The position numbers were made by a program, and so were the translations under genes. DNA of 63,983 nt, counting the filler, from Octopus bimaculoides (lineage: Eukaryota), in the NCBI RefSeq assembly GCF_001194135.2. It is 6 parts of 6 records of this genome, joined end to end, with 100 filler letters (N's around TTAATTAATTAA, not from the genome) between each part and the next. Parts side by side here need not be neighbours in the genome. Positions count along the whole stretch, not along the records: positions 26,630 to 39,770 come from NC_068994.1; 5 more parts are not named here. The stretch is one strand, 5' to 3'. Below are positions 1 to 63,983 of the stretch, in pieces (within the stretch, counting starts at the first letter, position 1; the number at the start of each line of letters is the position of its first letter). The notes under the pieces are model-generated. The model was not told where the DNA came from, did no database searches, and saw nothing but the letters and a program-made list of their open reading frames with translations.

Positions 1-21
1 TATATATATATATATATATAT

Positions 22-333
22 TCATAATACAAATAATATGCAAGTATATGCATATATACGTACATGTATGTACATACCTACATCTACATGTATATATAGA
101 TGCATATCTGGGTACAGGACAGCATTCAGTATATATATTTTTTCCTCGTCTAGCCTAACAGCCCTTCTTGTTTGTTTCACTGTTTCATCTTCCCTGTCGT
201 GTTTTCTGTTTGCCACTTAATTCCTCCGCATCACAAATTTTACTTAATTTGCTTCGCGGGAAGAGATATTCAAACAATGCATCCTGCCCTAACTCTTCGA
301 AACGCTTCGTTTAGAATAGGGGCAGCTGATGAA
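22..333. mobile_element. Probable Penelope-like element (pLTR) fragment with an internal inversion and hammerhead-like motifs
   Basis: 22-125 is the reverse complement of ~63620-63720, while ~268-333 matches 63490-63552 in the same orientation. Contains TC-CTGCCCT (282-290) and GGGGCAG-CTGATGA (319-332). Confidence 0.45.
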
Positions 334-335
334 TT

Positions 336-649
336 TTTTAGTCAAATGAATCAACCCTGGTACTTATTTTTCATTAAGCCTGATACTTACAATATCAGTT
401 GCTTTTGCTGAACTGCTAAATTACAGGGACATAAACACACCGACACTGGTTGTCAAGTGGTGGTGGGAGGACAAACACAGACAACGATACTCACACATAG
501 AAATGTGTGTGTGTGTGTGTATTCACTAGGCCTTTGATCATCCCAAGGCTAGCAAAGAAGACACTTGACCAAAGTGCCACCCAGTGGGACTAAACCAAGG
601 AACATGTGGTGGGGAAGCAAGTTTCTTATCACAAAGCCATGCCTGCACC
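336..649 (-). mobile_element. tRNA-derived SINE, family 1 (degenerate)
   Basis: Homologous to copies at 10179-10560 and 52154-52445; remnant tRNA-like head near 649. Confidence 0.75.
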
Positions 650-682
650 TATATGTATAAGTTCATCACTTATGGACTCTAC

Positions 683-845
683 CTGTCCATAAGTAGCAAA
701 TTCAATCTGTTGCCTGGTTAAATGCCACCACCTGGCTTTTGGGTGCCTTTGGCGAAGTCCCCCATATTGCAAGCCTTCTGACCAAATTGCAGCAACGTGA
801 GTCATATTTTCTCCCACTTTTTCTTCCTACCCAGTCTAGAAGACC
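683..845 (-). CDS. Possible third exon of the candidate minus-strand membrane-protein gene (acceptor and frame uncertain)
   Basis: Acceptor tttgtag at 846, donor gtagag at 682, 73-nt intron to the 919-1062 exon. The in-phase reading stops after 14 codons. An alternative acceptor (tcttctag) or a 1-nt indel in an A5 run gives longer readings. Confidence 0.3.
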
Positions 846-918
846 CTACAAAGTTCATAAACACTAACCTTTCTCTTCTCACAGATACAAAATAAAATAA
901 ACAAAATCAATAACTTAC

Positions 919-1062
919 CTTCATTAGTGAAAGGGCTTTCACTATACTCTCTGTGTGTACTGGTCTCATCTAGTTTTTCTTGTGGTTTGCTACTAATCCA
1001 ATGGTTCTTTCCCAACTTAAAATCCAGCGGTGTTCTTATATGTATTTCAGACATGGTTAATT
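919..1062 (-). CDS. Candidate internal exon (144 nt, phase 1-1) of an unannotated minus-strand gene
   Basis: Acceptor ttatatttttcag, donor gaag|gtaagt. Single open frame (E)LTMSEIHIRTPLDFKLGKNHWISSKPQEKLDETSTHREYSESPFTNE; phase matches exon 15028-15227. Confidence 0.55.
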
Positions 1063-1504
1063 CTGAAAAATATAACAAATAAATGAAAGCATTAATTTTA
1101 CTATTATTTATTCTGGTTCATTACATTCTGAGTTCAAATCCCATCATGGTCAATTTTGTCTTTCATTTCTCAAAGGCCAATGAAATATGGTACCAGTCAA
1201 GTACCCATGTTTCCAGGAGTGAATTATTCAAACTCCAAGGAATTCCTCTTAACACGGCTATGATGCTCCCCAACTACTCCTGCTCATGATCAGAGATGCA
1301 CATATCATCAGCCACTAAGGGATATACTCAACTGGTTATGGTCAAGCAACTGACAAGCAAATCTGTGGTATTGAGCAGAATATTTGCTGTAGCCCATCTT
1401 TTATACCAAAACAAAACATGTACATGATAACACTTCCAATCAGTTAAGATCAGAAACCATGAGAGCCACTGCCTGGCATTGCATCAGAGCTATTATAATT
1501 ATTA

Positions 1505-1648
1505 TTATTATTCTGCTGAGGTCGACTTTGCCTTTCATCCTTTTGGGGTCGATAAATTAAGTACCAGTGAAACACTGGGGTTGATCTAATCAACTGGCCC
1601 CTCCCCCAAAATTTCAGGCCTTCTGCCTATAGTAGAAAGGATTATTAC

Positions 1649-1680
<32 letters not shown>

Positions 1681-1920
1681 CACTGAGGTCAACTTTACTT
1701 TTCATCCTTTTGGAGTCGATAAAATGAGTACCAGGTGAATACTGGGGTCAATGTAATCAACTCATCCCCTCCCCCAAAATTGCTGCCCTTGTGACAAAAT
1801 TCAAAGCTATTATGATTATTGTTATTCTGCTGAGGTTGATTTTGCCGTTCATCCTTTCTGGGTCAATAAATTAAGTACCAGTGAAACATTGGGGCCAATG
1901 AATCGACTAGTCCCCTCTCC
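1505..1920 (+). repeat. Tandem imperfect copies of the 3' half of SINE family 2, separated by (ATT)n
   Basis: At least 3 copies of ctgaggtcgactttgcctttcatccttt.ggggtcgataaattaagtaccagtg; the array runs into a gap. Confidence 0.75.
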
Positions 1921-2299
1921 NNNNNNNNNNNNNNNNNNNNNNNNNNNNNNNNNNNNNNNNNNNNNNNNNNNNNNNNNNNNNNNNNNNNNNNNNNNNNNNN
2001 NNNNNNNNNNNNNNNNNNNNNNNNNNNNNNNNNNNNNNNNNNNNNNNNNNNNNNNNNNNNNNNNNNNNNNNNNNNNNNNNNNNNNNNNNNNNNNNNNNNN
2101 NNNNNNNNNNNNNNNNNNNNNNNNNNNNNNNNNNNNNNNNNNNNNNNNNNNNNNNNNNNNNNNNNNNNNNNNNNNNNNNNNNNNNNNNNNNNNNNNNNNN
2201 NNNNNNNNNNNNNNNNNNNNNNNNNNNNNNNNNNNNNNNNNNNNNNNNNNNNNNNNNNNNNNNNNNNNNNNNNNNNNNNNNNNNNNNNNNNNNNNNNNN

Positions 2300-2350
<51 letters not shown>

Positions 2351-2484
2351 TATATATACTTATATATGTACATGTATATACATATGTACACATATATTTA
2401 CATATATACATATATATTTACATATATACATACATATACATATATATACATATACATACATATATACATATATTTATATACAAT

Positions 2485-2667
2485 GATCCCTTCTAGGGGC
2501 CCTATTATCGATTTTTTTTCAACAACCTAAGTATGCCATGAGGTTTCCAGACATGAGTCTACTCACGTGTCAAGTTTCATCAAAATCGATAAAATTATGT
2601 AGGAGGAGTTAGCTAACAACTCCACAAACACATCCACAGACAGAATTTCCCACCTGTGTAGTAGATA
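2485..2667. mobile_element. Short non-autonomous repeat, possibly Helentron/HINE-like
   Basis: Motifs aagtttcatcaaaatcg...gtaggaggagtt...acagacag...tagtagat, flanked by (TA)n-type repeats. Classification is from motif recollection only. Confidence 0.3.
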
Positions 2668-2872
2668 CACATATACATATATATATATATGTACCTACAT
2701 ACATATATATATTTATATATATATTTCATTTACATTTTATCTAGTTTCAGCTCATGAGCTGTGGCCATGCTGNNNNNNNNNNNNNNNNNNNNNNNNNNNN
2801 NNNNNNNNNNNNNNNNNNNNNNNNNNNNNNNNNNNNNNNNNNNNNNNNNNNNNNNNNNNNNNNNNNNNNNNN

Positions 2873-3118
2873 TGGACAGATAGACGATACAAAGGCGGAC
2901 AAGAGAAACAACAATTAGAAGGCCAGGCAAAAAAAGACAGGTCATTCGTGGACTTCTTTCCTCAGTCAAGTACCAGAAGTCATGACTGTTTCAGGCAGTT
3001 ACACTCGAGATGGTTTGATCTGGTTGCTCCCAAAATGCCACAAATGACCCGTCTTTTTTTGCCTGTCCTTCTAATTGCTGTTTCTCTTGCCCGCCTTTGC
3101 ATCGTCTATCTGTCTGAA
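2873..3118. repeat. Imperfect ~75-bp inverted repeat with ~90-bp spacer
   Basis: 2873-2950 is the reverse complement of ~3040-3118. The ORF track shows near-identical peptides (LFLP.LLI.VSL.RLCIVYLS) on opposite strands. Confidence 0.8.
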
Positions 3119-5516
3119 TGTTTTATCACCCTCTATTGCGTTTTTGTTCCATTTATATACTTATATAATCTTATAGCAGCATACGTACACACTTGTCCTC
3201 ATCTTAAAGTCGGTATGTATCTAAATTTTGTACGTCTCTTACTCTATCTTTTAGTCCCCCTCTTACTTTCTTCCTTCTTTTTCTCTCTCACATTTCTTGG
3301 CCCCCCCCCCCTCTTTCTTTCACTCCCACCATTTCCCACTCGTTTATCTCCATTGTACCTTTCTCTTTGTCTCTGATTTTTTCCTAATCCTTCAATCCTG
3401 CTTCCTCCTACCCATCTCTCCTCCTTCTACGTGACCGGTGTCTGGCCAACCATGATCTTTCTTTCTTGGCCTGACTGCTGACCACCAACATCTCTTATGT
3501 CCATCTCCTATGCTCCAGCCTTTAGGCTTTCACTTCATACACACCAGCTCAATTGGATCCGTTCTCAGTCAAAAGACACCTCTTGTTATTTTCTTGTTGC
3601 TTGTATTCGTAATTGTGTACCATGTTTTGTTTTTGTCTTTTTGTGCACCACGTTCTCTATTTTTCTTGTTAGTACAATTATAATTTTTTTTACTATTAAC
3701 CTCATCTTTAGAGATAAAAAAAATAAGTTCTATATTTAAGAACTTCCACAGCTGTTAGTGCCACAGCGTTTCATGTCGACGTATGGGCTTGAGTAACGAG
3801 TTCACTCACAGACATCTTGTCGTTGCCTGGCAACTGTTAGAGCTGCACCAATCTCGTCGGGGTACGATTCATAGCAGTACCACCTTTTCCAGGCTTTTCC
3901 CTGTATATCCAGAAAGTGTGGTCAACCTCTGAATTTCTGCTGCATACACATCCACCTAGCCTTTCCTACATTGACAAACACAGTGAAAAGGCTTGCGGTA
4001 TGGGGAAAAAAACGTAGCTTACCTACCTCTCAGATCCTGTCGTAATGTCAATCCTTTCCAGACAATATACATCCGTGAGTGAACGACCCACCTAAACTCT
4101 GACCAGAACCTAGCAGCAAATTTCCTGACCTCATGTGGCCATCACGCTCATCCCTAACGACAGTCCCAAAGCAAAAGAGGCTCATGCTAGTCATTCTTTG
4201 GCTTATGTGATCTCCCTCGCCCCTGTCCTTCCAGCAAGGCCCCCTCGTTTGTTCGTGTGATGTTACTGACCCTACACTTCCAGCAAGGCTCCCAGTCCCA
4301 AAAGCAACAATAGTAACATCAACAAGTTTCTCTCAAGCTCAAAAAAAACTTTAAAAGGAGTTGCTATGTGGTTGCTAAATCTGCAAGAAATAACAGTTAA
4401 ATCCTTTTCGTTTCACACCCTAAGGAAGGACACTTTGAATCGTGTCATCCTAAATACACTAAATCTAAAAATGATATGATGGCCTTGGATGGATCGCCTA
4501 TGGCTGTAATTGTACTGGTTCAATATTACCCCTCTCAAAATATATACTATATCAACGATTCTCTGAACAAATACCAGTACTCCATCTCTCCCTTTATTAA
4601 TATGAAAATACCAGTACACCATCTCCCCCTTTATTAATACAAAAATAAAGAGTTTACATCCACTTAATTTTTCGTTCGCCATGATGTAGGTCAAGTTTAA
4701 AAGGTTTTAAGTCATTTTGATTTTAAACACAACTTCCCCGCTACTTTTTGACTCATCAATGCCGGACTCGCATGACAAACACTGCACTAAATAAAATACC
4801 ACCATTAAATGATTTGTATTAAATATTGCCATGAATCACCCAACCTAACCTCGTATTATACATTCCTCTAGGAACTTCTCTCAAACACATTTGTCTCAAG
4901 AGCGTTTATAACTTGATATTAACTTTCTCATTACCATGTTTCAACTGAAATACACTGCCTTAGTTTCAATTAATTTTGAAAATAATGAAGAATTTAATAA
5001 CTTTGTCATTATTAAGCTTGTATTTGGAACATAGATTGTCGTGGAAGTTTAACGGAAGGTTTTACTTTAGATCACTTTTAAAAAAGCACGTTTGTATCAG
5101 AGGACCAAGGATAGTCTCAGTCAAATTAGTATCAATAAGTTCTCATCTGTCTCCCATCATGGAGGTGTTAGAAAGGCCTGAATCCACTATCGAGGGATTA
5201 GAAAAACCCATATCTCATTAGAATTAGAAAAGTAAGAGATTTTAGTTTCCATGAGAATCTTCCTACGATGCTTCAGCTACAATGAAAACTACAATTATTT
5301 CCTTCAAGAAACTTCGAAGAAGCCTTTAGACCAGGTCTTCGAACGAAGAAGAAAGCTATCCACTGCGGACGAAATTTTGCCTACATTTCAATTTGAAAGC
5401 GTTAACTGAAGTTTAAAAAAAAAAAACCCAACATGGAAAAATTGAAGATCAAACCATATATTACACGAATAGCTATGAGGAAAGACAGTGTTTAAGGTTA
5501 GGATTAGGGCTTATAT

Positions 5517-5630
5517 AAAGTTATCTAATGCCATGGGAAGGAAAAGGGACACGATTGAATAATAGGTGGGGGACAAAAATGTAATTATTCAATTGTGTCC
5601 CTTCTCCTTCCCACGGTATTAGATAACTTT
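5517..5630. repeat. Fold-back element / MITE-like palindrome
   Basis: 47-bp arms (5517-5563, 5584-5630) with 4 transition mismatches and a 20-nt loop. Confidence 0.8.
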
Positions 5631-6964
5631 TCCAAAACTGTGCCAAAATATCTCTGAATTTGTAAAATCTAGGATTCATTCCCAGATATAGATTATAACG
5701 AGAGTGGTGATAACTTATTGTATACAGTGATCGGGTGCACTACAATTCATTGGAAAGGGTAAAAATAGGGAGAAAGCAGCCTTAAGTCAAGTGAAGAAGA
5801 CACAGCAAAGATGAGCAGAGGTACTTCCATAGTTACACATGATAAAACAGAAAATGTGAACATTAAGAGGAAAAGCTGCAGAAGCATGTCAGGATTTATG
5901 TTGACGAATTTTGGGAAGGAACTTGACACCCCTCGCATCTTCATAAGATTTGCAATTTACCCTTGTTACCTTTTTTTAAAGTATCCCACCAGTACTACGC
6001 GATCGCTCATCCTGCTTGGTAGAAACAGCAGTCAAATTTCTTTTGTCAAACCACACAACATAATCATTTTAAAAAGTCGAACATCAGATGGGATTAGATA
6101 ATCTGAGCCGTATTTATGTCTAAGGTAAAAAAAAAAAAGGGATAGACATGGTCGGAATGCTTTTGATAACAAATTTGTTGGACCTGGGTTTACTTATTAC
6201 TAAAGACCGCCAACGATAAATAAAATTTATGTCCCATTGACACTCGTTGATTTTGCCCCACAACCCTTTATTCTTAAATACGACCAATCACACAAACACA
6301 CAAAAGAAAATAAATGACAAACCAAACAAAACATAAGAATAAGGAGTACATACTTTTCAAAGCGAAACTGCGTCAATAATTGTTACCGTTTCCTTTTTAA
6401 ATGCACGAGTCTTTCTAATTTCAAAATAAGAGTTTCCTTGACGAAAACTTTTTTGCTTAGCGCTGTTTGTTGCTAGGCCAAACAACGAAGAAACTTTTTA
6501 TACACATTACTTCTGTTATTTTAAATCAACTTCTGTAGTAGAAACCACTTTCAAAACAACAAACTTTCTTTAATCTCTTCTTAATCTGTCTCTCCCCACG
6601 CCTTCGGTCTTCATCAATCTATCTATCTATCTGCCTTAGTCTGTCTTTTTCCCTCTATCTTTCTCTTATGTACTTCTTGTCCCTTCCACCCGACTTATAT
6701 ATCAACCTCTCTATCTTTCAAACACACACACACTCTCTCTCTCTAAAACTATCTTTATCTAGTTATGTCTTTTTCTCCTTTCTCCCAATCTTTCATTTCT
6801 CTCTGTCTCTCTCTCTAGCTATTTATCTCTCTCTTAAGCTGTCTCTCTGACTTATATAATCTTTTTGTCTCTTTCTCTCTCTCTTTTTCTTTGTCTGTCT
6901 GTCTGTCTGTCTTTCTCAATCCATTTTTATCTTTTATAATTTTTCTGGTAATTTTTTATATAAA

Positions 6965-7147
6965 CACCCGCACGATTTTCACTGAAGAAAAGAAAGAAAA
7001 AAAACTCGGATTTCAAGTAATGCTGCAAATCCCTTATTTTGGTTCGGAAATAAGGGATTTGCATAATATTAGGAAGTCAGGGTACTTGATTCCACGCAAA
7101 AAAAAAACCGAGTTTTTTTTCCTGTCTTAGTGAAAACCGTGCGGGTG
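6965..7147. mobile_element. MITE with long TIRs, piggyBac-like TTAA flank
   Basis: cacccgcacg.ttttcact...ctcgg at both ends in inverted orientation. TTAA at 7148-7151 and TAAA at 6961-6964. Internal 14-bp hairpin gcaaatcccttatt/aataagggatttgc. A related right end lies at ~14500-14590. Confidence 0.6.
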
Positions 7148-7624
7148 TTAATATAAAAATTTACTGTTTTTCTTGACTTTTTTCCCCCAACATATCTTTC
7201 TTTGCTCTCTCTCTACCTATCTCTCTATCTATCTCTCTATCTATCTCTCCCTTAATCAGCCTTTCTCCTCTTTTCTCCCTCTCTTTCTCTCACACATACA
7301 CACACCAATATTTTTCCTATCCCTCTAAAACAGTGTTTCCAAACTCTTCCGGTTAGTGACGCATTTTAAACATACATAATTTAGCGACACACCAATTAAG
7401 TTTTATGCAAACCTAACGTTAATATTGATATTTTAACATGATCTACCATGGCCATATGATGCTGATGCATAAATTAATTTTAATAGCGGAACACATTAAG
7501 AAAACCTTTCATTTATATTTGTAAATAATTTGTTAGCAAAATAAAATACATTTTCAAGAGAAAGATCAGTGAGTTATCATTTATCGATGATATTCTGTAA
7601 ATATGTGCAAGGATTAATAAAAAA

Positions 7625-9347
<1,723 letters not shown>

Positions 9348-9379
9348 TTTATGGGTAATTTAATTACAATTTACGAATA

Positions 9380-9936
9380 AGGATCTTTTTTAAAACGGGG
9401 GCCACATTTTTCATTAATGTTTTACGTAGTGTTTTTGGTACCGAAAGACTTTCAAACTTCGTATACTTATCTATTTTGTGTTATAAAACAGAAAAATATT
9501 TTTGTATTCGAATTTATTTCATGTAAAAAATTGTCTTATTTCGATAATTTCAACCAATCACTGACAAGTATTCAGTTGTTTATATTTACTCCTTTGGCTG
9601 ATTAAGCGGTGTAAAGCGTATTTAATTTCCATAGCTTCGTTTTTCTTTTTTCTTTTTAAATTTGCTGTTTTACCCTAACCCTATCACCGATAGAATTGTT
9701 TCAGAATCGTTTGTTTATGTAGTCGGCACTTCATGTATATCGGTTGAATGGACGTCAGTGATTGATTGAAATTACAGAAATACGACAAATTTAACATGGA
9801 ATAACTTAGGGATTTCTTTATTTTTAAAGAAGACTAAGAGAAAAAGATGTTTTATATGACACATTCTACCAGTGTTCCAAGTTTCAAAGTGTTACGTTAA
9901 TGAAAAATGTGGCCCCCGTTTTAAAAAAGACCCTGG
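9380..9936. mobile_element. Tc1/mariner-type MITE nested in the hAT 5' region
   Basis: ~35-bp TIRs ttttttaaaacgggggccacatttttcattaa / ttaatgaaaaatgtggcccccgttttaaaaaa. TA at 9937-9938; left terminus slightly degenerate. Confidence 0.8.
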
Positions 9937-10178
9937 TATTGAGTATTTTATGTATTGGTTTCCGGTACGTTCGCGACACACCTACACCCTGCTAGCGGCA
10001 CACTAATGTGTGGCGGCAGTTTGGAAAACACTGCTCTAAAACTATATATCTATTTAGTTATATTTCTTTCTATCCCTTTCTCCCAAACTTTCTTTTTACC
10101 ACTCTCTCTTCTCCATTTCTTTTTCTCTATCTGTTTCTTTGCATGTCTTTCTTTCCCTGCCTATCAAATTCTTTTACT

Positions 10179-10560
10179 TGTTTCAGTCATTTGACTGCGG
10201 CCATGCTGGAGCACCGCCTTTAGTCGAACAAATCGACCCCAGGACTTAGTCTTTGTAAGCCTAGTACTTATTCTATCGGTGTCTTTTGCCGAACCTCTAA
10301 GTTACGAGGACGTACACACTAGCATCAGTTGTCAAGCGATGGTGGTGGGGATACAAACAGAGACACACAAGCATATACACATAGAGACATATATGTACGA
10401 CAGGCTTCTTTCAGTTTCCGTCTACCAAAACCACTCACAAGGCTTTGGTTGGCCAGAGGCTATAGTAGAAGACACTTGCCCATGGTGTCACTCAGTGGGA
10501 CTGAACCTGGAACCACGTGGTTGGTAAGCAAGCTACTTACGACACAGCCACTCCTGCACT
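10179..10560 (-). mobile_element. tRNA-derived SINE, family 1
   Basis: Minus-strand head GGAGTGGCTGTGTCGTAAG (A box) and GGTTCAGTCCC (B box); body shared with several other copies. Confidence 0.85.
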
Positions 10561-10689
10561 TAAGTGCAAACTTTTTAAAAATTTATTTCGATCAATTTAT
10601 TAATCTGTTCTCATCTCTCAGAGAGAGAGAGAGAGAGAGAGATCAGGAATGAAGACAGAAACAGGTGCACTACTACAAAGGAAATACAT

Positions 10690-13200
10690 GGTTACCCAAC
10701 CTAAAGGAAGTGCAGGTCTCCTCAAGAACTTCATATCACCAGACATTTCAGTCCATTGTCAATTCCTCCATGAGGCCCAACATCCTGAGATTCGTCCTTA
10801 CCACTTCATTCCATGTTTTCCTGAGTCTCCCTCTTCCATGGATACCATCCACTTTCAGTGATTAGCACTTCTTCATGCAGCTGCCCTCGTTCATATGCAT
10901 CACATGTCTAAACCAACATAGTCTTCTCTCTTGCATGCTACATTTGAATCTGCTTCAATACATTTGCACTTTGCCATACATGTGCACTGATGTTGCACAT
11001 CTAATGGAGCATACTACCTTCATTTTTCTCCAGTGTATGCATGTCTTCTGCATTCAGAGCCCATGTCTCACTACCATGGAGTACAGCCATTCACACACAA
11101 GCATCATAATATAGTCTACCTTTCACTCTGAGAGAGAGAGAGTCCTTTTGTTGCCAACAGAAGTATTAGCTCTCTGAACTTCCTCCACCCAATTCTTATT
11201 CTAGAAACAATACTTTCAGAGCATCCTCCACCATTGCAAATTTGGTCTCCTAGGTAACAGAAACCATCTACAACCTCAAGAGAGCCTCCTGAGCATTTGG
11301 GAGAATCTAAGTTCCATGTCTCTTAGTGCTTACTATTCCTACACATCTGCTACATACAGGTTTTATCTGTTAATCTGCCTGTGTTTCCACTGCATCTCTT
11401 ATGTGTCCATAGTTTACACTGGGTGCAGCAAATGGAATTTCTCCCAGCTCCTTTCTTATATATTTAGCAGGGCCATTTATCTGGCAGAAAGAGAGTTTTA
11501 TCTTCTTTATTACTAACAACAACTTTGGTCTTAGCTAGGTTAACTTTAAGGACCTTTGATTCCAGGTTTTGTTTCCAAATCTAGAATTTCTCTCCAGTTC
11601 TGCTAAAGATTCTGCAATAAGAGCAATGTCATCAGCATATAGCAGTTACCATGGGCACCCAGTTTTGAATTCCTCTGTTATGGCATGGAGGACTATAATG
11701 AATAAGAGTGGGCTGAGAACTGATCCCTGGTTAACCCCTGCCTCTACGCTAAATTCATCACTGTATTTATGGCCATCTCTCACCTTAATGACAGCACCAC
11801 TGTACATGGCTTGTACAGATCTAACAAGCCACTCTTCTACTCCTAACTTTCTTATAGACCACCACATAATAGAGCGGGGAATTCTGTTGAAAGCTTTCTC
11901 CAGGTCGATGAAGGCTAAATATAAAGGCTTACTTTTGACCAAGTACTTTTCCAGCAGCTGTCTCACTAGGAATGGCATCTGTGGTATTCTTCCCGGATAC
12001 AAAACAAAACTGCATTTCATCTAGTTTAATTCTACTTCTAATCAATTGAGCTATAACCCTCTCAGTAACTTTCATGACTTGGTCTAACAATTGAATACCT
12101 CTGTAGTTGTTTCTATCTAAGGCATCACGTTTACCCTTGTAGCAGCTGACTATAATACTACTACACCAGTCATTGGGGATGGTGCTTTCCTAAATAATCT
12201 GATTAACTATACAGGTGACTAAGCAGTATCCTACACCAATGGAAATTTTAATCATCTCAGCATTTATTCCCAATTCCTCGGAGTCTTTCCCTGCCTTCAT
12301 GTTCTTAATTACCTTATCTATTATGCTGCTATCAACTCTGATTGTTAGTCCCTCAATTGGTTCAATATTTGGTAGACTCTCCTTCTCCCATTCATTTTCT
12401 ACATTTAGTAACTCTTCACCTGGGAAAGACTTTGCATTTTTAAGCATCCATCTGTCTCATTACCTGGTGAGGAGTTAGTCAATCTGGCTTATGTGCTCAC
12501 CAGACTGATAAATGGTTAGGTGGCTGGCTGTTTTTTTGAAGTTAGTATTGCAGATCATAAGATCATTTGCATCACAGAACTCCCCATTTGTAGGTCCAAA
12601 ACCATAGCCTCCATGCATTCCCTGGAATTCATAGGGGTGCTGTTCAACATGTCCATTAAAGTCACCAACCACAATAACAAAGTCTCTGTCATTTGTTATT
12701 GACGTGGTCTGCAAAAGGATTTCATAGAATTGGTTCTTCTGCTCATCAGTCATCCCAGACTGAAGAGCATAGGCAAAAGATAAATATAACTGTTAATTTA
12801 CCGATGATAAGTCTCATCTTTATTACCCTGTCACATATTCCAACTACCTCAATTACCTTATATACTCACTTTTCTTCGAACAGTATGCCAACTCCACCCA
12901 CTCCATCCTTCTTGCCAACCCAGAAGAATTTGAACCTCTGTCTCTTATCCATGTGGAATCTAGCTGATGTTCCCCTCCGTCTTACTTCTTGCACACCACA
13001 CACATCAACATGGTGTTGCTCTAACATTTCAGTAATCTCCCCACTCCTTCCTTTCATTGTACCAACATTGATGGAAGCAACCCTGAGACAGAGTGCTTGG
13101 GAGTGGAGGCAATAAGGTAGTTGTAGAAATTTTGTCATCACCTGAAACGAAGAAGATCTGTGAAAACGCTTACCAGCTATCATACAGCTTTGATACATAG
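10690..13200 (-). mobile_element. RTE-clade LINE, decayed and internally deleted (APE endonuclease + RT)
   Basis: LRVASINVGTMKGRS...VDVCGVQEVR..G (APE N-terminus); VGDFNGHV; FIDLEKAF.RIPR; GV.QGSVLSPLLF; LLYADD; C-terminal RRL.WF.HV. Confidence 0.9.
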
Positions 13201-13781
13201 TTTATTCAGTGAATTACAACGAATCACACTTTACCCACCTCATCGAACATCTAGAGCAAGAGCCAACAAGTGAGTATGAGAATAGGGTGGTTACATAGGA
13301 CAGTTTAAGTATTATATATATCTAAATATTTATAGATGAGTTACTTCTAACTGTATATGACACTCATAAGGACGCTTGTATGAGGGTATAAGGGTGTATA
13401 AGGGTATACACAAAATATACATACACCTCACAGGAAGCGTCTGAACTGCCAGGTGAAATTGTTTATGTACAAATTAAAATGGTAGTGGGGGGAGGGTGTT
13501 CAGGCACAATGGGTGTGCAAAATGGATGTTGAGCACAGGCCTTGTGCAAACTAAGTTTTATGCACCACATAGCTAGATGGGATCAGAAGAAAAGGTGCAA
13601 TATTTGATAATAATAATTATTATTATCATTAAAATATTAATAATAAATTGATATTCATGTACATTTTAATCATTAAAGCATTTTACAACAGGAGTAAGAA
13701 CCTGGCTGAAATTGAAATGAAATTACATATGGCCTTGGCAACTAGATATTGAAAGAAATGGGGGAATTCTAGATTCATTGA

Positions 13782-13812
<31 letters not shown>

Positions 13813-14631
13813 NNNNNNNNNNNNNNNNNNNNNNNNNNNNNNNNNNNNNNNNNNNNNNNNNNNNNNNNNNNNNNNNNNNNNNNNNNNNNNNNNNNNNNNN
13901 NNNNNNNNNNNNNNNNNNNNNNNNNNNNNNNNNNNNNNNNNNNNNNNNNNNNNNNNNNNNNNNNNNNNNNNNNNNNNNNNNNNNNNNNNNNNNNNNNNNN
14001 NNNNNNNNNNNNNNNNNNNNNNNNNNNNNNNNNNNNNNNNNNNNNNNNNNNNNNNNNNNNNNNNNNNNNNNNNNNNNNNNNNNNNNNNNNNNNNNNNNNN
14101 NNNNNNNNNNNNNNNNNNNNNNNNNNNNNNNNNNNNNNNNNNNNNNNNNNNNNNNNNNNNNNNNNNNNNNNNNNNNNNNNNNNNNNNNNNNNNNNNNNNN
14201 NNNNNNNNNNNNNNNNNNNNNNNNNNNNNNNNNNNNNNNNNNNNNNNNNNNNNNNNNNNNNNNNNNNNNNNNNNNNNNNNNNNNNNNNNNNNNNNNNNNN
14301 NNNNNNNNNNNCTGGTGAAAAGATCAGTGGGGGTGGGGATGAAATTTCCGAGGCTTCCACCTCACCCCACCCCACTTTTCGGACCCCAAAAGAGGTTTGC
14401 AGCATATTAAGAGGTCACAGGAATTCATTCAACGAAAAAAAAAAAAAAAATCCAATGATTTCGGGACGGAGGGGAGCTATTCCCTCCTCCTTTTTCCGAA
14501 CAAAAATAAGGAATTTGCAGCATATTAGGAAGTCAGGGTACTTGATTCCACGATTTTTTTTTCTTAGTGAAAATCATGCGGGTGTTACTCGAAAAATTTA
14601 TCAAAAAAAATATTAATAATCTGTTGTATAA

Positions 14632-14835
14632 AGGCGGCAAGCTGGTAGAATCCTTAGCTTGTCGGGCAAAACGTTTAGTAGCATTTCGTCTGTCTTTACG
14701 TTCTGAGCCGAGGTCAACTTTATCTTTCATCCTTTCGGGATCGATAAAATATACACCAGTTGAGCACTGGGGTCAATGTAATTGCTTTATCCAGCGCCCG
14801 AAATTGCTGGCCTGGTGCCAAAATTTGAAACCGAT
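14632..14835 (+). mobile_element. tRNA-derived SINE, family 2 (central domain resembling Nin/Deu-type SINE cores)
   Basis: Head ggcggcaagctggtagaat; core gccgaggtcaacttt.tctttcatcctttcggg.tcgataaaat. Other copies at 15718-15910 and 34822-35030. The domain name is from recollection. Confidence 0.75.
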
Positions 14836-15027
14836 AATCTGGCGTATAATCCACAGGACACAACTCTTAAAAGTAGTATACCTGGGATTATCTCCCTTGA
14901 ACTATTGCAATTACCATGTATGTATGCATGTTTGAAGTTGTAGACCATAGTTTTGCATCTAGGCGGTTGAAATTTTGCACAGGACCACATCTTTATAGAG
15001 TCAGGGCCACGCGATTGTCAGCGATAC

Positions 15028-15223
15028 CTTTTAGAATATGATCCGACTTCAAAATGGCAACATTATATTGTTGGTATTTGTAATAACACATTGTCGAAAC
15101 AATGAGCAATATTCCTAAGAACAGTTTTTTGTGTCGGGTCTGACAATGCCTCTGGCTCAAATATTCCAGTCTCTGTCGTCTACACATTTTTACTCTCAAA
15201 CTAATACAACTGATCTCCAACAT
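15028..15223 (-). CDS. Candidate first coding exon of an unannotated type II membrane protein
   Basis: Acceptor tttag at 15228; ATG 15223 (or a downstream MCRR start); basic tail plus hydrophobic LFLGILLIVSTMCYY; donor aaag|gtatcg in phase 1. Upstream donor gtaagt at 15338 gives a 111-nt 5'UTR intron. Confidence 0.45.
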
Positions 15224-15717
15224 AGAGCTAAATTTCAAGTTAAAACAATTGAACTATTTAAATTGTATGCATTGATTTAAACCGCATGAACATTTATTTA
15301 AACCAAATGTATATCAAGATATAATTGCTTATACTTACACTTAGCGATAGTCACTTTCCCCACCACTTTCGATCGATCCAACACTGTTGAGATTGTATAC
15401 ACATATAGCTACTATGTGTACTTATACAACAGAGGCGCGTAGCTTAGTGCATTGCACTCACGATCATAAGATTATGGTTTCGATTTCTAGAACGGACGCT
15501 GCAGAATACAAAAATTAATAATCCTACCCATCCAAGGGTAGGGGCAGGATTTTAAATGCCACAGAATCTGGGAAACCATCCTTGTGAGCCTATGACTCGG
15601 GAAAGATCTTTAAACCTTTTTGTTTTAGTATACTCATATACATACGCTGTATACACATATATGTAGACTACATAAACCTTGTGCCAAAATTAGAAACCAT
15701 TATATTTTTGTGCCAGT

Positions 15718-15910
15718 AAGGTGGCGAGCTGGCAGAAACGTTAATGCGTCGGAGAAAAATGCTTCGTGACATTTTTTCCCGGCTTCTTACGTCTTTGGGT
15801 TCACGTACCGCCGAGGTCAATTTTTCCTTTCATCTTTTCATGGTCAATGTAACTGGCAAATCATCTCCCTCTAAAATTGCTGTGCCATAATTTGGAACAA
15901 TTCTTTTGTT
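15718..15910 (+). mobile_element. SINE family 2 copy
   Basis: ggtggcgagctggcagaaacgtta head plus the same core as 14632-14835. Confidence 0.75.
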
Positions 15911-16184
15911 ACCAGTTGTAGTAACATTCATTTTAAGATACAATACACAGGTATTTTGTAAGCTTACGTTCAAATCTTCATATACATATAGGAAACTAGG
16001 TGCGGGTGACATACTAATGTGTTGAGCTAATTCAGTTATTTTTTAAATTTATTCCTAGTTATTTACTTAACTTTATTTCTCAGTCTCTTATGTACATGAT
16101 GTTCAATCCAATCAACGTCCCTCAAAAGAAAATATTTCCGCGTAAGATCCAGTGTTAGTCTTAGTCTATTGCAGATCCATTCAC

Positions 16185-16490
16185 ATGTGCGCTGTATCAC
16201 AGATATAACTGGCACTCCATTGATTACGACGACGAGTGTTCCAGTTGATCCAATCAACGGAACAGCTTGCATGTGAAATTAACGTGCAAGTGGCTGAGCA
16301 CTGCACAGACTCGCGTACTCTTAATGTTTGTTCTCGTGGATATTCAGCGTGACACAGAATGTGACAAGGCTGGCCCTTTGGAATACAGGTAGTACTCATT
16401 TTTGCCAGCTGAGTGGGCTAGAACAAACCTGAAATAAAGTGTCTTGCTCAAGGACTTAATGCGCCGCCGGGAATCGAATTTGGAACCTAT
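16185..16490 (-). mobile_element. SINE family 3 copy
   Basis: Shares ttaacgtgcaagtggctgagcact.cacagac...gatattcagcgtgacacag with 39871-40180 and 21230-21480. Confidence 0.8.
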
Positions 16491-16899
16491 TTATCTAAAC
16501 TAACACTGTTATCTACAAGACCGCTTAGTGATGAAGCCTGAAGACGGGGATTAATTGTTCACTAGGTTATAATCCTATTAACACTCTTCTTTCTGAGCTG
16601 AAAGAGAACCCTCAGCATCCGATTTGAATTTTGCTTTTGTTTACATCCAGTGCAGCAGCGATCCTGCAGATTTTTGATTAAAGGCAATTTTTTTCATGGT
16701 TAATGTATTTACGTTTGCATATTCCGATGTGTGTGTGTGTGTTATCCCTTTTAAAGTGGTAAACTGTGGTATTTGAACAAGATTAAGGCTGGTTATATTC
16801 TGCTAATCGGTTGGTTGGTCTAGTTATCAAATGGAATAGTTGATTATGTTGTTATAGCAACGCTGCCTGAAATAGGTTATTTGCCCTTGGAAAATTTCT

Positions 16900-17911
16900 C
16901 TAGCCGCTAGGTGTCGCAATAGTACTGTGGGAGGAAGGATGATGTAGGAGAAGAAATTCTGTTCGAGACGTTCCGTAAATGTGTGGCGCTATTTAATTAG
17001 TTAGTTTCTTCACTCTGATTCGATCGTCATTTGTCGTTCTGTTCGCTGTCGGTTTTCTGTTGACGTCAATGTTAGCAAGAGAAAGAAAAAAGAATCCCGA
17101 ATAACAACAACCAAAATCAAACGTTTATATTATATTTCTTCCGATAACTTCCCGCATCTATCCTCAGTCCAGGCTTGTAATTCTCTCTTGTCCCCATTTC
17201 TCTATTTTGTTTCTATAAACATTCCCCACTGTCTATTTAACTTATTCCATTAGCTGCTCTGCTAATCGTGTGCATTTGTTTTCGCTGCCTTTCCATCATT
17301 CTTTGTTTTTGCTCTTTCTCTCTCTTTCGCATTACCACTTGCTCTTGTTTATTCTCCCTACCTCTGTCTTCCACGTTACCTTTTACTGAGACAATTTTAT
17401 CTCCTCAATCTCCCTACCTCTCTGTCTTCCACACTACCTTTCTATCTTTATATCGTCCTCGTTATTCTTGTTATTACCTTTCTGTCTGTCTATCTTTCTC
17501 TATATATTTCTCCATACATCTGGTCTTCCTGTCTTATTCTTCTCCCTCCTTCTGTTTTTAACACAAATACACACTCTCATCTCTCACTAGTTTCGTGTCA
17601 TCGTGGATTTACGTACGATATATGTCGTTGTCACTCATCAACTATTCTCACTTAAATACTTTATTCCAATAATATCAACCACCGATAAACCTTATCTCTA
17701 TCCGGCTGTGAAACTTTTGGACCTATCTACACATACAATCAAAAACTCTCTCTCTTCCATCCCAACTCACAACACATACACATTTCCATACATATATACC
17801 ATACGCTGACACACGCACACACTTTGCTTTTGAGAGGAGAAGATTTTCCCGGAGATTCTGAAACCGACGGCTCGGCGAAGACGCAAGGACGACCGCTATG
17901 TGAGTTGCAGG
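16900..17911. promoter_or_regulatory. Putative (bidirectional) promoter and TMEM39 5' leader; perfect CRE palindrome TGACGTCA at 17061-17068
   Basis: CpG-richer, non-repetitive sequence directly upstream of the TMEM39 ATG and upstream of the candidate minus-strand gene. Confidence 0.45.
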
Positions 17912-17988
17912 ATGCCGAGTGGACGTCGAATTCTGTCCAGAGTACAGACTGCATCTTCGTCTGCTCACAAATGTTATTCTTCCAACAG
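17912..17988 (+). CDS. TMEM39: TMEM39 coding exon 1
   Basis: MPSGRRILSRVQTASSSAHKCYSSN (vertebrate TMEM39A starts MPGGRR). Donor ag|gtaaac in phase 2 matches the exon at 23827. Confidence 0.8.
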
Positions 17989-20900
17989 GTAAACACTGAC
18001 ATCTTTTCCCACTTGCTTCTTTGCTTCCTCTCGCTCCACACACACTTGCAAGACTATATATATATATATATATATATATGATTCGTCAGACTCGATGACC
18101 AGCTGGCCATTGAGTTACCTATTACTGCTAATAATCTTTATAGGTGTGGTCACTCTCTGACCGACCATAATCAACATCCTTTTGCGTATTACTGCACGAA
18201 ATTTTTAGAGTGTGTTTCTTTTCGGATTTATGAACTACTGACCGGAGTACCGAGTATATATGTGGTTGTTTAAAATTTCTCAATTACAAAAATGTAACCT
18301 ACCTGAGATGGTGTAAAACTAACATGGTTTGTAATTAGGTACCCTTATATTTTGATCCTAACTATTAGCGGATAGACTTAGCTTTTAATTTTCTCAGAAT
18401 CGGTAAGATGCCGATCGTGATTCCTGTTTGCCTTTATAAAAAAATGGGCATTGTGTCAAAGAAAGAAATAATTTTTATTCCTTTTATAATAGCCTTGAAA
18501 AAATACCTGGCATGAACATCATAGCTTCTCGTTTCTACTTCTTCCGTAAACCATAATTTGTATGCGTAAGAAATTGGTTCTATTTCTGTTGCTCTTGTAA
18601 CTTAGAATCGTAATTATTCATGAGTCTCGGAGGATCTGGTTCCGTTATTTGTCTCTTCAAAGACCAAGTTTGTTTGTGGTGCTTCGAATGAGAAACATGA
18701 ATAGAGTACCAGTAATATAAGCTATTTCAACTGTACATGATGTTCAACCCAAACAACTCTCAAAAGAAAATGCTTTTGCGTAAGATCCAGATCCACGGGG
18801 TACCATCTGCTCACCAGCGCCTCATCGTGTCCCAATACCTTAAAATACTATCAGATGAAGCAACTGAATAATTCATTGTAAAATTAGTTTAATCACTATT
18901 GTAGAAGTGGATGATTGACAGCAAACCATTCTAGTATCTAGTTGTGTTTTATTTTATCATTTTTTCTCTTAATAAAATTCTTTTCTATATTCTAAATGTT
19001 TAAACATTTAAAGGCGTTTGTGATGTCGTTTAAGTCCTCGGTCGGCCTTGATTGAGTAGACCTATGGTCAAAGGAACTCCAGTCTTGACCACTTAACCTT
19101 TTATTAAGACACGGTGTATCTGATTACATCATCCAACATCTCCTTTAAAAAATGTGATTAGAGGACGATTTGGCTTCTATTTTTAGCAGGCCGAGTGACT
19201 GCGAAGAGGCTTTCTCGTTGGCTCAGTCTTTGGCGTCCCTTCAAACACTCAGATGTAGCTGTTGTATAACCCAGATCAATTCTGACCCAGCAAACTTATG
19301 ATAAAAGATACTCCAACCGTGACGGTCATATCTGTTTATGACTACACTGTCTTATATACCCCCCCCTTTTTTTTTTGAAAACTGTCGGACGTGATTTGTG
19401 GGAAATTTGACTGGTATTTCTTGCAGGTCGAACGACCGTATAGATGTTCCCCTGCTGGCTTGTTTTAATAATAGCTTGATGGTCTTACCGAGGGATGGTG
19501 GCAGTAGTCAATAAAAGATGGGAGGCATTATCGATTTCTTTCTTACACAGGCAGAAGGTATCAATTTAATGGGGGAGAGGAAATGAGATTGTGTGAAATC
19601 CAAACACTTCTCAGTGTGCATTCGCAATGTAACTTAAATGGGTGACGATAATTTTGCTCAACTGTGTAAACATCGCCTTAAAGTGGTGACTGTCGGAGAA
19701 GTGTTAACACACACAACTTCAGCATTCTGAATACACCAGAAGTGGAAACAGGCCTCTCGTTTTACGGTCCTCTATGTAGCTACTCAACCTGCTAGAAATA
19801 ACAATAAAAATCTCTCTCAGCACCACCCTACCGTATTAAAAAAGGATTTCGTGGAGGTGGAAATTTTAGTTATTAAAGTGGTTTCGCAATTAGCCATCTA
19901 ATTTACGGGGAAAATAATAAAAAATTAAAATATTAGATAACAATTATTAAAGCTCCCCCCCCCCTTGCGACTTTGTTTCCTCATAACTTCCAGAAAAATG
20001 GATTTTTTTTTAATGCAATTTTTTTCACGAATATGCTTCAGATGGTGCAGGTTCTGATTATATTGGAATTTGGGCAAGACTTCCGCCTGCAGCCTTTTAA
20101 AAAAGTTTTTCGACACAATTATGGAGCTGCAGTGGAGTTCATCTGAACCTGTTGATTTTGGCTAAAGGGGTTCATAGATGTATTATGTCTAAAAATAAGA
20201 TAGGATGATCACATTCTGAATAAGTCCCCACCACTATCTAAAAAAATTTGAGATGTTTTTGCCTGCCCTCTTTTTTCTATTTATAAGAGAGAAACTAGAG
20301 TTTTAACTATATAATTCTTCTTTCTTTGCCATGGAGTTGGACAAGTTATAAAGCCATTTGATTGTATTACCTGTTTTGTTATATTTTTTTAAAATACATT
20401 CCCTTTGTTTTAATTAATTTTGAAATTCATAAAGAATTTAGTAAAATAACTCGTTAAACTGATGTTTGAAACACAAATTAATGAAATTTTGATGGACAGC
20501 TTTAATTTAGATTTAATTTAAAATAGGAAGTTAGTACTCTCAGAACCAGAAGCTGTCTCCCGTTCCAAGAAATACTGGACTAAACATTTTTGATAACGTA
20601 ACACAAAATGAGTTGAGTTATGAATAAATATGTGTACAGGGTCATATCTATGTTTAAATTTAATCTCACTGTGAAATTAACCTTCATTACTAGACCACAG
20701 CACATTTTGGCAGTTTGAATTATGTATTGGACTGGTTAATTTTGTTGTTTTTAGGACTCAGTATCCACTCACATCTAACTACAAAGCTGCTAAGCCATTA
20801 TAGCAGGAAGCTGTCTAATAATACTTAAACAAAACTGTTAAGTGCTGCAACTCCTAGTTTTATATCATGACCAAAACACTTGTGGATCTGACTTTTTCAG

Positions 20901-21229
20901 GTTTAATAGTTTTGCATCACCACATCACAAGACTTTTCACACAGAATTTTATTCACAAGTCTTTGGTCAGTTTATGTTAGAAGACACTTAATCAAGGTGC
21001 GCTACAGCGGTACATGATTATTTAACAGACTTCTTAACCACACGGTCTGTTTAATGTCAAAAACTTAGAGAACATTAAAGTTACAAATGTAATTTGTTAG
21101 TTTTTGGCACCCACTTGAAATTGTCTTAATTTTCAAGTCATTTTTTTTTATTATGTGTATTATTTTCTTAAACGTTCATTTATGATTCTAATATATTTCC
21201 TTTCATGGAACTCTAATATCCTCTGGGCC

Positions 21230-21480
21230 AGTGTTTCTTTCCAGTTTGCACGGCATTATGTGAATGAGAGACAGACCTGTTCTTGGCTAGCAAGGCACAC
21301 TGGCATCATAATCTTCCATACCAGAAACTTTGTGTCACGCTGAATCTCCCCGAGGACTACATTAAGGATACATGTGTCTGTGGAGTGCTCAGCCACTTGC
21401 ATGTTAATTTCATGAGCAGGCTGTTCCATAGATTAGATCAATTGGAATCCTCATCGTTGTAATGATGGAGTGCTAGAGAG
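21230..21480 (+). mobile_element. SINE family 3 copy
   Basis: Reverse-orientation homolog of 16185-16490. Confidence 0.7.
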
Positions 21481-21719
21481 AGAGATATCTAGGGCTGCAT
21501 ATGCTAATTCAATGAGTTGGTTGTCCACTTGATAAAAAAACTGAACATTTATATGTGAAACTCAATGGAAGAGTCCATCATGTATTTTATCAACTCTGGA
21601 AATTGGTTAAAAGTAAATACAACAGCAGGAGTATTTGAACTTTAAAAAAATGTCACAGCCATCTTGATGCTATCTAAAAATAAAAGTAATTTTAGAAATC
21701 TGAGGAGTTATATTGCTTA

Positions 21720-22260
21720 GCCCCAGTTCAACCCTGATCAAGCAGACACTTAAAAGCTTTGATCAAAGATTTTCCAGTTGTGAGCATTCTGCCTTCTTGT
21801 TTTCAGAACTTGTATGCCTAGAACTACAAATAGGATATCTAGAACAATTACCTCAGTACAGGTCCAATGCATTCAGAGGTTCAGCACATTGAGCAACTTC
21901 ATACAGGCTCTTGCTTTGAATCACTCATGGGGAAATAGATCTGTCGTTAAAGGCATTCCAGTCATCGACATTCGGCCTTTTCCCCAGGAATAGTATATCT
22001 TGGACTACATTATCCAATGTGTACAGAGGTTTGGCAAGTTGAGCAACTACATAGAGGCCTCTGCTTTGATTCGTAGTTTTATTGTTTAGTTTTTAAGTCA
22101 CTCCTGGTGAAGTAGATCTATGAACAAAGGCATCCCAGCTATGAATATCCTGCCAATTTTGCAGGCATAGTATATCTAGGATTATATGTATCAAATGTGT
22201 TCTTCCATTTTCATAATTTGAGGGAGATTTAGTTACTGCTTCCAGCAGTAATAACAGTCA
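21720..22260 (+). repeat. About three diverged tandem copies of a dispersed repeat
   Basis: Repeated gatct.tg..caaaggcat.ccag...at..c...tagtatatct.gga.ta motif; further copies near 19040-19190 and 24680-24730. Confidence 0.55.
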
Positions 22261-22479
22261 TATGGCTGATCATCATATATTTTTACTTTGTGTGCATTAT
22301 TTTAGATACTCATGCTACTTGTCATATGCTGGGTAACTTTGGAAGCATATTTTTGTCACCATGGGTAATATCAGGAAATATGGCATGCATACATTAATAA
22401 TTTAACTTTTATCAAAATTTCTTGGTTTTAATACAAACTAATGAAATGAATTCAAATTTTCAAATGAAAAATACTTATT

Positions 22480-22920
22480 ACTGTGGAGTGGTATCCAGCC
22501 GTAAGAACCCTGCCAAAAACAAACCCAGTAGCCTGGGGTAGTCTTCTACCTGGCCGGCTCCTGTCAAACCACCCAACCCATGCCAGCATGGAAGACGGAT
22601 GTTAAACGATGATGATTTACTCTCTCTCTCTCCTCCTCTGTTTCTGTGATTCTCTTCCTGTGTGTGTAGAGCATTCTTTTCCACTTTACCTAGTACCAAC
22701 CTCAGTATGTTCATACATCCTGCATCTTTTATGTTAACTCTCTCCATTTTTCTTTTTCTCTCACTCTATATGATTTAATGGGTGACTAGAGCAATCAACC
22801 AACATTTATATCTGCTATTATTATATAGAAATTTGTTCATCATCATCATCATCACCGTTTAATGTTCACCTTCCATGCTGGCATGGGTTGGATGGTTTGA
22901 CAAGAGCTGGCAAGGTAGAA
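22480..22920. mobile_element. Two oppositely oriented copies of an RTE-tailed repeat with (ATG)n tail
   Basis: 22540-22615 (caaaccacccaacccatgccagcatggaa..gatgatgat) and 22840-22920 are inverted homologs; another copy at 52998-53230. Confidence 0.75.
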
Positions 22921-23826
22921 GACTGCACCTGATTTCAGTGTCTTATACTCCATTACTGATTTTTAATAGATACTGGGGGAAGGGTGCAATTGAAAACTTT
23001 TCATGCAATGTGTCTAGGGCAAGTGGACCTTGAAGATCCTATCTTGCCCTTTCTAGGCTGTATCAGGCAGAGCATTTGAATTTAGTACTTCAAATTAAGG
23101 GAACAATATTTGATTTACTGTTTTTCCTACTTGTTATTACCAGTAAGCTCTAATTCCCTGGTACAACACCTAGGTGGACTTAGATACAAGACTTACTAGA
23201 CAATGTTGTATTTACTTCTATAGTTTTACTGTAACTTTATTACATTTTTCCTCTTCATATTTTCTGAACTCCTTTAGTCTTATGGGATATAAGACAAGCT
23301 CACTACTTCCATAAAATGCTCCTAGTACACTCTGTAGAATGGTTAGTGGATGAGTGTAGACAACATAGATTTGATAGGGCCTTTTAGTCTTGTTGAGGAC
23401 ATGACAACCTATCTAGTACTGGTGCCATGATAAAGTACACCCACTACACTCTAAAGACATATGAGTGAGATGTGGTCCTCCACTCCATCTGGGTGGGCAG
23501 TAACTTTGAATAAGAACTAACTCGGGCTATTTTACATCCACTTTTCATGCAAGTATACAACAACATGGATATAAAATAATAATGGTAATATCATTTGTGG
23601 TATTGGTCTCAATAGGAAATAGTGTCGTTATGTATGACAATTGTTTGAAGAACTTTTCAGCTGTTAGTCTCATGTGAAAAGATATTTAGCTCTATTTGGA
23701 TAAAAATGTTAAAGTTGATTGTATTTACATTGCTAACTTAAAATTAAAAAAAAAAAGAATTGAAATTTAATTTCTGCAGCTAATAAAAGCAGATTACCCT
23801 GTTATTCATGTATTTTTTTTTTTCAG

Positions 23827-24034
23827 TTATTCAGAGGAGAGGGAGAATGTCATACCTTTGGTATCAATGGTAACTTTACCAAGGCATGGTTACCTGCCAG
23901 ATATCCCCCGTGAAAACAACTTACTTTTTGAATTCCTCCTCTACATGCTTGGAGTACTCATTCTCTTCCTGCAGTATGTCAACCTTTATAAGACAGTCTG
24001 GTGGCTACCTCATTCACATGCAAACTATGCTCTG
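23827..24034 (+). CDS. TMEM39: TMEM39 coding exon 2
   Basis: Acceptor ttttttcag, donor ctg|gtaatc. HGYLPDIPRENNLLFEFLLYMLGVLILFLQYVNLYKTVWWLPHSHANYAL matches the TMEM39 hallmark IPDLP....LLFEFL......LF.QY.N.YKTVWW.P..H. No further exons are recognisable before the scaffold ends at 26529. Confidence 0.92.
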
Positions 24035-25429
24035 GTAATCTTTCTTTTCATTCTTTATTCAACTGTTCTTTTCTATTGTAAACAATAGGTTTCACCTTAA
24101 TCTAATTGTAATATTTTGGAAAAAATCTTTATGCTACCGTTAACACACATAACTGTATATGCGTTGACTGCAGCATTGGTGACACCCCAAGCTAGGAAGT
24201 TCAGGAGTCTTGGAGAATATGGAGTAACCACTTAGTCACTACTGTCCCCAGGTCAGACCAACTCTAGTCCCAGGTGATAATACCTTTCAAGGGCTTCAGT
24301 TATGGCTCAAATAGCAGAACTACACAAGTATACAAGACCCCTTAGACATGGTTTGTGAGTATGTCCCAATGTTACACAAATCAATCCCCCTCACCAAGTG
24401 TTAAATAGGCTCTGTGTCTCAAGGTTACACATAGAAAAACAGGAAACTAAGAGAGTAAACTATAAAGAAATTGGTTGGAGGCAATGAGAAACCAGTGCTG
24501 CAGCTTTCCCCAAAAAACTCGGGGAATTTTCAGACTTTGGCATGGTGGTCTGCTTCCATTGATGCTTGTAGGCATGGCACACAAAGAAAGAAGAATGTTA
24601 AGATGGTCCATTATATAATATGATTACAGTGACCTGTGATTTTAGTATAGTAATTTCAAATCTTGAGCAGGAGTTTAGTTCTGATTGAGCAGAACTTACA
24701 ATTAAAGGTTGTTCCAGCTCTGAACATCTTTATCTTACTCTATCTGTTGGTTTCAGTGATGATCATTCCAGTTGTTTGATCAATGGAACCACCTACTTAT
24801 TTGATTATAATGTTAGTGGCTGAATATTCCACAGACCAATTTTCACATCTAACAGGTTTTCATATAATTTCACTGACAAAGCTATGGCAAAAATACTTGC
24901 TCAAAATGCCACACAAGTTTCATCGAACTCAGAATCTCGTGATTGCAAAGTGACCGCAGCCATGCCTGCATGCATATTTCAGATGCAATGTATGTAGAAG
25001 TTTATAATTTAATGTATTCTTCCCTTGTTATACAGTTTCATATCAGCCATGCTTGAGCAAACTGTGCAAAGGTCTACCAGCCAACACTATTCCTCTTTTT
25101 TTTTTATTCTGTTAGAGTGTATGTATGATTACATAATCCACTGTGTACTTCCATTTTAAGTTGGTCAGGTGTGATATGAAGAACATTTGGTTGCCATTTC
25201 CAAGTATATCAGACAACTGCATAAAGGCTTCCTCAACTAGCTTGTTCTCTTTTTTTTTTTTTAAGATAGTAGGGTGTGATTTGAAGGAAATTTGGTTGCT
25301 GTATCTAGTGAATCAAATGACTATTAAAATTAACTCATTGGTTCATGATAAAACTGATTAGACATTTCTCAAACATCCTTCCTATTATAGTTTTCCAAGC
25401 TATAACTGAAAAGTTTAAGACCTGGATGT

Positions 25430-25960
25430 CTATGGGAACTCTTTATGCTGATGAAATAGTCCTTATAACAGTCTGTGAAAGTCAAAGAAATTCCAGATAT
25501 GGAAGCAAAACATAGAATTGAGACACTTCAGGGTAAATGTGGTGAAGGCCAAAGTTTACTAAATTTTAGAAAACAAGATTCTGCTGCCATCAGAGTAACA
25601 AGTATGTTCAATATGCAGAAAGGGAGTCAGTAAGACTTCGTGTTGTACACAGTGTGAACTATGGATGCACAAGAGGTGTACTGGGATCACTGGCAGGTTG
25701 ATGATGAATAAAGCCTTTGTATATGGCAGATGTACAAAAGTAGTTTGCAGCCAGTTCAGTAGTGAAATGCCTTTTCAATTGTTTTGAAGGCTCCGTTGAA
25801 ATAGTTGAGCTCTGGGGGAGTGACGCTGCTCTGAAAGGATAATAACCAGTATAAGAACAGTGGGAAAAAGTCCAGGGATCTATTTATTACCTCTGCTAGC
25901 TATGAGGAGGTGCTCTCTTTGTGTAAAGGATAGATTGTATGATGTTTGTATACAAAGTGC
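25430..25960 (+). mobile_element. RTE LINE RT fragment, heavily decayed
   Basis: Remnant of the YADD motif (ctttatgctgatgaaatagtccttata); resembles the reverse complement of 11400-11640. Confidence 0.6.
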
Positions 25961-25961
25961 A

Positions 25962-26324
25962 ATGTTGTGTGGTAATGAGACTTGCTCACTGAATGCACAG
26001 GATGTGAAAGTTGGAGAGAACTGAAGCAAGCACGAATGTATGATGTTGATATTTTTGTAATTGCTTAGTTATCTTACTGTGCTGTTGTTTAGCTGTAGGT
26101 CAGTCCTGACTAAATAGGCCTATGAAACATATGAAATGTAACTTTCAGTGCTGGCTCTCATTTCTATAGAAAATCTGTAGAGATGACTTTAAAAAGTGAA
26201 ATAGCACAGTAAGATAACTAAGCAATTACAAAAATATCAACATCATACATTCGTGCTTGCTTCAGTTCTCTCCAACTTTCACATCCTGTGCATTCAGTGA
26301 GCAAGTCTCATTACCACACAACAT
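25962..26324. repeat. Perfect 122-bp inverted repeat with 119-bp spacer
   Basis: 25962-26083 is the exact reverse complement of 26203-26324. Confidence 0.92.
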
Positions 26325-26529
26325 CCTCATTTAGTGCAAGCGTACCATCATCCATGCGAACACATTTCTCTCCTACAACATCACTATTCTCTCTCCTACA
26401 CTCATCTCTGCATCTCATCTAAATTGATTCGCTCCCTAATTAGTTGGGCTATGACCCTCTCTGTAACTTTCATAACCTGATCTAACAGCTTGATGCCTCT
26501 GTAATTATTTGTATCTAAAGCGTCACCTT
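26325..26529 (-). mobile_element. RTE LINE RT fragment
   Basis: KGDALDTNNYRGIKLLDQVMKVTERVIAQLIRERINLDEMQ on the minus strand; homologous to ~12010-12140. Confidence 0.85.
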
Positions 26530-26629
26530 NNNNNNNNNNNNNNNNNNNNNNNNNNNNNNNNNNNNNNNNNNNNTTAATTAATTAANNNNNNNNNNNNNNN
26601 NNNNNNNNNNNNNNNNNNNNNNNNNNNNN
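26530..26629. other. Artificial scaffold linker N44-TTAATTAATTAA-N44
   Basis: Exactly 100 bp; five identical occurrences in the window. Confidence 0.97.
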
Positions 26630-26828
26630 GAATTAAATTTATTACCCAAATACATAAATCCATTTGTATTTTGTAGTTAATTGTTAAAAGGTATACTCAA
26701 GTGCATGTCTAATTATATGATGAGATTAATTCGTTCATCATAGCTGTTTTACAGATCACCAAAGTCAGTTAATAATTATTGTCTCTGTGAATTCTGTAAT
26801 AAGTTTATTTGATGTATATGTGTTTCAG

Positions 26829-26950
26829 GAATCTATGGTGGTGCCCCACCTGATGTATCAAGCACCATTGAGAGAGACCATTACCAAGACAGATATGTGA
26901 AACCTCCAGAGAGACAGTTACCTTCAACACCAGATGTTGTTGCCATTTAA
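26829..26950 (+). CDS. PCDH: Protocadherin copy A, terminal coding exon only
   Basis: Acceptor gtttcag; (G)IYGGAPPDVSSTIERDHYQDRYVKPPERQLPSTPDVVAI*; near-identical to 32795-32916 and 39438-39556. Confidence 0.88.
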
Positions 26951-27675
26951 GTGAGACTGAGAAGATGACACACCAGAAATAATATCACCCTACAACATTT
27001 AAAACAACACAAATATATTAGTTCGATAATAATATTTCCCCACATATGACTGAATATCTTTGTATGTGTTTGAGACAATAATTTTACTGCTTAGGTAAGA
27101 GGAATAAATTTATAACTCTGTATTGTTAGGTAAACCAAAGATAAAGGAATTACTGTAATAAATTATAGATTGACATTCTTACTTGTGAAATACAATTTAA
27201 GATTAAAAATATTTTAAGCAATAAATATGAGATAATTGTATTACATATATTTCAGTTGTAAAATGATTATATTACATTTTAGAAATTATACTTTATTTCA
27301 CAGTTTTAACTTCTCCATTTTATATTCTAAATAGGAGAATTAATTTAGAATTAGGTCAGACAGACACTAACTATTATTGTAAATATTATATTTACTTTCT
27401 AATTCACAGACACACTTTAATGTCAGCCATATTTTGTTAATATAACCTCTCTGTTCTAAGCATTTCTATGTCAGTCTCTCTCTCTATATCAGACATGTTT
27501 GTGTTATATAGACTTATGGCTGACTGGTAGTGGAGCTGATAGTGTGTGTTCTCTCTTTCCTTTCTTTGTGGAGGGGAAACACATCTTGTCTGAGTGAGGC
27601 TAGAGAAAGCATCACTTCTGAGTGAGGCTAGAGTAAGCATCACTCATATACCCCCCCCCCTTCTCTCTCTCTCTG

Positions 27676-27708
<33 letters not shown>

Positions 27709-27724
27709 AGCATTAAACAACACA

Positions 27725-27900
27725 CATCCACAAAGGAAGACTGAGAGGAACTGCTGGTTCCCCACTGACTCACCACTAACACTATTCCATCAACATGAAG
27801 CCATTGTCACACCATAGCAGCAGTGACACAGACAACCATTAACAACAGAACATTGGGACCAAGTCACAGTTTATACAACAAAGGATTTTACACAATGAAG
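27725..27900 (+). other. PCDH: Protocadherin copy B 5' leader exon (start approximate)
   Basis: Near-identical to ~33675-33851; ends in atgaag|gtaagt donor; preceded by (CT)n/(CA)n. Confidence 0.7.
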
Positions 27901-28350
27901 GTAAGTTTGTTGTTCCTTGTTATTTATTCACTTGTGTGTAATAATGATTTCATATATAACCATATTATAATATCAAAATGTAACATTCTAATGGTGGCCA
28001 TATTAGATCTGTGTTTCTTCTCATTTAATGTCTTTATAAGTTGGTTATGGAATAGATTGTGAAAAACAGAGAATGAAGTGAATGTGTTCAATCCTAGTTA
28101 CTAGCATACTGCTCAAAGTATCTTCCGTGGTCTTGTGTTTTCACACTTTTTATCTTGTCTGTCTTTTTTTATTTCAATTTTACTTCATCTACCACTCAGA
28201 CATTGTATGGCTTTAGACCATCCTACATATATAGAAGCGGGTGTCTGGGATATATATACACATATATATATTGCAATTCAGGTTCATATAAGAAATTTAA
28301 TTAAGAAAAAGAATATCAGTTAAAAAGTATTGTTATTTTTGTGATAGTAT

Positions 28351-28354
<4 letters not shown>

Positions 28355-28432
<78 letters not shown>
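28355..28432. repeat. (TG)n microsatellite
   Basis: About 39 units, read directly. Confidence 0.95.
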
Positions 28433-28433
<1 letters not shown>

Positions 28434-28919
28434 TGTAAATGTTCATTGCTTTGTGTGAGTTATTGATGAGTATAGCTTTGGATTCGCTCCCTTTGTTCAG
28501 TCACTGAACAGTATTCACGATGTAATAGTTCATACTTGTTGCCTATGAAATGTGTTTAAGGAATTAAAGGTACAAATATGGCCAATGTTGATTAGTAAAT
28601 GATTGTTTTTAAACCCAGAAGTATTTCCAACATTTTCTAGTATATTCTTTGATCATTGTCATCATGCTTTTATTAACATTCACTTTTCCATGTTTCTATG
28701 GGTCAGAAAGAGTTTATTGAGTCAGATTTTCTATGGACTAATGCCCTTCCTGTTGCCAAACCTCACCTATTTCCAAATAAGGTAATATTTCCTCTTGGCC
28801 AGACATGTTTTAATAGATGATTGGAAATGAACACCACTGCTTGTATAACAGTGTCACTCTTTTACAACTGTCACGTAATATAAAGAGAAGGGGAGACACA
28901 TACACATATACATGATGGA

Positions 28920-29060
28920 TTTCTTTCATTCAGTTTCTATCTACCAAGTCCATTCGCAAGCATTTGGTCAGACTGAAGCTATAGTAGAAGACACTTGTCT
29001 AAGATGTCATGCAGTGGGACTGAACCCAAACCATGTGATTGGGAAGCAAACTTCTTAATC
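28920..29060 (-). mobile_element. SINE family 1, 5' part, in PCDH-B intron 1
   Basis: gctatagtagaagacacttg...cagtgggactgaaccc motif. Confidence 0.75.
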
Positions 29061-29636
29061 ACGCGCATGCGCGCGCGCATCTGTGCGCGTGTAAATTACA
29101 TAACTAAGCATATTTTCATCGAAAATTGCTCAATTTCTTAAAATTGCTTGTCCTATTTAAGGGAAATAACTCAAAGTTCCATTCAATATTTGTAGTTTGA
29201 CCTGTAAAAATATTGATGCTAAGATTCCATTGTAAAATGACAGCCAAAATATTTATATCATCTTGCCCACAATTCACCTTTCTCATCTTTAGTTAATTTA
29301 CTTCAAAATTAGACAGATTGATGTTTGTTTCAGAATGCTTATCTGAAAATAAGTGCCACTTTTACTCTAAAAGTCTTCAGAAATTCTATGAATCATTGAA
29401 TCTTAATATACATAATTAAATTTGGTGAGAATTGGTTGTATAACTCCTGTCCACTTGTACATGATCTTAAGAATACTAGCATTTCTGTTTTTCATTGAAA
29501 ATATTTTTATGAACGAAGACTTGGTTTGCAAATCCATACATTTCTTGTTGATATAAGATACATATTTTTTTTTGTTTCAGGTTTAATATTATAAACCATC
29601 TTTTTCCTGGATACTGCGTTAATATCAAGATCAGGA

Positions 29637-31953
29637 ATGTTGCTATTTCTCTACGTTTTACTGACTTTCTTCGATTGTTCTCTAAGTGAAGATATCACTT
29701 ACCATGTTGAAGAAGAGAAGAATCCCTATACTTATGTAGGGGACATTGCTACTGACTTACAGGAATCAGACAACCCCTTCTTAAAAAATAAGGATTTAAT
29801 TACATTTAGTCAACTCCAACAAAAGGGAGAACAGTTGTTCAATGTGACGAAAACAGGTAAACTGTACACTGTTCAGACATTGGATGCTGAGTCTGTGTGT
29901 AGTTATGAGAAAGAATGTTTTGAAATTGTTAAAGTTGCTGTTCACAAATCCAAGACATTTATGAAGATCTTAAAGATTAAAGTCATAATAGAAGACATCA
30001 ATGATCATCAGCCTGATTTTCCTGAGAAAGAAATCACTCTGCATTTCAGGGAAGGAGATGGTAAAGGTATGAAGAAAACTATCCCGGGTGCTATTGACAA
30101 AGATATTGGATACCAGAACAGCTTGATTACATATGTACTAAGAAATGATAGATATTTTTCCTTATCAGTCTCCAAAGAAGCTGATGGTTTATCATCATTA
30201 GAAATTATATTAGAGGGTAAATTAGACAGAGAAAAGGAGGACAGTTACAATATTGAAGTCATTGCTAAAGATGGAGGAATTCCACCAAAACAATCTGGTT
30301 TAAATGTGAAAATATCTGTAGAAGATGAAAATGATAATAAACCAGAATTTTCTCAAAGTATCTACAATGTCTCTATTGAACATAAGCATAAAAAGAATAT
30401 TCCAGTAGTCACATTGTCTGCCAGTGATTTAGATATTGGTAGGAATGGTAAAATATCTTTCTATTTTAGTAGAAAAACTCCTGATAAAATAAGGAATAAT
30501 TTTGTATTGAAAGAAAACACTGGTGTGTTGTATTTAGCTAAACAATTACAAATTGGTAAAGAAGAATCATATAAATTATACATTGAAGCAAGGGATGAAG
30601 GCAGTCCCCCACTAAGTTCCATAGCTACTGTTATAGTAAATGTCATCAACCAACACAACAATCCCCCAAACATTGATGTGAATTTTATTTCTACACAGAA
30701 TCACAACACAGCTACCATTCTGGAAGATATCAAAGTTGGTAGTTTCATTGCTTATGTGATGGTCACTGACAATGATGTTGGACACAATGGACAGGTGAAC
30801 TGTCATATCAAAGATGACACATTCAAACTACAGTCAATGGGATCAAAGGAATATAAAATAGTTCTAAAGAAAGCAGTAGACAGAGAGACAGAGGAACATT
30901 ATCACTTTACTGTGTCGTGTGAAGATAAAGGATTACCTGCTCTGAAAACTGATAAAGATCTGTCAATCCAAGTGTTAGATGTGAATGATGTAGAACCACA
31001 CTTTACGAAAGACACATTCANNNNNNNNNNNNNNNNNNNNNNNNNNNNNNNNNNNNNNNNNNNNNNNNNNNNNNNNNNNNNNNNNNNNNNNNNNNNNNNN
31101 NNNNNNNNNNNNNNNNNNNNNNNNNNNNNNNNNNNNNNNNNNNNNNNNNNNNNNNNNNNNNNNNNNNNNNNNNNNNNNNNNNNNNNNNNNNNNNNNNNNN
31201 NNNNNNNNNNNNNNNNNNNNNNNNNNNNNNNNNNNNNNNNNNNNNNNNNNNNNNNNNNNNNNNNNNNNNNNNNNNNNNNNNNNNNNNNNNNNNNNNNNNN
31301 NNNNNNNNNNNNNNNNNNNNNNNNNNNNNNNNNNNNNNNNNNNNNNNNNNNNNNNNNNNNNNNNNNNNNNNNNNNNNNNNNNNNNNNNNNNNNNNNNNNN
31401 NNNNNNNNNNNNNNNNNNNNNNNNNNNNNNNNNNNNNNNNNNNNNNNNNNNNNNNNNNNNNNNNNNNNNNNNNNNNNNNNNNNNNNNNNNNNNNNNNNNN
31501 NNNNNNNNNNNNNNNNNNNNNNNNNNNNNNNNNNNNNNNNNNNNNNNNNNNNNNNNNNNNNNNNNNNNNNNNNNNNNNNNNNNNNNNNNNNNNNNNNNNN
31601 NNNNNNNNNNNNNNNNNNNNNNNNNNNNNAACACAATAGATGCCACATTGTTGATTATCATTGTAGTAGCAGCTGTGATAGTATCTATAGCTATTGTGGT
31701 TTCTATAACACTGTGTATTGTGAGATGTAACAATGTGAGAAATAGCTCCTCTGAAAGAACAGCAGAAGAGAAACAGGCATACCAATGTCGCAATGAGATG
31801 AGACAGTTGATCTATCAAGGTAACAACAGTGTATCTGTGATGTCAGGTAATCGAGGAGAGACATCAGACAGATATGGTCATTCGAGGAGCCATTACTATC
31901 CAGATGACTGGAAGATGTCTACAATGAACAGAAGTCTTCAAAAGTCTACAAAG
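29637..31953 (+). CDS. PCDH: Protocadherin copy B, large exon (signal peptide, EC1-EC4, gap over presumed EC5-EC6, TM, proximal tail)
   Basis: Cadherin motifs DINDHQP, LDRE, DENDNKP, DVNDVEP; EC1 C-X5-C (CSYEKEC); TM LLIIIVVAAVIVSIAIVVSITLCIV. Acceptor at 29580, donor aag|gtaagc. Gap 31021-31629 is about the length of two EC repeats. Confidence 0.95.
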
Positions 31954-32290
31954 GTAAGCTTTACTTCGATCGACTATTTGTTAGTAGTTTATGTTTAATT
32001 AAGAATTATATGACTGGATGACATCAACAATGAATAGAACTTTACCAAAAAGCATGAAAGTGTGTGGTAATATTCTCTGTTGATAATCTTATAATTATTT
32101 ACTGAATATTGGTTTTAAATGTTTGTTATATTCTTAGTCTGTAAAGTATAAAGTTTGTTTCTTCACACTTATTTTAAGCCAGTAACATGAATCATGATTG
32201 ATATTATTATGATATAACGATTGGATTTTGCAAAATTTTATATTTTACTAAAATTGCAATGAGACATGAAATAATTTGTTTCTCTAACAG

Positions 32291-32444
32291 CAGAAATACA
32301 GTCAACCCATTGAGGTAACATCTTATGGAGACAACAGACCATCTTCTAACTATCCCACTGACACATTGACCAGTCGTAAGAGTAGTGGACAGTGCTGGAG
32401 TGAGCGGTCAAGTAGACAGTATGAAGAAATACCAGCAATGTCAG
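32291..32444 (+). CDS. PCDH: Protocadherin copy B, cytoplasmic exon 3
   Basis: Acceptor taacag|cag (NAGNAG); QKYSQPIEVTSYGDNRPSSNYPTDTLTSRKSSGQCWSERSSRQYEEIPAMS; phases 0/1 fit the flanking exons. Confidence 0.88.
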
Positions 32445-32794
32445 GTAAAACAATTTCGTTTATCTATAATAATTGGTGCATCTCTCATTTTTCCCAGTGA
32501 CATATCTTGGAGTGAATTTTAAAGAAATACTAGGTTTTTGAAGACTTCCCAAATCTTGTTTCTAATTGTTATATCAATTAATGAAAAAGTTTGGCTAATT
32601 ATATTTATAACCTAAATACATAAATGTATTTGTATTTTGTAGTTAATTGTTAAAAGTTATACTCAAGTGCATGTCTAATTATATGATGAGATTCATTCGT
32701 TCATCATAGTTGTTTTACAGATCACCAAAGTCAGTTAATAATTATTGTCTCTGTGAATTCTGTATTAAGTTTCTTTGATGTATATGTGTTTCAG

Positions 32795-32916
32795 GAATCT
32801 ATGGTGGTGCCCCACCTGATGTATCAAGCACCATTGAGAGAGACCATTACCAAGACAGATATGTGAAACCTCCAGAGAGACAGTTACCTTCAACACCAGA
32901 TGTTGTTGTCAGTTAA
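32795..32916 (+). CDS. PCDH: Protocadherin copy B, terminal exon 4
   Basis: Phase-1 acceptor; ends PSTPDVVVS* (TAA 32914-32916). Confidence 0.88.
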
Positions 32917-33674
32917 GTGAGACTGAGAAGTTAACACAACAGAAATAATATCACCCTTCAACATTCACACAATATTTAAAACAACACAAATATATTAGTT
33001 AATTATTAAAATTGCCTACATGTGATTGGATATCTGTGTGTGTTTCAGACAATAATTTTACAGCTTCAGATATGAGGAATAAATATATAACTCTGTATTG
33101 TTAGGTTAACCAAAGATAAAGTAATTACTTTAAGAAATTATGAATTGATATTTTTTTTTTGTGAAATACAATTTAAAATTAAAAATATATTAAGCAATAA
33201 ATATGAGATAATTGTATAACACATATTTCAGTTGTAAAATGATTATATTACATTTTAGAAATTATACTTTATTTCACAGCTTTAACTATTCCATTTATAT
33301 TCTGAATTGGAAAGGTAGTTTGAAATTAGGTCAAACACACACTAACTATTATTATCAATATTGTATTTATAATTTACATTACACACACATTACCAACATC
33401 AGCCATATTTTGTTAATACAACCTCTCTGTTCTAAGGATTTCTATGTCAGTCTCTCTCCACATCAGACATGTTGGTGTTATATAGACTTATTATGGCTGA
33501 CTGTTAGTGGAGCTCATAGTACGTCTTCTCTCTCCACCTCTTCCCCTCTGTTCTTTGTGAGGGAAATATAACTTCTAGTTTGAGTGAGGCTGGAGTAAGC
33601 ATCACTCATCTCTCTCTCTCTCTTCCTTTCTCTGTCTCTCACTCACACCCATGCACACACTCACACTAAACATC

Positions 33675-33851
33675 ACACATCCACAAAGGAAGACTGAGAG
33701 GAACTGCTGGTTCCCCACTGACTCACCACCAACACTATTCCATCAACATGAAGCCATTGTCACACCATAGCAGCAGTGACACAGACAACCATTAACAACA
33801 GAACATTGGGACCAAGTCACAGTTTATAACAAAGGATTTTACACAATGAAG
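33675..33851 (+). other. PCDH: Protocadherin copy C 5' leader exon (start approximate)
   Basis: Paralog of 27725-27900; atgaag|gtaagt donor. Confidence 0.7.
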
Positions 33852-34821
33852 GTAAGTTTATTGTTCCTTGTTATTTATCCACTTATGTGACATAATAATT
33901 TAACATATCACCAGGTTGTAGCATCAAAATGTAATATTCTAATGGTAGCCATATTAAATCTGTGTTAGTTTTCATTTAATGTCTTCCTTTCCATCATGGC
34001 TTTCAAGGATTTTGTGAGAAATATTTAAGGTACAGAAAATATGTTCAGCTTTAGTATTTTATAACATTTTTCTTTTCAAGGCATTTGGTATCAGTTTTGA
34101 GCTGTTCATAATATATGTGTTATATTTTAACATTGCACATAATTCCTATTTTATTTAATCACTAACATGTTAAGAATTTTAGATAACAGGTCAGTGCTAT
34201 TCCTGATATTTCACTAATTTCCTGATGTATCGTGGTTGAAATCTATTTAGTAACATTCAATGTGAGTTATTTGCAGTGTTGTGAATGGATAAAGAATATT
34301 GATGTACTTAATGCTATTGACTATTATTCGAATGCATATCCTTTATCTATCATGTATTTTCTTTTGTAACACCAAGTTCCTTTGTGTAATTCTTTATGGT
34401 TAAAACATGGAAAGGTCATGGCTGGAGTACCTTAGATCAAAGTCTGCTATAGTTTAATTTTATTTTGAACTATAAGGAACAATTAAATACAATTCTGTTA
34501 TGATATCATGTGTTTGCTGGTTGTAATAAAAATAAGCATGATATTTAAATAAAAAAAAAAATTATTATTTGTTAAAATCTAATCACTCAACTAAATACTC
34601 CATTTAGCATAATGAAATCTTATTGCGGAAAAAGTTTTTTTCACATTTGATTTAATAGTTAAATTAGACTTGCACAAATGATTGTCATAAATAAAGTTCA
34701 AAGAAAGCAGCAAGCTGCTTGTATAACAAATATGTGTAACAAGTAATTAATGATGTTGTTTTACTGAATTCCTTTTCTTTAAGGAATCATCCTAGATGTT
34801 AATATTTGAACTTGATTTAAG

Positions 34822-35030
34822 TCAGCAAGCTGCCAGAATCGTTAGCATGCCGGGCAAAATGCTTAATGACATTTAAACCCTCCTTATGTTCAAATTCCGC
34901 CAAGGTCGACTTTATCTTCCATCCTTTCAGGGTTGATAAAATAAGTACCAGCTGAGCCCTGGAGTCGATGTAATTGCCTTTCCTTGTCCCTCAAAGTTGC
35001 TGGCCTTGTGCCAAAATTTGAAACCAGTAT
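34822..35030 (+). mobile_element. SINE family 2 copy in PCDH-C intron 1
   Basis: Same head and core as 14632-14835. Confidence 0.75.
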
Positions 35031-35749
35031 TATAACTTGATTTGAGTTAGAGCTTTACTCCTGAAAATAGCATATTGTGTTTTATGTAGAGTTATTGAAC
35101 AGAAAATCTAAATATCAAATGTCGATCAGTATAGAGTAGGAATCTGAATTTGTGAATGGTAATAAACAGAGAGATATTTTATCATGACTGTTTAATATGG
35201 AATATGATATTTGAGAATTTCATCCTTAGTTTTACAATAATACTCAATGGAAGATATCTCACAGCAGTTATGAAATATATCATTCTAGATGGACAAGTTC
35301 TTAGTTGTGATGACAACTTTCATTCCAGCTTTACAGAGTATTATAATATAGGTGCAGGCATGACTGCTTAAGAAGCTCATTTCTCTTGGGTTCCATTGCA
35401 CTGTGCAGGAACTTGGGCAAGTGTTTTCTTCTCTTGCCCCATGTTCATCAATGACTTGTGAGTGAATGTGGTAGGCGGAAACTGCATGGTAACTTGTGTG
35501 TGTGTGTGTTTGTCTGTCCTCCTCGCACTGGTTGACAATTATTGCTGGTCTGCTAAGTCAAAAATTAGTTTTATGGTAGATTCTTCTGGTGTCTCATCAC
35601 GGCCGAAGTCCAATTACTGAAACAGATAATATAGCTTTGTTTTTCTTGAAGCTTCTGTAATTTCTGTGTAATTTGTAGTTTATTCTCAAGGGAGATAACT
35701 CGTTTTGATATTTGACCCTTTCGCATGCAGATTACGCTTATTGATTCAC

Positions 35750-35925
35750 ATTATTTCGAATTAATCATGCATTATTTTGTAGCTTTGAGATTTTTATGAT
35801 ATGTTTGCTTATCAGTTTTCAAGGACGTTGTAGAGTAGGTGTGAGAGGCCAAATTTGGCTGGTTTGAACCTGAAACAAGTAGAATATTTAGGCCAGATAG
35901 GGCTGGTTTGAATGCTAAAGGTTAA
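35750..35925. mobile_element. One end of a piggyBac-like MITE
   Basis: Terminus ...gtttgaatgctaaagg|ttaa (TTAA 35922-35925); partner end not found. Confidence 0.35.
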
Positions 35926-36153
35926 AATAAATGTTTGCCTTACATCCTCCATTAAAATCTGATATTAGTTAATTATTTTAATATCTCACGTCAAAGACGA
36001 CTAATATATATTTGAGCTTAACTTCATATTATTTAGCTGTTATCTTGCTCACTATATAGTTTTTAGAAAAATAAAACAATCAGACATAGTTTACCAAACT
36101 TCATTAATAATTTAACGTTTGTTTCAGATTCGGAATTAAAAGCCATCATAACA

Positions 36154-38596
36154 ATGTCTACTATATTAACATCAGGACCAGAAATGCTGTTCTGTCTGTG
36201 TGTTTTACTGACTTTCTTCCACTGTTATTTAAGTGAAGATATCACATATCATGTTAAAGAAGAGAATATTCCTCATACCTACGTAGGGGACATTGCTACT
36301 GACTTACAGAAATCAGACAGCTCCTTCTTAAAGAATAAGGATTTAATTACATTTAGTCAACTCCAACAAAAGGGAGAACAGTTGTTCAATGTGACGAAAA
36401 CAGGTAAACTGTACACTGTTCAAACATTGGATGCTGAGTCTGTGTGTAGTTATGAGAAAGAATGTTTTGAAATCGTAAAAGTTGCTGTTCACAAATCCAA
36501 GACATTTATGAAGATCTTAAAGATTAAAGTCGTAATAGAAGACATCAATGACCACCAACCTGAATTTCCAACTAAAGAAGTCAACATTCAGTTTTCTGAA
36601 ACGGATGGTAAAGGTACAAAGAGATCGATAGAAAATGCTATAGATAAAGATTTGGGATATCAGAACAGCTTAATTACATATGAATTAAAAGATGATAGAA
36701 GCCACTTTTCATTACTTGTTGTCAAACGTGCAGATGGAATATCATCATTAGAAATTATTTTAGAAAAGAAATTAGACAGAGAAACAAAAGACAGTTACAA
36801 TATTGAGGTCATTGCTAAAGATGGAGGAACTCCACCAAACCAATCTGTTTTAAATGTTAAAATATCTGTTGAAGATGAAAATGACAACAGACCACAATTT
36901 TCTCAAAGCGTTTACAATTTCTCTATTGAGCATAAACATAAAAAGAATATTCCGGTAGTCACATTATCTGCCAGTGATTTAGACATTGGCAGGAATGGTA
37001 AAATATCTTTCTATTTCAGTCCGAAGACTGATATGCAAATGAAGAAATATTTTAATATTGATGAAAACTCTGGAAAAATATTCTTAATAAAATCTTTTGA
37101 GGTTGACACCAAAAATTCTTTAAAATTATATATTGAAGCTAAAGATAATGGAATTCCTCCTCTCAGTTCCATAGCAACCGTTATGGTAAATGTCATCAAC
37201 CAACACAACAATCCCCCAAATATTGATGTGAACTTTATTTCTACACAGAATCACAACACAGCTACCATTCTGGAAGATATCAAAGTTGGTAGTTTCATTG
37301 CTTATGTGATGGTCACTGACAATGATGTTGGACACAATGGAGAGGTGAACTGTCATATCAAAGACGACACATTCAAACTACAGTCAATGGGATCAAAGGA
37401 ATATAAAATAGTTCTAAAGAAAGCAGTAGACAGNNNNNNNNNNNNNNNNNNNNNNNNNNNNNNNNNNNNNNNNNNNNNNNNNNNNNNNNNNNNNNNNNNN
37501 NNNNNNNNNNNNNNNNNNNNNNNNNNNNNNNNNNNNNNNNNNNNNNNNNNNNNNNNNNNNNNNNNNNNNNNNNNNNNNNNNNNNNNNNNNNNNNNNNNNN
37601 NNNNNNNNNNNNNNNNNNNNNNNNNNNNNNNNNNNNNNNNNNNNNNNNNNNNNNNNNNNNNNNNNNNNNNNNNNNNNNNNNNNNNNNNNNNNNNNNNNNN
37701 NNNNNNNNNNNNNNNNNNNNNNNNNNNNNNNNNNNNNNNNNNNNNNNNNNNNNNNNNNNNNNNNNNNNNNNNNNNNNNNNNNNNNNNNNNNNNNNNNNNN
37801 NNNNNNNNNNNNNNNNNNNNNNNNNNNNNNNNNNNNNNNNNNNNNNNNNNNNNNNNNNNNNNNNNNNNNNNNNNNNNNNNNNNNNNNNNNNNNNNNNNNN
37901 NNNNNNNNNNNNNNNNNNNNNNNNNNNNNNNNNNNNNNNNNNNNNNNNNNNNNNNNNNNNNNNNNNNNNNNNNNNNNNNNNNNNNNNNNNNNNNNNNNNN
38001 NNNNNNNNNNNNNNNNNNNNNNNNNNNNNNNNNNNNNNNNNNNNNNNNNNNNNNNNNNNNNNNNNNNNNNNNNNNNNNNNNNNNNNNNNNNNNNNNNNNN
38101 NNNNNNNNNNNNNNNNNNNNNNNNNNNNNNNNNNNNNNNNNNNNNNNNNNNNNNNNNNNNNNNNNNNNNNNNNNNNNNNNNNNNNNNNNNNNNNNNNNNN
38201 NNNNNNNNNNNNNNNNNNNNNNNNNNNNNNNNNNNNNNNNNNNNNNNNNNNNNNNNNNNNNNNNNAAGTGATAACACCATAGATGCCACATTGTTGATTA
38301 TCATTGTAGTAGCAGCTGTGATAGTATCTATAGCTATTGTGGTTTCTATAACACTGTGTATTGTGAGATGTAACAATGTGAGAAATAGCTCCTCTGAAAG
38401 AACAGCAGAAGAGAAACAGGCATACCAATGTCGCAATGAGATGAGACAGTTGATCTATCAAGGTAACAACAGTGTACCTGTGATGTCAGGTAATCGAGGA
38501 GAGACATCAGACAGATATGGTCATTCGAGGAGCCATTACTATCCAGAAGACTGGAAGACATCGACAATGAACAGAAGTCTTCAGAAGTCTACAAAG
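36154..38596 (+). CDS. PCDH: Protocadherin copy C, large exon (start 36154 or 36184; gap over late EC4-EC6)
   Basis: Same architecture as copy B; acceptor gtttcag at 36127; gap 37434-38265; TM and tail at 38270-38596; donor aag|gtaagc. Confidence 0.95.
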
Positions 38597-38933
38597 GTAA
38601 GCTTTTCTTTAATTAACAATTTGTTAGTAAATAATGTGTAATTAATAATTATATGACTGGAAGACATCAACAATGAATAGAACTTTACCAAAAAGCATGA
38701 AGGTGTGTGGTAATATTCTCTGTTGATAATCTTATAATTATTTACAGAATATTGGTTTTAAATGTTAGTTGTATTCTTAGTCTGTAAATTATAAAGTTTG
38801 TTTCTTCACACTTATTTTAAGCCAGTAACATGAATCATGATTGATATTATTATGATATAACGATTGGATTTTGTAAAATTTTATATTTTACTAAAATTGC
38901 AATGAGACATGAAATGATTTGTTTCTCTAACAG

Positions 38934-39087
38934 CAGAAATACAGTCAACCTATAGAGGTAACATCTTATGGAGATAACAGACCATCTTCTAACTATCCCA
39001 CTGACACATTGACCAGTCGTAAGAGTAGTGTACAGTGCTGGAGTGAGCGGTCAAGTAGACAGTATGAAGAAATACCAGCAATGTCAG
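38934..39087 (+). CDS. PCDH: Protocadherin copy C, cytoplasmic exon 3
   Basis: 154 nt with the same splice sites as copy B; one amino-acid difference seen (G/V). Confidence 0.88.
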
Positions 39088-39437
39088 GTAAAACAATTTC
39101 CTCTATCTATAATAATTGGTGCATCTCTCATTTTTCCCAGTGACATTTTTTGGAGTGAATTTTAAAGAAACACTAGGATTTTGAGGACTTCCCAAATCTT
39201 GTTTCTAATTGTTGTATCAATTGATGAAAAAGTTTGGCGAATTATATTTATAACCCAAATACATAAATCCATTTGTATTTTGTAGTTAATTGTTAAAAGG
39301 TATACTCAAGTGCATGTCTAATTATATGATGAGATTAATTCGTTCATCATAGTTGTTTTACAGATCATCAAAGTCATTTAATAATTATTGTCTCTGTGAA
39401 TTCTGTAATAAGTTTATTTGATGTATATGTGTTTCAG

Positions 39438-39556
39438 GAATCTATGGTGCCCTACCTGATGTATCAAGCACCATTGAGAGAGACCATTACCAAGACAGAT
39501 ATGTGAAACCTCCAGAGAGACAGTTACCTTCAACACCAGATGTTGTTGTCAGTTAA
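39438..39556 (+). CDS. PCDH: Protocadherin copy C, terminal exon 4
   Basis: In-frame 3-nt deletion versus copies A and B (GIYGALP vs GIYGGAPP); TAA 39554-39556. Confidence 0.88.
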
Positions 39557-39770
39557 GTGAGACTGAGAAGATGACACAACAGAAATTATATCACCCTTCA
39601 ACATTCACACAACATTTAAAACAACACAAATATATTAGTTAGTTAACAATACTTCCCCACATATGACTGAATAGTTTGTATGTGTTTCAAACAAAGTATT
39701 TGAAATGTGTACATCTGGGGTAGGGTTGTGCAGATAAAACTAATATAACATCAATTATTCTGATTAATCA

Positions 39771-39870
39771 NNNNNNNNNNNNNNNNNNNNNNNNNNNNNN
39801 NNNNNNNNNNNNNNTTAATTAATTAANNNNNNNNNNNNNNNNNNNNNNNNNNNNNNNNNNNNNNNNNNNN
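39771..39870. other. Artificial scaffold linker
   Basis: N44-TTAATTAATTAA-N44. Confidence 0.97.
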
Positions 39871-40180
39871 TAACGTGCAAGTGGCTGAGCACTCCACAGA
39901 CACATGTACCCTTAACGTAGTTCTCGGGGGATATTCAGCGTGACACAGTGTGACAAGGCTGACCCTTTGAATTACAGGCACAACAGAAACAGGAAGTAAG
40001 AGTGAGAGAAAGTTGTGGTGGAAGAGTACAGCAGGGTTCGCCACCATCCCCTGCTGGAGCCTCGTGTAGCCTTAGGTATTTTCGCTCAATAAACATTCAC
40101 AACGCCCGGTCCGGGAATCAAAACCGCGATCCTATGACCGCGAGTCCGCTGCCCTAACCACTGGGCCATTGCGCCTCCAC
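39871..40180 (-). mobile_element. SINE family 3 with well-preserved tRNA-like head
   Basis: Minus strand GGCGCAATGGCCCAGTGGTTAGGGCAGCGGACTCGCGGTCATAGGATCGCGGTTTTGATTCCCGGACC, followed by a body shared with other copies. Confidence 0.85.
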
Positions 40181-42001
40181 GTGTCTGTGTGTACATGCAT
40201 GCATACATACATAATTTATTCATAGCAGTCATGGGGAAATGACAGTGGGCTGACCTATGCAAATTACCTAGGCCATCAATGTGTTCTATTTTTGTATACC
40301 TCTTCAAGATAAGGTTGGACACTTGTCATGCTGATGATGCCTATCGAGGCAGAAACACATGTCCATGATTGTCCTCTTTTCTCCAAACAATAAGCTTGTC
40401 TTTTTCTGTAATGGCATGTCAGCTTTGGAGAATATATGATTCTTGGGATTATCTCATTTTCTCGTATGACATGGATCTCAATTGCCATTTTGGAATTATG
40501 ACATTTTCTAGAGGCAGAAATAATTTTGATAAATCAAGAATTTATGCTGTATGGTATTGAATATAATTTGTCTATGTTGTTTAAAATGTTTAAAATAATA
40601 ACCTGTGTGTGTGTGTGTGTGTGTGTTAGTATGTATAATTATATATACATATATAATATTTTCCTTTTTTTTTTTTTTCTCTTTCACAGCCAGATCACTT
40701 CACCTTCAATGTGCTGCATATCTTCACTGCGTATCACTGCAACCGCGCTTGAACACAAGTCCTCACAACCTCTCTTTAGTAGTTTACTTGATCCTCCTAC
40801 ATCTGTGTTTGCTTCTTAAAAAAAATCAAAACCAAAAAAAAATAGCACAAAGAAAAGATTCATTCCTTCTCATTTCTTCAGACCAACCTTGAGAGTTTAT
40901 AATTTCTAAAGTAATGGTCGGAGTAAATGTAGAATCTATTTATTTATTTATTTATTTAAGTTTTACTTCAATTTCTTCACCAAATCTTGATATTTCTCTT
41001 ACATAGTTGGGAAGGTATATATATATATATATATTTGTATATATATATATATATGTATATGTATGTATGTATAAATACTCACACATACACAAAGATCTGA
41101 TTCCCTCTGTCTTTCTTAAAAAATCTCTTGAGATTGTCTGCATACAATAATTAATTGAATCTCTGTGATAAGAACTTCTTAATTACTTCATTAAGGCAAT
41201 GTTGTGTATACACTTTAATTGTACCAAACCTATGCATTCTAGTCACATACTCCCTCACTTTGTTTTAAACCAAAGAGTAACGCTCTAGTCAATTATTTTG
41301 GTTTTATAAATAAATTCTCCATAGTTTTTACTTCAAGTGCATAAAGTCACTATATAATATTTGAAAACAAAATTCTGCATTTACTTAAAAAACAAAACCC
41401 CCCTTCAAAAACGAAGTATTATTATTAAATACTATTATTAGTAAATATTAAGTGATTTAATATCCTTAAGAAAATCCATATTATAATTTGTCATGTTGAT
41501 ATCCTCTTGAAAATCCAGGACCCTTTTGTCCAATGTAATATCATTGTCATCATTGTAATATCATTGTCTTCCTGAAAAGGAAGGGAGAGAAATGTTTTTT
41601 ATGTTCCCTTTGCAATTTGTAAAATCAAATTTTCCCTAAGATATATTAGCTACACTTTACTTATGTAGTACTCCACTTTTTAGGTGTAATTAGTCTTAGA
41701 CGGGTTAAGTATGGATAATTCAAAATAGCTCAGAATATTCTAATATAGTAATTTGCTTGTGTGTATTTAGAATTGTGGAGATTGAATTGGAAGTCATTTA
41801 ATTAACTGCAAGACTATTTTTACAAAAAAAAAAAGAAGCATCATCATGATAATTAATACTTAAAATATAACGACATACTTTAGATGCTCAACACTAACAA
41901 GGCTGCTGGTCTTAGTTGTAGCATTGTGTCAGATTTTAGGATTTTAGTGAGGCTCTTGTGTTTGGAAAAAGTGTGTTTGTCCGTGTAACTAAGTAGGAGA
42001 T

Positions 42002-45000
42002 ATGCAGATGGCTGAAGATAAGAAGGTGACCGGAAACCATGCAAGTTTGGAGAACTTACAACAAGTTCCACTGTCACAGAAAAGTGTTGAGCAGATCATT
42101 ACGTTTCCTTGGAGTCGTGACCATTCGTTGAGCTGCTACCACGGCTTGGACCAGAATGTCAAACCTGGAGAATATGTCCTTCTCACACTCTTCATGGAGT
42201 TCTGTTCGATTACTGAACACAAAATTGAACAAGTCCTTGCCGAACCACTTAAAAACCATTTTTCTAAATCTCTACAAAGAAATGAGGACCCCCAGTTCGA
42301 CCAGCTGCTTGCCTCCCTCGGCTGTGTGGCTGAACAAGGCCTGCCATCTCTCCTGCATTCCTTTCTTAAATGGTATGAAAAACAGTCCCTTGTTGACAAC
42401 AGTCATCTCCTTGATCGTTACCGTATACGAAATAAAGGAGAGAAAAACTTCTTGTGCGAGCGCCGTGAACTGGCTGTCGATTATGTTTATTGTTTGGTGC
42501 TGATTGAGATTTTACCGAAACTCTCATACCACCCGGGTCATGATGAACTTGTCACATGCATTATCAACCAGGGGTTCCGGCACTTCAAGTACAAAGATGG
42601 TTTACAGGCAAACCCAAATGCTGGCAATATCAAACTGATTTCTAGTCTGTATGCAGAGGTGATCGGTGTTCTGGCTCAGTCTCGGTTCCCACCGATTCAC
42701 AAGACTTTTCTCAATGAACTCAAAGAACTGAAACTCCGTGATCAGACGCCGTTCACGGCACAAAGTGTTATTAGCCTCCTGATGGGCCTGAAGTTTTTCC
42801 GTGTCAAAATGCATCCAATTGAAGATTTTGAAATGTGTGTCCAGTTCCTGCACGAGTTGGGTCAGTATTTTCTCGAAGTGAAAGACCGGGATATCAAACA
42901 TGCCTTAGCCATGTTGCTTGTGGAGATCTTACTGCCCGTTGCTGCCCAAGCTAAAAATGAGGTAAACGTCCCAGTTTTGAAGAATTTCGTCGAGATGCTC
43001 TACTCAACCACCATTGATATGACCACGAAAAAGAAACACACTCTTCATTTATTTCCTCTGGTCACCTGTCTGTTGTGTGTTAGCCACAAACAATTCTTCC
43101 TTAGTAACTGGCCATACTTTCTCACAATGTGTTTGTCTCAGTTAAAGAACAAAGAAGCAAAAATGTCACGGGTTGCTCTCGAATCTCTCTACCGCTTGCT
43201 CTGGGTCTACATGGTGCGGATTAAATGTGAAAGTAATACAGCCACCAGGAGTCGACTTCAAAGCATTGTGAACAGTCTCTTTCCGAAAGGCTCGAAGATG
43301 GTAACACCACGTGACACACCGCTCAATATTTTTGTCAAGATCATTCAGTTTATTGCTAAAGAAAGACTGGATTTTGCCATGAAAGAAATAATTTTTGACT
43401 TACTTTGTGTTGGAAGACCAATCAAATTCTTGACACCAGAAAGAATGAGCATCGGTTTGAGAGCCTTCCTAGTTATTGCCGACAGTCTACAGCAGAAGGA
43501 CGGTGATCCTCCGATGCCTCAGTCTGCAGCAACATTACCTTCTGGCAGTACAGTCCGTATCAAGAGAACATTTTTGAACAAAATGCTGAGTGAGGAGACA
43601 GCCAAGGACATTGGTCTATCATGCTACTATCCTCACATCCTGAAAACCTTTGATTCAATCCTTCGTGCTTTGGATGTGCAAGTAGGTCGTCCATTATTAC
43701 AGACAAATTCTGAAAACACGGGCAAAGAAGTCGACGAACTCATTACCAGTGACCGTAAACCTAAAATTGACTTATTCCGGACATGCATCGCTGCAATTCC
43801 CCGCTTGATACCCGAAAACATGTCAAGCCAAGAACTTGTCGAACTGCTTACTCGTCTGACAGTACACATTGATGATGAATTGAGGGGTTTAGCATTTCAA
43901 GCTTTGCAAAACCTGATGCACGAATCCCAGACTTTCAAAGAACAAGTCATTCGAGGTTTTGTGCAGTTTATTCAGCGTGATGTCAGCGACACAGCATCTC
44001 AGCCACTGGACGGTGTTCTTCGTATGTTAGTGCAGTTGCTAGTCCAGTGGAAGAGCAACCCTGGACAGCAGCAGAGCTTGACCTCGGTACCGGGTCAAGG
44101 AGCTAGTAAACTGGACGGTAGTAACGGTGCTATTGGTCGTGATGCAACAGCTGAACTTGTTGTACTTCACGATGTCGAAGGGTTGGCTCTTGTCATGCTA
44201 TGTAGCATTCAACTTGTCATCCGCAAATTGGCTCTGCTTCTACTCAAGGAGGTGCGCAACATCTTTACTAGTTGCCAACACGGTTCATCGACGACCTGCA
44301 GCAACTGCAATACTTCACAGCAATCTAATCATCATCAACATTATAACCACCACAACATAACTCGCCATCACCAAAACCTCCTCCAACATCATCACCAAAA
44401 CCTCCTCCAACATCATCACCATCACCTCCATCAGCCACAGTTGCAGCAAATAAACAAGTCATACTGCAGTAAAACCTGTTTAATTGACCAGATGGAATGT
44501 ATGTGTCTGCCAGTCATGACTAAAATGCTTGCGATTCTTCCACCAGATGAGAAAGCATCTCTGATTGCCTGTTCCAACATTGATCTGAATTGGATAATCG
44601 ATCGAGCAGCCAGTACCTGGCTGTCTGGTGCCAGTCAGGACAGCCAGGACATGCACCAGCTGATGGTCAACTCCTCGTTTAACCAACCGGACCCCTGGAT
44701 ACATCGTCTTGTTGGACTTATTGCATCTGAGGAATCGTTGAAGAAGTGTAGTCATGCTGTCAACTGTGCATGGATGATCGTCTATACTCGACTGCAAATG
44801 TTGTTTCCTTTGGTTGATGCCAGTTCCCAAACCAACGAATATCGGTCGTCAATACTGCGTTCTGGAAGCAAGAAAGTCACAAATGACTATGATCTCTACT
44901 TACGTCTTTGGCAAAACTATGTGATCCTTGCTTGTTGTTTAGCTCAACAAGGTACAGTTTTACCGTATCATCGGTGTGCTTCTCCGGAACTTGGATTTTC

Positions 45001-48000
45001 CCCAGAAAATTTTCCACCATTGTCTTCCGATAAAACAGAGAATAAACAAACAGCTCAGAGCAGTAACCTCTTCCGTTTGCTTGTGCCGTTGATAAAGTGT
45101 GAAAGTGCTGACATGAGGGATTCCGTTGTTAACGGTTTGGGTTACACCAATCCCACCGTTTTTAAAGAACTCCAAGAAGAACTACTCCCTTACTTAAAGG
45201 AAGCCAATGATAAGAAAGTCGATAACATCAAACAAAGGCGCAAACGCAACAACCTGAGGGTTCAGCTGACTCGATTGTTCAAACTAATGGCTGAAAACGG
45301 GACGTTTGGACTTCACAATTCTGGAGTCATTGATGCTGATAAGAACTGCTTGAATTCCATGTTCCTCGACTACATCGATGGTGCTCGTGTTTATTTAGAA
45401 GGTGAGAATGAAAGAGATTTGCCAAATATTCAAGAAGTGAGATTACATTTTAGTAGTTTCATTCGTTTGTTGATCCAAAACACTCCGTTGAAGCAGAGGA
45501 ACACTCTACTGTCGAAAGAAACACGTCACAGTTTATTCCATCTTCTTGCCATCTGGAGTGGCCACTTCAGTTCATCATTCGTGCATCTCGAGAGGAAGCT
45601 GTCTAAGGAGGAGGTCAGTCCAGAGTTGGAGCTGGCCACTGTCAGAGCCATGTCTTCAGTATTGACCTGCGGTCCAGTTTTCGACCCAAATGGCCTGAAT
45701 GAAGATGGCTATGTTTATACTTGGCTCGACGCTCTGTGGAATTGTCACGAGACTGAGATGCAGGAACAAATTCTGAGCTTGGCCAAAGAGACTGTGATTC
45801 TACTGTTGGACTTCAACCCAGATGTACAATATTTACTGGACTGGGTCATTGACCATTGCTATACTGCTAACATGGAAGTCGCTGACCATTGCTTAAATGC
45901 TTTAGCTGCTGTGTTTCAAACTAAGGAATATTCTTGTGATCTGATTGCCATGTTGAATCTTGTCGTGTTGAACGTTGGCAGCACTCGTGTCGAAACTCAT
46001 GACACAGCGCTTCAGTTACTGAGACTTCTCGACAGTTACTTCTTCCAAGACAAACCTGTCTTTGAAGAATCTACTTTAGACGCATCTCAACAACCAAATA
46101 CTCTCAATGATATTTTGTTGACCGTGAACTATGGTCAGTCTCAAGTAGTCTTGTCTGACCAGTTGGTCAAATTACATCCAGACATGACAATGCCAATGTT
46201 TTCCGAAATCACTCATCGGTTTCAGACTGCACGCCCAGCATTGCGAGAGGTTCTACTCAAATGTCTGTTGCCGTGGTTACACAACATCGAACTCGTTGAC
46301 CCTTCTCTGCCATCTTCTACTGCTATGTCAAGTTTCTTAACCAGTGTACAAGACAGCCAGACCGATAAAGTAACCAAGTCATACCTGGAAGGCGAGGGTT
46401 GGGGGTCTGCTCAGGCCACAGAAATGGTGCTAAATAATCTGCTGTATATTACTGTGAAATTTGGGGATAGTCACCCGACTGAGATTGAACACCTATGGGC
46501 TGCTTTGGTAAAATACTGGGCCAACAATTTAAGGGTAGTCGTACGATATTTAGTTATTGTCACCAATATGTCGCCAACAGTGTTACTGCCCTACGCTAAA
46601 CGTGTTATCAGTTATCTCGGCCGAGCCAAACCAGAGAAGCTTGTCGATGAATTAATGAACGAATTACAAACAGTGGAAACTTTAAATCAGACCATCGAAC
46701 GCACTCAGACTCCACCATTCTATCGGTTGTCATCTTTGAAGAAGTCAGCTACAAACGCCAACACCACAGACGATGAAAAGCTTGGCCGTACACAGGCTCC
46801 AGAGAATTCCCTAGAAAAGGGGGTGCTGCACACAAAGCGGCACAGCACATGTGAAGAGATCACAACTGAAGGCACCCCCTGTACCGATTCCACTACGTTT
46901 CTCTGTAGTATTTCTAGCATGTCCAGCTCTTCTTCAGTCAGCAGCAGTCACGACTTGATGGAAGAGAACTGTGCAAGCCCCACCAATACTCCAGTACCTT
47001 ACCCGCTTCCTATGCCAGCTTACGGCGGATATTTTGCTCCCATGTCTGAACTTCTACCGGATACATTTGTTCCTACCGCTGGATTACATCGCAGCTATCT
47101 TGGTATAATGTTTCTGTCTGATCTTGTGCTTGATGGCCTCGATATAGACTGGACACCTCATCTACCTTTGCTACTGCACATTGTCTTTCTGGGACTTGAC
47201 CATTCTCGAGCGATTGTCTATGAACACTGTAAGAAAATATTTCTCAACTTGTTGCTCTTCCAAGCTTCGGTTCCTGAGCACCAGTACATTGCACGCCTTT
47301 TGATCTCACGAATGCCACGACTGAAGTTGCTGAGTGATAACCGCAAGACTTTTACTGCAGACAGCCCAGCTGTTGAAGAAGATAATTTATTGTGTAATCA
47401 GTTAACTAGCACTACACGGACCACTGCTGACCTCACCAAAGACTCTTCACAACATGACTCAGTGGAAGCAACTGTGGACAGTCTGTTGTGCTTTTTGGCC
47501 AGTAAAACTGGGAAACCACTTTGGAATTACGAAGATATCACACCGAAGACTCTTACAACTATCAGTTCTTCGTCATTGGACTATTTCTTAAAGTTAGTAG
47601 TGAGGGTGTTTGAAGAATTGGTACCCTTGGCCCTTGTTGAACAACGATGGTCACAGATAGCCCTGCAAATGGCATTGTCCTGCTCTTCCAGACATTATGC
47701 CGGTCGTTCCTTCCAGGTCCTACGGGCTCTTCAAGTGCGTCCATCTACACAGATGCTGTCTGATATTCTGTCGAGACTTGTGGAAACGGCAGCCGAACAA
47801 GGCGAAGACATGCAAGGGTATGTAACGGAAATTATGTTGACCCTGATTGCTTCTGTAGACAACCTCGACCTGGAGTTGAGGCCAACTGATATGATGCGGG
47901 AACTATTTTTATCGACACCAAACCTCGCAAAAGAAAGCTCCACTGAAGTTGCTCGTGGTTCTGTAGTTAATGCAAACTCTGGCCCTGCACACACACGTAG

Positions 48001-51000
48001 CACTAGCTACACTGTATCCGTCCTGTCACGCCTGACTGCTTGTGTTGCAGCTGGCATGCCACGTGTGCGTTCGCCATCAGAAGTGCACCGGTCATGTTTA
48101 GCCAAATCTCACAGTGCTCAGTCTCTGAAGAACTTTGACGAAGCCAGCACTGAAGATAAACTAACAATTGTTACTCAGATGTTCTGGATGGCTGTTTCCA
48201 TGTTGGAATCAGACTACGACTACGAATTCCACCTTGCTATCAAACTTCTGGATAAGATTCTGAAACACTTGCAGCCTGAAAGACCTGAATGCCGGGAGAA
48301 GCTTGATAAGATCTTACAACAGATAAAATGGAATAATTTCCCCGGCGTGCAGATTCTTCTGTTAAAAGGTTGCACTTCACATGCATTAGCAGAGCCAACA
48401 TGGCTCCTTTTATCTCAATTGACTCTTTGCATCAATGCTCCAGTGATGGACCCCAGCGGAGCCCTTGGTTTCCCCATTAACGTCATCGCCTTACTGCCTT
48501 ATTTAATACACCACTACGAGAACCCAAGCTCAGAATGTCGTGAGGCTGCTGATCGAATTAGTCAGATGTGTGGTCAGCAGTCTGAGAAACTTCACAATCT
48601 TGCAACTGTAATGTCTCTTTATAGCCGAGGGACATTCAACAAGGACAGTTCGCAGTGGACCAAATGTGTAGTGAAATACTTGCTGGACGTGTATGCGTGC
48701 ACCAGTCTTAGTATGATTACATTCCTTGTTGAAGTTTTGGAACGAGGACCAATTAATTATCAACCAGACATTCTCCAGATTCTTCACTGCATTGTTCATT
48801 ACGTTGATTTCAACACAACATGTAAAAAGGTTTTGAACCAGCAACTGTTCTGCCCCGTATCACGCCATACCAAAGGAATCCACTGGAAAGAAGCTTTAAA
48901 GATTCTCAAACTCGCAGTCACTCGATCGTCTACTCTTGCTGCTGCGTTCCCAAGTGGTGGTGATGCAGGAGGTCCACCTGGAAACCGTTCGTCCTTTGTG
49001 GCAGATACCGGAATCTTCCGTAAGAAGGAGTTACCAGGACTGACGCTAGACTTCACAGTGGACTTGTCCAATCGGGCATTGATTGGTCACAAGTATCTGG
49101 GTATCGATCTGTACCCGAAAGAAGACAACAAGAATGTCAGCCTTCTGTCCGTTAGTCGGAAACATTCTGGTAACCAAGATTATGAGTCATCCTGGAAGAA
49201 GCCAATGATGTCACAGACACGGACACGGGAACGATTGATCAGCCTGCTGAACTATTTCGGACAGCGCATTGGGCTGCCCAAGAGCCCTTCGGTGATATTC
49301 AGCCAGTCCAGTGACCAACAACACAGTGTAACATCCAGTGGTGAAGAGACATCTATTCCAGAAACACCATCAAATGATGCTCTGTTGAGCGATACTAACA
49401 GTAGTGACCTTATGATGACCTTCAAAAGGTTTGATTTTCTTGACAACGAACTGGAGAAAGATGAACAAAACGACGACTATTTCTCATTGGGTGATCGGTG
49501 CCAGTCATTTAATCTTCACAGCTCCGAGATTTCCTCAAAGACCACATTTGGAAGCTCCCCTGAATTGAAACTACAGGACAGTATAGAAGACCTGAAGGGC
49601 ATAATGTCAAGCGATATTAACTGTTTACTTGAAGTGTCAACGTCTGACGAAGAATCGCAAACCCCTGGAGCCGATGATGATGGAATGCCTCGTGACCTTC
49701 CCTCCAGTAATTCATCAGCCATGCTACAAAACGATACATTGATTGAACGAGATACATCTAGCCCTGTTCTAGTGGCCACCTCGTCCAACAGTTCTCCCAG
49801 TGAAATAGATCTTATGGTGCTCAGTTCCAGCACATCCCGTGCACTAAGTCTCGCAAGCCTTGGTGCCATCTATTTCACTATACCTCCTGATGAAGCATGG
49901 CAAACTCATCTGCACCAAGTTCTCACAGATTCCTCCGTATCGTTGACCAGTGCCACTTGCCTTATTTTCCCACGTCTTTATAACGAGCATAAGAAATGCA
50001 TAGCTAACCTGACGCAGGAAGCGTGCTCGTACATAGGCGAACATGACAACTTGCAAGAACTCACCAGCAAATTCATGCATATCCTTGACACACTGTTTTC
50101 CCAGATGGAATGTCCGTATGTGTTTGTCCAACCAGAGTCTCTGTTGGAGAACAGTATTATTGACCGACATAAGTTCTGCGTCCTAGAAATTCAGGAATGT
50201 TTAGAAATGTTAAGCATGCGACTTACTCAAGCCGAACAATGTCTCGAAACAATGAAGTCAATGGCATTTCTTGAGCCTCTAAATGAAGGTGCTGCCTCGG
50301 CCGAAGCGAGGAATTCCAGTATTGATGACCAGAAGGGGGAGATGTGTCGACAGCTCTACAAACTGCTTTTCCAGCTGGTGTTACTCTTTGAAAGTTTCAT
50401 TAAGGTTGTTGATATCTTCCAGAATTTGACCTTGACTGGCCAAGCTTTAGACANNNNNNNNNNNNNNNNNNNNNNNNNNNNNNNNNNNNNNNNNNNNNNN
50501 NNNNNNNNNNNNNNNNNNNNNNNNNNNNNNNNNNNNNNNNNNNNNNNNNNNNNNNNNNNNNNNNNNNNNNNNNNNNNNNNNNNNNNNNNNNNNNNNNNNN
50601 NNNNNNNNNNNNNNNNNNNNNNNNNNNNNNNNNNNNNNNNNNNNNNNNNNNNNNNNNNNNNNNNNNNNNNNNNNNNNNNNNNNNNNNNNNNNNNNNNNNN
50701 NNNNNNNNNNNNNNNNNNNNNNNNNNNNNNNNNNNNNNNNNNNNNNNNNNNNNNNNNNNNNNNNNNNNNNNNNNNNNNNNNNNNNNNNNNNNNNNNNNNN
50801 NNNNNNNNNNNNNNNNNNNNNNNNNNNNNNNNNNNNNNNNNNNNNNNNNNNNNNNNNNNNNNNNNNNNNNNNNNNNNNNNNNNNNNNNNNNNNNNNNNNN
50901 NNNNNNNNNNNNNNNNNNNNNNNNNNNNNNNNNNNNNNNNNNNNNNNNNNNNNNNNNNNNNNNNNNNNNNNNNNNNNNNNNNNNNNNNNNNNNNNNNNNN

Positions 51001-51026
51001 NNNNNNNNNNNNNNNNNNNNNNNNNN
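42002..51026 (+). CDS. fry: Furry (FRY/FRYL, Tao3/Mor2 family) scaffold protein, intronless; 2817 codons open to the gap at 50454, true stop probably inside gap 50454-51026
   Basis: KPGEYVLLTLF, SKSLQRNEDPQFDQLL, LFPKGSK.VTPRD.PLNIFVKIIQFIAKERLDFAM.EII, KPKIDLFRTCIAAIPRL, ALSCSSRHYAGRSFQV, MLESDY.YEF.LA match FRY motifs. Length including the gap is ~3000 aa, as in FRY. Confidence 0.95.
44366..44413 (+). repeat. Perfect 24-nt tandem duplication within a His/Gln-rich insertion in fry
   Basis: catcaccaaaacctcctccaacat x2, encoding HHQNLLQH x2. Confidence 0.92.
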
Positions 51027-52153
51027 AAAAAAAAAAAAAAAACAGAAACAAACTTGAATCCATTTTTACAGGTAAACCAAATGAAACAGTCATAAAAAAA
51101 ATTCATTTTTTATTTAAAAATATATTAACAAAACATTGTTTTTAATTTTAAATTCAATAAAAGATTTTAACATGTGAAAAGAATTTTAAATAATGTAAAA
51201 TAATTAAAAAATCTAAATAAATAACAGATTTTAAAAAAAAGTGAAACTGTTGTGAATCTCAATGAGATGTGGTTTGGGATTGAAACCTGAACCTTTGAGA
51301 CCAAACTGAACTGAATATCTTTTTACCTTTTGACTCTGAACAACTGCTGCTTAATGCATTTATTGAAGATAAAAATTTTACCAAAATGATTTATCATCAC
51401 CATGTTTTCAACAGTTTTATGTGTTTATACTTTTTCATCATCATCATTATCATATTCATTGATTTACATTCATTTTCCATATTGGTATGGCTTGGACAAT
51501 CATGTCTGCTCTCCTGGATGGGTCAAGGGACTACCTCTCATCCATGGGTTTTATTTTTGGTTTGGTTTCTTCAGCTGGGTATATACTTCCTAGTGCCGTC
51601 CACTTTACACAGGAGTACTGGGTGCATTTCTTTTTGTGGCACTAACACTAGGAAGATTATTGTCTCTTCAATAAGCCTAAAGCTTCTTGCAACCCTACAC
51701 TTAGCAGAGTAGACTGGGCACATTTTCTGTGGCATCAGCATGAGAAAGGCTAGGAGTGAGAGAACGATGGATAGCACGAGGTAAGAGTGAGTGATGGCAG
51801 TCAATATCAAATGACAAGTTGAGTAAGTAGAGTTTGTGAGGCATGTTCATGTCTAATGAGATCCCTTAAGTATATTCCTCAAGATGGTGAGAGAGTTAAT
51901 GGAATAAGGACTAGGCTCAAAGTTCTGGTTACTTCCGACTGATGGGACACATGTCCCAGAATACTGTGCACCAGTGAGTTGAGTGTAATGAACACACTAT
52001 CATTGCAGAAGGGAGAAGTTATTCTCCTGTGACATACACTACAGTGAACAGCATATTTTGTGTCTGAACCTGTCTAGATGTGTTAAGAAGAAATACACTA
52101 ATAATTGTTCCAGATCTTAATATACACAATGTAAATAACAATTTTCATATATA

Positions 52154-52445
52154 GGTGCAGGAGTGGCTGTATGGTAAGTAGCTTGCTTACCAACCACATG
52201 GTTCTGGGTTCAGTCCCACTGCGTGGCACCTTGGGCAAGTGTCTTCTACTATAGCCTCAGGCCGACCAGAGCCTTGTGAGTGGATTTGGTAGAAGCCCAT
52301 CATATATATGTATGTGTGTATATGTTTGTGTGTCTGTGTTTGTCCCCCCCAACTTCGCTTGACAACCGGTGCTGGTGTGTTTATGTCCCCGTAACTTAGT
52401 GGTTCGGCAAAAGAGACCGATAGAATAAGTACTAGGCTTACAAAG
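52154..52445 (+). mobile_element. tRNA-derived SINE, family 1
   Basis: ggtgcaggagtggctgtatggtaagtagc...ggttcagtcccactgcgtggcacc; A and B boxes. Confidence 0.88.
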
Positions 52446-52997
52446 NNNNNNNNNNNNNNNNNNNNNNNNNNNNNNNNNNNNNNNNNNNNNNNNNNNNNNN
52501 NNNNNNNNNNNNNNNNNNNNNNNNNNNNNNNNNNNNNNNNNNNNNNNNNNNNNNNNNNNNNNNNNNNNNNNNNNNNNNNNNNNNNNNNNNNNNNNNNNNN
52601 NNNNNNNNNNNNNNNNNNNNNNNNNNNNNNNNNNNNNNNNNNNNNNNNNNNNNNNNNNNNNNNNNNNNNNNNNNNNNNNNNNNNNNNNNNNNNNNNNNNN
52701 NNNNNNNNNNNNNNNNNNNNNNNNNNNNNNNNNNNNNNNNNTATTTATATTCCTGCAAAACCAATGTGGGATATAGAATATGGAATATACAATATATAAT
52801 ATAAAATAAAAATGGATGGTACAATGAAATAAAATATTGAATGTCTTATTGAATATGAAATATTGAGTGTTCAATATAAAGGATTAAATATATAAAGGCG
52901 AATATGTATTTTCTATACCTTGTGGTATTTCATCATGGCCCGTATGACAGACTTTAACAGACTGTTATATATATATATATATATACTCACACATACT

Positions 52998-53230
52998 CAT
53001 CATCATCATCATTTAACGACTGTTGTCCATGCTGGCATGGGTCGGACGGTTTGAGCTGGCAAGATAGAGAGCTGCACCAGACTCCAGTCTGGTTTGGCAA
53101 GCTTTTTACAGCTGGATGCTCTTCCTAATGCCAACCACTTTACAGAGTGTGTTGGGTGCTTTTACATGGCGTCACACATGCACTTTTATGTGGGGCAGCA
53201 TGGGCACTTTTATGTGGCACCGCCATGAGT
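52998..53230 (-). mobile_element. RTE-tailed repeat with (ATG)n tail
   Basis: catcatcatcatttaacgactgttgtccatgctggcatggg; homologous to 22840-22920. Confidence 0.7.
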
Positions 53231-53239
53231 GCTTTACAC

Positions 53240-53880
53240 CATCAGAGGGACCAGACTTAATACTTCTGCTGTAGAGTATGGGCCTTTTTGAGTACAGCAA
53301 GGTGCCACACATCTTAGTCCTTTGTCATCTCGCCTGAAAGGTTCAACGTCCTGTAAATTGTTTTTCAGTACTTTATCCCATGTCTTTCTGGGTTTCCCAC
53401 TTCCATGTGTTCTATCTACTTTGAGAGACTGGTACTTCTTTATGGAGCTATTAGCATCCATCCGCATCACATGACCGAACCAGCACAGTCTTCTCTCCTG
53501 CACACAACAACTAATTCCTCTTATGCTTAACTTCTCTATCAAAACACTAGCACTCTGTCAAACATGTACACTTACATTACACATCTAGAGGAGTATACTA
53601 GCCTCATTCCTTTCTAACCGTTACATGTCCTCTGCATTCAGGGCCCATGTCTCACTACCATGTAGAAGTGCTGTCCATATACATGCATCATACAATCTTT
53701 CTTTCGTTTAAAGAAAGAAACATTTTGTGACCAATAGAAGCAACTGCTCTTTGAATTCCTTCCATCTTATCCTTATTCTTGCACTCTCTGTGCATCCTCT
53801 TCCACTACTAATTTGGTTCCTTAGGTAGCAGAAATTATTTACGACTTCTAATGAGCCACCAGGGCGTTTGAATCAATTTC
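53240..53880 (-). mobile_element. RTE LINE 3' fragment
   Basis: KLSIRGISCCVQERRLCWFGHVMRMD....K.......G.GKPRKTW; homologous to ~10760-11300. Confidence 0.85.
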
Positions 53881-54011
53881 CTGAGTCTCTGAGGTTTTTT
53901 TGGATTCTGTGCATCTTTCACAAACAAAAACGACCTTATCTACCTTCACACACATGCATACACGCATATACATACATATAATATAATGTATGTATATATA
54001 TATATATATAT

Positions 54012-54111
54012 NNNNNNNNNNNNNNNNNNNNNNNNNNNNNNNNNNNNNNNNNNNNTTAATTAATTAANNNNNNNNNNNNNNNNNNNNNNNNNNNNNNNNN
54101 NNNNNNNNNNN
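54012..54111. other. Artificial scaffold linker
   Basis: N44-TTAATTAATTAA-N44. Confidence 0.97.
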
Positions 54112-54278
54112 ATATATATATATATATATATAAGCGAAAAGTAAAAATTACACCACGTGTGGTCTTTTTTACCTAAAAACCTGCTTCAATGATCTATCTA
54201 CATATATATATATATGTATATATATATATATTTATGCATGTTTGTATGTATGTATACGGACAGACACAGACATGTATT

Positions 54279-54337
<59 letters not shown>

Positions 54338-54400
54338 GCAGAGAGAGATGCATGTGTTATATATGTGTATGTATGTATGTATGTATGTATGATTGTATGT
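54279..54400. repeat. (GATA)n and (TATG)n microsatellites
   Basis: Read directly. Confidence 0.92.
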
Positions 54401-54736
54401 ATGTATGTAAAAAGGTCTTTTGACTATTTTACGAATAAACTTTCCATGAAAATTTAAAAAAACAAATAGGGATATTATAGTAGAACTTATAGAACAAACA
54501 TACAGTAAATATTTTTTTTTAATATAACAGCAGGAAGGAAGTATTAGTGAAGTGAGGTGTTGTGGGAGGGGGGAAATGAAATCTGAAATAATGAAAACGA
54601 AATAAAATAATAAATAATGCATGCAGCCCCACAGGATTTATATGCTTTTATATCACTAAGCCCCAGCAGTCTGCATTTTGAAAAATAAATGGAAAACAAA
54701 CAAAAAATCCCGCAGAGATAAGATTTTATAAAACGC

Positions 54737-54776
<40 letters not shown>

Positions 54777-54805
54777 TTATCTATCTATCTGTCTGTCTGT
54801 CTGTC

Positions 54806-54836
<31 letters not shown>

Positions 54837-54841
54837 GTCTG

Positions 54842-54882
<41 letters not shown>

Positions 54883-54888
54883 TTATCT
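54737..54888. repeat. Compound (CTAT)n/(CTGT)n microsatellite
   Basis: Read directly. Confidence 0.92.
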
Positions 54889-56659
54889 GTTAGTGTGTTT
54901 ACAGCGATAGAGAGGGAGGGAGAGAAATGTAAGAGACTGTGTTAGATTTATATATTTGTTGATTTCTTAGAATTTTTTTTTTTAGGTTCATTCACATGAG
55001 AGAAGATGGTGAGTTTTTTCCTATTATCTTTCTTTTTTCGTTCCATTTATGAAATTTAGCGTTTTTGCAGGAGTCTTCAATGGGTAACAAGAAGAAACAG
55101 AAAGGATTTTTTTTTTTCTTTTTAAATAAAATTTTCATGCATTTTTAACAATTCCTTTTTTATTTATTTTCCTGTTTGACGTTTAGAGAGAAAATTCTGT
55201 TTGCCATTGTTGTTTTCCTGAAGTTAGTATTATGATTACGATAATTACTGCTGTTGTTAGTAGTCGTGTTAGTTGTGATAGTATTTTTTCCCATAATATT
55301 TTCATTTTTACGTAAATTAGAAAGACAGAGATGATGACTGTCACTCGATAAATGTTCGCTGTTAGAGTGTCTTCAGTTGAAAATAAGAAACAAAATATGA
55401 CACGACACAACCAAGTGGAGTTAGCTTTTTTCTTCTCTTGTCAGTATCTTTCGTTCTTTCAAGTGTTTTAGATTGTAAAATTGGTAAATCCTTGTCGCTT
55501 TTATTTATGTTCGAAGTTCAAAATCCTTCTGAGGTCGACTTCGCTTTTCATCTGTCTCTACTTGATAATAAATGTCATTTTTATCGTTACCACACCGCAC
55601 AAAATGTTTAGTTGCATTTCTTTCGGCTTTACATTCTCTGGTCTATATCTTCATTACGTTCAAATTTCACTTTACATTTCATCCTTTCGGGGTTAACGAA
55701 ATATGTACTAGTCGAGCATTAAGGGTCGATGTAATCGATTAATCTTGTCCTTCGAAATTTTAGGCCTTTTGCTTCCAGCAATTTATTTTTTATTTATTTT
55801 TTGTTTGTTTTGTTTGTTTATTTGTTTATTTATTTATTTATTCATTAGTGTATTGTATGAATCGGCTTACTCGGTAGAACGACAAACAAAATGTTATGTA
55901 GTGTTGATTTTGCTCGTTTACGTTCTGAGATCAAATACAAACTCTGTCGACTTTGCATCTATCTGGAAGCGTTTTAATTGAAATCTCTCAATGTGGTGCC
56001 TCACAGTAGCCGCAGTTCAATAATTAAAATAAGTAAGTAAAATATATAAGATTCGTTAGTGCAGTATCGCAGAAAGACTAAGTTCGCTTCTCAGTTGTGA
56101 GATTTTGAGATCGATCCAACTTCGTGGTATGTTAGGCAGGGACTATCTTTTGTATAACCTCGTGTCACCCCATAGCTTCTGAGAGAAACTGGGTACGTAT
56201 ATATAAGCCCACCAGATGGCTTGTATTTGTAATTCAAAGTAGACAGCCTTGTCAGACAATATGTTAGGCTGGTTCTAAAAGTGGATTACATTACCTGTTC
56301 TCGAGTTTGTAGAATGCACAACCACTTAACGTTACTCTGGGAATAAGTAATTCATTTAATGGAAAAACTAAATTTCTCAAACTTGAACGACGGAGATCCA
56401 TCACCATTTCTCTTCCCTGTCTTCTTGATTTGTTTCAAATTTGTTTTCCCTTTTGCTCATATTTGCTTTTTATTCGTTGTTTTTGCTTAGTTTTCATTCC
56501 TTAATTTTTTTCATTCATTCCTTTTTTGTCTCCTTTATTTCCTCTACATTTATTACTTTTTTATTCTCATTCTCAAAATATATTTTAACTTCATATCCAG
56601 TCATTATTCAGTTTAGATCTTTTAATTTATTTTTCTAAACTTCGTTCTTCCTCATCTAT

Positions 56660-56661
56660 TT

Positions 56662-56692
<31 letters not shown>

Positions 56693-56773
56693 TTCTTCTT
56701 CTTCTTCTTCTTCTTCTTCTTCTTCTTCTTCTTCTTCTTCTTCTTCTTCTTCTTCTTCTTCTTCTTCTTCTTC
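56660..56773. repeat. (TTC)n microsatellite
   Basis: About 37 units with one interruption. Confidence 0.95.
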
Positions 56774-57169
56774 CGTTATATTCTATTCAGTCATTAAATA
56801 TTTATTCCCTTTTCATTCTAACGTTCATGATTTGTTATTTTAGAAATTAATATTTGCTCTCACTTTTTGTTGAATTTAAATATTTCCCCATAATTTCATT
56901 CTGTTATTAAATTTCTAGTCTTATTCCATTTGAAATTCTATAATTCAATCTTTCATTCGTTACTTCTCGTTAGTTACTTTTTTTTTTCTTCCTTTTTTTT
57001 TTTCAACGTTTTTCCTCTTCCCCTTCACACTCTTCCCGCCTTTGTTTGTGCTTTAAACCGATATTATCTCACTCCTTCGTATTTGCAATCCTTCGTCAAT
57101 TTATACTCTCATCTTTACTGTTCCACCTCTATACTTTTATATAATCTTTGCTAGTTACAAACATAACAG

Positions 57170-57650
57170 CGTTGTTAAGAGGTTCGCTTTCCAACTGTAC
57201 GTTTTCGGATACAATCCAACTACCTGATACTTTGGGCAAGTGTCTCATACTTTTGCCCACCTGACCAATTCCTTGTTAGGGATTTTCGTAAACGGACATT
57301 GTCTGGAAACCCATCGTATATGCATAAATATATGCATATACATATATGTGTGCATGTGTGGACGTCTATGCGAACGTGTATGTGTGTATATTATGTGTGT
57401 GTATATGTGGGCGCGTACATAGGTTTGTGTGTCTATTGTCTTTGTGTGTGTGCATATCCTTTCACTGCTTGGTAACCTGTGTTGCTGTGTTTACGTCCCA
57501 TAACTTAGCGGTTTCAACAGTAAAGCTCGACAGAATAAGTACTAGAGTTTAAAACACAAGTACTTGGGTCGATCATTTTTACTATTACTGTCAAAGTGGT
57601 GCTTCAGCATGGCCGTAGTCCAATGAGTGAAATAATTTAAGATAAAAGAC
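57170..57650 (+). mobile_element. Degenerate SINE family 1 copy with microsatellite insert
   Basis: tgtttacgtccc.taacttagcggtt...cgacagaataagtact...cagcatggccg.agtc tail. Confidence 0.6.
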
Positions 57651-57827
57651 AAATTCTATTCTCTGTTTTTCTTTAATGTTTTCCTTTTGTTTCCTTCTTC
57701 CTATCTCAATTATTTAATCTTACTTCTCACATTTATTGTTACTGTCATGAATTATGTCTTTAAATATTTTTTCTTATTCAATCATTCTTTCTGTCTTCCG
57801 AACACCTTTATATATATATATATATAT

Positions 57828-57927
57828 NNNNNNNNNNNNNNNNNNNNNNNNNNNNNNNNNNNNNNNNNNNNTTAATTAATTAANNNNNNNNNNNNNNNNN
57901 NNNNNNNNNNNNNNNNNNNNNNNNNNN
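57828..57927. other. Artificial scaffold linker
   Basis: N44-TTAATTAATTAA-N44. Confidence 0.97.
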
Positions 57928-58108
57928 ATAAGTCCTGGGGTCGATTTGTTCGACTAAAGGCAGTGCTCCAGCATGGCCGCTGTCAAATGATTGAAACAAA
58001 TAAAAGAATACACACACACACATACACACACACACACACACACACATACACGCACATAATATTATTTAATTAATAGCAGGAGATGGATTTCGTATTAGAC
58101 TTTTATTA

Positions 58109-58156
58109 GGTACAGCATACGTTTCGACCCATCAGTCTGGGTCTCATCAGGTACAT
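58109..58156 (-). ncRNA. Hammerhead ribozyme-like motif (minimal type I, probably Penelope-associated, stem I imperfect)
   Basis: Minus strand: GUAC-CUGAUGA-GACCCA(gacuga)UGGGUC-GAAA-CGUA-UGCUGUACC. Complete core boxes, perfect 6-bp stem II with a G-C closing pair, palindromic ACGU stem III, AAUAAA immediately downstream. Confidence 0.55.
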
Positions 58157-58494
58157 TGATAAAGATGTCTCACTACAGATTCGGAGTGTCGGCTGGTTTG
58201 TTGTTTTATGTCCATCAAGTTACGGAGTGATTAGAAGAAAAAGAAAATACCTTTGAGTGAGAGGTCTGATACTATCTTTCCCATCTTCCCAGCACATTAA
58301 TTGTAAGCACCGCCGTCCGTAATGCGGGTGGTGATTTATAGTAGCTTACATTTCGACTTATCTTAGAACATGGTTGAGTCCATGAAACAGGATTTGAGTA
58401 CACCTCCATTTAGAGCACAGTCTAAGCTATCTTTTTGTGGAAGAAGGTTTATGTTCCTATAACCTGTGTTAATTCTGTAATCCACCCTTTAAAA

Positions 58495-58690
58495 TGGCTG
58501 TGTAGTAAGAAGCTTGCTTCCCAACCACATGGTTCCGGGTTCAGTTCCACTGCGTGGCACCTTGAGCAAGTGTCTTCTACTACGGCCTCACTTGACAACC
58601 GATGTTAGTGTGTTTATGTCCCCGTAGCTTAGCGGTTCGGGCAAAAGTGATCAATAGAACAAGTACTAGGCTTACAAAGAATGATTGAAA
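58495..58690 (+). mobile_element. SINE family 1, internally deleted
   Basis: Head tggctgtgtagtaagaagcttgcttcccaaccacatggttccgggttcagttcc joined to the 3' part. Confidence 0.8.
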
Positions 58691-58709
58691 CAAGTAACAA
58701 TGTAAAATA

Positions 58710-58741
<32 letters not shown>

Positions 58742-59783
58742 GTAAGTAGTTTTCGTAACTTATCCTCCGACGCTACTCTATCTCTTTCTCTCCCTCTCTT
58801 TCTCTTTCCTTTCTCCCCCCCTCGTTCTTCCTCTGTACTACTACGTATCTCGCCTTACCCCTCTTGTTCTTCCTCTGTTACTACTACGTATATCTTTTTT
58901 CCCCCTCGTATTTCCTCTTTTTCTTTTTTCCTCTCGTTGCTCACCATTCTTCTACTTCCTCCCTCTCTTTTTCCCTCTACCACTCTCTCTCTTCCCTTTA
59001 CACCGGCATGGTCACATGCTTNNNNNNNNNNNNNNNNNNNNNNNNNNNNNNNNNNNNNNNNNNNNNNNNNNNNNNNNNNNNNNNNNNNNNNNNNNNNNNN
59101 NNNNNNNNNNNNNNNNNNNNNNNNNNNNNNNNNNNNNNNNNNNNNNNNNNNNNNNNNNNNNNNNNNNNNNNNNNNNNNNNNNNNNNNNNNNNNNNNNNNN
59201 NNNNNNNNNNNNNNNNNNNNNNNNNNNNNNNNNNNNNNNNNNNNNNNNNNNNNNNNNNNNNNNNNNNNNNNNNNNNNNNNNNNNNNNNNNNNNNNNNNNN
59301 NNNNNNNNNNNNNNNNNNNNNNNNNNNNNNNNNNNNNNNNNNNNNNNNNNNNNNNNNNNNNNNNNNNNNNNNNNNNNNNNNNNNNNNNNNNNNNNNNNNN
59401 NNNNNNNNNNNNNNNNNNNNNNNNNNNNNNNNNNNNNNNNNNNNNNNNNNNNNNNNNNNNNNNNNNNNNNNNNNNNNNNNNNNNNNNNNNNNNNNNNNNN
59501 NNNNNNNNNNNNNNNNNNNNNNNNNNNNNNNNNNNNNNNNNNNNNNNNNNNNNNNNNNNNNNNNNNNNNNNNNNNNNNNNNNNNNNNNNNNNNNNNNNNN
59601 NNNNNNNNNNNNNNNNNNNNNNNNNNNNNNNNNNNNNNNNNNNNNNNNNNNNNNNNNNNNNNNNNNNNNNNNNNNNNNNNNNNNNNNNNNNNNNNNNNNN
59701 NNNNNNNNNNNNNNNNNNNNNNNNNNNNNNNNNNNNNNNNNNNNNNNNNNNNNNNNNNNNNNNNNNNNNNNNNNNNNNNNNNA

Positions 59784-60257
59784 TCCCATAAGCTCTGTCC
59801 GAATTTTCAATAAAGAAAACAAGTGATCAAATATTATATTTAATTGAAATTTAATCATCAATGTACTTTCCCTGATTTTCTATTTACAAGCTTTTTAATT
59901 CCATCAATGTAAAACTCTTTTGGTTTCAAAGCGAAGAACTCTGAAATATCTCCTGAACGAGAGCTTTGGAACCATCTCTGGACAGTTCTGAGGCCAACAA
60001 AACCGTTACCAAAGGCCCGCTTGATATTCCGTAGAGCTTCTGCGGCAGAGTGACCCAGTTTTTACTCATACGAGAAAATAACTCAACATAGGTTGGTTAT
60101 TGGCATTTTCATAAAGTCTGTGGGTATGAATTTTGTATACCAATATTGTTGGGAAAGGAAAAGAGTCAAGATTAAATGCAAGGTATACATAATTGAGTTT
60201 TTAAATGATTGAAATAAGTAATTAAAAATGCAACATTTCGTGTGAAACAACTTTTTA
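59784..60257 (-). mobile_element. Internally deleted mariner element
   Basis: ATG 60112; KLGHSAAEALRNIKRAFGNG.VG.RTVQRWF (mariner N-terminal HTH) joined to FFALKPKEFYIDGIKKLVNR (mariner C-terminus). TIR-like end at ~60230-60257 beside a TA run. Confidence 0.85.
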
Positions 60258-60289
60258 TATATGTATATATGTATTTCTTATATTGTTTT

Positions 60290-60690
60290 GCTTGCTTCAG
60301 TCATTAGACTTTGGCCATGCTGGAGCACCGCCTTGAAGAATTTTTAGTCGAATGTATCGTCCCCACTTCTTTTTTTTTTTTTTCTTTAAGCCTGGTACTT
60401 ATTCCGTCGGTCTTTTTACCAAACCGCTAAGTTGGGGGACGTAACCACACCAGCGCCGGTTGTCAAGCTGTAGGTGGAAAACAAATACACACACAAAGAC
60501 ACACACACACACACATATGTTATATTACACATAAACAACGGTCTTCTTTCAGTTTCTGTCCACCAAATCTGCTCACAAGGCTTTGGTCGGCCTGAGACTA
60601 TAGTGGAAGCAACTTGCCCAAGGTGCCACGTAGTGGTACTGAACCCGGAACCATGTGATTGGGAAGTAAGCTTCTTACCACACAGCCACG
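60290..60690 (-). mobile_element. SINE family 1
   Basis: Full-length homolog of 10179-10560. Confidence 0.85.
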
Positions 60691-60699
60691 AAATGAAGG

Positions 60700-60965
60700 A
60701 AATCTCGAACCCAGACATCCAGGTCTACAACCAGAGAAGGACCATCGATTATAACAGACATATTGCCCCAGATCTGCCTCTTGCCCACAGACTTCCTGCT
60801 TCCCCTCCTTGTTTCTTTCGCTACCGCTACTCTAATGGCCTCTGCTCCCCGAAGCTGCCTGATCTCCTGTCTCTACCACCCAGGGCCTCCGACCCACCCC
60901 ACTCTCCAATACTCCTTAGTCTTGTTGCGTCCACCACTGTGGTGGACCTACACCAACGAATATAG
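60700..60965 (+). mobile_element. Possible 3' fragment of a Jockey/CR1-type LINE
   Basis: HRLPAS..CFFRYRYSNGLCSPKL.DL resembles the RR..ASLSLFYRY..G.CS.EL C-terminal motif of such LINEs. Confidence 0.45.
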
Positions 60966-61940
60966 CCATAGTCTTTCTTTCTTTCTTTCTTTCTTTGTAC
61001 TTGGTTCAGTCATTAGACTGCGGCCGTGTTGGGGTCACAGTCTTCAACGGTTTAGTCGAACAAATCGGCCCCAGTGTTTATTTTTTCCTAAAGCCAGGTA
61101 CTTATTTTACTTTATCAGTTTTTTTGTTTTTTTTGCCGAACCACTCTGTCACGGGGAGGTAAACAAAATAATACCGATTGTCAAGCTATGTACCAGGAAC
61201 TGAGAGGGATATCGTGGAACAGAGACACTGTGGGTGATACAGATAATTTGACATTATTTTTTAATTCCGCATGCAAAAACATATAAGATATAAGTATTCT
61301 TTTCCTTGGGACAAATTCTTTGTTGACCATTGTTATTCTTATCGTAGTTTACAAACTCAAGTTTGAATACGTTACTCAACATTGGAGTTTTGGAGATGGA
61401 TGCCCCCTTCACACACACACATGAATGCATAAATGTACATATAAACTTATATATGAATACATGCATCCACATGCACTTATATATTACTGATGTACACAAA
61501 TACATGACAGGTATACGTAATACTGAAATACGCATAACGTAAACACGTTATTAATATAAGTAATTAAAAAAAAAAATTAACAAATACAATCAATGAAGAG
61601 ATATAAGAAACTGTAAGATGATACATGTTGATTTTATTAGGTATTTCTGTTTATTTAGAAAGCTACAAGGAACAGGTCAGACGCTAAACTATAAATTTCA
61701 CAGGGTACAACCTTAAAGTTGACACCGCTCGCAAAACGCGAAAAATTTGTCTATTCGCTAAAAATACTCAGTTTTTTTCAATTTTTAAACCTCTGTAACT
61801 TTTTCCTCCAATTTTTTTCCATTACATCATATCTTCAAAGCAATGAGACTGGAAAACTACATTATTATAGCCGATTTTCAGATTTTGTACTGTCTTTTAA
61901 AAAAATGCATATTTTACGAATGAAAAAAAAACTAGATCCG

Positions 61941-62110
61941 AAAATTCTTCGAGGCGGTGCCCCAGCATGGCCGCAGTCGAATGACCGAAACAAGATAATC
62001 GGTAAAAGATAGCTGGGCCCACGCATGACTGCACGGTTAAGGTGCTCGCTTTGCGGGCAAATTCTTCGAGGCGATGCCCCAGCATGGCCGCAGTTAAATG
62101 ACTGGAACCA
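61941..62110 (+). repeat. Local direct duplication of a SINE 3' end
   Basis: aaattcttcgaggcg(g/a)tgccccagcatggccgcagt at ~61942 and ~62059. Confidence 0.8.
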
Positions 62111-62669
62111 GTTGAACATAAAGGTAAATGGCAACAGATAAGTTGAAAGATGGCGTGTGGGGGTGGAACTTGAGGGAAAGCTGGCTGCTATTTGTACTAC
62201 GGGGCCACATAGAATCTTCCTATTAAACCTTTTGTCGTCTCACCCGTGCTAAGACTTAATGACGTCCCACCCATGACCGTCCTGTATAATTCTAATGTAC
62301 AAAGAATCCAGTCTGTTCTTTGATAAGAGAAGTAGAATGTTATTTGAGGGAGATTTAGCTACTATTTCTAACAAATCGAGACTCCCGCGTTAGTTTGGTG
62401 TTAACGTCGTCTATACATACGTGTGTGTATGTATGTGTATGTTTGTTTATGTACGCGTATGTGTGCGTGTATCTCCGTGTGTGAATGTGCTTATGTGCGT
62501 GGTGTGTATGTGTGTGTGTGTATATGTACCTGTAAGTGTGTATGTGAGCGTCTCTGTGTGCGTGTGACCGCATAAAGATGCATGTATGTGCATATATGTG
62601 TGTGCACATATGTATGATTGTGCGGGTTCGTATGTGTGTGTGTGTGTGTGTGTGTGCTTGCCTGTTTTG

Positions 62670-62769
62670 NNNNNNNNNNNNNNNNNNNNNNNNNNNNNNN
62701 NNNNNNNNNNNNNTTAATTAATTAANNNNNNNNNNNNNNNNNNNNNNNNNNNNNNNNNNNNNNNNNNNN
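62670..62769. other. Artificial scaffold linker
   Basis: N44-TTAATTAATTAA-N44. Confidence 0.97.
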
Positions 62770-62818
<49 letters not shown>

Positions 62819-63019
62819 GTTTGTACGCATGCATATGTGTACATAATAAGAATTCGAATCTCGCCATCTTCAACTATGACTTATACGTTTCGGTGAGAAA
62901 CCTGTGGTCATGTACTATTATAACAAGCGTGAGAGGTCATTAGGCTCATTACCCCCCTCCATACCTTTCCTTATCCCCCTCTCTCTTTCCTCTTCTTTTT
63001 CGCGCTGTCGCTCTTTCTC

Positions 63020-63052
<33 letters not shown>

Positions 63053-63489
63053 GGTTAGCCCTCACCTTCCTTCCTATCTTCAGGTACCCTATTATTCTGT
63101 CCACACCTTGTTTTCTTACATTTGTTTCATCGATTACTGCCATTTCTCACGCTTTTCTTTTTATTATGTATATACTTGTATATACGCCCATCTGTCTGTC
63201 TGTCTGTCTCTTTATCTGTTTACCTATACATACATACATACGTTCAAGCATACTTACATACATGCATACACACACATATATATATATATATATACATACA
63301 TACATACATACATATATACATACATACATACATACATACATAAAAATCTCTAACAAACACCGGGAACTCTCATTACTCGAAAAATCTTGTCGCTTTGTTA
63401 GCGACCTGCTTGAACTCTCTCATGAACTCAAACAAAACTCACAGGAAAATATTTCATTGATATATATACATTCGTCCATACATGCATAC

Positions 63490-63725
63490 ATACGATGCGT
63501 CCTGCCCTAACTCTTCGAAACACTTAGTTTTAGAATGAGGGCAGCTGATGAAGGAACTGTTCTCTATGTGGCCTGTGTGTTTTCTGTATTCAGTTTATCA
63601 TTTTGTCTACGCTTTGTTTGCTACGTCCTGTACCCAGATATGCATCTATATATACAGGTAGATGTAGGTATGTACATACATGTACGTATATATGCATATA
63701 CTCACTTATTATTTGTATTACATAC
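63490..63725 (+). mobile_element. Probable Penelope-like pLTR fragment with hammerhead-like motifs
   Basis: ACGATGCGTC-CTGCCCT (63492-63508), AGGGCAG-CTGATGA-AGGAA (63538-63556); homologous to 22-333. Confidence 0.45.
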
Positions 63726-63983
63726 ATACATACATAAAACAAAACATGGCAAAGATTCCTTTCGATGGTTGGGCCACACCGACACAAAGAAGATCAGTTC
63801 TTTTCGAGCGTTGCTCTTCCTTGGCCGTCTTTCTTTGTAATGGATTGAAACAAAAATAGTTACAATGAAGAAGACACATCTTAAGAATTCAAAAGTCTAC
63901 GACAGTTGGTGACTTTCCTTTAGTATTTATTATTTGGTGTCAAAATTTTCGTCACACTATCTGCCACCTGGTCACTGGAAATA

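What the first reader, a model, noticed from the sequence alone, without database searches (positions are those of the whole stretch)
30020..37200. Mosaic divergence of PCDH paralogs: EC2-EC3 variable; EC1, EC4 and tail homogenised
Seen (hand count, B vs C): EC1 ~9/111 differences, mostly in its first third. EC2 has ~29 plus one indel in ~111. EC3 has ~31/108, with ~25 in one 34-aa block (30471-30575 vs 37021-37125). The shared part of EC4 has 1/69 and the TM/proximal tail 3/~100. Introns 2 and 3 have identical lengths (337 and 350 nt) and near-identical sequence, while intron 1 is unalignable after ~130 bp. Established: vertebrate clustered Pcdhs bind antiparallel EC1:EC4 and EC2:EC3, specificity maps mainly to EC2/EC3, and gene conversion homogenises other domains. 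Inference: a convergent self-recognition code in octopus maintained by domain-restricted conversion plus diversification.
Basis: partly seen in the sequence, partly recalled or inferred. Interest (0 to 1): 0.8.

Follow-up and report, generated by a model that had tools for sequence, protein, structure and literature searches.

The report
Octopus protocadherin genes: variable heads, shared tails
Neighbouring octopus protocadherin genes keep very old, very different sequence in cadherin repeats 1-3, while ongoing copying between genes keeps the rest of the gene almost identical; this independently matches the pattern known from vertebrate neuronal self-recognition genes.

Summary
The piece is Octopus bimaculoides chromosome CM046614.1, a head-to-tail array of protocadherin genes: A (3' end only), B and C.

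**B versus C**
- Synonymous divergence (dS) is itself mosaic: about 0.1 in the back two-thirds of EC1, 0.7 in EC2 and EC3 (about 1.3 in the 34-aa block), and 0.07 in EC4.
- The two 3' introns (337 and 350 nt) are 94.5% identical without indels.
- The 5' flanks do not align.
- Heterogeneity across domains: P = 6e-7.

**More paralogs**
- I added three more paralogs (D, E, F), two gapless O. sinensis loci and one gapless contig from an unidentified cephalopod.
- From strand β6 of EC3 through EC4-EC6, the transmembrane segment and the tail, all subfamily members are 97-100% identical in DNA. This holds even where EC1-3 are saturated.
- That "constant module" coalesces at or after speciation, so it is kept alike by ectopic gene conversion or unequal crossing-over, not by selection alone.
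- The EC1 similarity holds only within the B/C/D subgroup.
- The variable EC2 and EC3 segments are old, shared across species, under purifying selection, and swapped between genes.

**Verdict**
Region-restricted homogenisation is shown; a self-recognition code is plausible but untested.
- Both assembly gaps sit inside the constant module.

The parts
26630..28034 (+). Gene A, 3' end only: end of the last intron, last coding exon 26829-26950 (stop TAA 26948-26950) and the 3' flank. The piece starts at an assembly gap.
   Evidence: Self-blastn gives 26631-28034 vs 32597-33985 at 87% and 26630-27078 vs 39239-39694 at 93%. Translation reads GIYGGAPPDVSSTIERDHYQDRYVKPPERQLPSTPDVVAI*.
28035..29580 (+). 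B-specific 5' region: presumed promoter, an unseen 5'-UTR exon and the 5'-UTR intron, ending at a putative acceptor AG at 29579-29580. It contains a (TG)40 microsatellite at 28353-28432.
   Evidence: No alignment to the equivalent region upstream of C. The polypyrimidine-AG is conserved in B, C, D, S1 and S2. Tandem repeat. The exon/intron assignment is inferred; no transcript data were available.
29637..31020 (+). Gene B, large exon, left part (461 codons). Signal peptide 29637-29687, EC1 29688-30008, EC2 30009-30338, EC3 30339-30662, EC4 30663-30992, start of EC5 from 30993.
   Evidence: Open reading frame. Pfam Cadherin 4.4e-45 and Cadherin_2 3.1e-08. 100% identical to O. bimaculoides protein P0001. 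AF2 model with pLDDT 86; Foldseek gives TM 0.6-0.75 to delta and clustered protocadherin EC1-4 structures.
29988..30206 (+). HV2: variable segment of B, aa 118-190 (EC1-EC2 linker and EC2 strands β1-β5). The C counterpart is about 36535-36756.
   Evidence: B-C dS 0.93, dN 0.25. Nucleotide identity 63-72%. Entropy peak. Informative sites put B with S1 and C with D at 13 of 15 sites.
30438..30572 (+). HV3: variable segment of B, aa 268-312. The C counterpart is 36988-37122.
   Evidence: 24 of 34 aa differ, dS 1.3, dN 0.66. Nucleotide identity 52-56%. Strand assignment from the AF2 model. The D cassette matches the O. sinensis S1 cassette at 91-96% nt, with 1 non-synonymous and 10 synonymous differences.
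30573..31020 (+). Start of the constant module in B: EC3 β6-β7, EC4 and the first codons of EC5, running into the gap.
   Evidence: 94-100% nt identity to C, D, E, F, S1 and T2. dS 0.05-0.12. Zero protein entropy from about aa 343.
31021..31629 (.). Assembly gap inside the constant module of B. About 647 nt are missing (rest of EC5, EC6, juxtamembrane), not the 609 written.
   Evidence: Projection on gapless O. sinensis L002 2-1318. The frame is restored with 647 nt.
31630..31953 (+). Gene B, large exon, right part: juxtamembrane segment, transmembrane helix (LLIIIVVAAVIVSIAIVVSITLCIV) and proximal cytoplasmic tail. Donor GT at 31954.
   Evidence: B vs C differ at 7 of 323 nt.
31954..32916 (+). 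Gene B 3' part: intron of 337 nt (31954-32290), exon 32291-32444, intron of 350 nt (32445-32794), last exon 32795-32916 (stop TAA 32914-32916).
   Evidence: Mapped with the P0001 peptide and splice sites. Introns are 94.4% and 94.6% identical to those of C, with no indels.
32917..36127 (+). B-C intergenic region. The first 136 nt after the B stop are 88% identical to the same stretch after C. 32917-33985 is similar to the A flank (87%). 33986-36127 is C-specific 5' region ending at a putative acceptor AG at 36126-36127.
   Evidence: No Pfam or Rfam hits in the intergenic ORFs or DNA.
36184..37433 (+). Gene C, large exon, left part (416 codons). Signal peptide, EC1 36235-36555, EC2 36556-36888, EC3 36889-37212, EC4 from 37213 (73 codons visible). 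An extra in-frame ATG lies at 36154.
37434..38265 (.). Assembly gap inside the constant module of C. About 777 nt are missing, not the 832 written.
38266..39556 (+). Gene C 3' part: TM and tail end of the large exon 38266-38596, intron of 337 nt (38597-38933), exon 38934-39087, intron of 350 nt (39088-39437), last exon 39438-39556 (one Gly codon shorter than in B).

Best explanation
**What it is.** The piece is part of a head-to-tail array of complete protocadherin genes in Octopus bimaculoides. Each gene has its own 5' region, one large exon (signal peptide, six EC repeats, transmembrane helix, proximal tail) and two small cytoplasmic exons.

**How it evolves.** The array evolves as a mosaic through non-allelic homologous recombination, meaning gene conversion and probably unequal crossing-over.
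1. A constant module runs from strand β6 of EC3 through EC4-EC6, the transmembrane segment and the tail. For B and C it also takes in both introns and about 136 nt of 3' flank. It is repeatedly homogenised across the whole subfamily.
2. Within the B/C/D subgroup, the back two-thirds of EC1 is a second homogenised island.
3. Three variable segments carry much older sequence lineages: signal peptide plus EC1 start; EC2 β1-β5; EC3 Phe-X11-Phe loop to the β5-β6 loop. These lineages predate the O. bimaculoides / O. sinensis split, evolve under purifying selection within a type, and are occasionally moved between genes.

**What it probably does (inferred, not shown).** The result is a family of proteins with a diversified EC1-3 head on an invariant stalk, membrane anchor and signalling tail. 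This is the architecture vertebrates reach by splicing variable exons to constant exons and converting EC5/EC6. By homology with delta and clustered protocadherins, the head would mediate antiparallel trans binding with discrimination in EC2:EC3. The invariant EC4-EC6 and tail would give common cis association and signalling.
For: **Synonymous mosaic in B vs C.** dS is 0.13 in EC1b, 0.71 in EC2, 0.72 in EC3 (1.3 in the block) and 0.07 in EC4. Heterogeneity P = 5.6e-7.

**Neutral DNA follows the same pattern.** The introns are 94.5% identical without indels, while the 5' flank is 46-60% identical.

**The constant module is shared well beyond B and C.** It is shared by D, E, F, O. sinensis S1/T1/T2 and O. 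vulgaris P0002. Nucleotide identity is 97-100% and dS is 0-0.15, although EC1-3 of the same pairs have dS above 1.5 or saturated.

**Timing.** Genome-wide bimaculoides-vulgaris divergence is about 8% (PMC6472339).
- The B-C introns, at 5.5% divergence, are younger than that.
- EC2/EC3 are about nine times older.
- Seven species-specific substitutions are shared by all sampled paralogs of a species.

**Recombination tests.**
- Sawyer-type permutation: P = 0.0005 on all sites, 0.0135 on third positions, and 0.0005 for 7 sequences on third positions.
- Informative-site topologies switch by segment: chi-square 32.8, P = 3e-4.

**Variable segments shared across species.**
- D HV3 matches S1 at 91-96% nt, with dN 0.01.
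- D HV2 matches S2 at 92-96%.
- B HV2a groups with S1.

**Independent gapless contig L005.**
- G1-G2 have dS above 1 in EC1-3 and 0-0.15 in EC5.
- G1-G3 have dS 0.00 across all of EC3 but 0.4-1.4 in EC1-EC2. The concordant run covers 47 polymorphic third positions, P = 0.0002.

**Fold.** AF2 model with pLDDT 86, and Foldseek TM 0.6-0.75 to delta and clustered Pcdh EC1-4. HV3 contains the counterpart of the vertebrate EC3 Phe-X10-Phe specificity loop, and HV2 contains its EC2 partners (PMC5001838).
Against: - Both gaps lie inside the constant module, so EC5 and EC6 of B and C are unread. Linking each head to its tail rests on scaffolding.
- The O. bimaculoides contigs are short-read and the O. 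sinensis loci are error-prone long-read. Polishing could pull paralogs towards a consensus.
- Within O. bimaculoides, EC4 dS (0.05-0.12) is not lower than between species (0.05-0.15). Post-speciation homogenisation therefore rests on few sites: 7 fixed differences plus the B-C introns.
- In O. sinensis, T1 and T2 have 96.8% identical exons but an unalignable first intron. Conversion tracts there stop at the exon end, or selection contributes.
- Only 5-8 paralogs of a subcluster of perhaps 30 were sampled, so orthology of segments is uncertain.
- Nothing here tests binding, cis association or expression.
Confidence: 0.75

Rival explanations
1. Assembly artefact. The near-identity of EC4, the tail and the introns, or the odd combinations of variable segments, would come from collapsed or chimeric short-read contigs, gap filling, or consensus polishing in a repeated array.
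For: - Every O. bimaculoides paralog contig breaks inside the constant module.
- The piece is bounded by 5.5-kb and 1.7-kb gaps.
- The O. sinensis loci carry frameshift errors.
Against: - The same mosaic appears in three other sources: O. sinensis long-read loci, the O. vulgaris protein P0002, and the gapless 250-kb contig L005 with three intact ORFs.
- Copies are similar but not identical: B and C tails differ at 7 of 323 nt, and each intron at 19 nt.
- Contigs breaking there is what true near-identity of many copies predicts.
- The 'mid' segment between HV2 and HV3 is only 85-93% identical, which is too divergent for easy chimeras.
Confidence: 0.06
2. Old duplicates with purifying selection only. 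EC4-EC6, TM and tail would simply be under much stronger protein constraint than EC2/EC3, with no exchange between genes.
For: - dN is near zero in the constant module in all comparisons, including between species.
- In O. sinensis T1/T2, similarity stops at the exon-intron junction.
Against: - Synonymous divergence is 10- to 50-fold lower in the constant module than in EC1-3 of the same gene pairs.
- The B-C introns are 94.5% identical with identical lengths, while the 5' flanks are unalignable.
- Permutation and topology tests reject a single history.
Confidence: 0.05
3. Recent tandem duplication followed by very fast local diversification of EC2/EC3, by positive selection or locally raised mutation. 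The conserved parts would show the true young age.
For: - B and C share near-identical 3' halves and EC1b.
- The most variable stretches are loops at a likely binding face.
Against: - dS, not only dN, is raised in EC2/EC3 (0.7-1.3) and omega is 0.25-0.5.
- The variable segments exist as the same types in another species. D vs S1 HV3 shows 1 non-synonymous against 10 synonymous differences; D vs S2 HV2 is 92-96% identical. They are therefore old and conserved, not fast-evolving.
- The 5' flanks are also unalignable.
Confidence: 0.07
4. Nucleotide-level constraint on the constant module would suppress synonymous change. An example would be exonic double-stranded RNA structures needed for the heavy A-to-I editing of cephalopod transcripts.
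For: - EC4 is 98% identical in DNA between O. bimaculoides and O. sinensis paralogs.
- Editing is reported as enriched in protocadherins (bioRxiv 10.1101/714394).
Against: - Between-species dS in EC4 (0.05-0.15) matches the roughly 8% genome-wide divergence, so no extra constraint is needed (PMC6472339).
- It cannot explain 94.5% identical introns, or tracts that end 136 nt past the stop.
- It was not tested directly, because no RNA data were available.
Confidence: 0.05

Closest known systems
Vertebrate clustered protocadherins (alpha/beta/gamma) with region-restricted gene conversion (Noonan et al. 2004; per-domain dS in PMC4978886)
   Same: - Tandem array of large ectodomain exons.
- dS is highest in EC2/EC3 and lowest in the membrane-proximal ECs.
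- A diversified recognition head sits on a conserved cis and signalling part.
- The EC3 Phe-X10/11-Phe loop and EC2 β2-β5 are among the most diversified elements (PMC5001838).
   Different: - The octopus genes are not orthologous to them.
- Every octopus gene carries its own transmembrane and cytoplasmic exons, and there is no splicing to shared constant exons (PMC9068888).
- The homogenised block starts earlier, inside EC3, so EC4 is invariant. In vertebrates EC4 is part of the variable trans interface.
- The contrast is steeper: the dS ratio is above 10-50, against 2-5 in mouse and Xenopus.
- Promoter choice and CTCF elements were not examined.
Non-clustered delta-2 protocadherins (PCDH8/10/17/18/19; PDB 6VG1, 6VG4, 6VFR)
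   Same: - They are the best sequence and fold matches of EC1-4: phmmer 1.8e-90 and Foldseek 1e-43.
- Six EC repeats, one TM helix, and no classical cadherin tail.
   Different: They are single-copy genes without arrays of near-identical paralogs. About 30% identity only.
Cephalopod protocadherin expansions as already described (Albertin 2015; Styfhals 2019 PMC6339937; Albertin 2022 PMC9068888)
   Same: - This is the same locus type: the chromosome-scale O. bimaculoides PCDH cluster with head-to-tail multi-exon genes.
[quoted passage not shown]
   Different: In the papers I could read, I found no statement on where conversion acts within the gene, on a constant module from EC3 β6 to the tail, or on exchange of variable segments. 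Albertin 2015, its supplement, and Wang & Ragsdale 2017 were not available to me.
Segmental gene conversion in other diversified multigene families (MHC class I/II exons; pseudogene-templated chicken immunoglobulin V diversification)
   Same: Short tracts move variable segments between paralogs, while conserved flanks provide the homology.
   Different: This is a comparison from general knowledge only. Here the exchange is germline and evolutionary, not somatic, and no donor pseudogene pool was shown.

Membership tests
Protocadherin (cadherin superfamily, non-classical) | Six or seven tandem EC repeats with DxNDxxP-type calcium-binding linkers | tested here: met
   - Pfam Cadherin 4.4e-45 and Cadherin_2.
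- Linkers DINDHQP, DENDNKP and DVNDVEP are visible in B.
- EC5 and EC6 lie in the gap, but are present in the 97-100% identical O. sinensis paralogs and in O. vulgaris P0002.
Protocadherin (cadherin superfamily, non-classical) | Single transmembrane helix and a cytoplasmic tail lacking the classical catenin-binding domain | tested here: met
   - Hydrophobic stretch LLIIIVVAAVIVSIAIVVSITLCIV at 31648 onward.
- No Pfam family matches the tail, including the cadherin cytoplasmic domain.
Protocadherin (cadherin superfamily, non-classical) | EC1-4 rod with the fold of delta or clustered protocadherins | tested here: met
   AF2 model with pLDDT 86. Foldseek E 1e-43 to 1e-38 and TM 0.6-0.75 to PCDH18, 8, 10, 17 and gamma, alpha, beta EC1-4 structures.
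Vertebrate-type clustered protocadherin locus | Many variable first exons spliced to one shared set of constant cytoplasmic exons | tested here: not met
   The two small cytoplasmic exons are repeated after each large exon: A 26829-26950; B 32291-32444 and 32795-32916; C 38934-39087 and 39438-39556. This agrees with PMC9068888.
Vertebrate-type clustered protocadherin locus | Head-to-tail array of large ectodomain exons, each with its own upstream region | tested here: met
   - Repeat period of about 6.55 kb on one strand.
- The 5' regions of B and C are unalignable.
- Further on, the array flips strand.
Vertebrate-type clustered protocadherin locus | Stochastic promoter choice through a conserved promoter element and CTCF/cohesin looping | not testable with these tools
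   No transcript, chromatin or single-cell data. No conserved motif was seen in the 300 nt upstream of the ATG beyond the putative splice acceptor.
Vertebrate-type clustered protocadherin locus | Homophilic antiparallel EC1-4 trans dimer and EC5-6 dependent cis dimer | not testable with these tools
   Only fold similarity and the position of the variable loops are available (PMC5001838).
Multigene family under region-restricted concerted evolution (gene conversion) | Synonymous divergence differs sharply between regions of the same gene pair | tested here: met
   (P = 5.6e-7 for B vs C).
Multigene family under region-restricted concerted evolution (gene conversion) | Statistical evidence for exchanged tracts or conflicting segment histories | tested here: met
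   - Sawyer-type permutation P = 0.0005 to 0.0135.
- Topology by segment chi-square P = 3e-4.
- L005 G1-G3 tract P = 0.0002.
Multigene family under region-restricted concerted evolution (gene conversion) | Paralogs within a species are more alike than orthologs between species in the homogenised part | tested here: inconclusive
   **For**
- Seven fixed species-specific sites are shared by all paralogs.
- Within-bimaculoides tails have dS 0.05-0.06 against 0.16-0.29 between species.
- Within-sinensis EC4-TM has dS 0-0.06.

**Against**
- EC4 within O. bimaculoides (0.05-0.12) overlaps the between-species range.
- Counts are small and few paralogs were sampled.

The most novel reading that the evidence does not exclude
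Conversion in these arrays would do more than homogenise. The conserved stretches (back of EC1, end of EC2 to start of EC3, EC3 β6 onward) would act as homology anchors. Old EC1-start, EC2 and EC3 recognition segments are then reassorted between paralogs through them. New head combinations arise over evolutionary time, always on one invariant EC4-EC6, TM and tail module. That would be a germline, recombination-based way to build and renew a cell-surface recognition repertoire. It would have been reached independently of the vertebrate splice-based system.
Probability: 0.4. Interest if true: 0.7.

Novelty: new variant of a known kind. Interest (0 to 1): 0.55.

Why it matters
Octopus and vertebrates expanded protocadherins independently, and both have large, complex nervous systems. 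Suppose the octopus genes also combine a diversified EC1-3 head with an invariant stalk and tail, kept alike by recombination rather than by splicing. Then the variable-recognition / constant-signalling design looks like a repeated solution rather than a vertebrate accident.

The result also gives concrete material for experiments.
- It names the segments to swap in cell-aggregation assays: aa 118-190 and aa 268-312.
- It predicts that EC4-EC6 and the tail are interchangeable.

On the practical side, it explains why these arrays are full of gaps and fused or truncated gene models in the reference genome. Counts of octopus protocadherin genes and whole-gene trees should therefore be read with care.

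Tried and rejected
- **Long-read O. vulgaris DNA.** I tried to fetch it for the closest relative (P0002) and the older O. bimaculoides models P0003 and P0041. None is on record.
- **Protein search with the constant module.** It returned few members, because the subfamily is poorly annotated. I could not count how many genes share the module.
- **Key papers not held.** Albertin 2015 and Noonan 2004 could not be read. Prior art on domain-level conversion in octopus is therefore not fully checked.
- **Synonymous-site constraint (RNA editing).** I considered it for a while, because EC4 is 98% identical between species. I dropped it as a necessary explanation once the genome-wide divergence of about 8% showed that EC4 dS between species is about neutral.
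- **Interspecies calibration.** I first used the B-S1 intron (26% divergence) and D-S1 HV3 (dS 0.5) as the yardstick. I rejected this because these are probably not strict orthologs.
- **Other genes in the intergenic DNA.** Pfam on the four longest ORFs and Rfam on the whole piece found nothing.
- **Promoter motif.** I found no conserved motif within 300 nt of the ATG, only the putative splice acceptor.
- **RNA folding.** I did not run it on EC4, since the result would not discriminate between the explanations.

Full report
**1. What the piece is**

The translated ORF at 29637-31019 is 100% identical to an Octopus bimaculoides protein annotated 'protocadherin gamma-C4-like' (P0001). Its gene lies on chromosome CM046614.1 of GCA_001194135.2 at about 2.49 Mb. 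The piece (26630-39770) is bounded by assembly gaps of 5518 and 1661 N and holds two internal gaps.

Self-comparison shows a head-to-tail repeat with a period of about 6.55 kb. It covers the 3' end of gene A, all of gene B and all of gene C.

Each gene has:
- a putative splice acceptor 56 nt before the ATG (29580 in B, 36127 in C), which implies a 5'-UTR intron. This is inferred; there are no transcript data.
- one large exon encoding the signal peptide, EC repeats, transmembrane helix and proximal tail.
- two small cytoplasmic exons.

Pfam finds Cadherin and Cadherin_2 domains. The closest solved relatives are delta-2 and clustered protocadherins.

**2. The gaps**

As written, the reading frames on the two sides of both N runs disagree. 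I aligned both flanks to a gapless O. sinensis paralog (L002 2-1318, a continuous 439-codon ORF from EC4 to the tail). B lacks 647 nt where 609 N are written, and C lacks 777 nt where 832 N are written. With those lengths both genes are in frame, and B would encode 876 aa with six EC repeats.

So the flanks are compatible with one uninterrupted exon, but EC5, EC6 and part of EC4 are unread. All five O. bimaculoides paralogs I looked at break at this same place. That is what an assembler does when many copies are nearly identical.

**3. The observation**

| Region | Differences, B vs C |
|---|---|
| EC1 | 8/107, 7 of them in aa 18-50 |
| EC2 | 28/110 plus one indel |
| EC3 | 33/108, with 24/34 in 30468-30569 vs 37018-37119 |
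| EC4, visible part | 1/73 |
| TM + proximal tail | 3/108 |

The introns are 337 and 350 nt in both genes and 94.4% and 94.6% identical, with no indel. The region upstream of the acceptor is 46-60% identical, which is effectively unalignable.

The mosaic is present at synonymous sites:

| Region | dS |
|---|---|
| aa 51-124 (EC1b) | 0.13 |
| EC2 | 0.71 |
| EC3 | 0.72 |
| 34-aa block in EC3 | 1.3 |
| EC4 | 0.07 |

Heterogeneity across domains gives chi-square 34.6, df 4, P = 5.6e-7.

**4. Wider sampling changes the picture**

I added these sequences:
- D, the next gene after C, and E and F, which lie further on and on the opposite strand (L004).
- O. sinensis S1 and S2 (L003) and T1 and T2 (L002).
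- The O. vulgaris protein P0002.

From about aa 313-330 (strand β6 of EC3, 'YKLYIEARDGGSPPLSSIATV') onward, all of them are 94-100% identical in DNA. This includes E, F and T2, whose EC1-3 are only 45-80% identical to B. Protein entropy over eight members falls to zero from about aa 343.

In the gapless O. sinensis genes the identity continues through EC5, EC6 and the transmembrane helix. There are 0-3 synonymous differences per domain, although S1-T2 dS is above 1.6 or saturated in EC1-3.

EC4 is therefore the beginning of one constant module, not a domain homogenised on its own. EC1b is 96-100% identical only among B, C, D, S1 and S2; against E, F and T2 it is 64-83%. The boundaries fall inside domains. 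HV2 is aa 118-190 and HV3 is aa 268-312, separated by a moderately similar stretch.

**5. Timing**

Genome-wide divergence between O. bimaculoides and O. vulgaris (the sister of O. sinensis) is about 8% (PMC6472339).
- The B-C introns (5.5% divergence) are younger than that.
- EC2/EC3 (dS 0.7-1.3) and the 5' flanks are far older.
- Between-species dS in EC4 is 0.05-0.15, which is about neutral. No special synonymous constraint is needed.
- Seven substitutions are fixed between the species yet shared by all sampled paralogs of a species: 2 in 203 nt of EC4, 2 in 117 nt of juxtamembrane + TM, and 3 in 185 nt of tail.
- The tails of B, C and E differ by dS 0.05-0.06, against 0.16-0.29 to any O. 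sinensis tail.

This is the signature of concerted evolution, but the counts are small. EC4 within O. bimaculoides is not clearly more uniform than between species.

**6. The variable segments are old, conserved within type, and exchanged**

- D's EC3 segment matches O. sinensis S1 at 91-96% nt, with one non-synonymous and ten synonymous differences (omega about 0.02).
- D's EC2 segment matches S2 at 92-96%.
- B's first half of EC2 groups with S1, while C and D group together.

Parsimony-informative sites among B, C, D and S1 support different groupings in different segments:
- HV1: BD|CS at 4 of 6 sites.
- HV2a: BS|CD at 13 of 15 sites.
- HV2b + HV3: BC|DS at 16 of 26 sites.
- Across segments, chi-square 32.8, df 10, P = 3e-4.

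A Sawyer-type permutation of polymorphic sites gives P = 0.0005 (all sites) and 0.0135 (third positions) for those four sequences. It gives 0.0005 for seven sequences on third positions.

Pairwise omega is 0.25-0.5 in the variable segments. I see no evidence for positive selection, although pairwise methods near saturation are weak.

**7. Independent check on gapless data**

A 250-kb contig from an unidentified cephalopod source (ENA ERZ21867824; L005) has no N and carries three intact tandem protocadherin ORFs. They are about 50% identical to the named octopod proteins. The same behaviour appears.
- G1-G2 have dS above 1 in EC1-3, 0-0.15 from the end of EC4 through EC5, and 0.2-0.4 in EC6 and TM.
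- G1-G3 have dS 0.00 across the end of EC2, all of EC3 and the start of EC4. This includes a 273-nt identical run and 47 consecutive concordant polymorphic third positions (P = 0.0002). The same pair has dS 0.4-1.4 in EC1-EC2.

So conversion tracts also fall inside the 'variable' domains.

At protein level, paralogs on that contig are 55-67% identical in EC1-3, 78% in EC4, 98% in EC5 and 95% in EC6. The start of the constant module therefore differs between subclusters.

**8. Where the variable segments sit in the fold**

The AlphaFold model of B EC1-4 has mean pLDDT 86. It superposes on delta and clustered protocadherin EC1-4 structures with TM 0.6-0.75.
- HV3 covers the Phe-X11-Phe loop between β3 and β4 of EC3 (F277 to F289, with a short helix), then β4, β5 and the β5-β6 loop.
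- HV2 covers EC2 β1-β5.

In vertebrate clustered protocadherins, the EC3 Phe-X10-Phe loop packs between the EC2 β4-β5 loop and strand β2b. These are among the elements with isoform-specific conservation (PMC5001838).

This mapping rests on homology and is only suggestive. No dimer was modelled. The claim that EC1:EC4 carries no specificity in vertebrates is contested (PMC5106212). An invariant EC4 in octopus means that any EC1:EC4 contact could not co-vary between isoforms.

**9. Mechanism and rivals**

*Shown.* Different parts of the same gene pairs have very different ages, in both coding synonymous sites and introns. Histories conflict between segments.

*Best explanation.* Non-allelic gene conversion and/or unequal crossing-over homogenise a 3' module, and occasionally move variable segments. 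Purifying selection keeps each variable type, and the constant protein, intact.

*Inferred.* The head mediates discriminating trans binding. The constant EC4-EC6 and tail give common cis association and signalling.

*Rivals.*
- Assembly artefact is unlikely, because four sources and technologies agree and the copies are not identical.
- Selection alone fails on dS and on the introns.
- Recent duplication with fast local diversification fails on raised dS, omega below 1 and the trans-specific segment types.
- RNA-editing constraint is unnecessary and cannot explain the introns, though it may contribute.

**10. Comparison with what is known**

- The per-domain pattern is published for vertebrates, with the highest dS in EC2/EC3 and the lowest in EC5/EC6 (PMC4978886).
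- I did not find three things in the papers available to me: the within-gene pattern in octopus, a constant module beginning inside EC3, and exchange of variable segments.
- Albertin 2015, its supplement, and Wang & Ragsdale 2017 could not be read.
- The locus fails the defining feature of vertebrate clustered protocadherins, which is splicing to shared constant exons. It resembles them in outcome.

I rate it a new variant of a known kind, of moderate to good interest.

**11. Caveats**

- Few paralogs were sampled.
- The O. bimaculoides contigs are short-read, and the links across gaps are scaffolded.
- The O. sinensis loci have indel errors and possible polishing bias.
- The source species of L005 is unknown.
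- Counts behind the species-specific homogenisation are small.
- There are no functional data.

Noticed in passing
window 29637-32916 (P0001) and L001 16518-23280: The reference gene models are distorted by the gaps. P0001 (646 aa) treats the N run as an intron and joins EC5 codon 'FTKD' directly to the transmembrane helix, which loses EC5 and EC6. Gene C is fused with the next gene D into one 1102-aa model.
   Followed up: partly
window 29566-29580 and 36113-36127: A conserved polypyrimidine tract plus AG lies 56 nt upstream of the start codon in B, C, D, S1 and S2. This implies a 5'-UTR intron and an unseen non-coding first exon, with the promoter somewhere in the paralog-specific upstream DNA.
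   Followed up: partly
window 36154: Gene C has an extra in-frame ATG 30 nt upstream of the conserved start (MSTILTSGPE-MLFCLC...). It lies inside the presumed 5'-UTR part of the exon and has no counterpart in B.
   Followed up: no
window 28353-28432: A perfect (TG)40 microsatellite lies in the B-specific upstream region. A 28-nt unit repeated twice lies at 27589-27644.
   Followed up: no
window 27658-27938 and 33584-33861; L002 4033-4281, 14738-14924, 15984-16230; L003 8286-8622: A stretch of about 200-300 nt in the 3' flank of A and B recurs several times in the O. sinensis loci at 89-97% identity. It looks like a dispersed repeat (short interspersed element) or a conserved 3' element.
   Followed up: no
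L004 (chromosome 2501336-2523976): About 10 kb beyond gene D the array changes strand. The genes for P0056 (F) and P0041 (E) point towards A-D, yet E's tail differs from C's by only two synonymous changes in 108 codons. Exchange therefore also occurs between inverted copies, or the tail contigs are misplaced.
   Followed up: partly
L005 4211-4483 vs 19389-19661: In the gapless contig from an unidentified cephalopod, two non-adjacent paralogs 15 kb apart share a 273-nt identical run, and dS is 0.00 across all of EC3. Their EC1-EC2 are diverged and their flanks do not align.
   Followed up: yes
window 39438-39556 vs 32795-32916: The last exon of C is one codon shorter than that of B and A (GIYGAPP against GIYGGAPP). 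A ends ...DVVAI*, whereas B and C end ...DVVVS*.
   Followed up: no
L002 about 12230 (T2) vs T1 and S1: O. sinensis T2 lacks 21 nt (SGNRGEM) in the proximal tail relative to all other copies. It is either a real in-frame deletion or an assembly error.
   Followed up: no
window 31905-31921 vs 38548-38564; L002 and L003 tails: A small tail haplotype (KMST against KTST, four linked nucleotide differences) is shared across species. B and T1 carry one form; C, D, E and S1 (and largely T2) carry the other. Even inside the constant module, some old variants persist as patches.
   Followed up: no
L002 1318-2895 vs 12340-13691: In O. sinensis, the first intron after the large exon is unalignable between T1 and T2, although the exon before it is 96.8% identical. 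The introns are also 4-5 times longer than the 337 nt in O. bimaculoides B and C.
   Followed up: no

What the first reader, a model, noticed from the sequence alone, without database searches (positions are those of the whole stretch)
42002..51042. A ~9-kb intronless Furry gene: probable giant functional retrogene
Seen: 2817 uninterrupted codons with no intron or stop, higher GC than the flanks, and an A16 run right after the terminal gap followed by AT-rich sequence with AATAAA. Established: animal fry/FRYL genes are typically split into dozens of exons; Furry scaffolds NDR kinases in neurite tiling and self-avoidance-type morphogenesis. Inference: whole-mRNA retroposition (or complete intron loss) of an unusually long transcript, retained by selection. 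Abundant RTE/Penelope machinery offers a route. Its position next to the protocadherins crosses a linker and cannot be trusted.
Basis: partly seen in the sequence, partly recalled or inferred. Interest (0 to 1): 0.75.

Follow-up and report, generated by a model that had tools for sequence, protein, structure and literature searches.

The report
Ancient intronless Furry retrogene of coleoids
This is a real, single-exon, about 9-kb copy of the cell-shape scaffold gene Furry that arose from a spliced mRNA before octopuses and cuttlefish diverged, has been kept under strong selection alongside its roughly 59-exon parent, and is unusually large for a retrogene.

Summary
An ATG-initiated ORF of 2817 codons (42002-50453, +) encodes a full-architecture Furry protein and runs into the assembly gap. 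Alignment with O. vulgaris and O. sinensis shows the gap hides about 497 nt: the last 146 codons, the stop and 57 nt of flank. The apparent ORF continuing to 51145 is an artefact of the N run.

The same gene is a single uninterrupted exon in O. vulgaris, O. sinensis, Argonauta hians, Sepia pharaonis and one further decapodiform genomic contig. It is therefore neither a cDNA contaminant nor recent.

Octopods and cuttlefish also keep a second Furry paralog. In Argonauta it has about 59 coding exons over 67.5 kb, and its intron positions match those of oyster fry. The two paralogs form sister clades within cephalopods, each containing both octopus and cuttlefish.

dN/dS for the intronless copy is 0.02-0.04. 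In octopods it evolves more slowly than the intron-bearing copy. Cuttlefish mRNA contigs show it is transcribed, with a recruited non-coding 5' exon 27 kb upstream.

The A16 run, the AATAAA motifs and target-site duplications give no evidence, as expected for an event this old.

Verdict: an ancient functional retrogene, a new member of a known kind, and notable for its size.

The parts
42002..50453 (+). Single-exon CDS of the intronless Furry paralog ('Fry-A'): codons 1-2817 plus the first base of codon 2818. Pfam domains MOR2-PAG1_N, MOR2-PAG1_mid, MOR2-PAG1_C and Fry_C (Fry_C truncated by the gap).
   Evidence: It is 99.2% identical in protein to O. vulgaris/O. sinensis and 94% to Argonauta, with no interruption in any of them.
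41990..41992 (+). In-frame TAA four codons upstream of the start ATG. The start (MQMAE.. / MQETD..) is conserved in Argonauta and Sepia.
44315..44449 (+). His/Gln-rich low-complexity insert (aa 772-816). It is specific to the intronless clade: present at variable length in Octopus, Argonauta and Sepia A, and absent from paralog B and other molluscs.
50454..51026 (.). Assembly gap (573 N). By homology it hides about 497 nt: 2 nt completing codon 2818, 145 further codons, the stop codon and 57 nt of 3' flank. The predicted full protein is about 2963 aa.
   Evidence: O. vulgaris L008 18432-18928; the Argonauta ORF continues 146 codons to TAG
51027..51042 (+). A16 run at the gap edge, about 58 nt past the inferred stop. 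It is orthologous to an interrupted A/C-rich tract in O. vulgaris. It cannot be shown to be a poly(A) relic and may be where the assembly broke.
51027..51924 (+). 3' flank, probably 3' UTR in part. It is collinear with O. vulgaris/O. sinensis at 90-98% identity and carries AATAAA at 51156 and 51216 (chance-level count).
40689..42001 (+). Putative 5' UTR portion of the CDS-bearing exon. The candidate splice acceptor at 40689 has a 19/19 pyrimidine tract followed by ACAG, and the next 100 nt are 99% identical to O. vulgaris. This is inference only, by analogy with the proven 5' UTR intron in Sepia.
   Evidence: window; Sepia

Best explanation
The window carries the coleoid-cephalopod intronless paralog of Furry (called Fry-A here). 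A full-length, fully spliced mRNA of more than 9 kb from the ancestral, roughly 59-exon fry gene was reverse-transcribed and inserted at an unlinked locus. This happened in the cephalopod lineage after it separated from gastropods and bivalves and before the Octopodiformes-Decapodiformes split. The copy acquired a promoter and, at least in cuttlefish, a non-coding 5' exon spliced across a 27-kb intron onto the single coding exon. It has since been kept as a functional Furry scaffold protein under strong purifying selection, next to the intron-bearing parent (Fry-B).

Shown: the intronless state in six assemblies; the multi-exon paralog; ancestral intron positions; sister-clade phylogeny; low dN/dS; transcription and 5'-UTR splicing in Sepia.

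Inferred: reverse transcription as the mechanism; the unlinked insertion being the derived locus; transcription and a 5'-UTR intron in Octopus; an NDR-kinase scaffold function.
For: Identity. All four Furry Pfam domains are present, and they are complete in the O. vulgaris ortholog.

Intronless in genomic DNA.
- O. vulgaris and O. sinensis: 8871 nt for 2956 aa plus stop.
- Argonauta: an uninterrupted 3016-codon ORF.
- Sepia pharaonis: one tblastn HSP covering residues 1-3001, in an intact ORF of 3009 codons.
- A second decapodiform contig, L007.
- The window's flanks are collinear with O. vulgaris on both sides.

Parent copy.
- Argonauta paralog B has about 59 coding exons over 67.5 kb on a different contig.
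- The O. sinensis B protein sits on a 59-Mb chromosome, whereas A sits on a 29-Mb one.
- Oyster fry spans 38.9 kb with at least 41 exons. 27 of its 40 intron positions coincide with B introns (6.1 expected by chance, maximum 14 in 1000 trials).

Phylogeny.
- In the NJ tree, the A clade (window, Argonauta, Sepia), the B clade (O. sinensis, Argonauta, Sepia) and A+B each have 100% bootstrap.
- The Sepia identity of the Logan sequences comes from cluster membership.
- Quartet site patterns are 7:2:1 in favour of A+B, and A and B share 5 indels.

Selection and rates.
- dN/dS is 0.021 (NG86) and 0.038 (YN00) against O. vulgaris.
- Against Argonauta, dN is 0.036 with dS saturated.
- In octopods, A has fewer unique changes than B (223 vs 352, p=7.5e-8).

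Expression. Three independent Sepia Logan contigs are spliced relative to the genome. Nucleotides 1-613 map to L006 4421-5025 and the rest to 32336-42158, across a GTAAGT...TTGCAG intron.
Against: - No poly(A) relic or target-site duplication can be shown.
- Synteny could not be tested. No genes are called within 10 kb of Argonauta B, and oyster flanks give no tblastx hits against cephalopod flanks. It is therefore not proven that A, rather than B, sits at the derived locus.
- A is as similar to Haliotis (0.64) as it is to B (0.59-0.64). A+B monophyly rests on NJ and on few strict site patterns. No ML or site-heterogeneous analysis was run.
- No octopus transcript was recovered, so expression in the window's own lineage is inferred from selection and from Sepia.
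- Paralog B was not seen in the window's own genome, only in the congener O. sinensis and in Argonauta and Sepia.
Confidence: 0.85

Rival explanations
1. DNA-level duplication of fry in the cephalopod stem, followed by wholesale loss of all coding introns in one copy through homologous recombination with a full-length cDNA (in-situ RT-mediated intron loss), rather than insertion of a retrocopy at a new site. The 5'-UTR intron seen in Sepia would then be a retained parental intron.
For: RT-mediated intron loss spares 5'-most introns (established knowledge), and Sepia A does keep an intron in its 5' UTR. No poly(A) or TSD was found. Synteny is unresolved.
Against: It needs two rare events, one of them a single conversion tract covering about 58 introns over more than 9 kb of cDNA. 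A and B lie on different chromosomes or scaffolds in O. sinensis, Argonauta and Sepia. The A and B 5' UTRs share no similarity, though that is expected after this much time. Recruitment of upstream non-coding exons is a common fate of true retrogenes (PMC5803294 describes co-option of regulatory elements by a retrogene).
Confidence: 0.1
2. Artefact: a cDNA-derived or contaminant contig, or a mis-joined assembly, rather than a genomic gene.
For: The locus contains two assembly gaps, and the CDS end is unread in this window.
Against: The same single-exon gene with collinear non-coding flanks is present in chromosome-scale assemblies of O. vulgaris and O. sinensis. It is also in multi-Mb scaffolds of Argonauta and Sepia pharaonis. 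The window's flanks carry species-typical repeats also found around the O. vulgaris locus.
Confidence: 0.01
3. The intronless form is the ancestral state of cephalopod (or molluscan) fry, and the multi-exon paralog gained its introns secondarily.
For: None beyond the fact that A is the slower-evolving copy in octopods.
Against: B's intron positions coincide with those of oyster fry far above chance (27 of 40 vs 6.1 expected). Oyster fry is itself multi-exon.
Confidence: 0.01
4. A decaying or non-functional processed pseudogene whose long ORF merely survives.
For: The C-terminus and stop codon are unread in this window.
Against: ORFs of 2956 to 3016 codons are intact in four other species that span the octopus-cuttlefish divergence. 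dN/dS is 0.02-0.04. A spliced mRNA exists in Sepia. All domains are retained.
Confidence: 0.01

Closest known systems
Furry / FRY / FRYL (Drosophila fry, human FRY and FRYL, yeast Tao3/Pag1/Mor2)
   Same: Same four-domain architecture (MOR2-PAG1_N, mid, C and Fry_C) and a length of about 3000 aa. Trimmed identity to gastropod and bivalve Furry is 60-64%.
   Different: The whole CDS is a single exon. The cephalopod parent paralog has about 59 coding exons and oyster fry at least 41. It also carries a clade-specific His/Gln-rich insert. Vertebrate FRY/FRYL are attributed to whole-genome (DNA-level) duplication (own knowledge), whereas this pair is RNA-mediated.
Classical functional retrogenes that coexist with an intron-bearing parent (e.g. 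human TAF1L from TAF1, PGK2 from PGK1; own knowledge, not tested here)
   Same: Intronless copy of a multi-exon gene at an unlinked locus, with an intact ORF, purifying selection and its own transcription.
   Different: Size: a CDS of about 8.9-9.05 kb and an mRNA of at least 10.4 kb, against about 5.5 kb for TAF1L (own knowledge). Age: it predates the octopus-cuttlefish split. In octopods the retrocopy evolves more slowly than the parent, which is the reverse of the usual pattern.
Amphioxus SYCP1 retrogene replacement (PMC5803294)
   Same: A single-exon retrogene of a multi-exon gene that became functional by co-opting regulatory elements at its new site (abstract of PMC5803294). Here, the Sepia transcripts show a recruited upstream non-coding exon.
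   Different: In amphioxus the parent was lost (replacement). Here the parent persists in octopods and cuttlefish.

Membership tests
Furry (Fry/MOR2/PAG1/Tao3) protein family | MOR2-PAG1_N, MOR2-PAG1_mid and MOR2-PAG1_C domains in order in a protein of about 3000 aa | tested here: met
   E-values 4.5e-156, 2e-39 and 4.9e-65, all far above the gathering cut-offs
Furry (Fry/MOR2/PAG1/Tao3) protein family | Metazoan Fry_C C-terminal domain | tested here: met
   Fry_C E=4.1e-56, cut at profile position 534 of 696 by the gap. The O. vulgaris ortholog reaches position 667 of 696.
Furry (Fry/MOR2/PAG1/Tao3) protein family | Binds and activates NDR/Tricornered kinase with MOB | not testable with these tools
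   Needs a biochemical or genetic assay
Functional retrogene (processed retrocopy) | Lacks all coding introns of the parental gene | tested here: met
   Single uninterrupted ORF here and in five other assemblies. The parent has about 58 introns. No A-specific insert is longer than 10 aligned columns apart from the low-complexity tract.
Functional retrogene (processed retrocopy) | Intron-bearing parental paralog exists, with ancestral intron positions | tested here: met
   Argonauta B; O. sinensis and Sepia B proteins; 27 of 40 oyster intron positions shared. Not tested in the window's own genome.
Functional retrogene (processed retrocopy) | Located at a locus unlinked to the parent | tested here: met
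   Different contigs or chromosomes in Argonauta (BAAFZT010000066 vs 034), O. sinensis (28.9-Mb vs 59.4-Mb records) and Sepia (2.96-Mb vs 0.95-Mb scaffolds). Which of the two loci is ancestral was not resolved.
Functional retrogene (processed retrocopy) | Poly(A) tail remnant at the 3' end | tested here: inconclusive
   A16 lies about 58 nt past the inferred stop, but it is an interrupted A/C tract in O. vulgaris and is absent in Argonauta and Sepia. Decay is expected at this age.
Functional retrogene (processed retrocopy) | Flanking target-site duplications | tested here: not met
   No shared word of 12 nt or more between 40500-42001 and 51027-51500. The UTRs cannot be aligned between genera, so the boundaries are unknown and TSDs are expected to be erased.
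Functional retrogene (processed retrocopy) | Intact ORF under purifying selection | tested here: met
   dN/dS 0.021-0.038; intact ORFs in Octopus, Argonauta and Sepia
Functional retrogene (processed retrocopy) | Transcribed | tested here: met
   Met in Sepia: three contigs from different runs are spliced across a 27.3-kb GT-AG intron in the 5' UTR. Not tested in Octopus, where no transcript fragments were recovered.

The most novel reading that the evidence does not exclude
Fry-A is one of the longest functional retrogenes in any animal (about 9-kb CDS, mRNA of at least 10.4 kb, copied full-length). Since the coleoid ancestor, the retrocopy rather than the intron-bearing parent has carried the conserved core Furry function. 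The parent is free to diverge, markedly so in octopods. This would be a retrogene replacement arrested half-way, in a gene that controls neurite tiling and cell morphogenesis in other animals.
Probability: 0.35. Interest if true: 0.65.

Novelty: new member of a known kind. Interest (0 to 1): 0.5.

Why it matters
Retrogenes are usually short, because reverse transcription rarely completes long templates, and they usually evolve faster than their parents. This full-length 9-kb retrocopy has been kept for the whole history of coleoids. It evolves no faster than its parent, and in octopods more slowly. That extends the size range of functional retroposition.

It also gives coleoids two Furry genes, where gastropods and bivalves appeared as a single Furry clade in the tree made here. 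Furry scaffolds NDR kinases in dendritic tiling and polarised growth in flies and vertebrates (own knowledge). A coleoid-specific duplicate is therefore a concrete candidate for work on cephalopod neural and morphological innovation.

Practically, the result flags annotation errors: the truncated 'partial' models in O. bimaculoides and Argonauta, and a spurious 43-kb model in S. pharaonis.

Tried and rejected
- Poly(A)/AATAAA as evidence of retroposition: rejected. The AATAAA count is at chance, and the A16 is not conserved as a homopolymer.
- TSD search across the flanks: nothing of 12 nt or more. The repeat finder treats each region separately and returned only microsatellites.
- Synteny, to decide which paralog sits at the ancestral locus: no called neighbours within 10 kb of Argonauta B, and no tblastx hits between oyster flanks and cephalopod flanks.
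- Octopus transcript evidence and Nautilus dating through an N-terminal protein search: no octopus fragments. The best fragment, P0149, is equidistant from A, B, gastropods and bivalves and could not be placed.
- Alignment of 5' UTRs among Octopus, Argonauta, Sepia A and Sepia B: microsatellite matches only.
- dS against Argonauta or Sepia: saturated, so the closer O. vulgaris/O. sinensis pair was used instead.
- Gene-structure look-ups for O. sinensis B (P0019) and Haliotis (P0004): not on record. Argonauta B and Saccostrea were used instead.
- Literature searches for a cephalopod furry retrogene, cephalopod retrocopies or record-size retrogenes: nothing relevant.
- ARAGORN on the flanking SINE-like repeats: no tRNA call.
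Full report
**Observation.** Within the piece 39871-54011 there is one very long ORF on the + strand. It starts at ATG 42002 and runs for 2817 codons plus one base to 50453, where the assembly gap begins. An in-frame TAA lies 12 nt upstream of the ATG. From the ORF's own base composition, the chance of 2817 stop-free codons is about 1e-67. GC is 0.42-0.49 in the ORF against 0.26-0.32 upstream. The A16 run (51027-51042) and two AATAAA motifs (51156, 51216) are present.

**The gap.** The ORF listed as 42002..51145 (3047 aa) is an artefact of reading through N.
- Window 40503-50453 aligns collinearly to O. vulgaris L008 8532-18431 at 95.3%.
- Window 51027-51924 aligns to L008 18929-19863 at 90.4%.
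- The 573 N therefore replace about 497 nt. These are 2 nt completing codon 2818 (ATG), 145 further codons, the stop, and 57 nt of flank.
- In Argonauta the ORF likewise continues for 146 codons after '...LTGQALD' to a TAG.

The left edge is in frame with a continuing CDS. The right edge is already non-coding. The expected full protein is about 2963 aa.

**Identity.** The protein has the complete Furry architecture: MOR2-PAG1_N (E=4.5e-156), MOR2-PAG1_mid, MOR2-PAG1_C and Fry_C. Fry_C is cut at profile position 534 of 696 by the gap. The O. vulgaris ortholog carries Fry_C to position 667.

**The intronless state is genomic and old.** Gene spans and ORFs show the same single-exon gene in five other assemblies:
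- O. vulgaris OX597838 and O. sinensis CM016883: 8871 nt for 2956 aa plus stop.
- Argonauta hians: an uninterrupted 3016-codon ORF, L001 10001-19051.
- Sepia (Acanthosepion) pharaonis: residues 1-3001 of the cuttlefish protein align as one HSP, L006 32904-41930, inside an intact ORF of 3009 codons.
- A further decapodiform genomic contig, L007: one block, with a single frameshift near the C-terminus that is probably a long-read error.

This excludes a cDNA contaminant.

**The parent.** Database hits reveal a second cephalopod Furry only 49-51% identical by BLASTP (0.59-0.64 on trimmed columns). It is found in O. sinensis (P0019), Argonauta (P0029) and cuttlefish (the P0006 cluster, which contains S. 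pharaonis CAE1167133).
- In Argonauta it has about 59 coding exons over 67.5 kb, on a different contig from the intronless copy.
- Fry of the oyster Saccostrea spans 38.9 kb with at least 41 exons.
- 27 of the oyster's 40 intron positions coincide with introns of the Argonauta paralog. Chance gives 6.1, with a maximum of 14 in 1000 trials.

The ancestral gene was therefore intron-rich. Copy B kept that structure and copy A lacks every coding intron.

**Dating.**
- An NJ tree (2704 columns, 100 bootstraps) gives 100% support to clade A (window, Argonauta, Sepia), to clade B (O. sinensis, Argonauta, Sepia) and to A+B as a cephalopod clade. That clade is sister to gastropods plus bivalves.
- A is as similar to Haliotis as to B in raw identity, so I checked for long-branch attraction. 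Strict site patterns are 7 (AB|MO): 2: 1, and A and B share five indels. This is consistent with the tree but based on few characters.
- The duplication thus postdates the split from other molluscan classes and predates the Octopodiformes-Decapodiformes divergence, roughly 270-300 Myr by published clocks (own knowledge).
- Nautilus could not be assessed.

**Selection and rates.**
- Against O. vulgaris: dN=0.0035, dS=0.170, omega=0.021 (NG86); omega=0.038 (YN00). Protein identity is 99.2%.
- Against Argonauta: protein identity 94%, dN=0.036, synonymous sites saturated.
- Tajima relative-rate tests show that in octopods the intron-bearing copy has more lineage-specific changes than the retrocopy. 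The counts are 352 vs 223 (p=7.5e-8) for Octopus and 399 vs 247 (p=2e-9) for Argonauta. In Sepia the two are similar, 309 vs 272 (p=0.12).
- On the stems before the octopus-cuttlefish split, A fixed more changes at otherwise conserved sites than B (28 vs 12). This hints at early acceleration followed by constraint.
- A carries a clade-specific His/Gln-rich insert of variable length (window 44315-44449).

**Expression and gene structure.** Ten Logan contigs encode the cuttlefish A protein. Three of them, from different runs, are spliced relative to the S. pharaonis genome. Their first 559-617 nt map to L006 about 4416-5025, and the rest maps to 32336-42158. The junction is canonical: aatt|GTAAGT ... 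TTTTGCAG|gaggcc. Exon 1 has stops in all frames.

So the gene is transcribed. Its mRNA is at least 10.4 kb. It has a non-coding 5' exon 27.3 kb upstream of the exon that holds 568 nt of 5' UTR and the whole CDS.

In the window, a strong candidate acceptor lies at 40689, with a 19/19 pyrimidine tract followed by ACAG. The next 100 nt are 99% identical to O. vulgaris. This is inference only: no octopus transcript was recovered, and the UTRs do not align between genera.

**Retroposition hallmarks.**
- No TSD was found.
- The AATAAA count is at chance (2 observed, 1.75 expected).
- The A16 corresponds to an interrupted A/C-rich tract in O. vulgaris. It has no counterpart after the stop in Argonauta or Sepia. 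It also sits at a gap edge, where assemblies tend to break.

After this much time these marks are expected to be lost.

**Rivals.**
- A cDNA or assembly artefact, a pseudogene, and 'intronless is ancestral' are each refuted.
- The only live rival is DNA duplication followed by replacement of one copy's coding region by a full-length cDNA, with the 5'-UTR intron retained from the parent. It needs two rare events. The copies are on different chromosomes or scaffolds in three species. However, synteny could not be tested, so I leave it at about 0.1.

**Comparison and novelty.** The protein is a bona fide Furry family member. The gene is a functional retrogene in the classical sense, with two of the seven listed defining features (poly(A), TSD) not demonstrable. 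NCBI already lists the protein as 'protein furry-like'. I found no paper describing its retrogene nature or a coleoid Furry duplication.

What is unusual is the size (a CDS of about 8.9-9.05 kb copied full-length), the age, and the fact that the retrocopy is the more conservative copy in octopods. I rate it a new member of a known kind with moderate interest.

**Limits.**
- NJ only; no ML phylogeny.
- No synteny.
- No octopus expression data.
- Paralog B was not examined in the window's own genome.
- The species of the Logan and ENA contigs is inferred from cluster membership with S. pharaonis proteins.

Noticed in passing
window 39871-40180 and 52147-52445: SINE-like repeats flank the locus. 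Each has several copies at 75-92% identity around the O. vulgaris and O. sinensis loci. ARAGORN calls no tRNA in them.
   Followed up: partly
window 52447-52742: A second assembly gap, directly after the SINE-like repeat. ORFs listed across it (e.g. 52257..52874, minus strand) are artefacts of N.
   Followed up: no
window 52966-53170 and 53234-53900 (-): Dispersed repeat with multiple copies in the O. vulgaris locus. There is also a 102-aa minus-strand ORF (..RRLCWFGHVMRMD..GKPRKTWDKVLKNNL..) that resembles the C-terminal tail of LINE ORF2 proteins (own recollection). It has no Pfam hit.
   Followed up: partly
L001 10001-19051 (Argonauta hians BAAFZT010000066): The deposited protein 'furry-like isoform X4, partial' (2871 aa) stops at exactly the residue where the window's gap begins. 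The genomic ORF continues to 3016 aa and a TAG. The annotation looks transferred from the gapped octopus model.
   Followed up: yes
L006 5001-48145 (Sepia pharaonis CAHIKZ030002236): The deposited gene model CAE1283514 spans 43 kb. It replaces the first 16 and last 13 residues with other exons, although an intact single-exon ORF of 3009 codons lies at 32904-41933. The model's first exon coincides with the real non-coding exon 1 seen in the transcripts.
   Followed up: yes
L007 about 18792 (ENA ERZ21867824 ctg89233l): A single frameshift near the C-terminus of the otherwise intact intronless gene in a second decapodiform contig. It is probably a long-read consensus error. The species was not identified.
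   Followed up: no
P0149 (Logan, 590 aa, contig 1850 nt): An N-terminal Furry fragment that is about 0.77 identical to cephalopod A, cephalopod B, gastropods and bivalves alike. It comes from an unplaced, slowly evolving lineage that could matter for dating the duplication.
   Followed up: partly
L008 23779-28871 and L009 23336-28871: In O. vulgaris and O. sinensis the next called gene begins about 5 kb downstream of the Furry stop and has a Cir_N domain (PF10197). It could anchor a future synteny comparison.
   Followed up: no
window 40598-40660 and 41015-41090: (TG)n and (TA)n microsatellites lie upstream of the ORF. They dominate every cross-species match of the upstream region.
   Followed up: no
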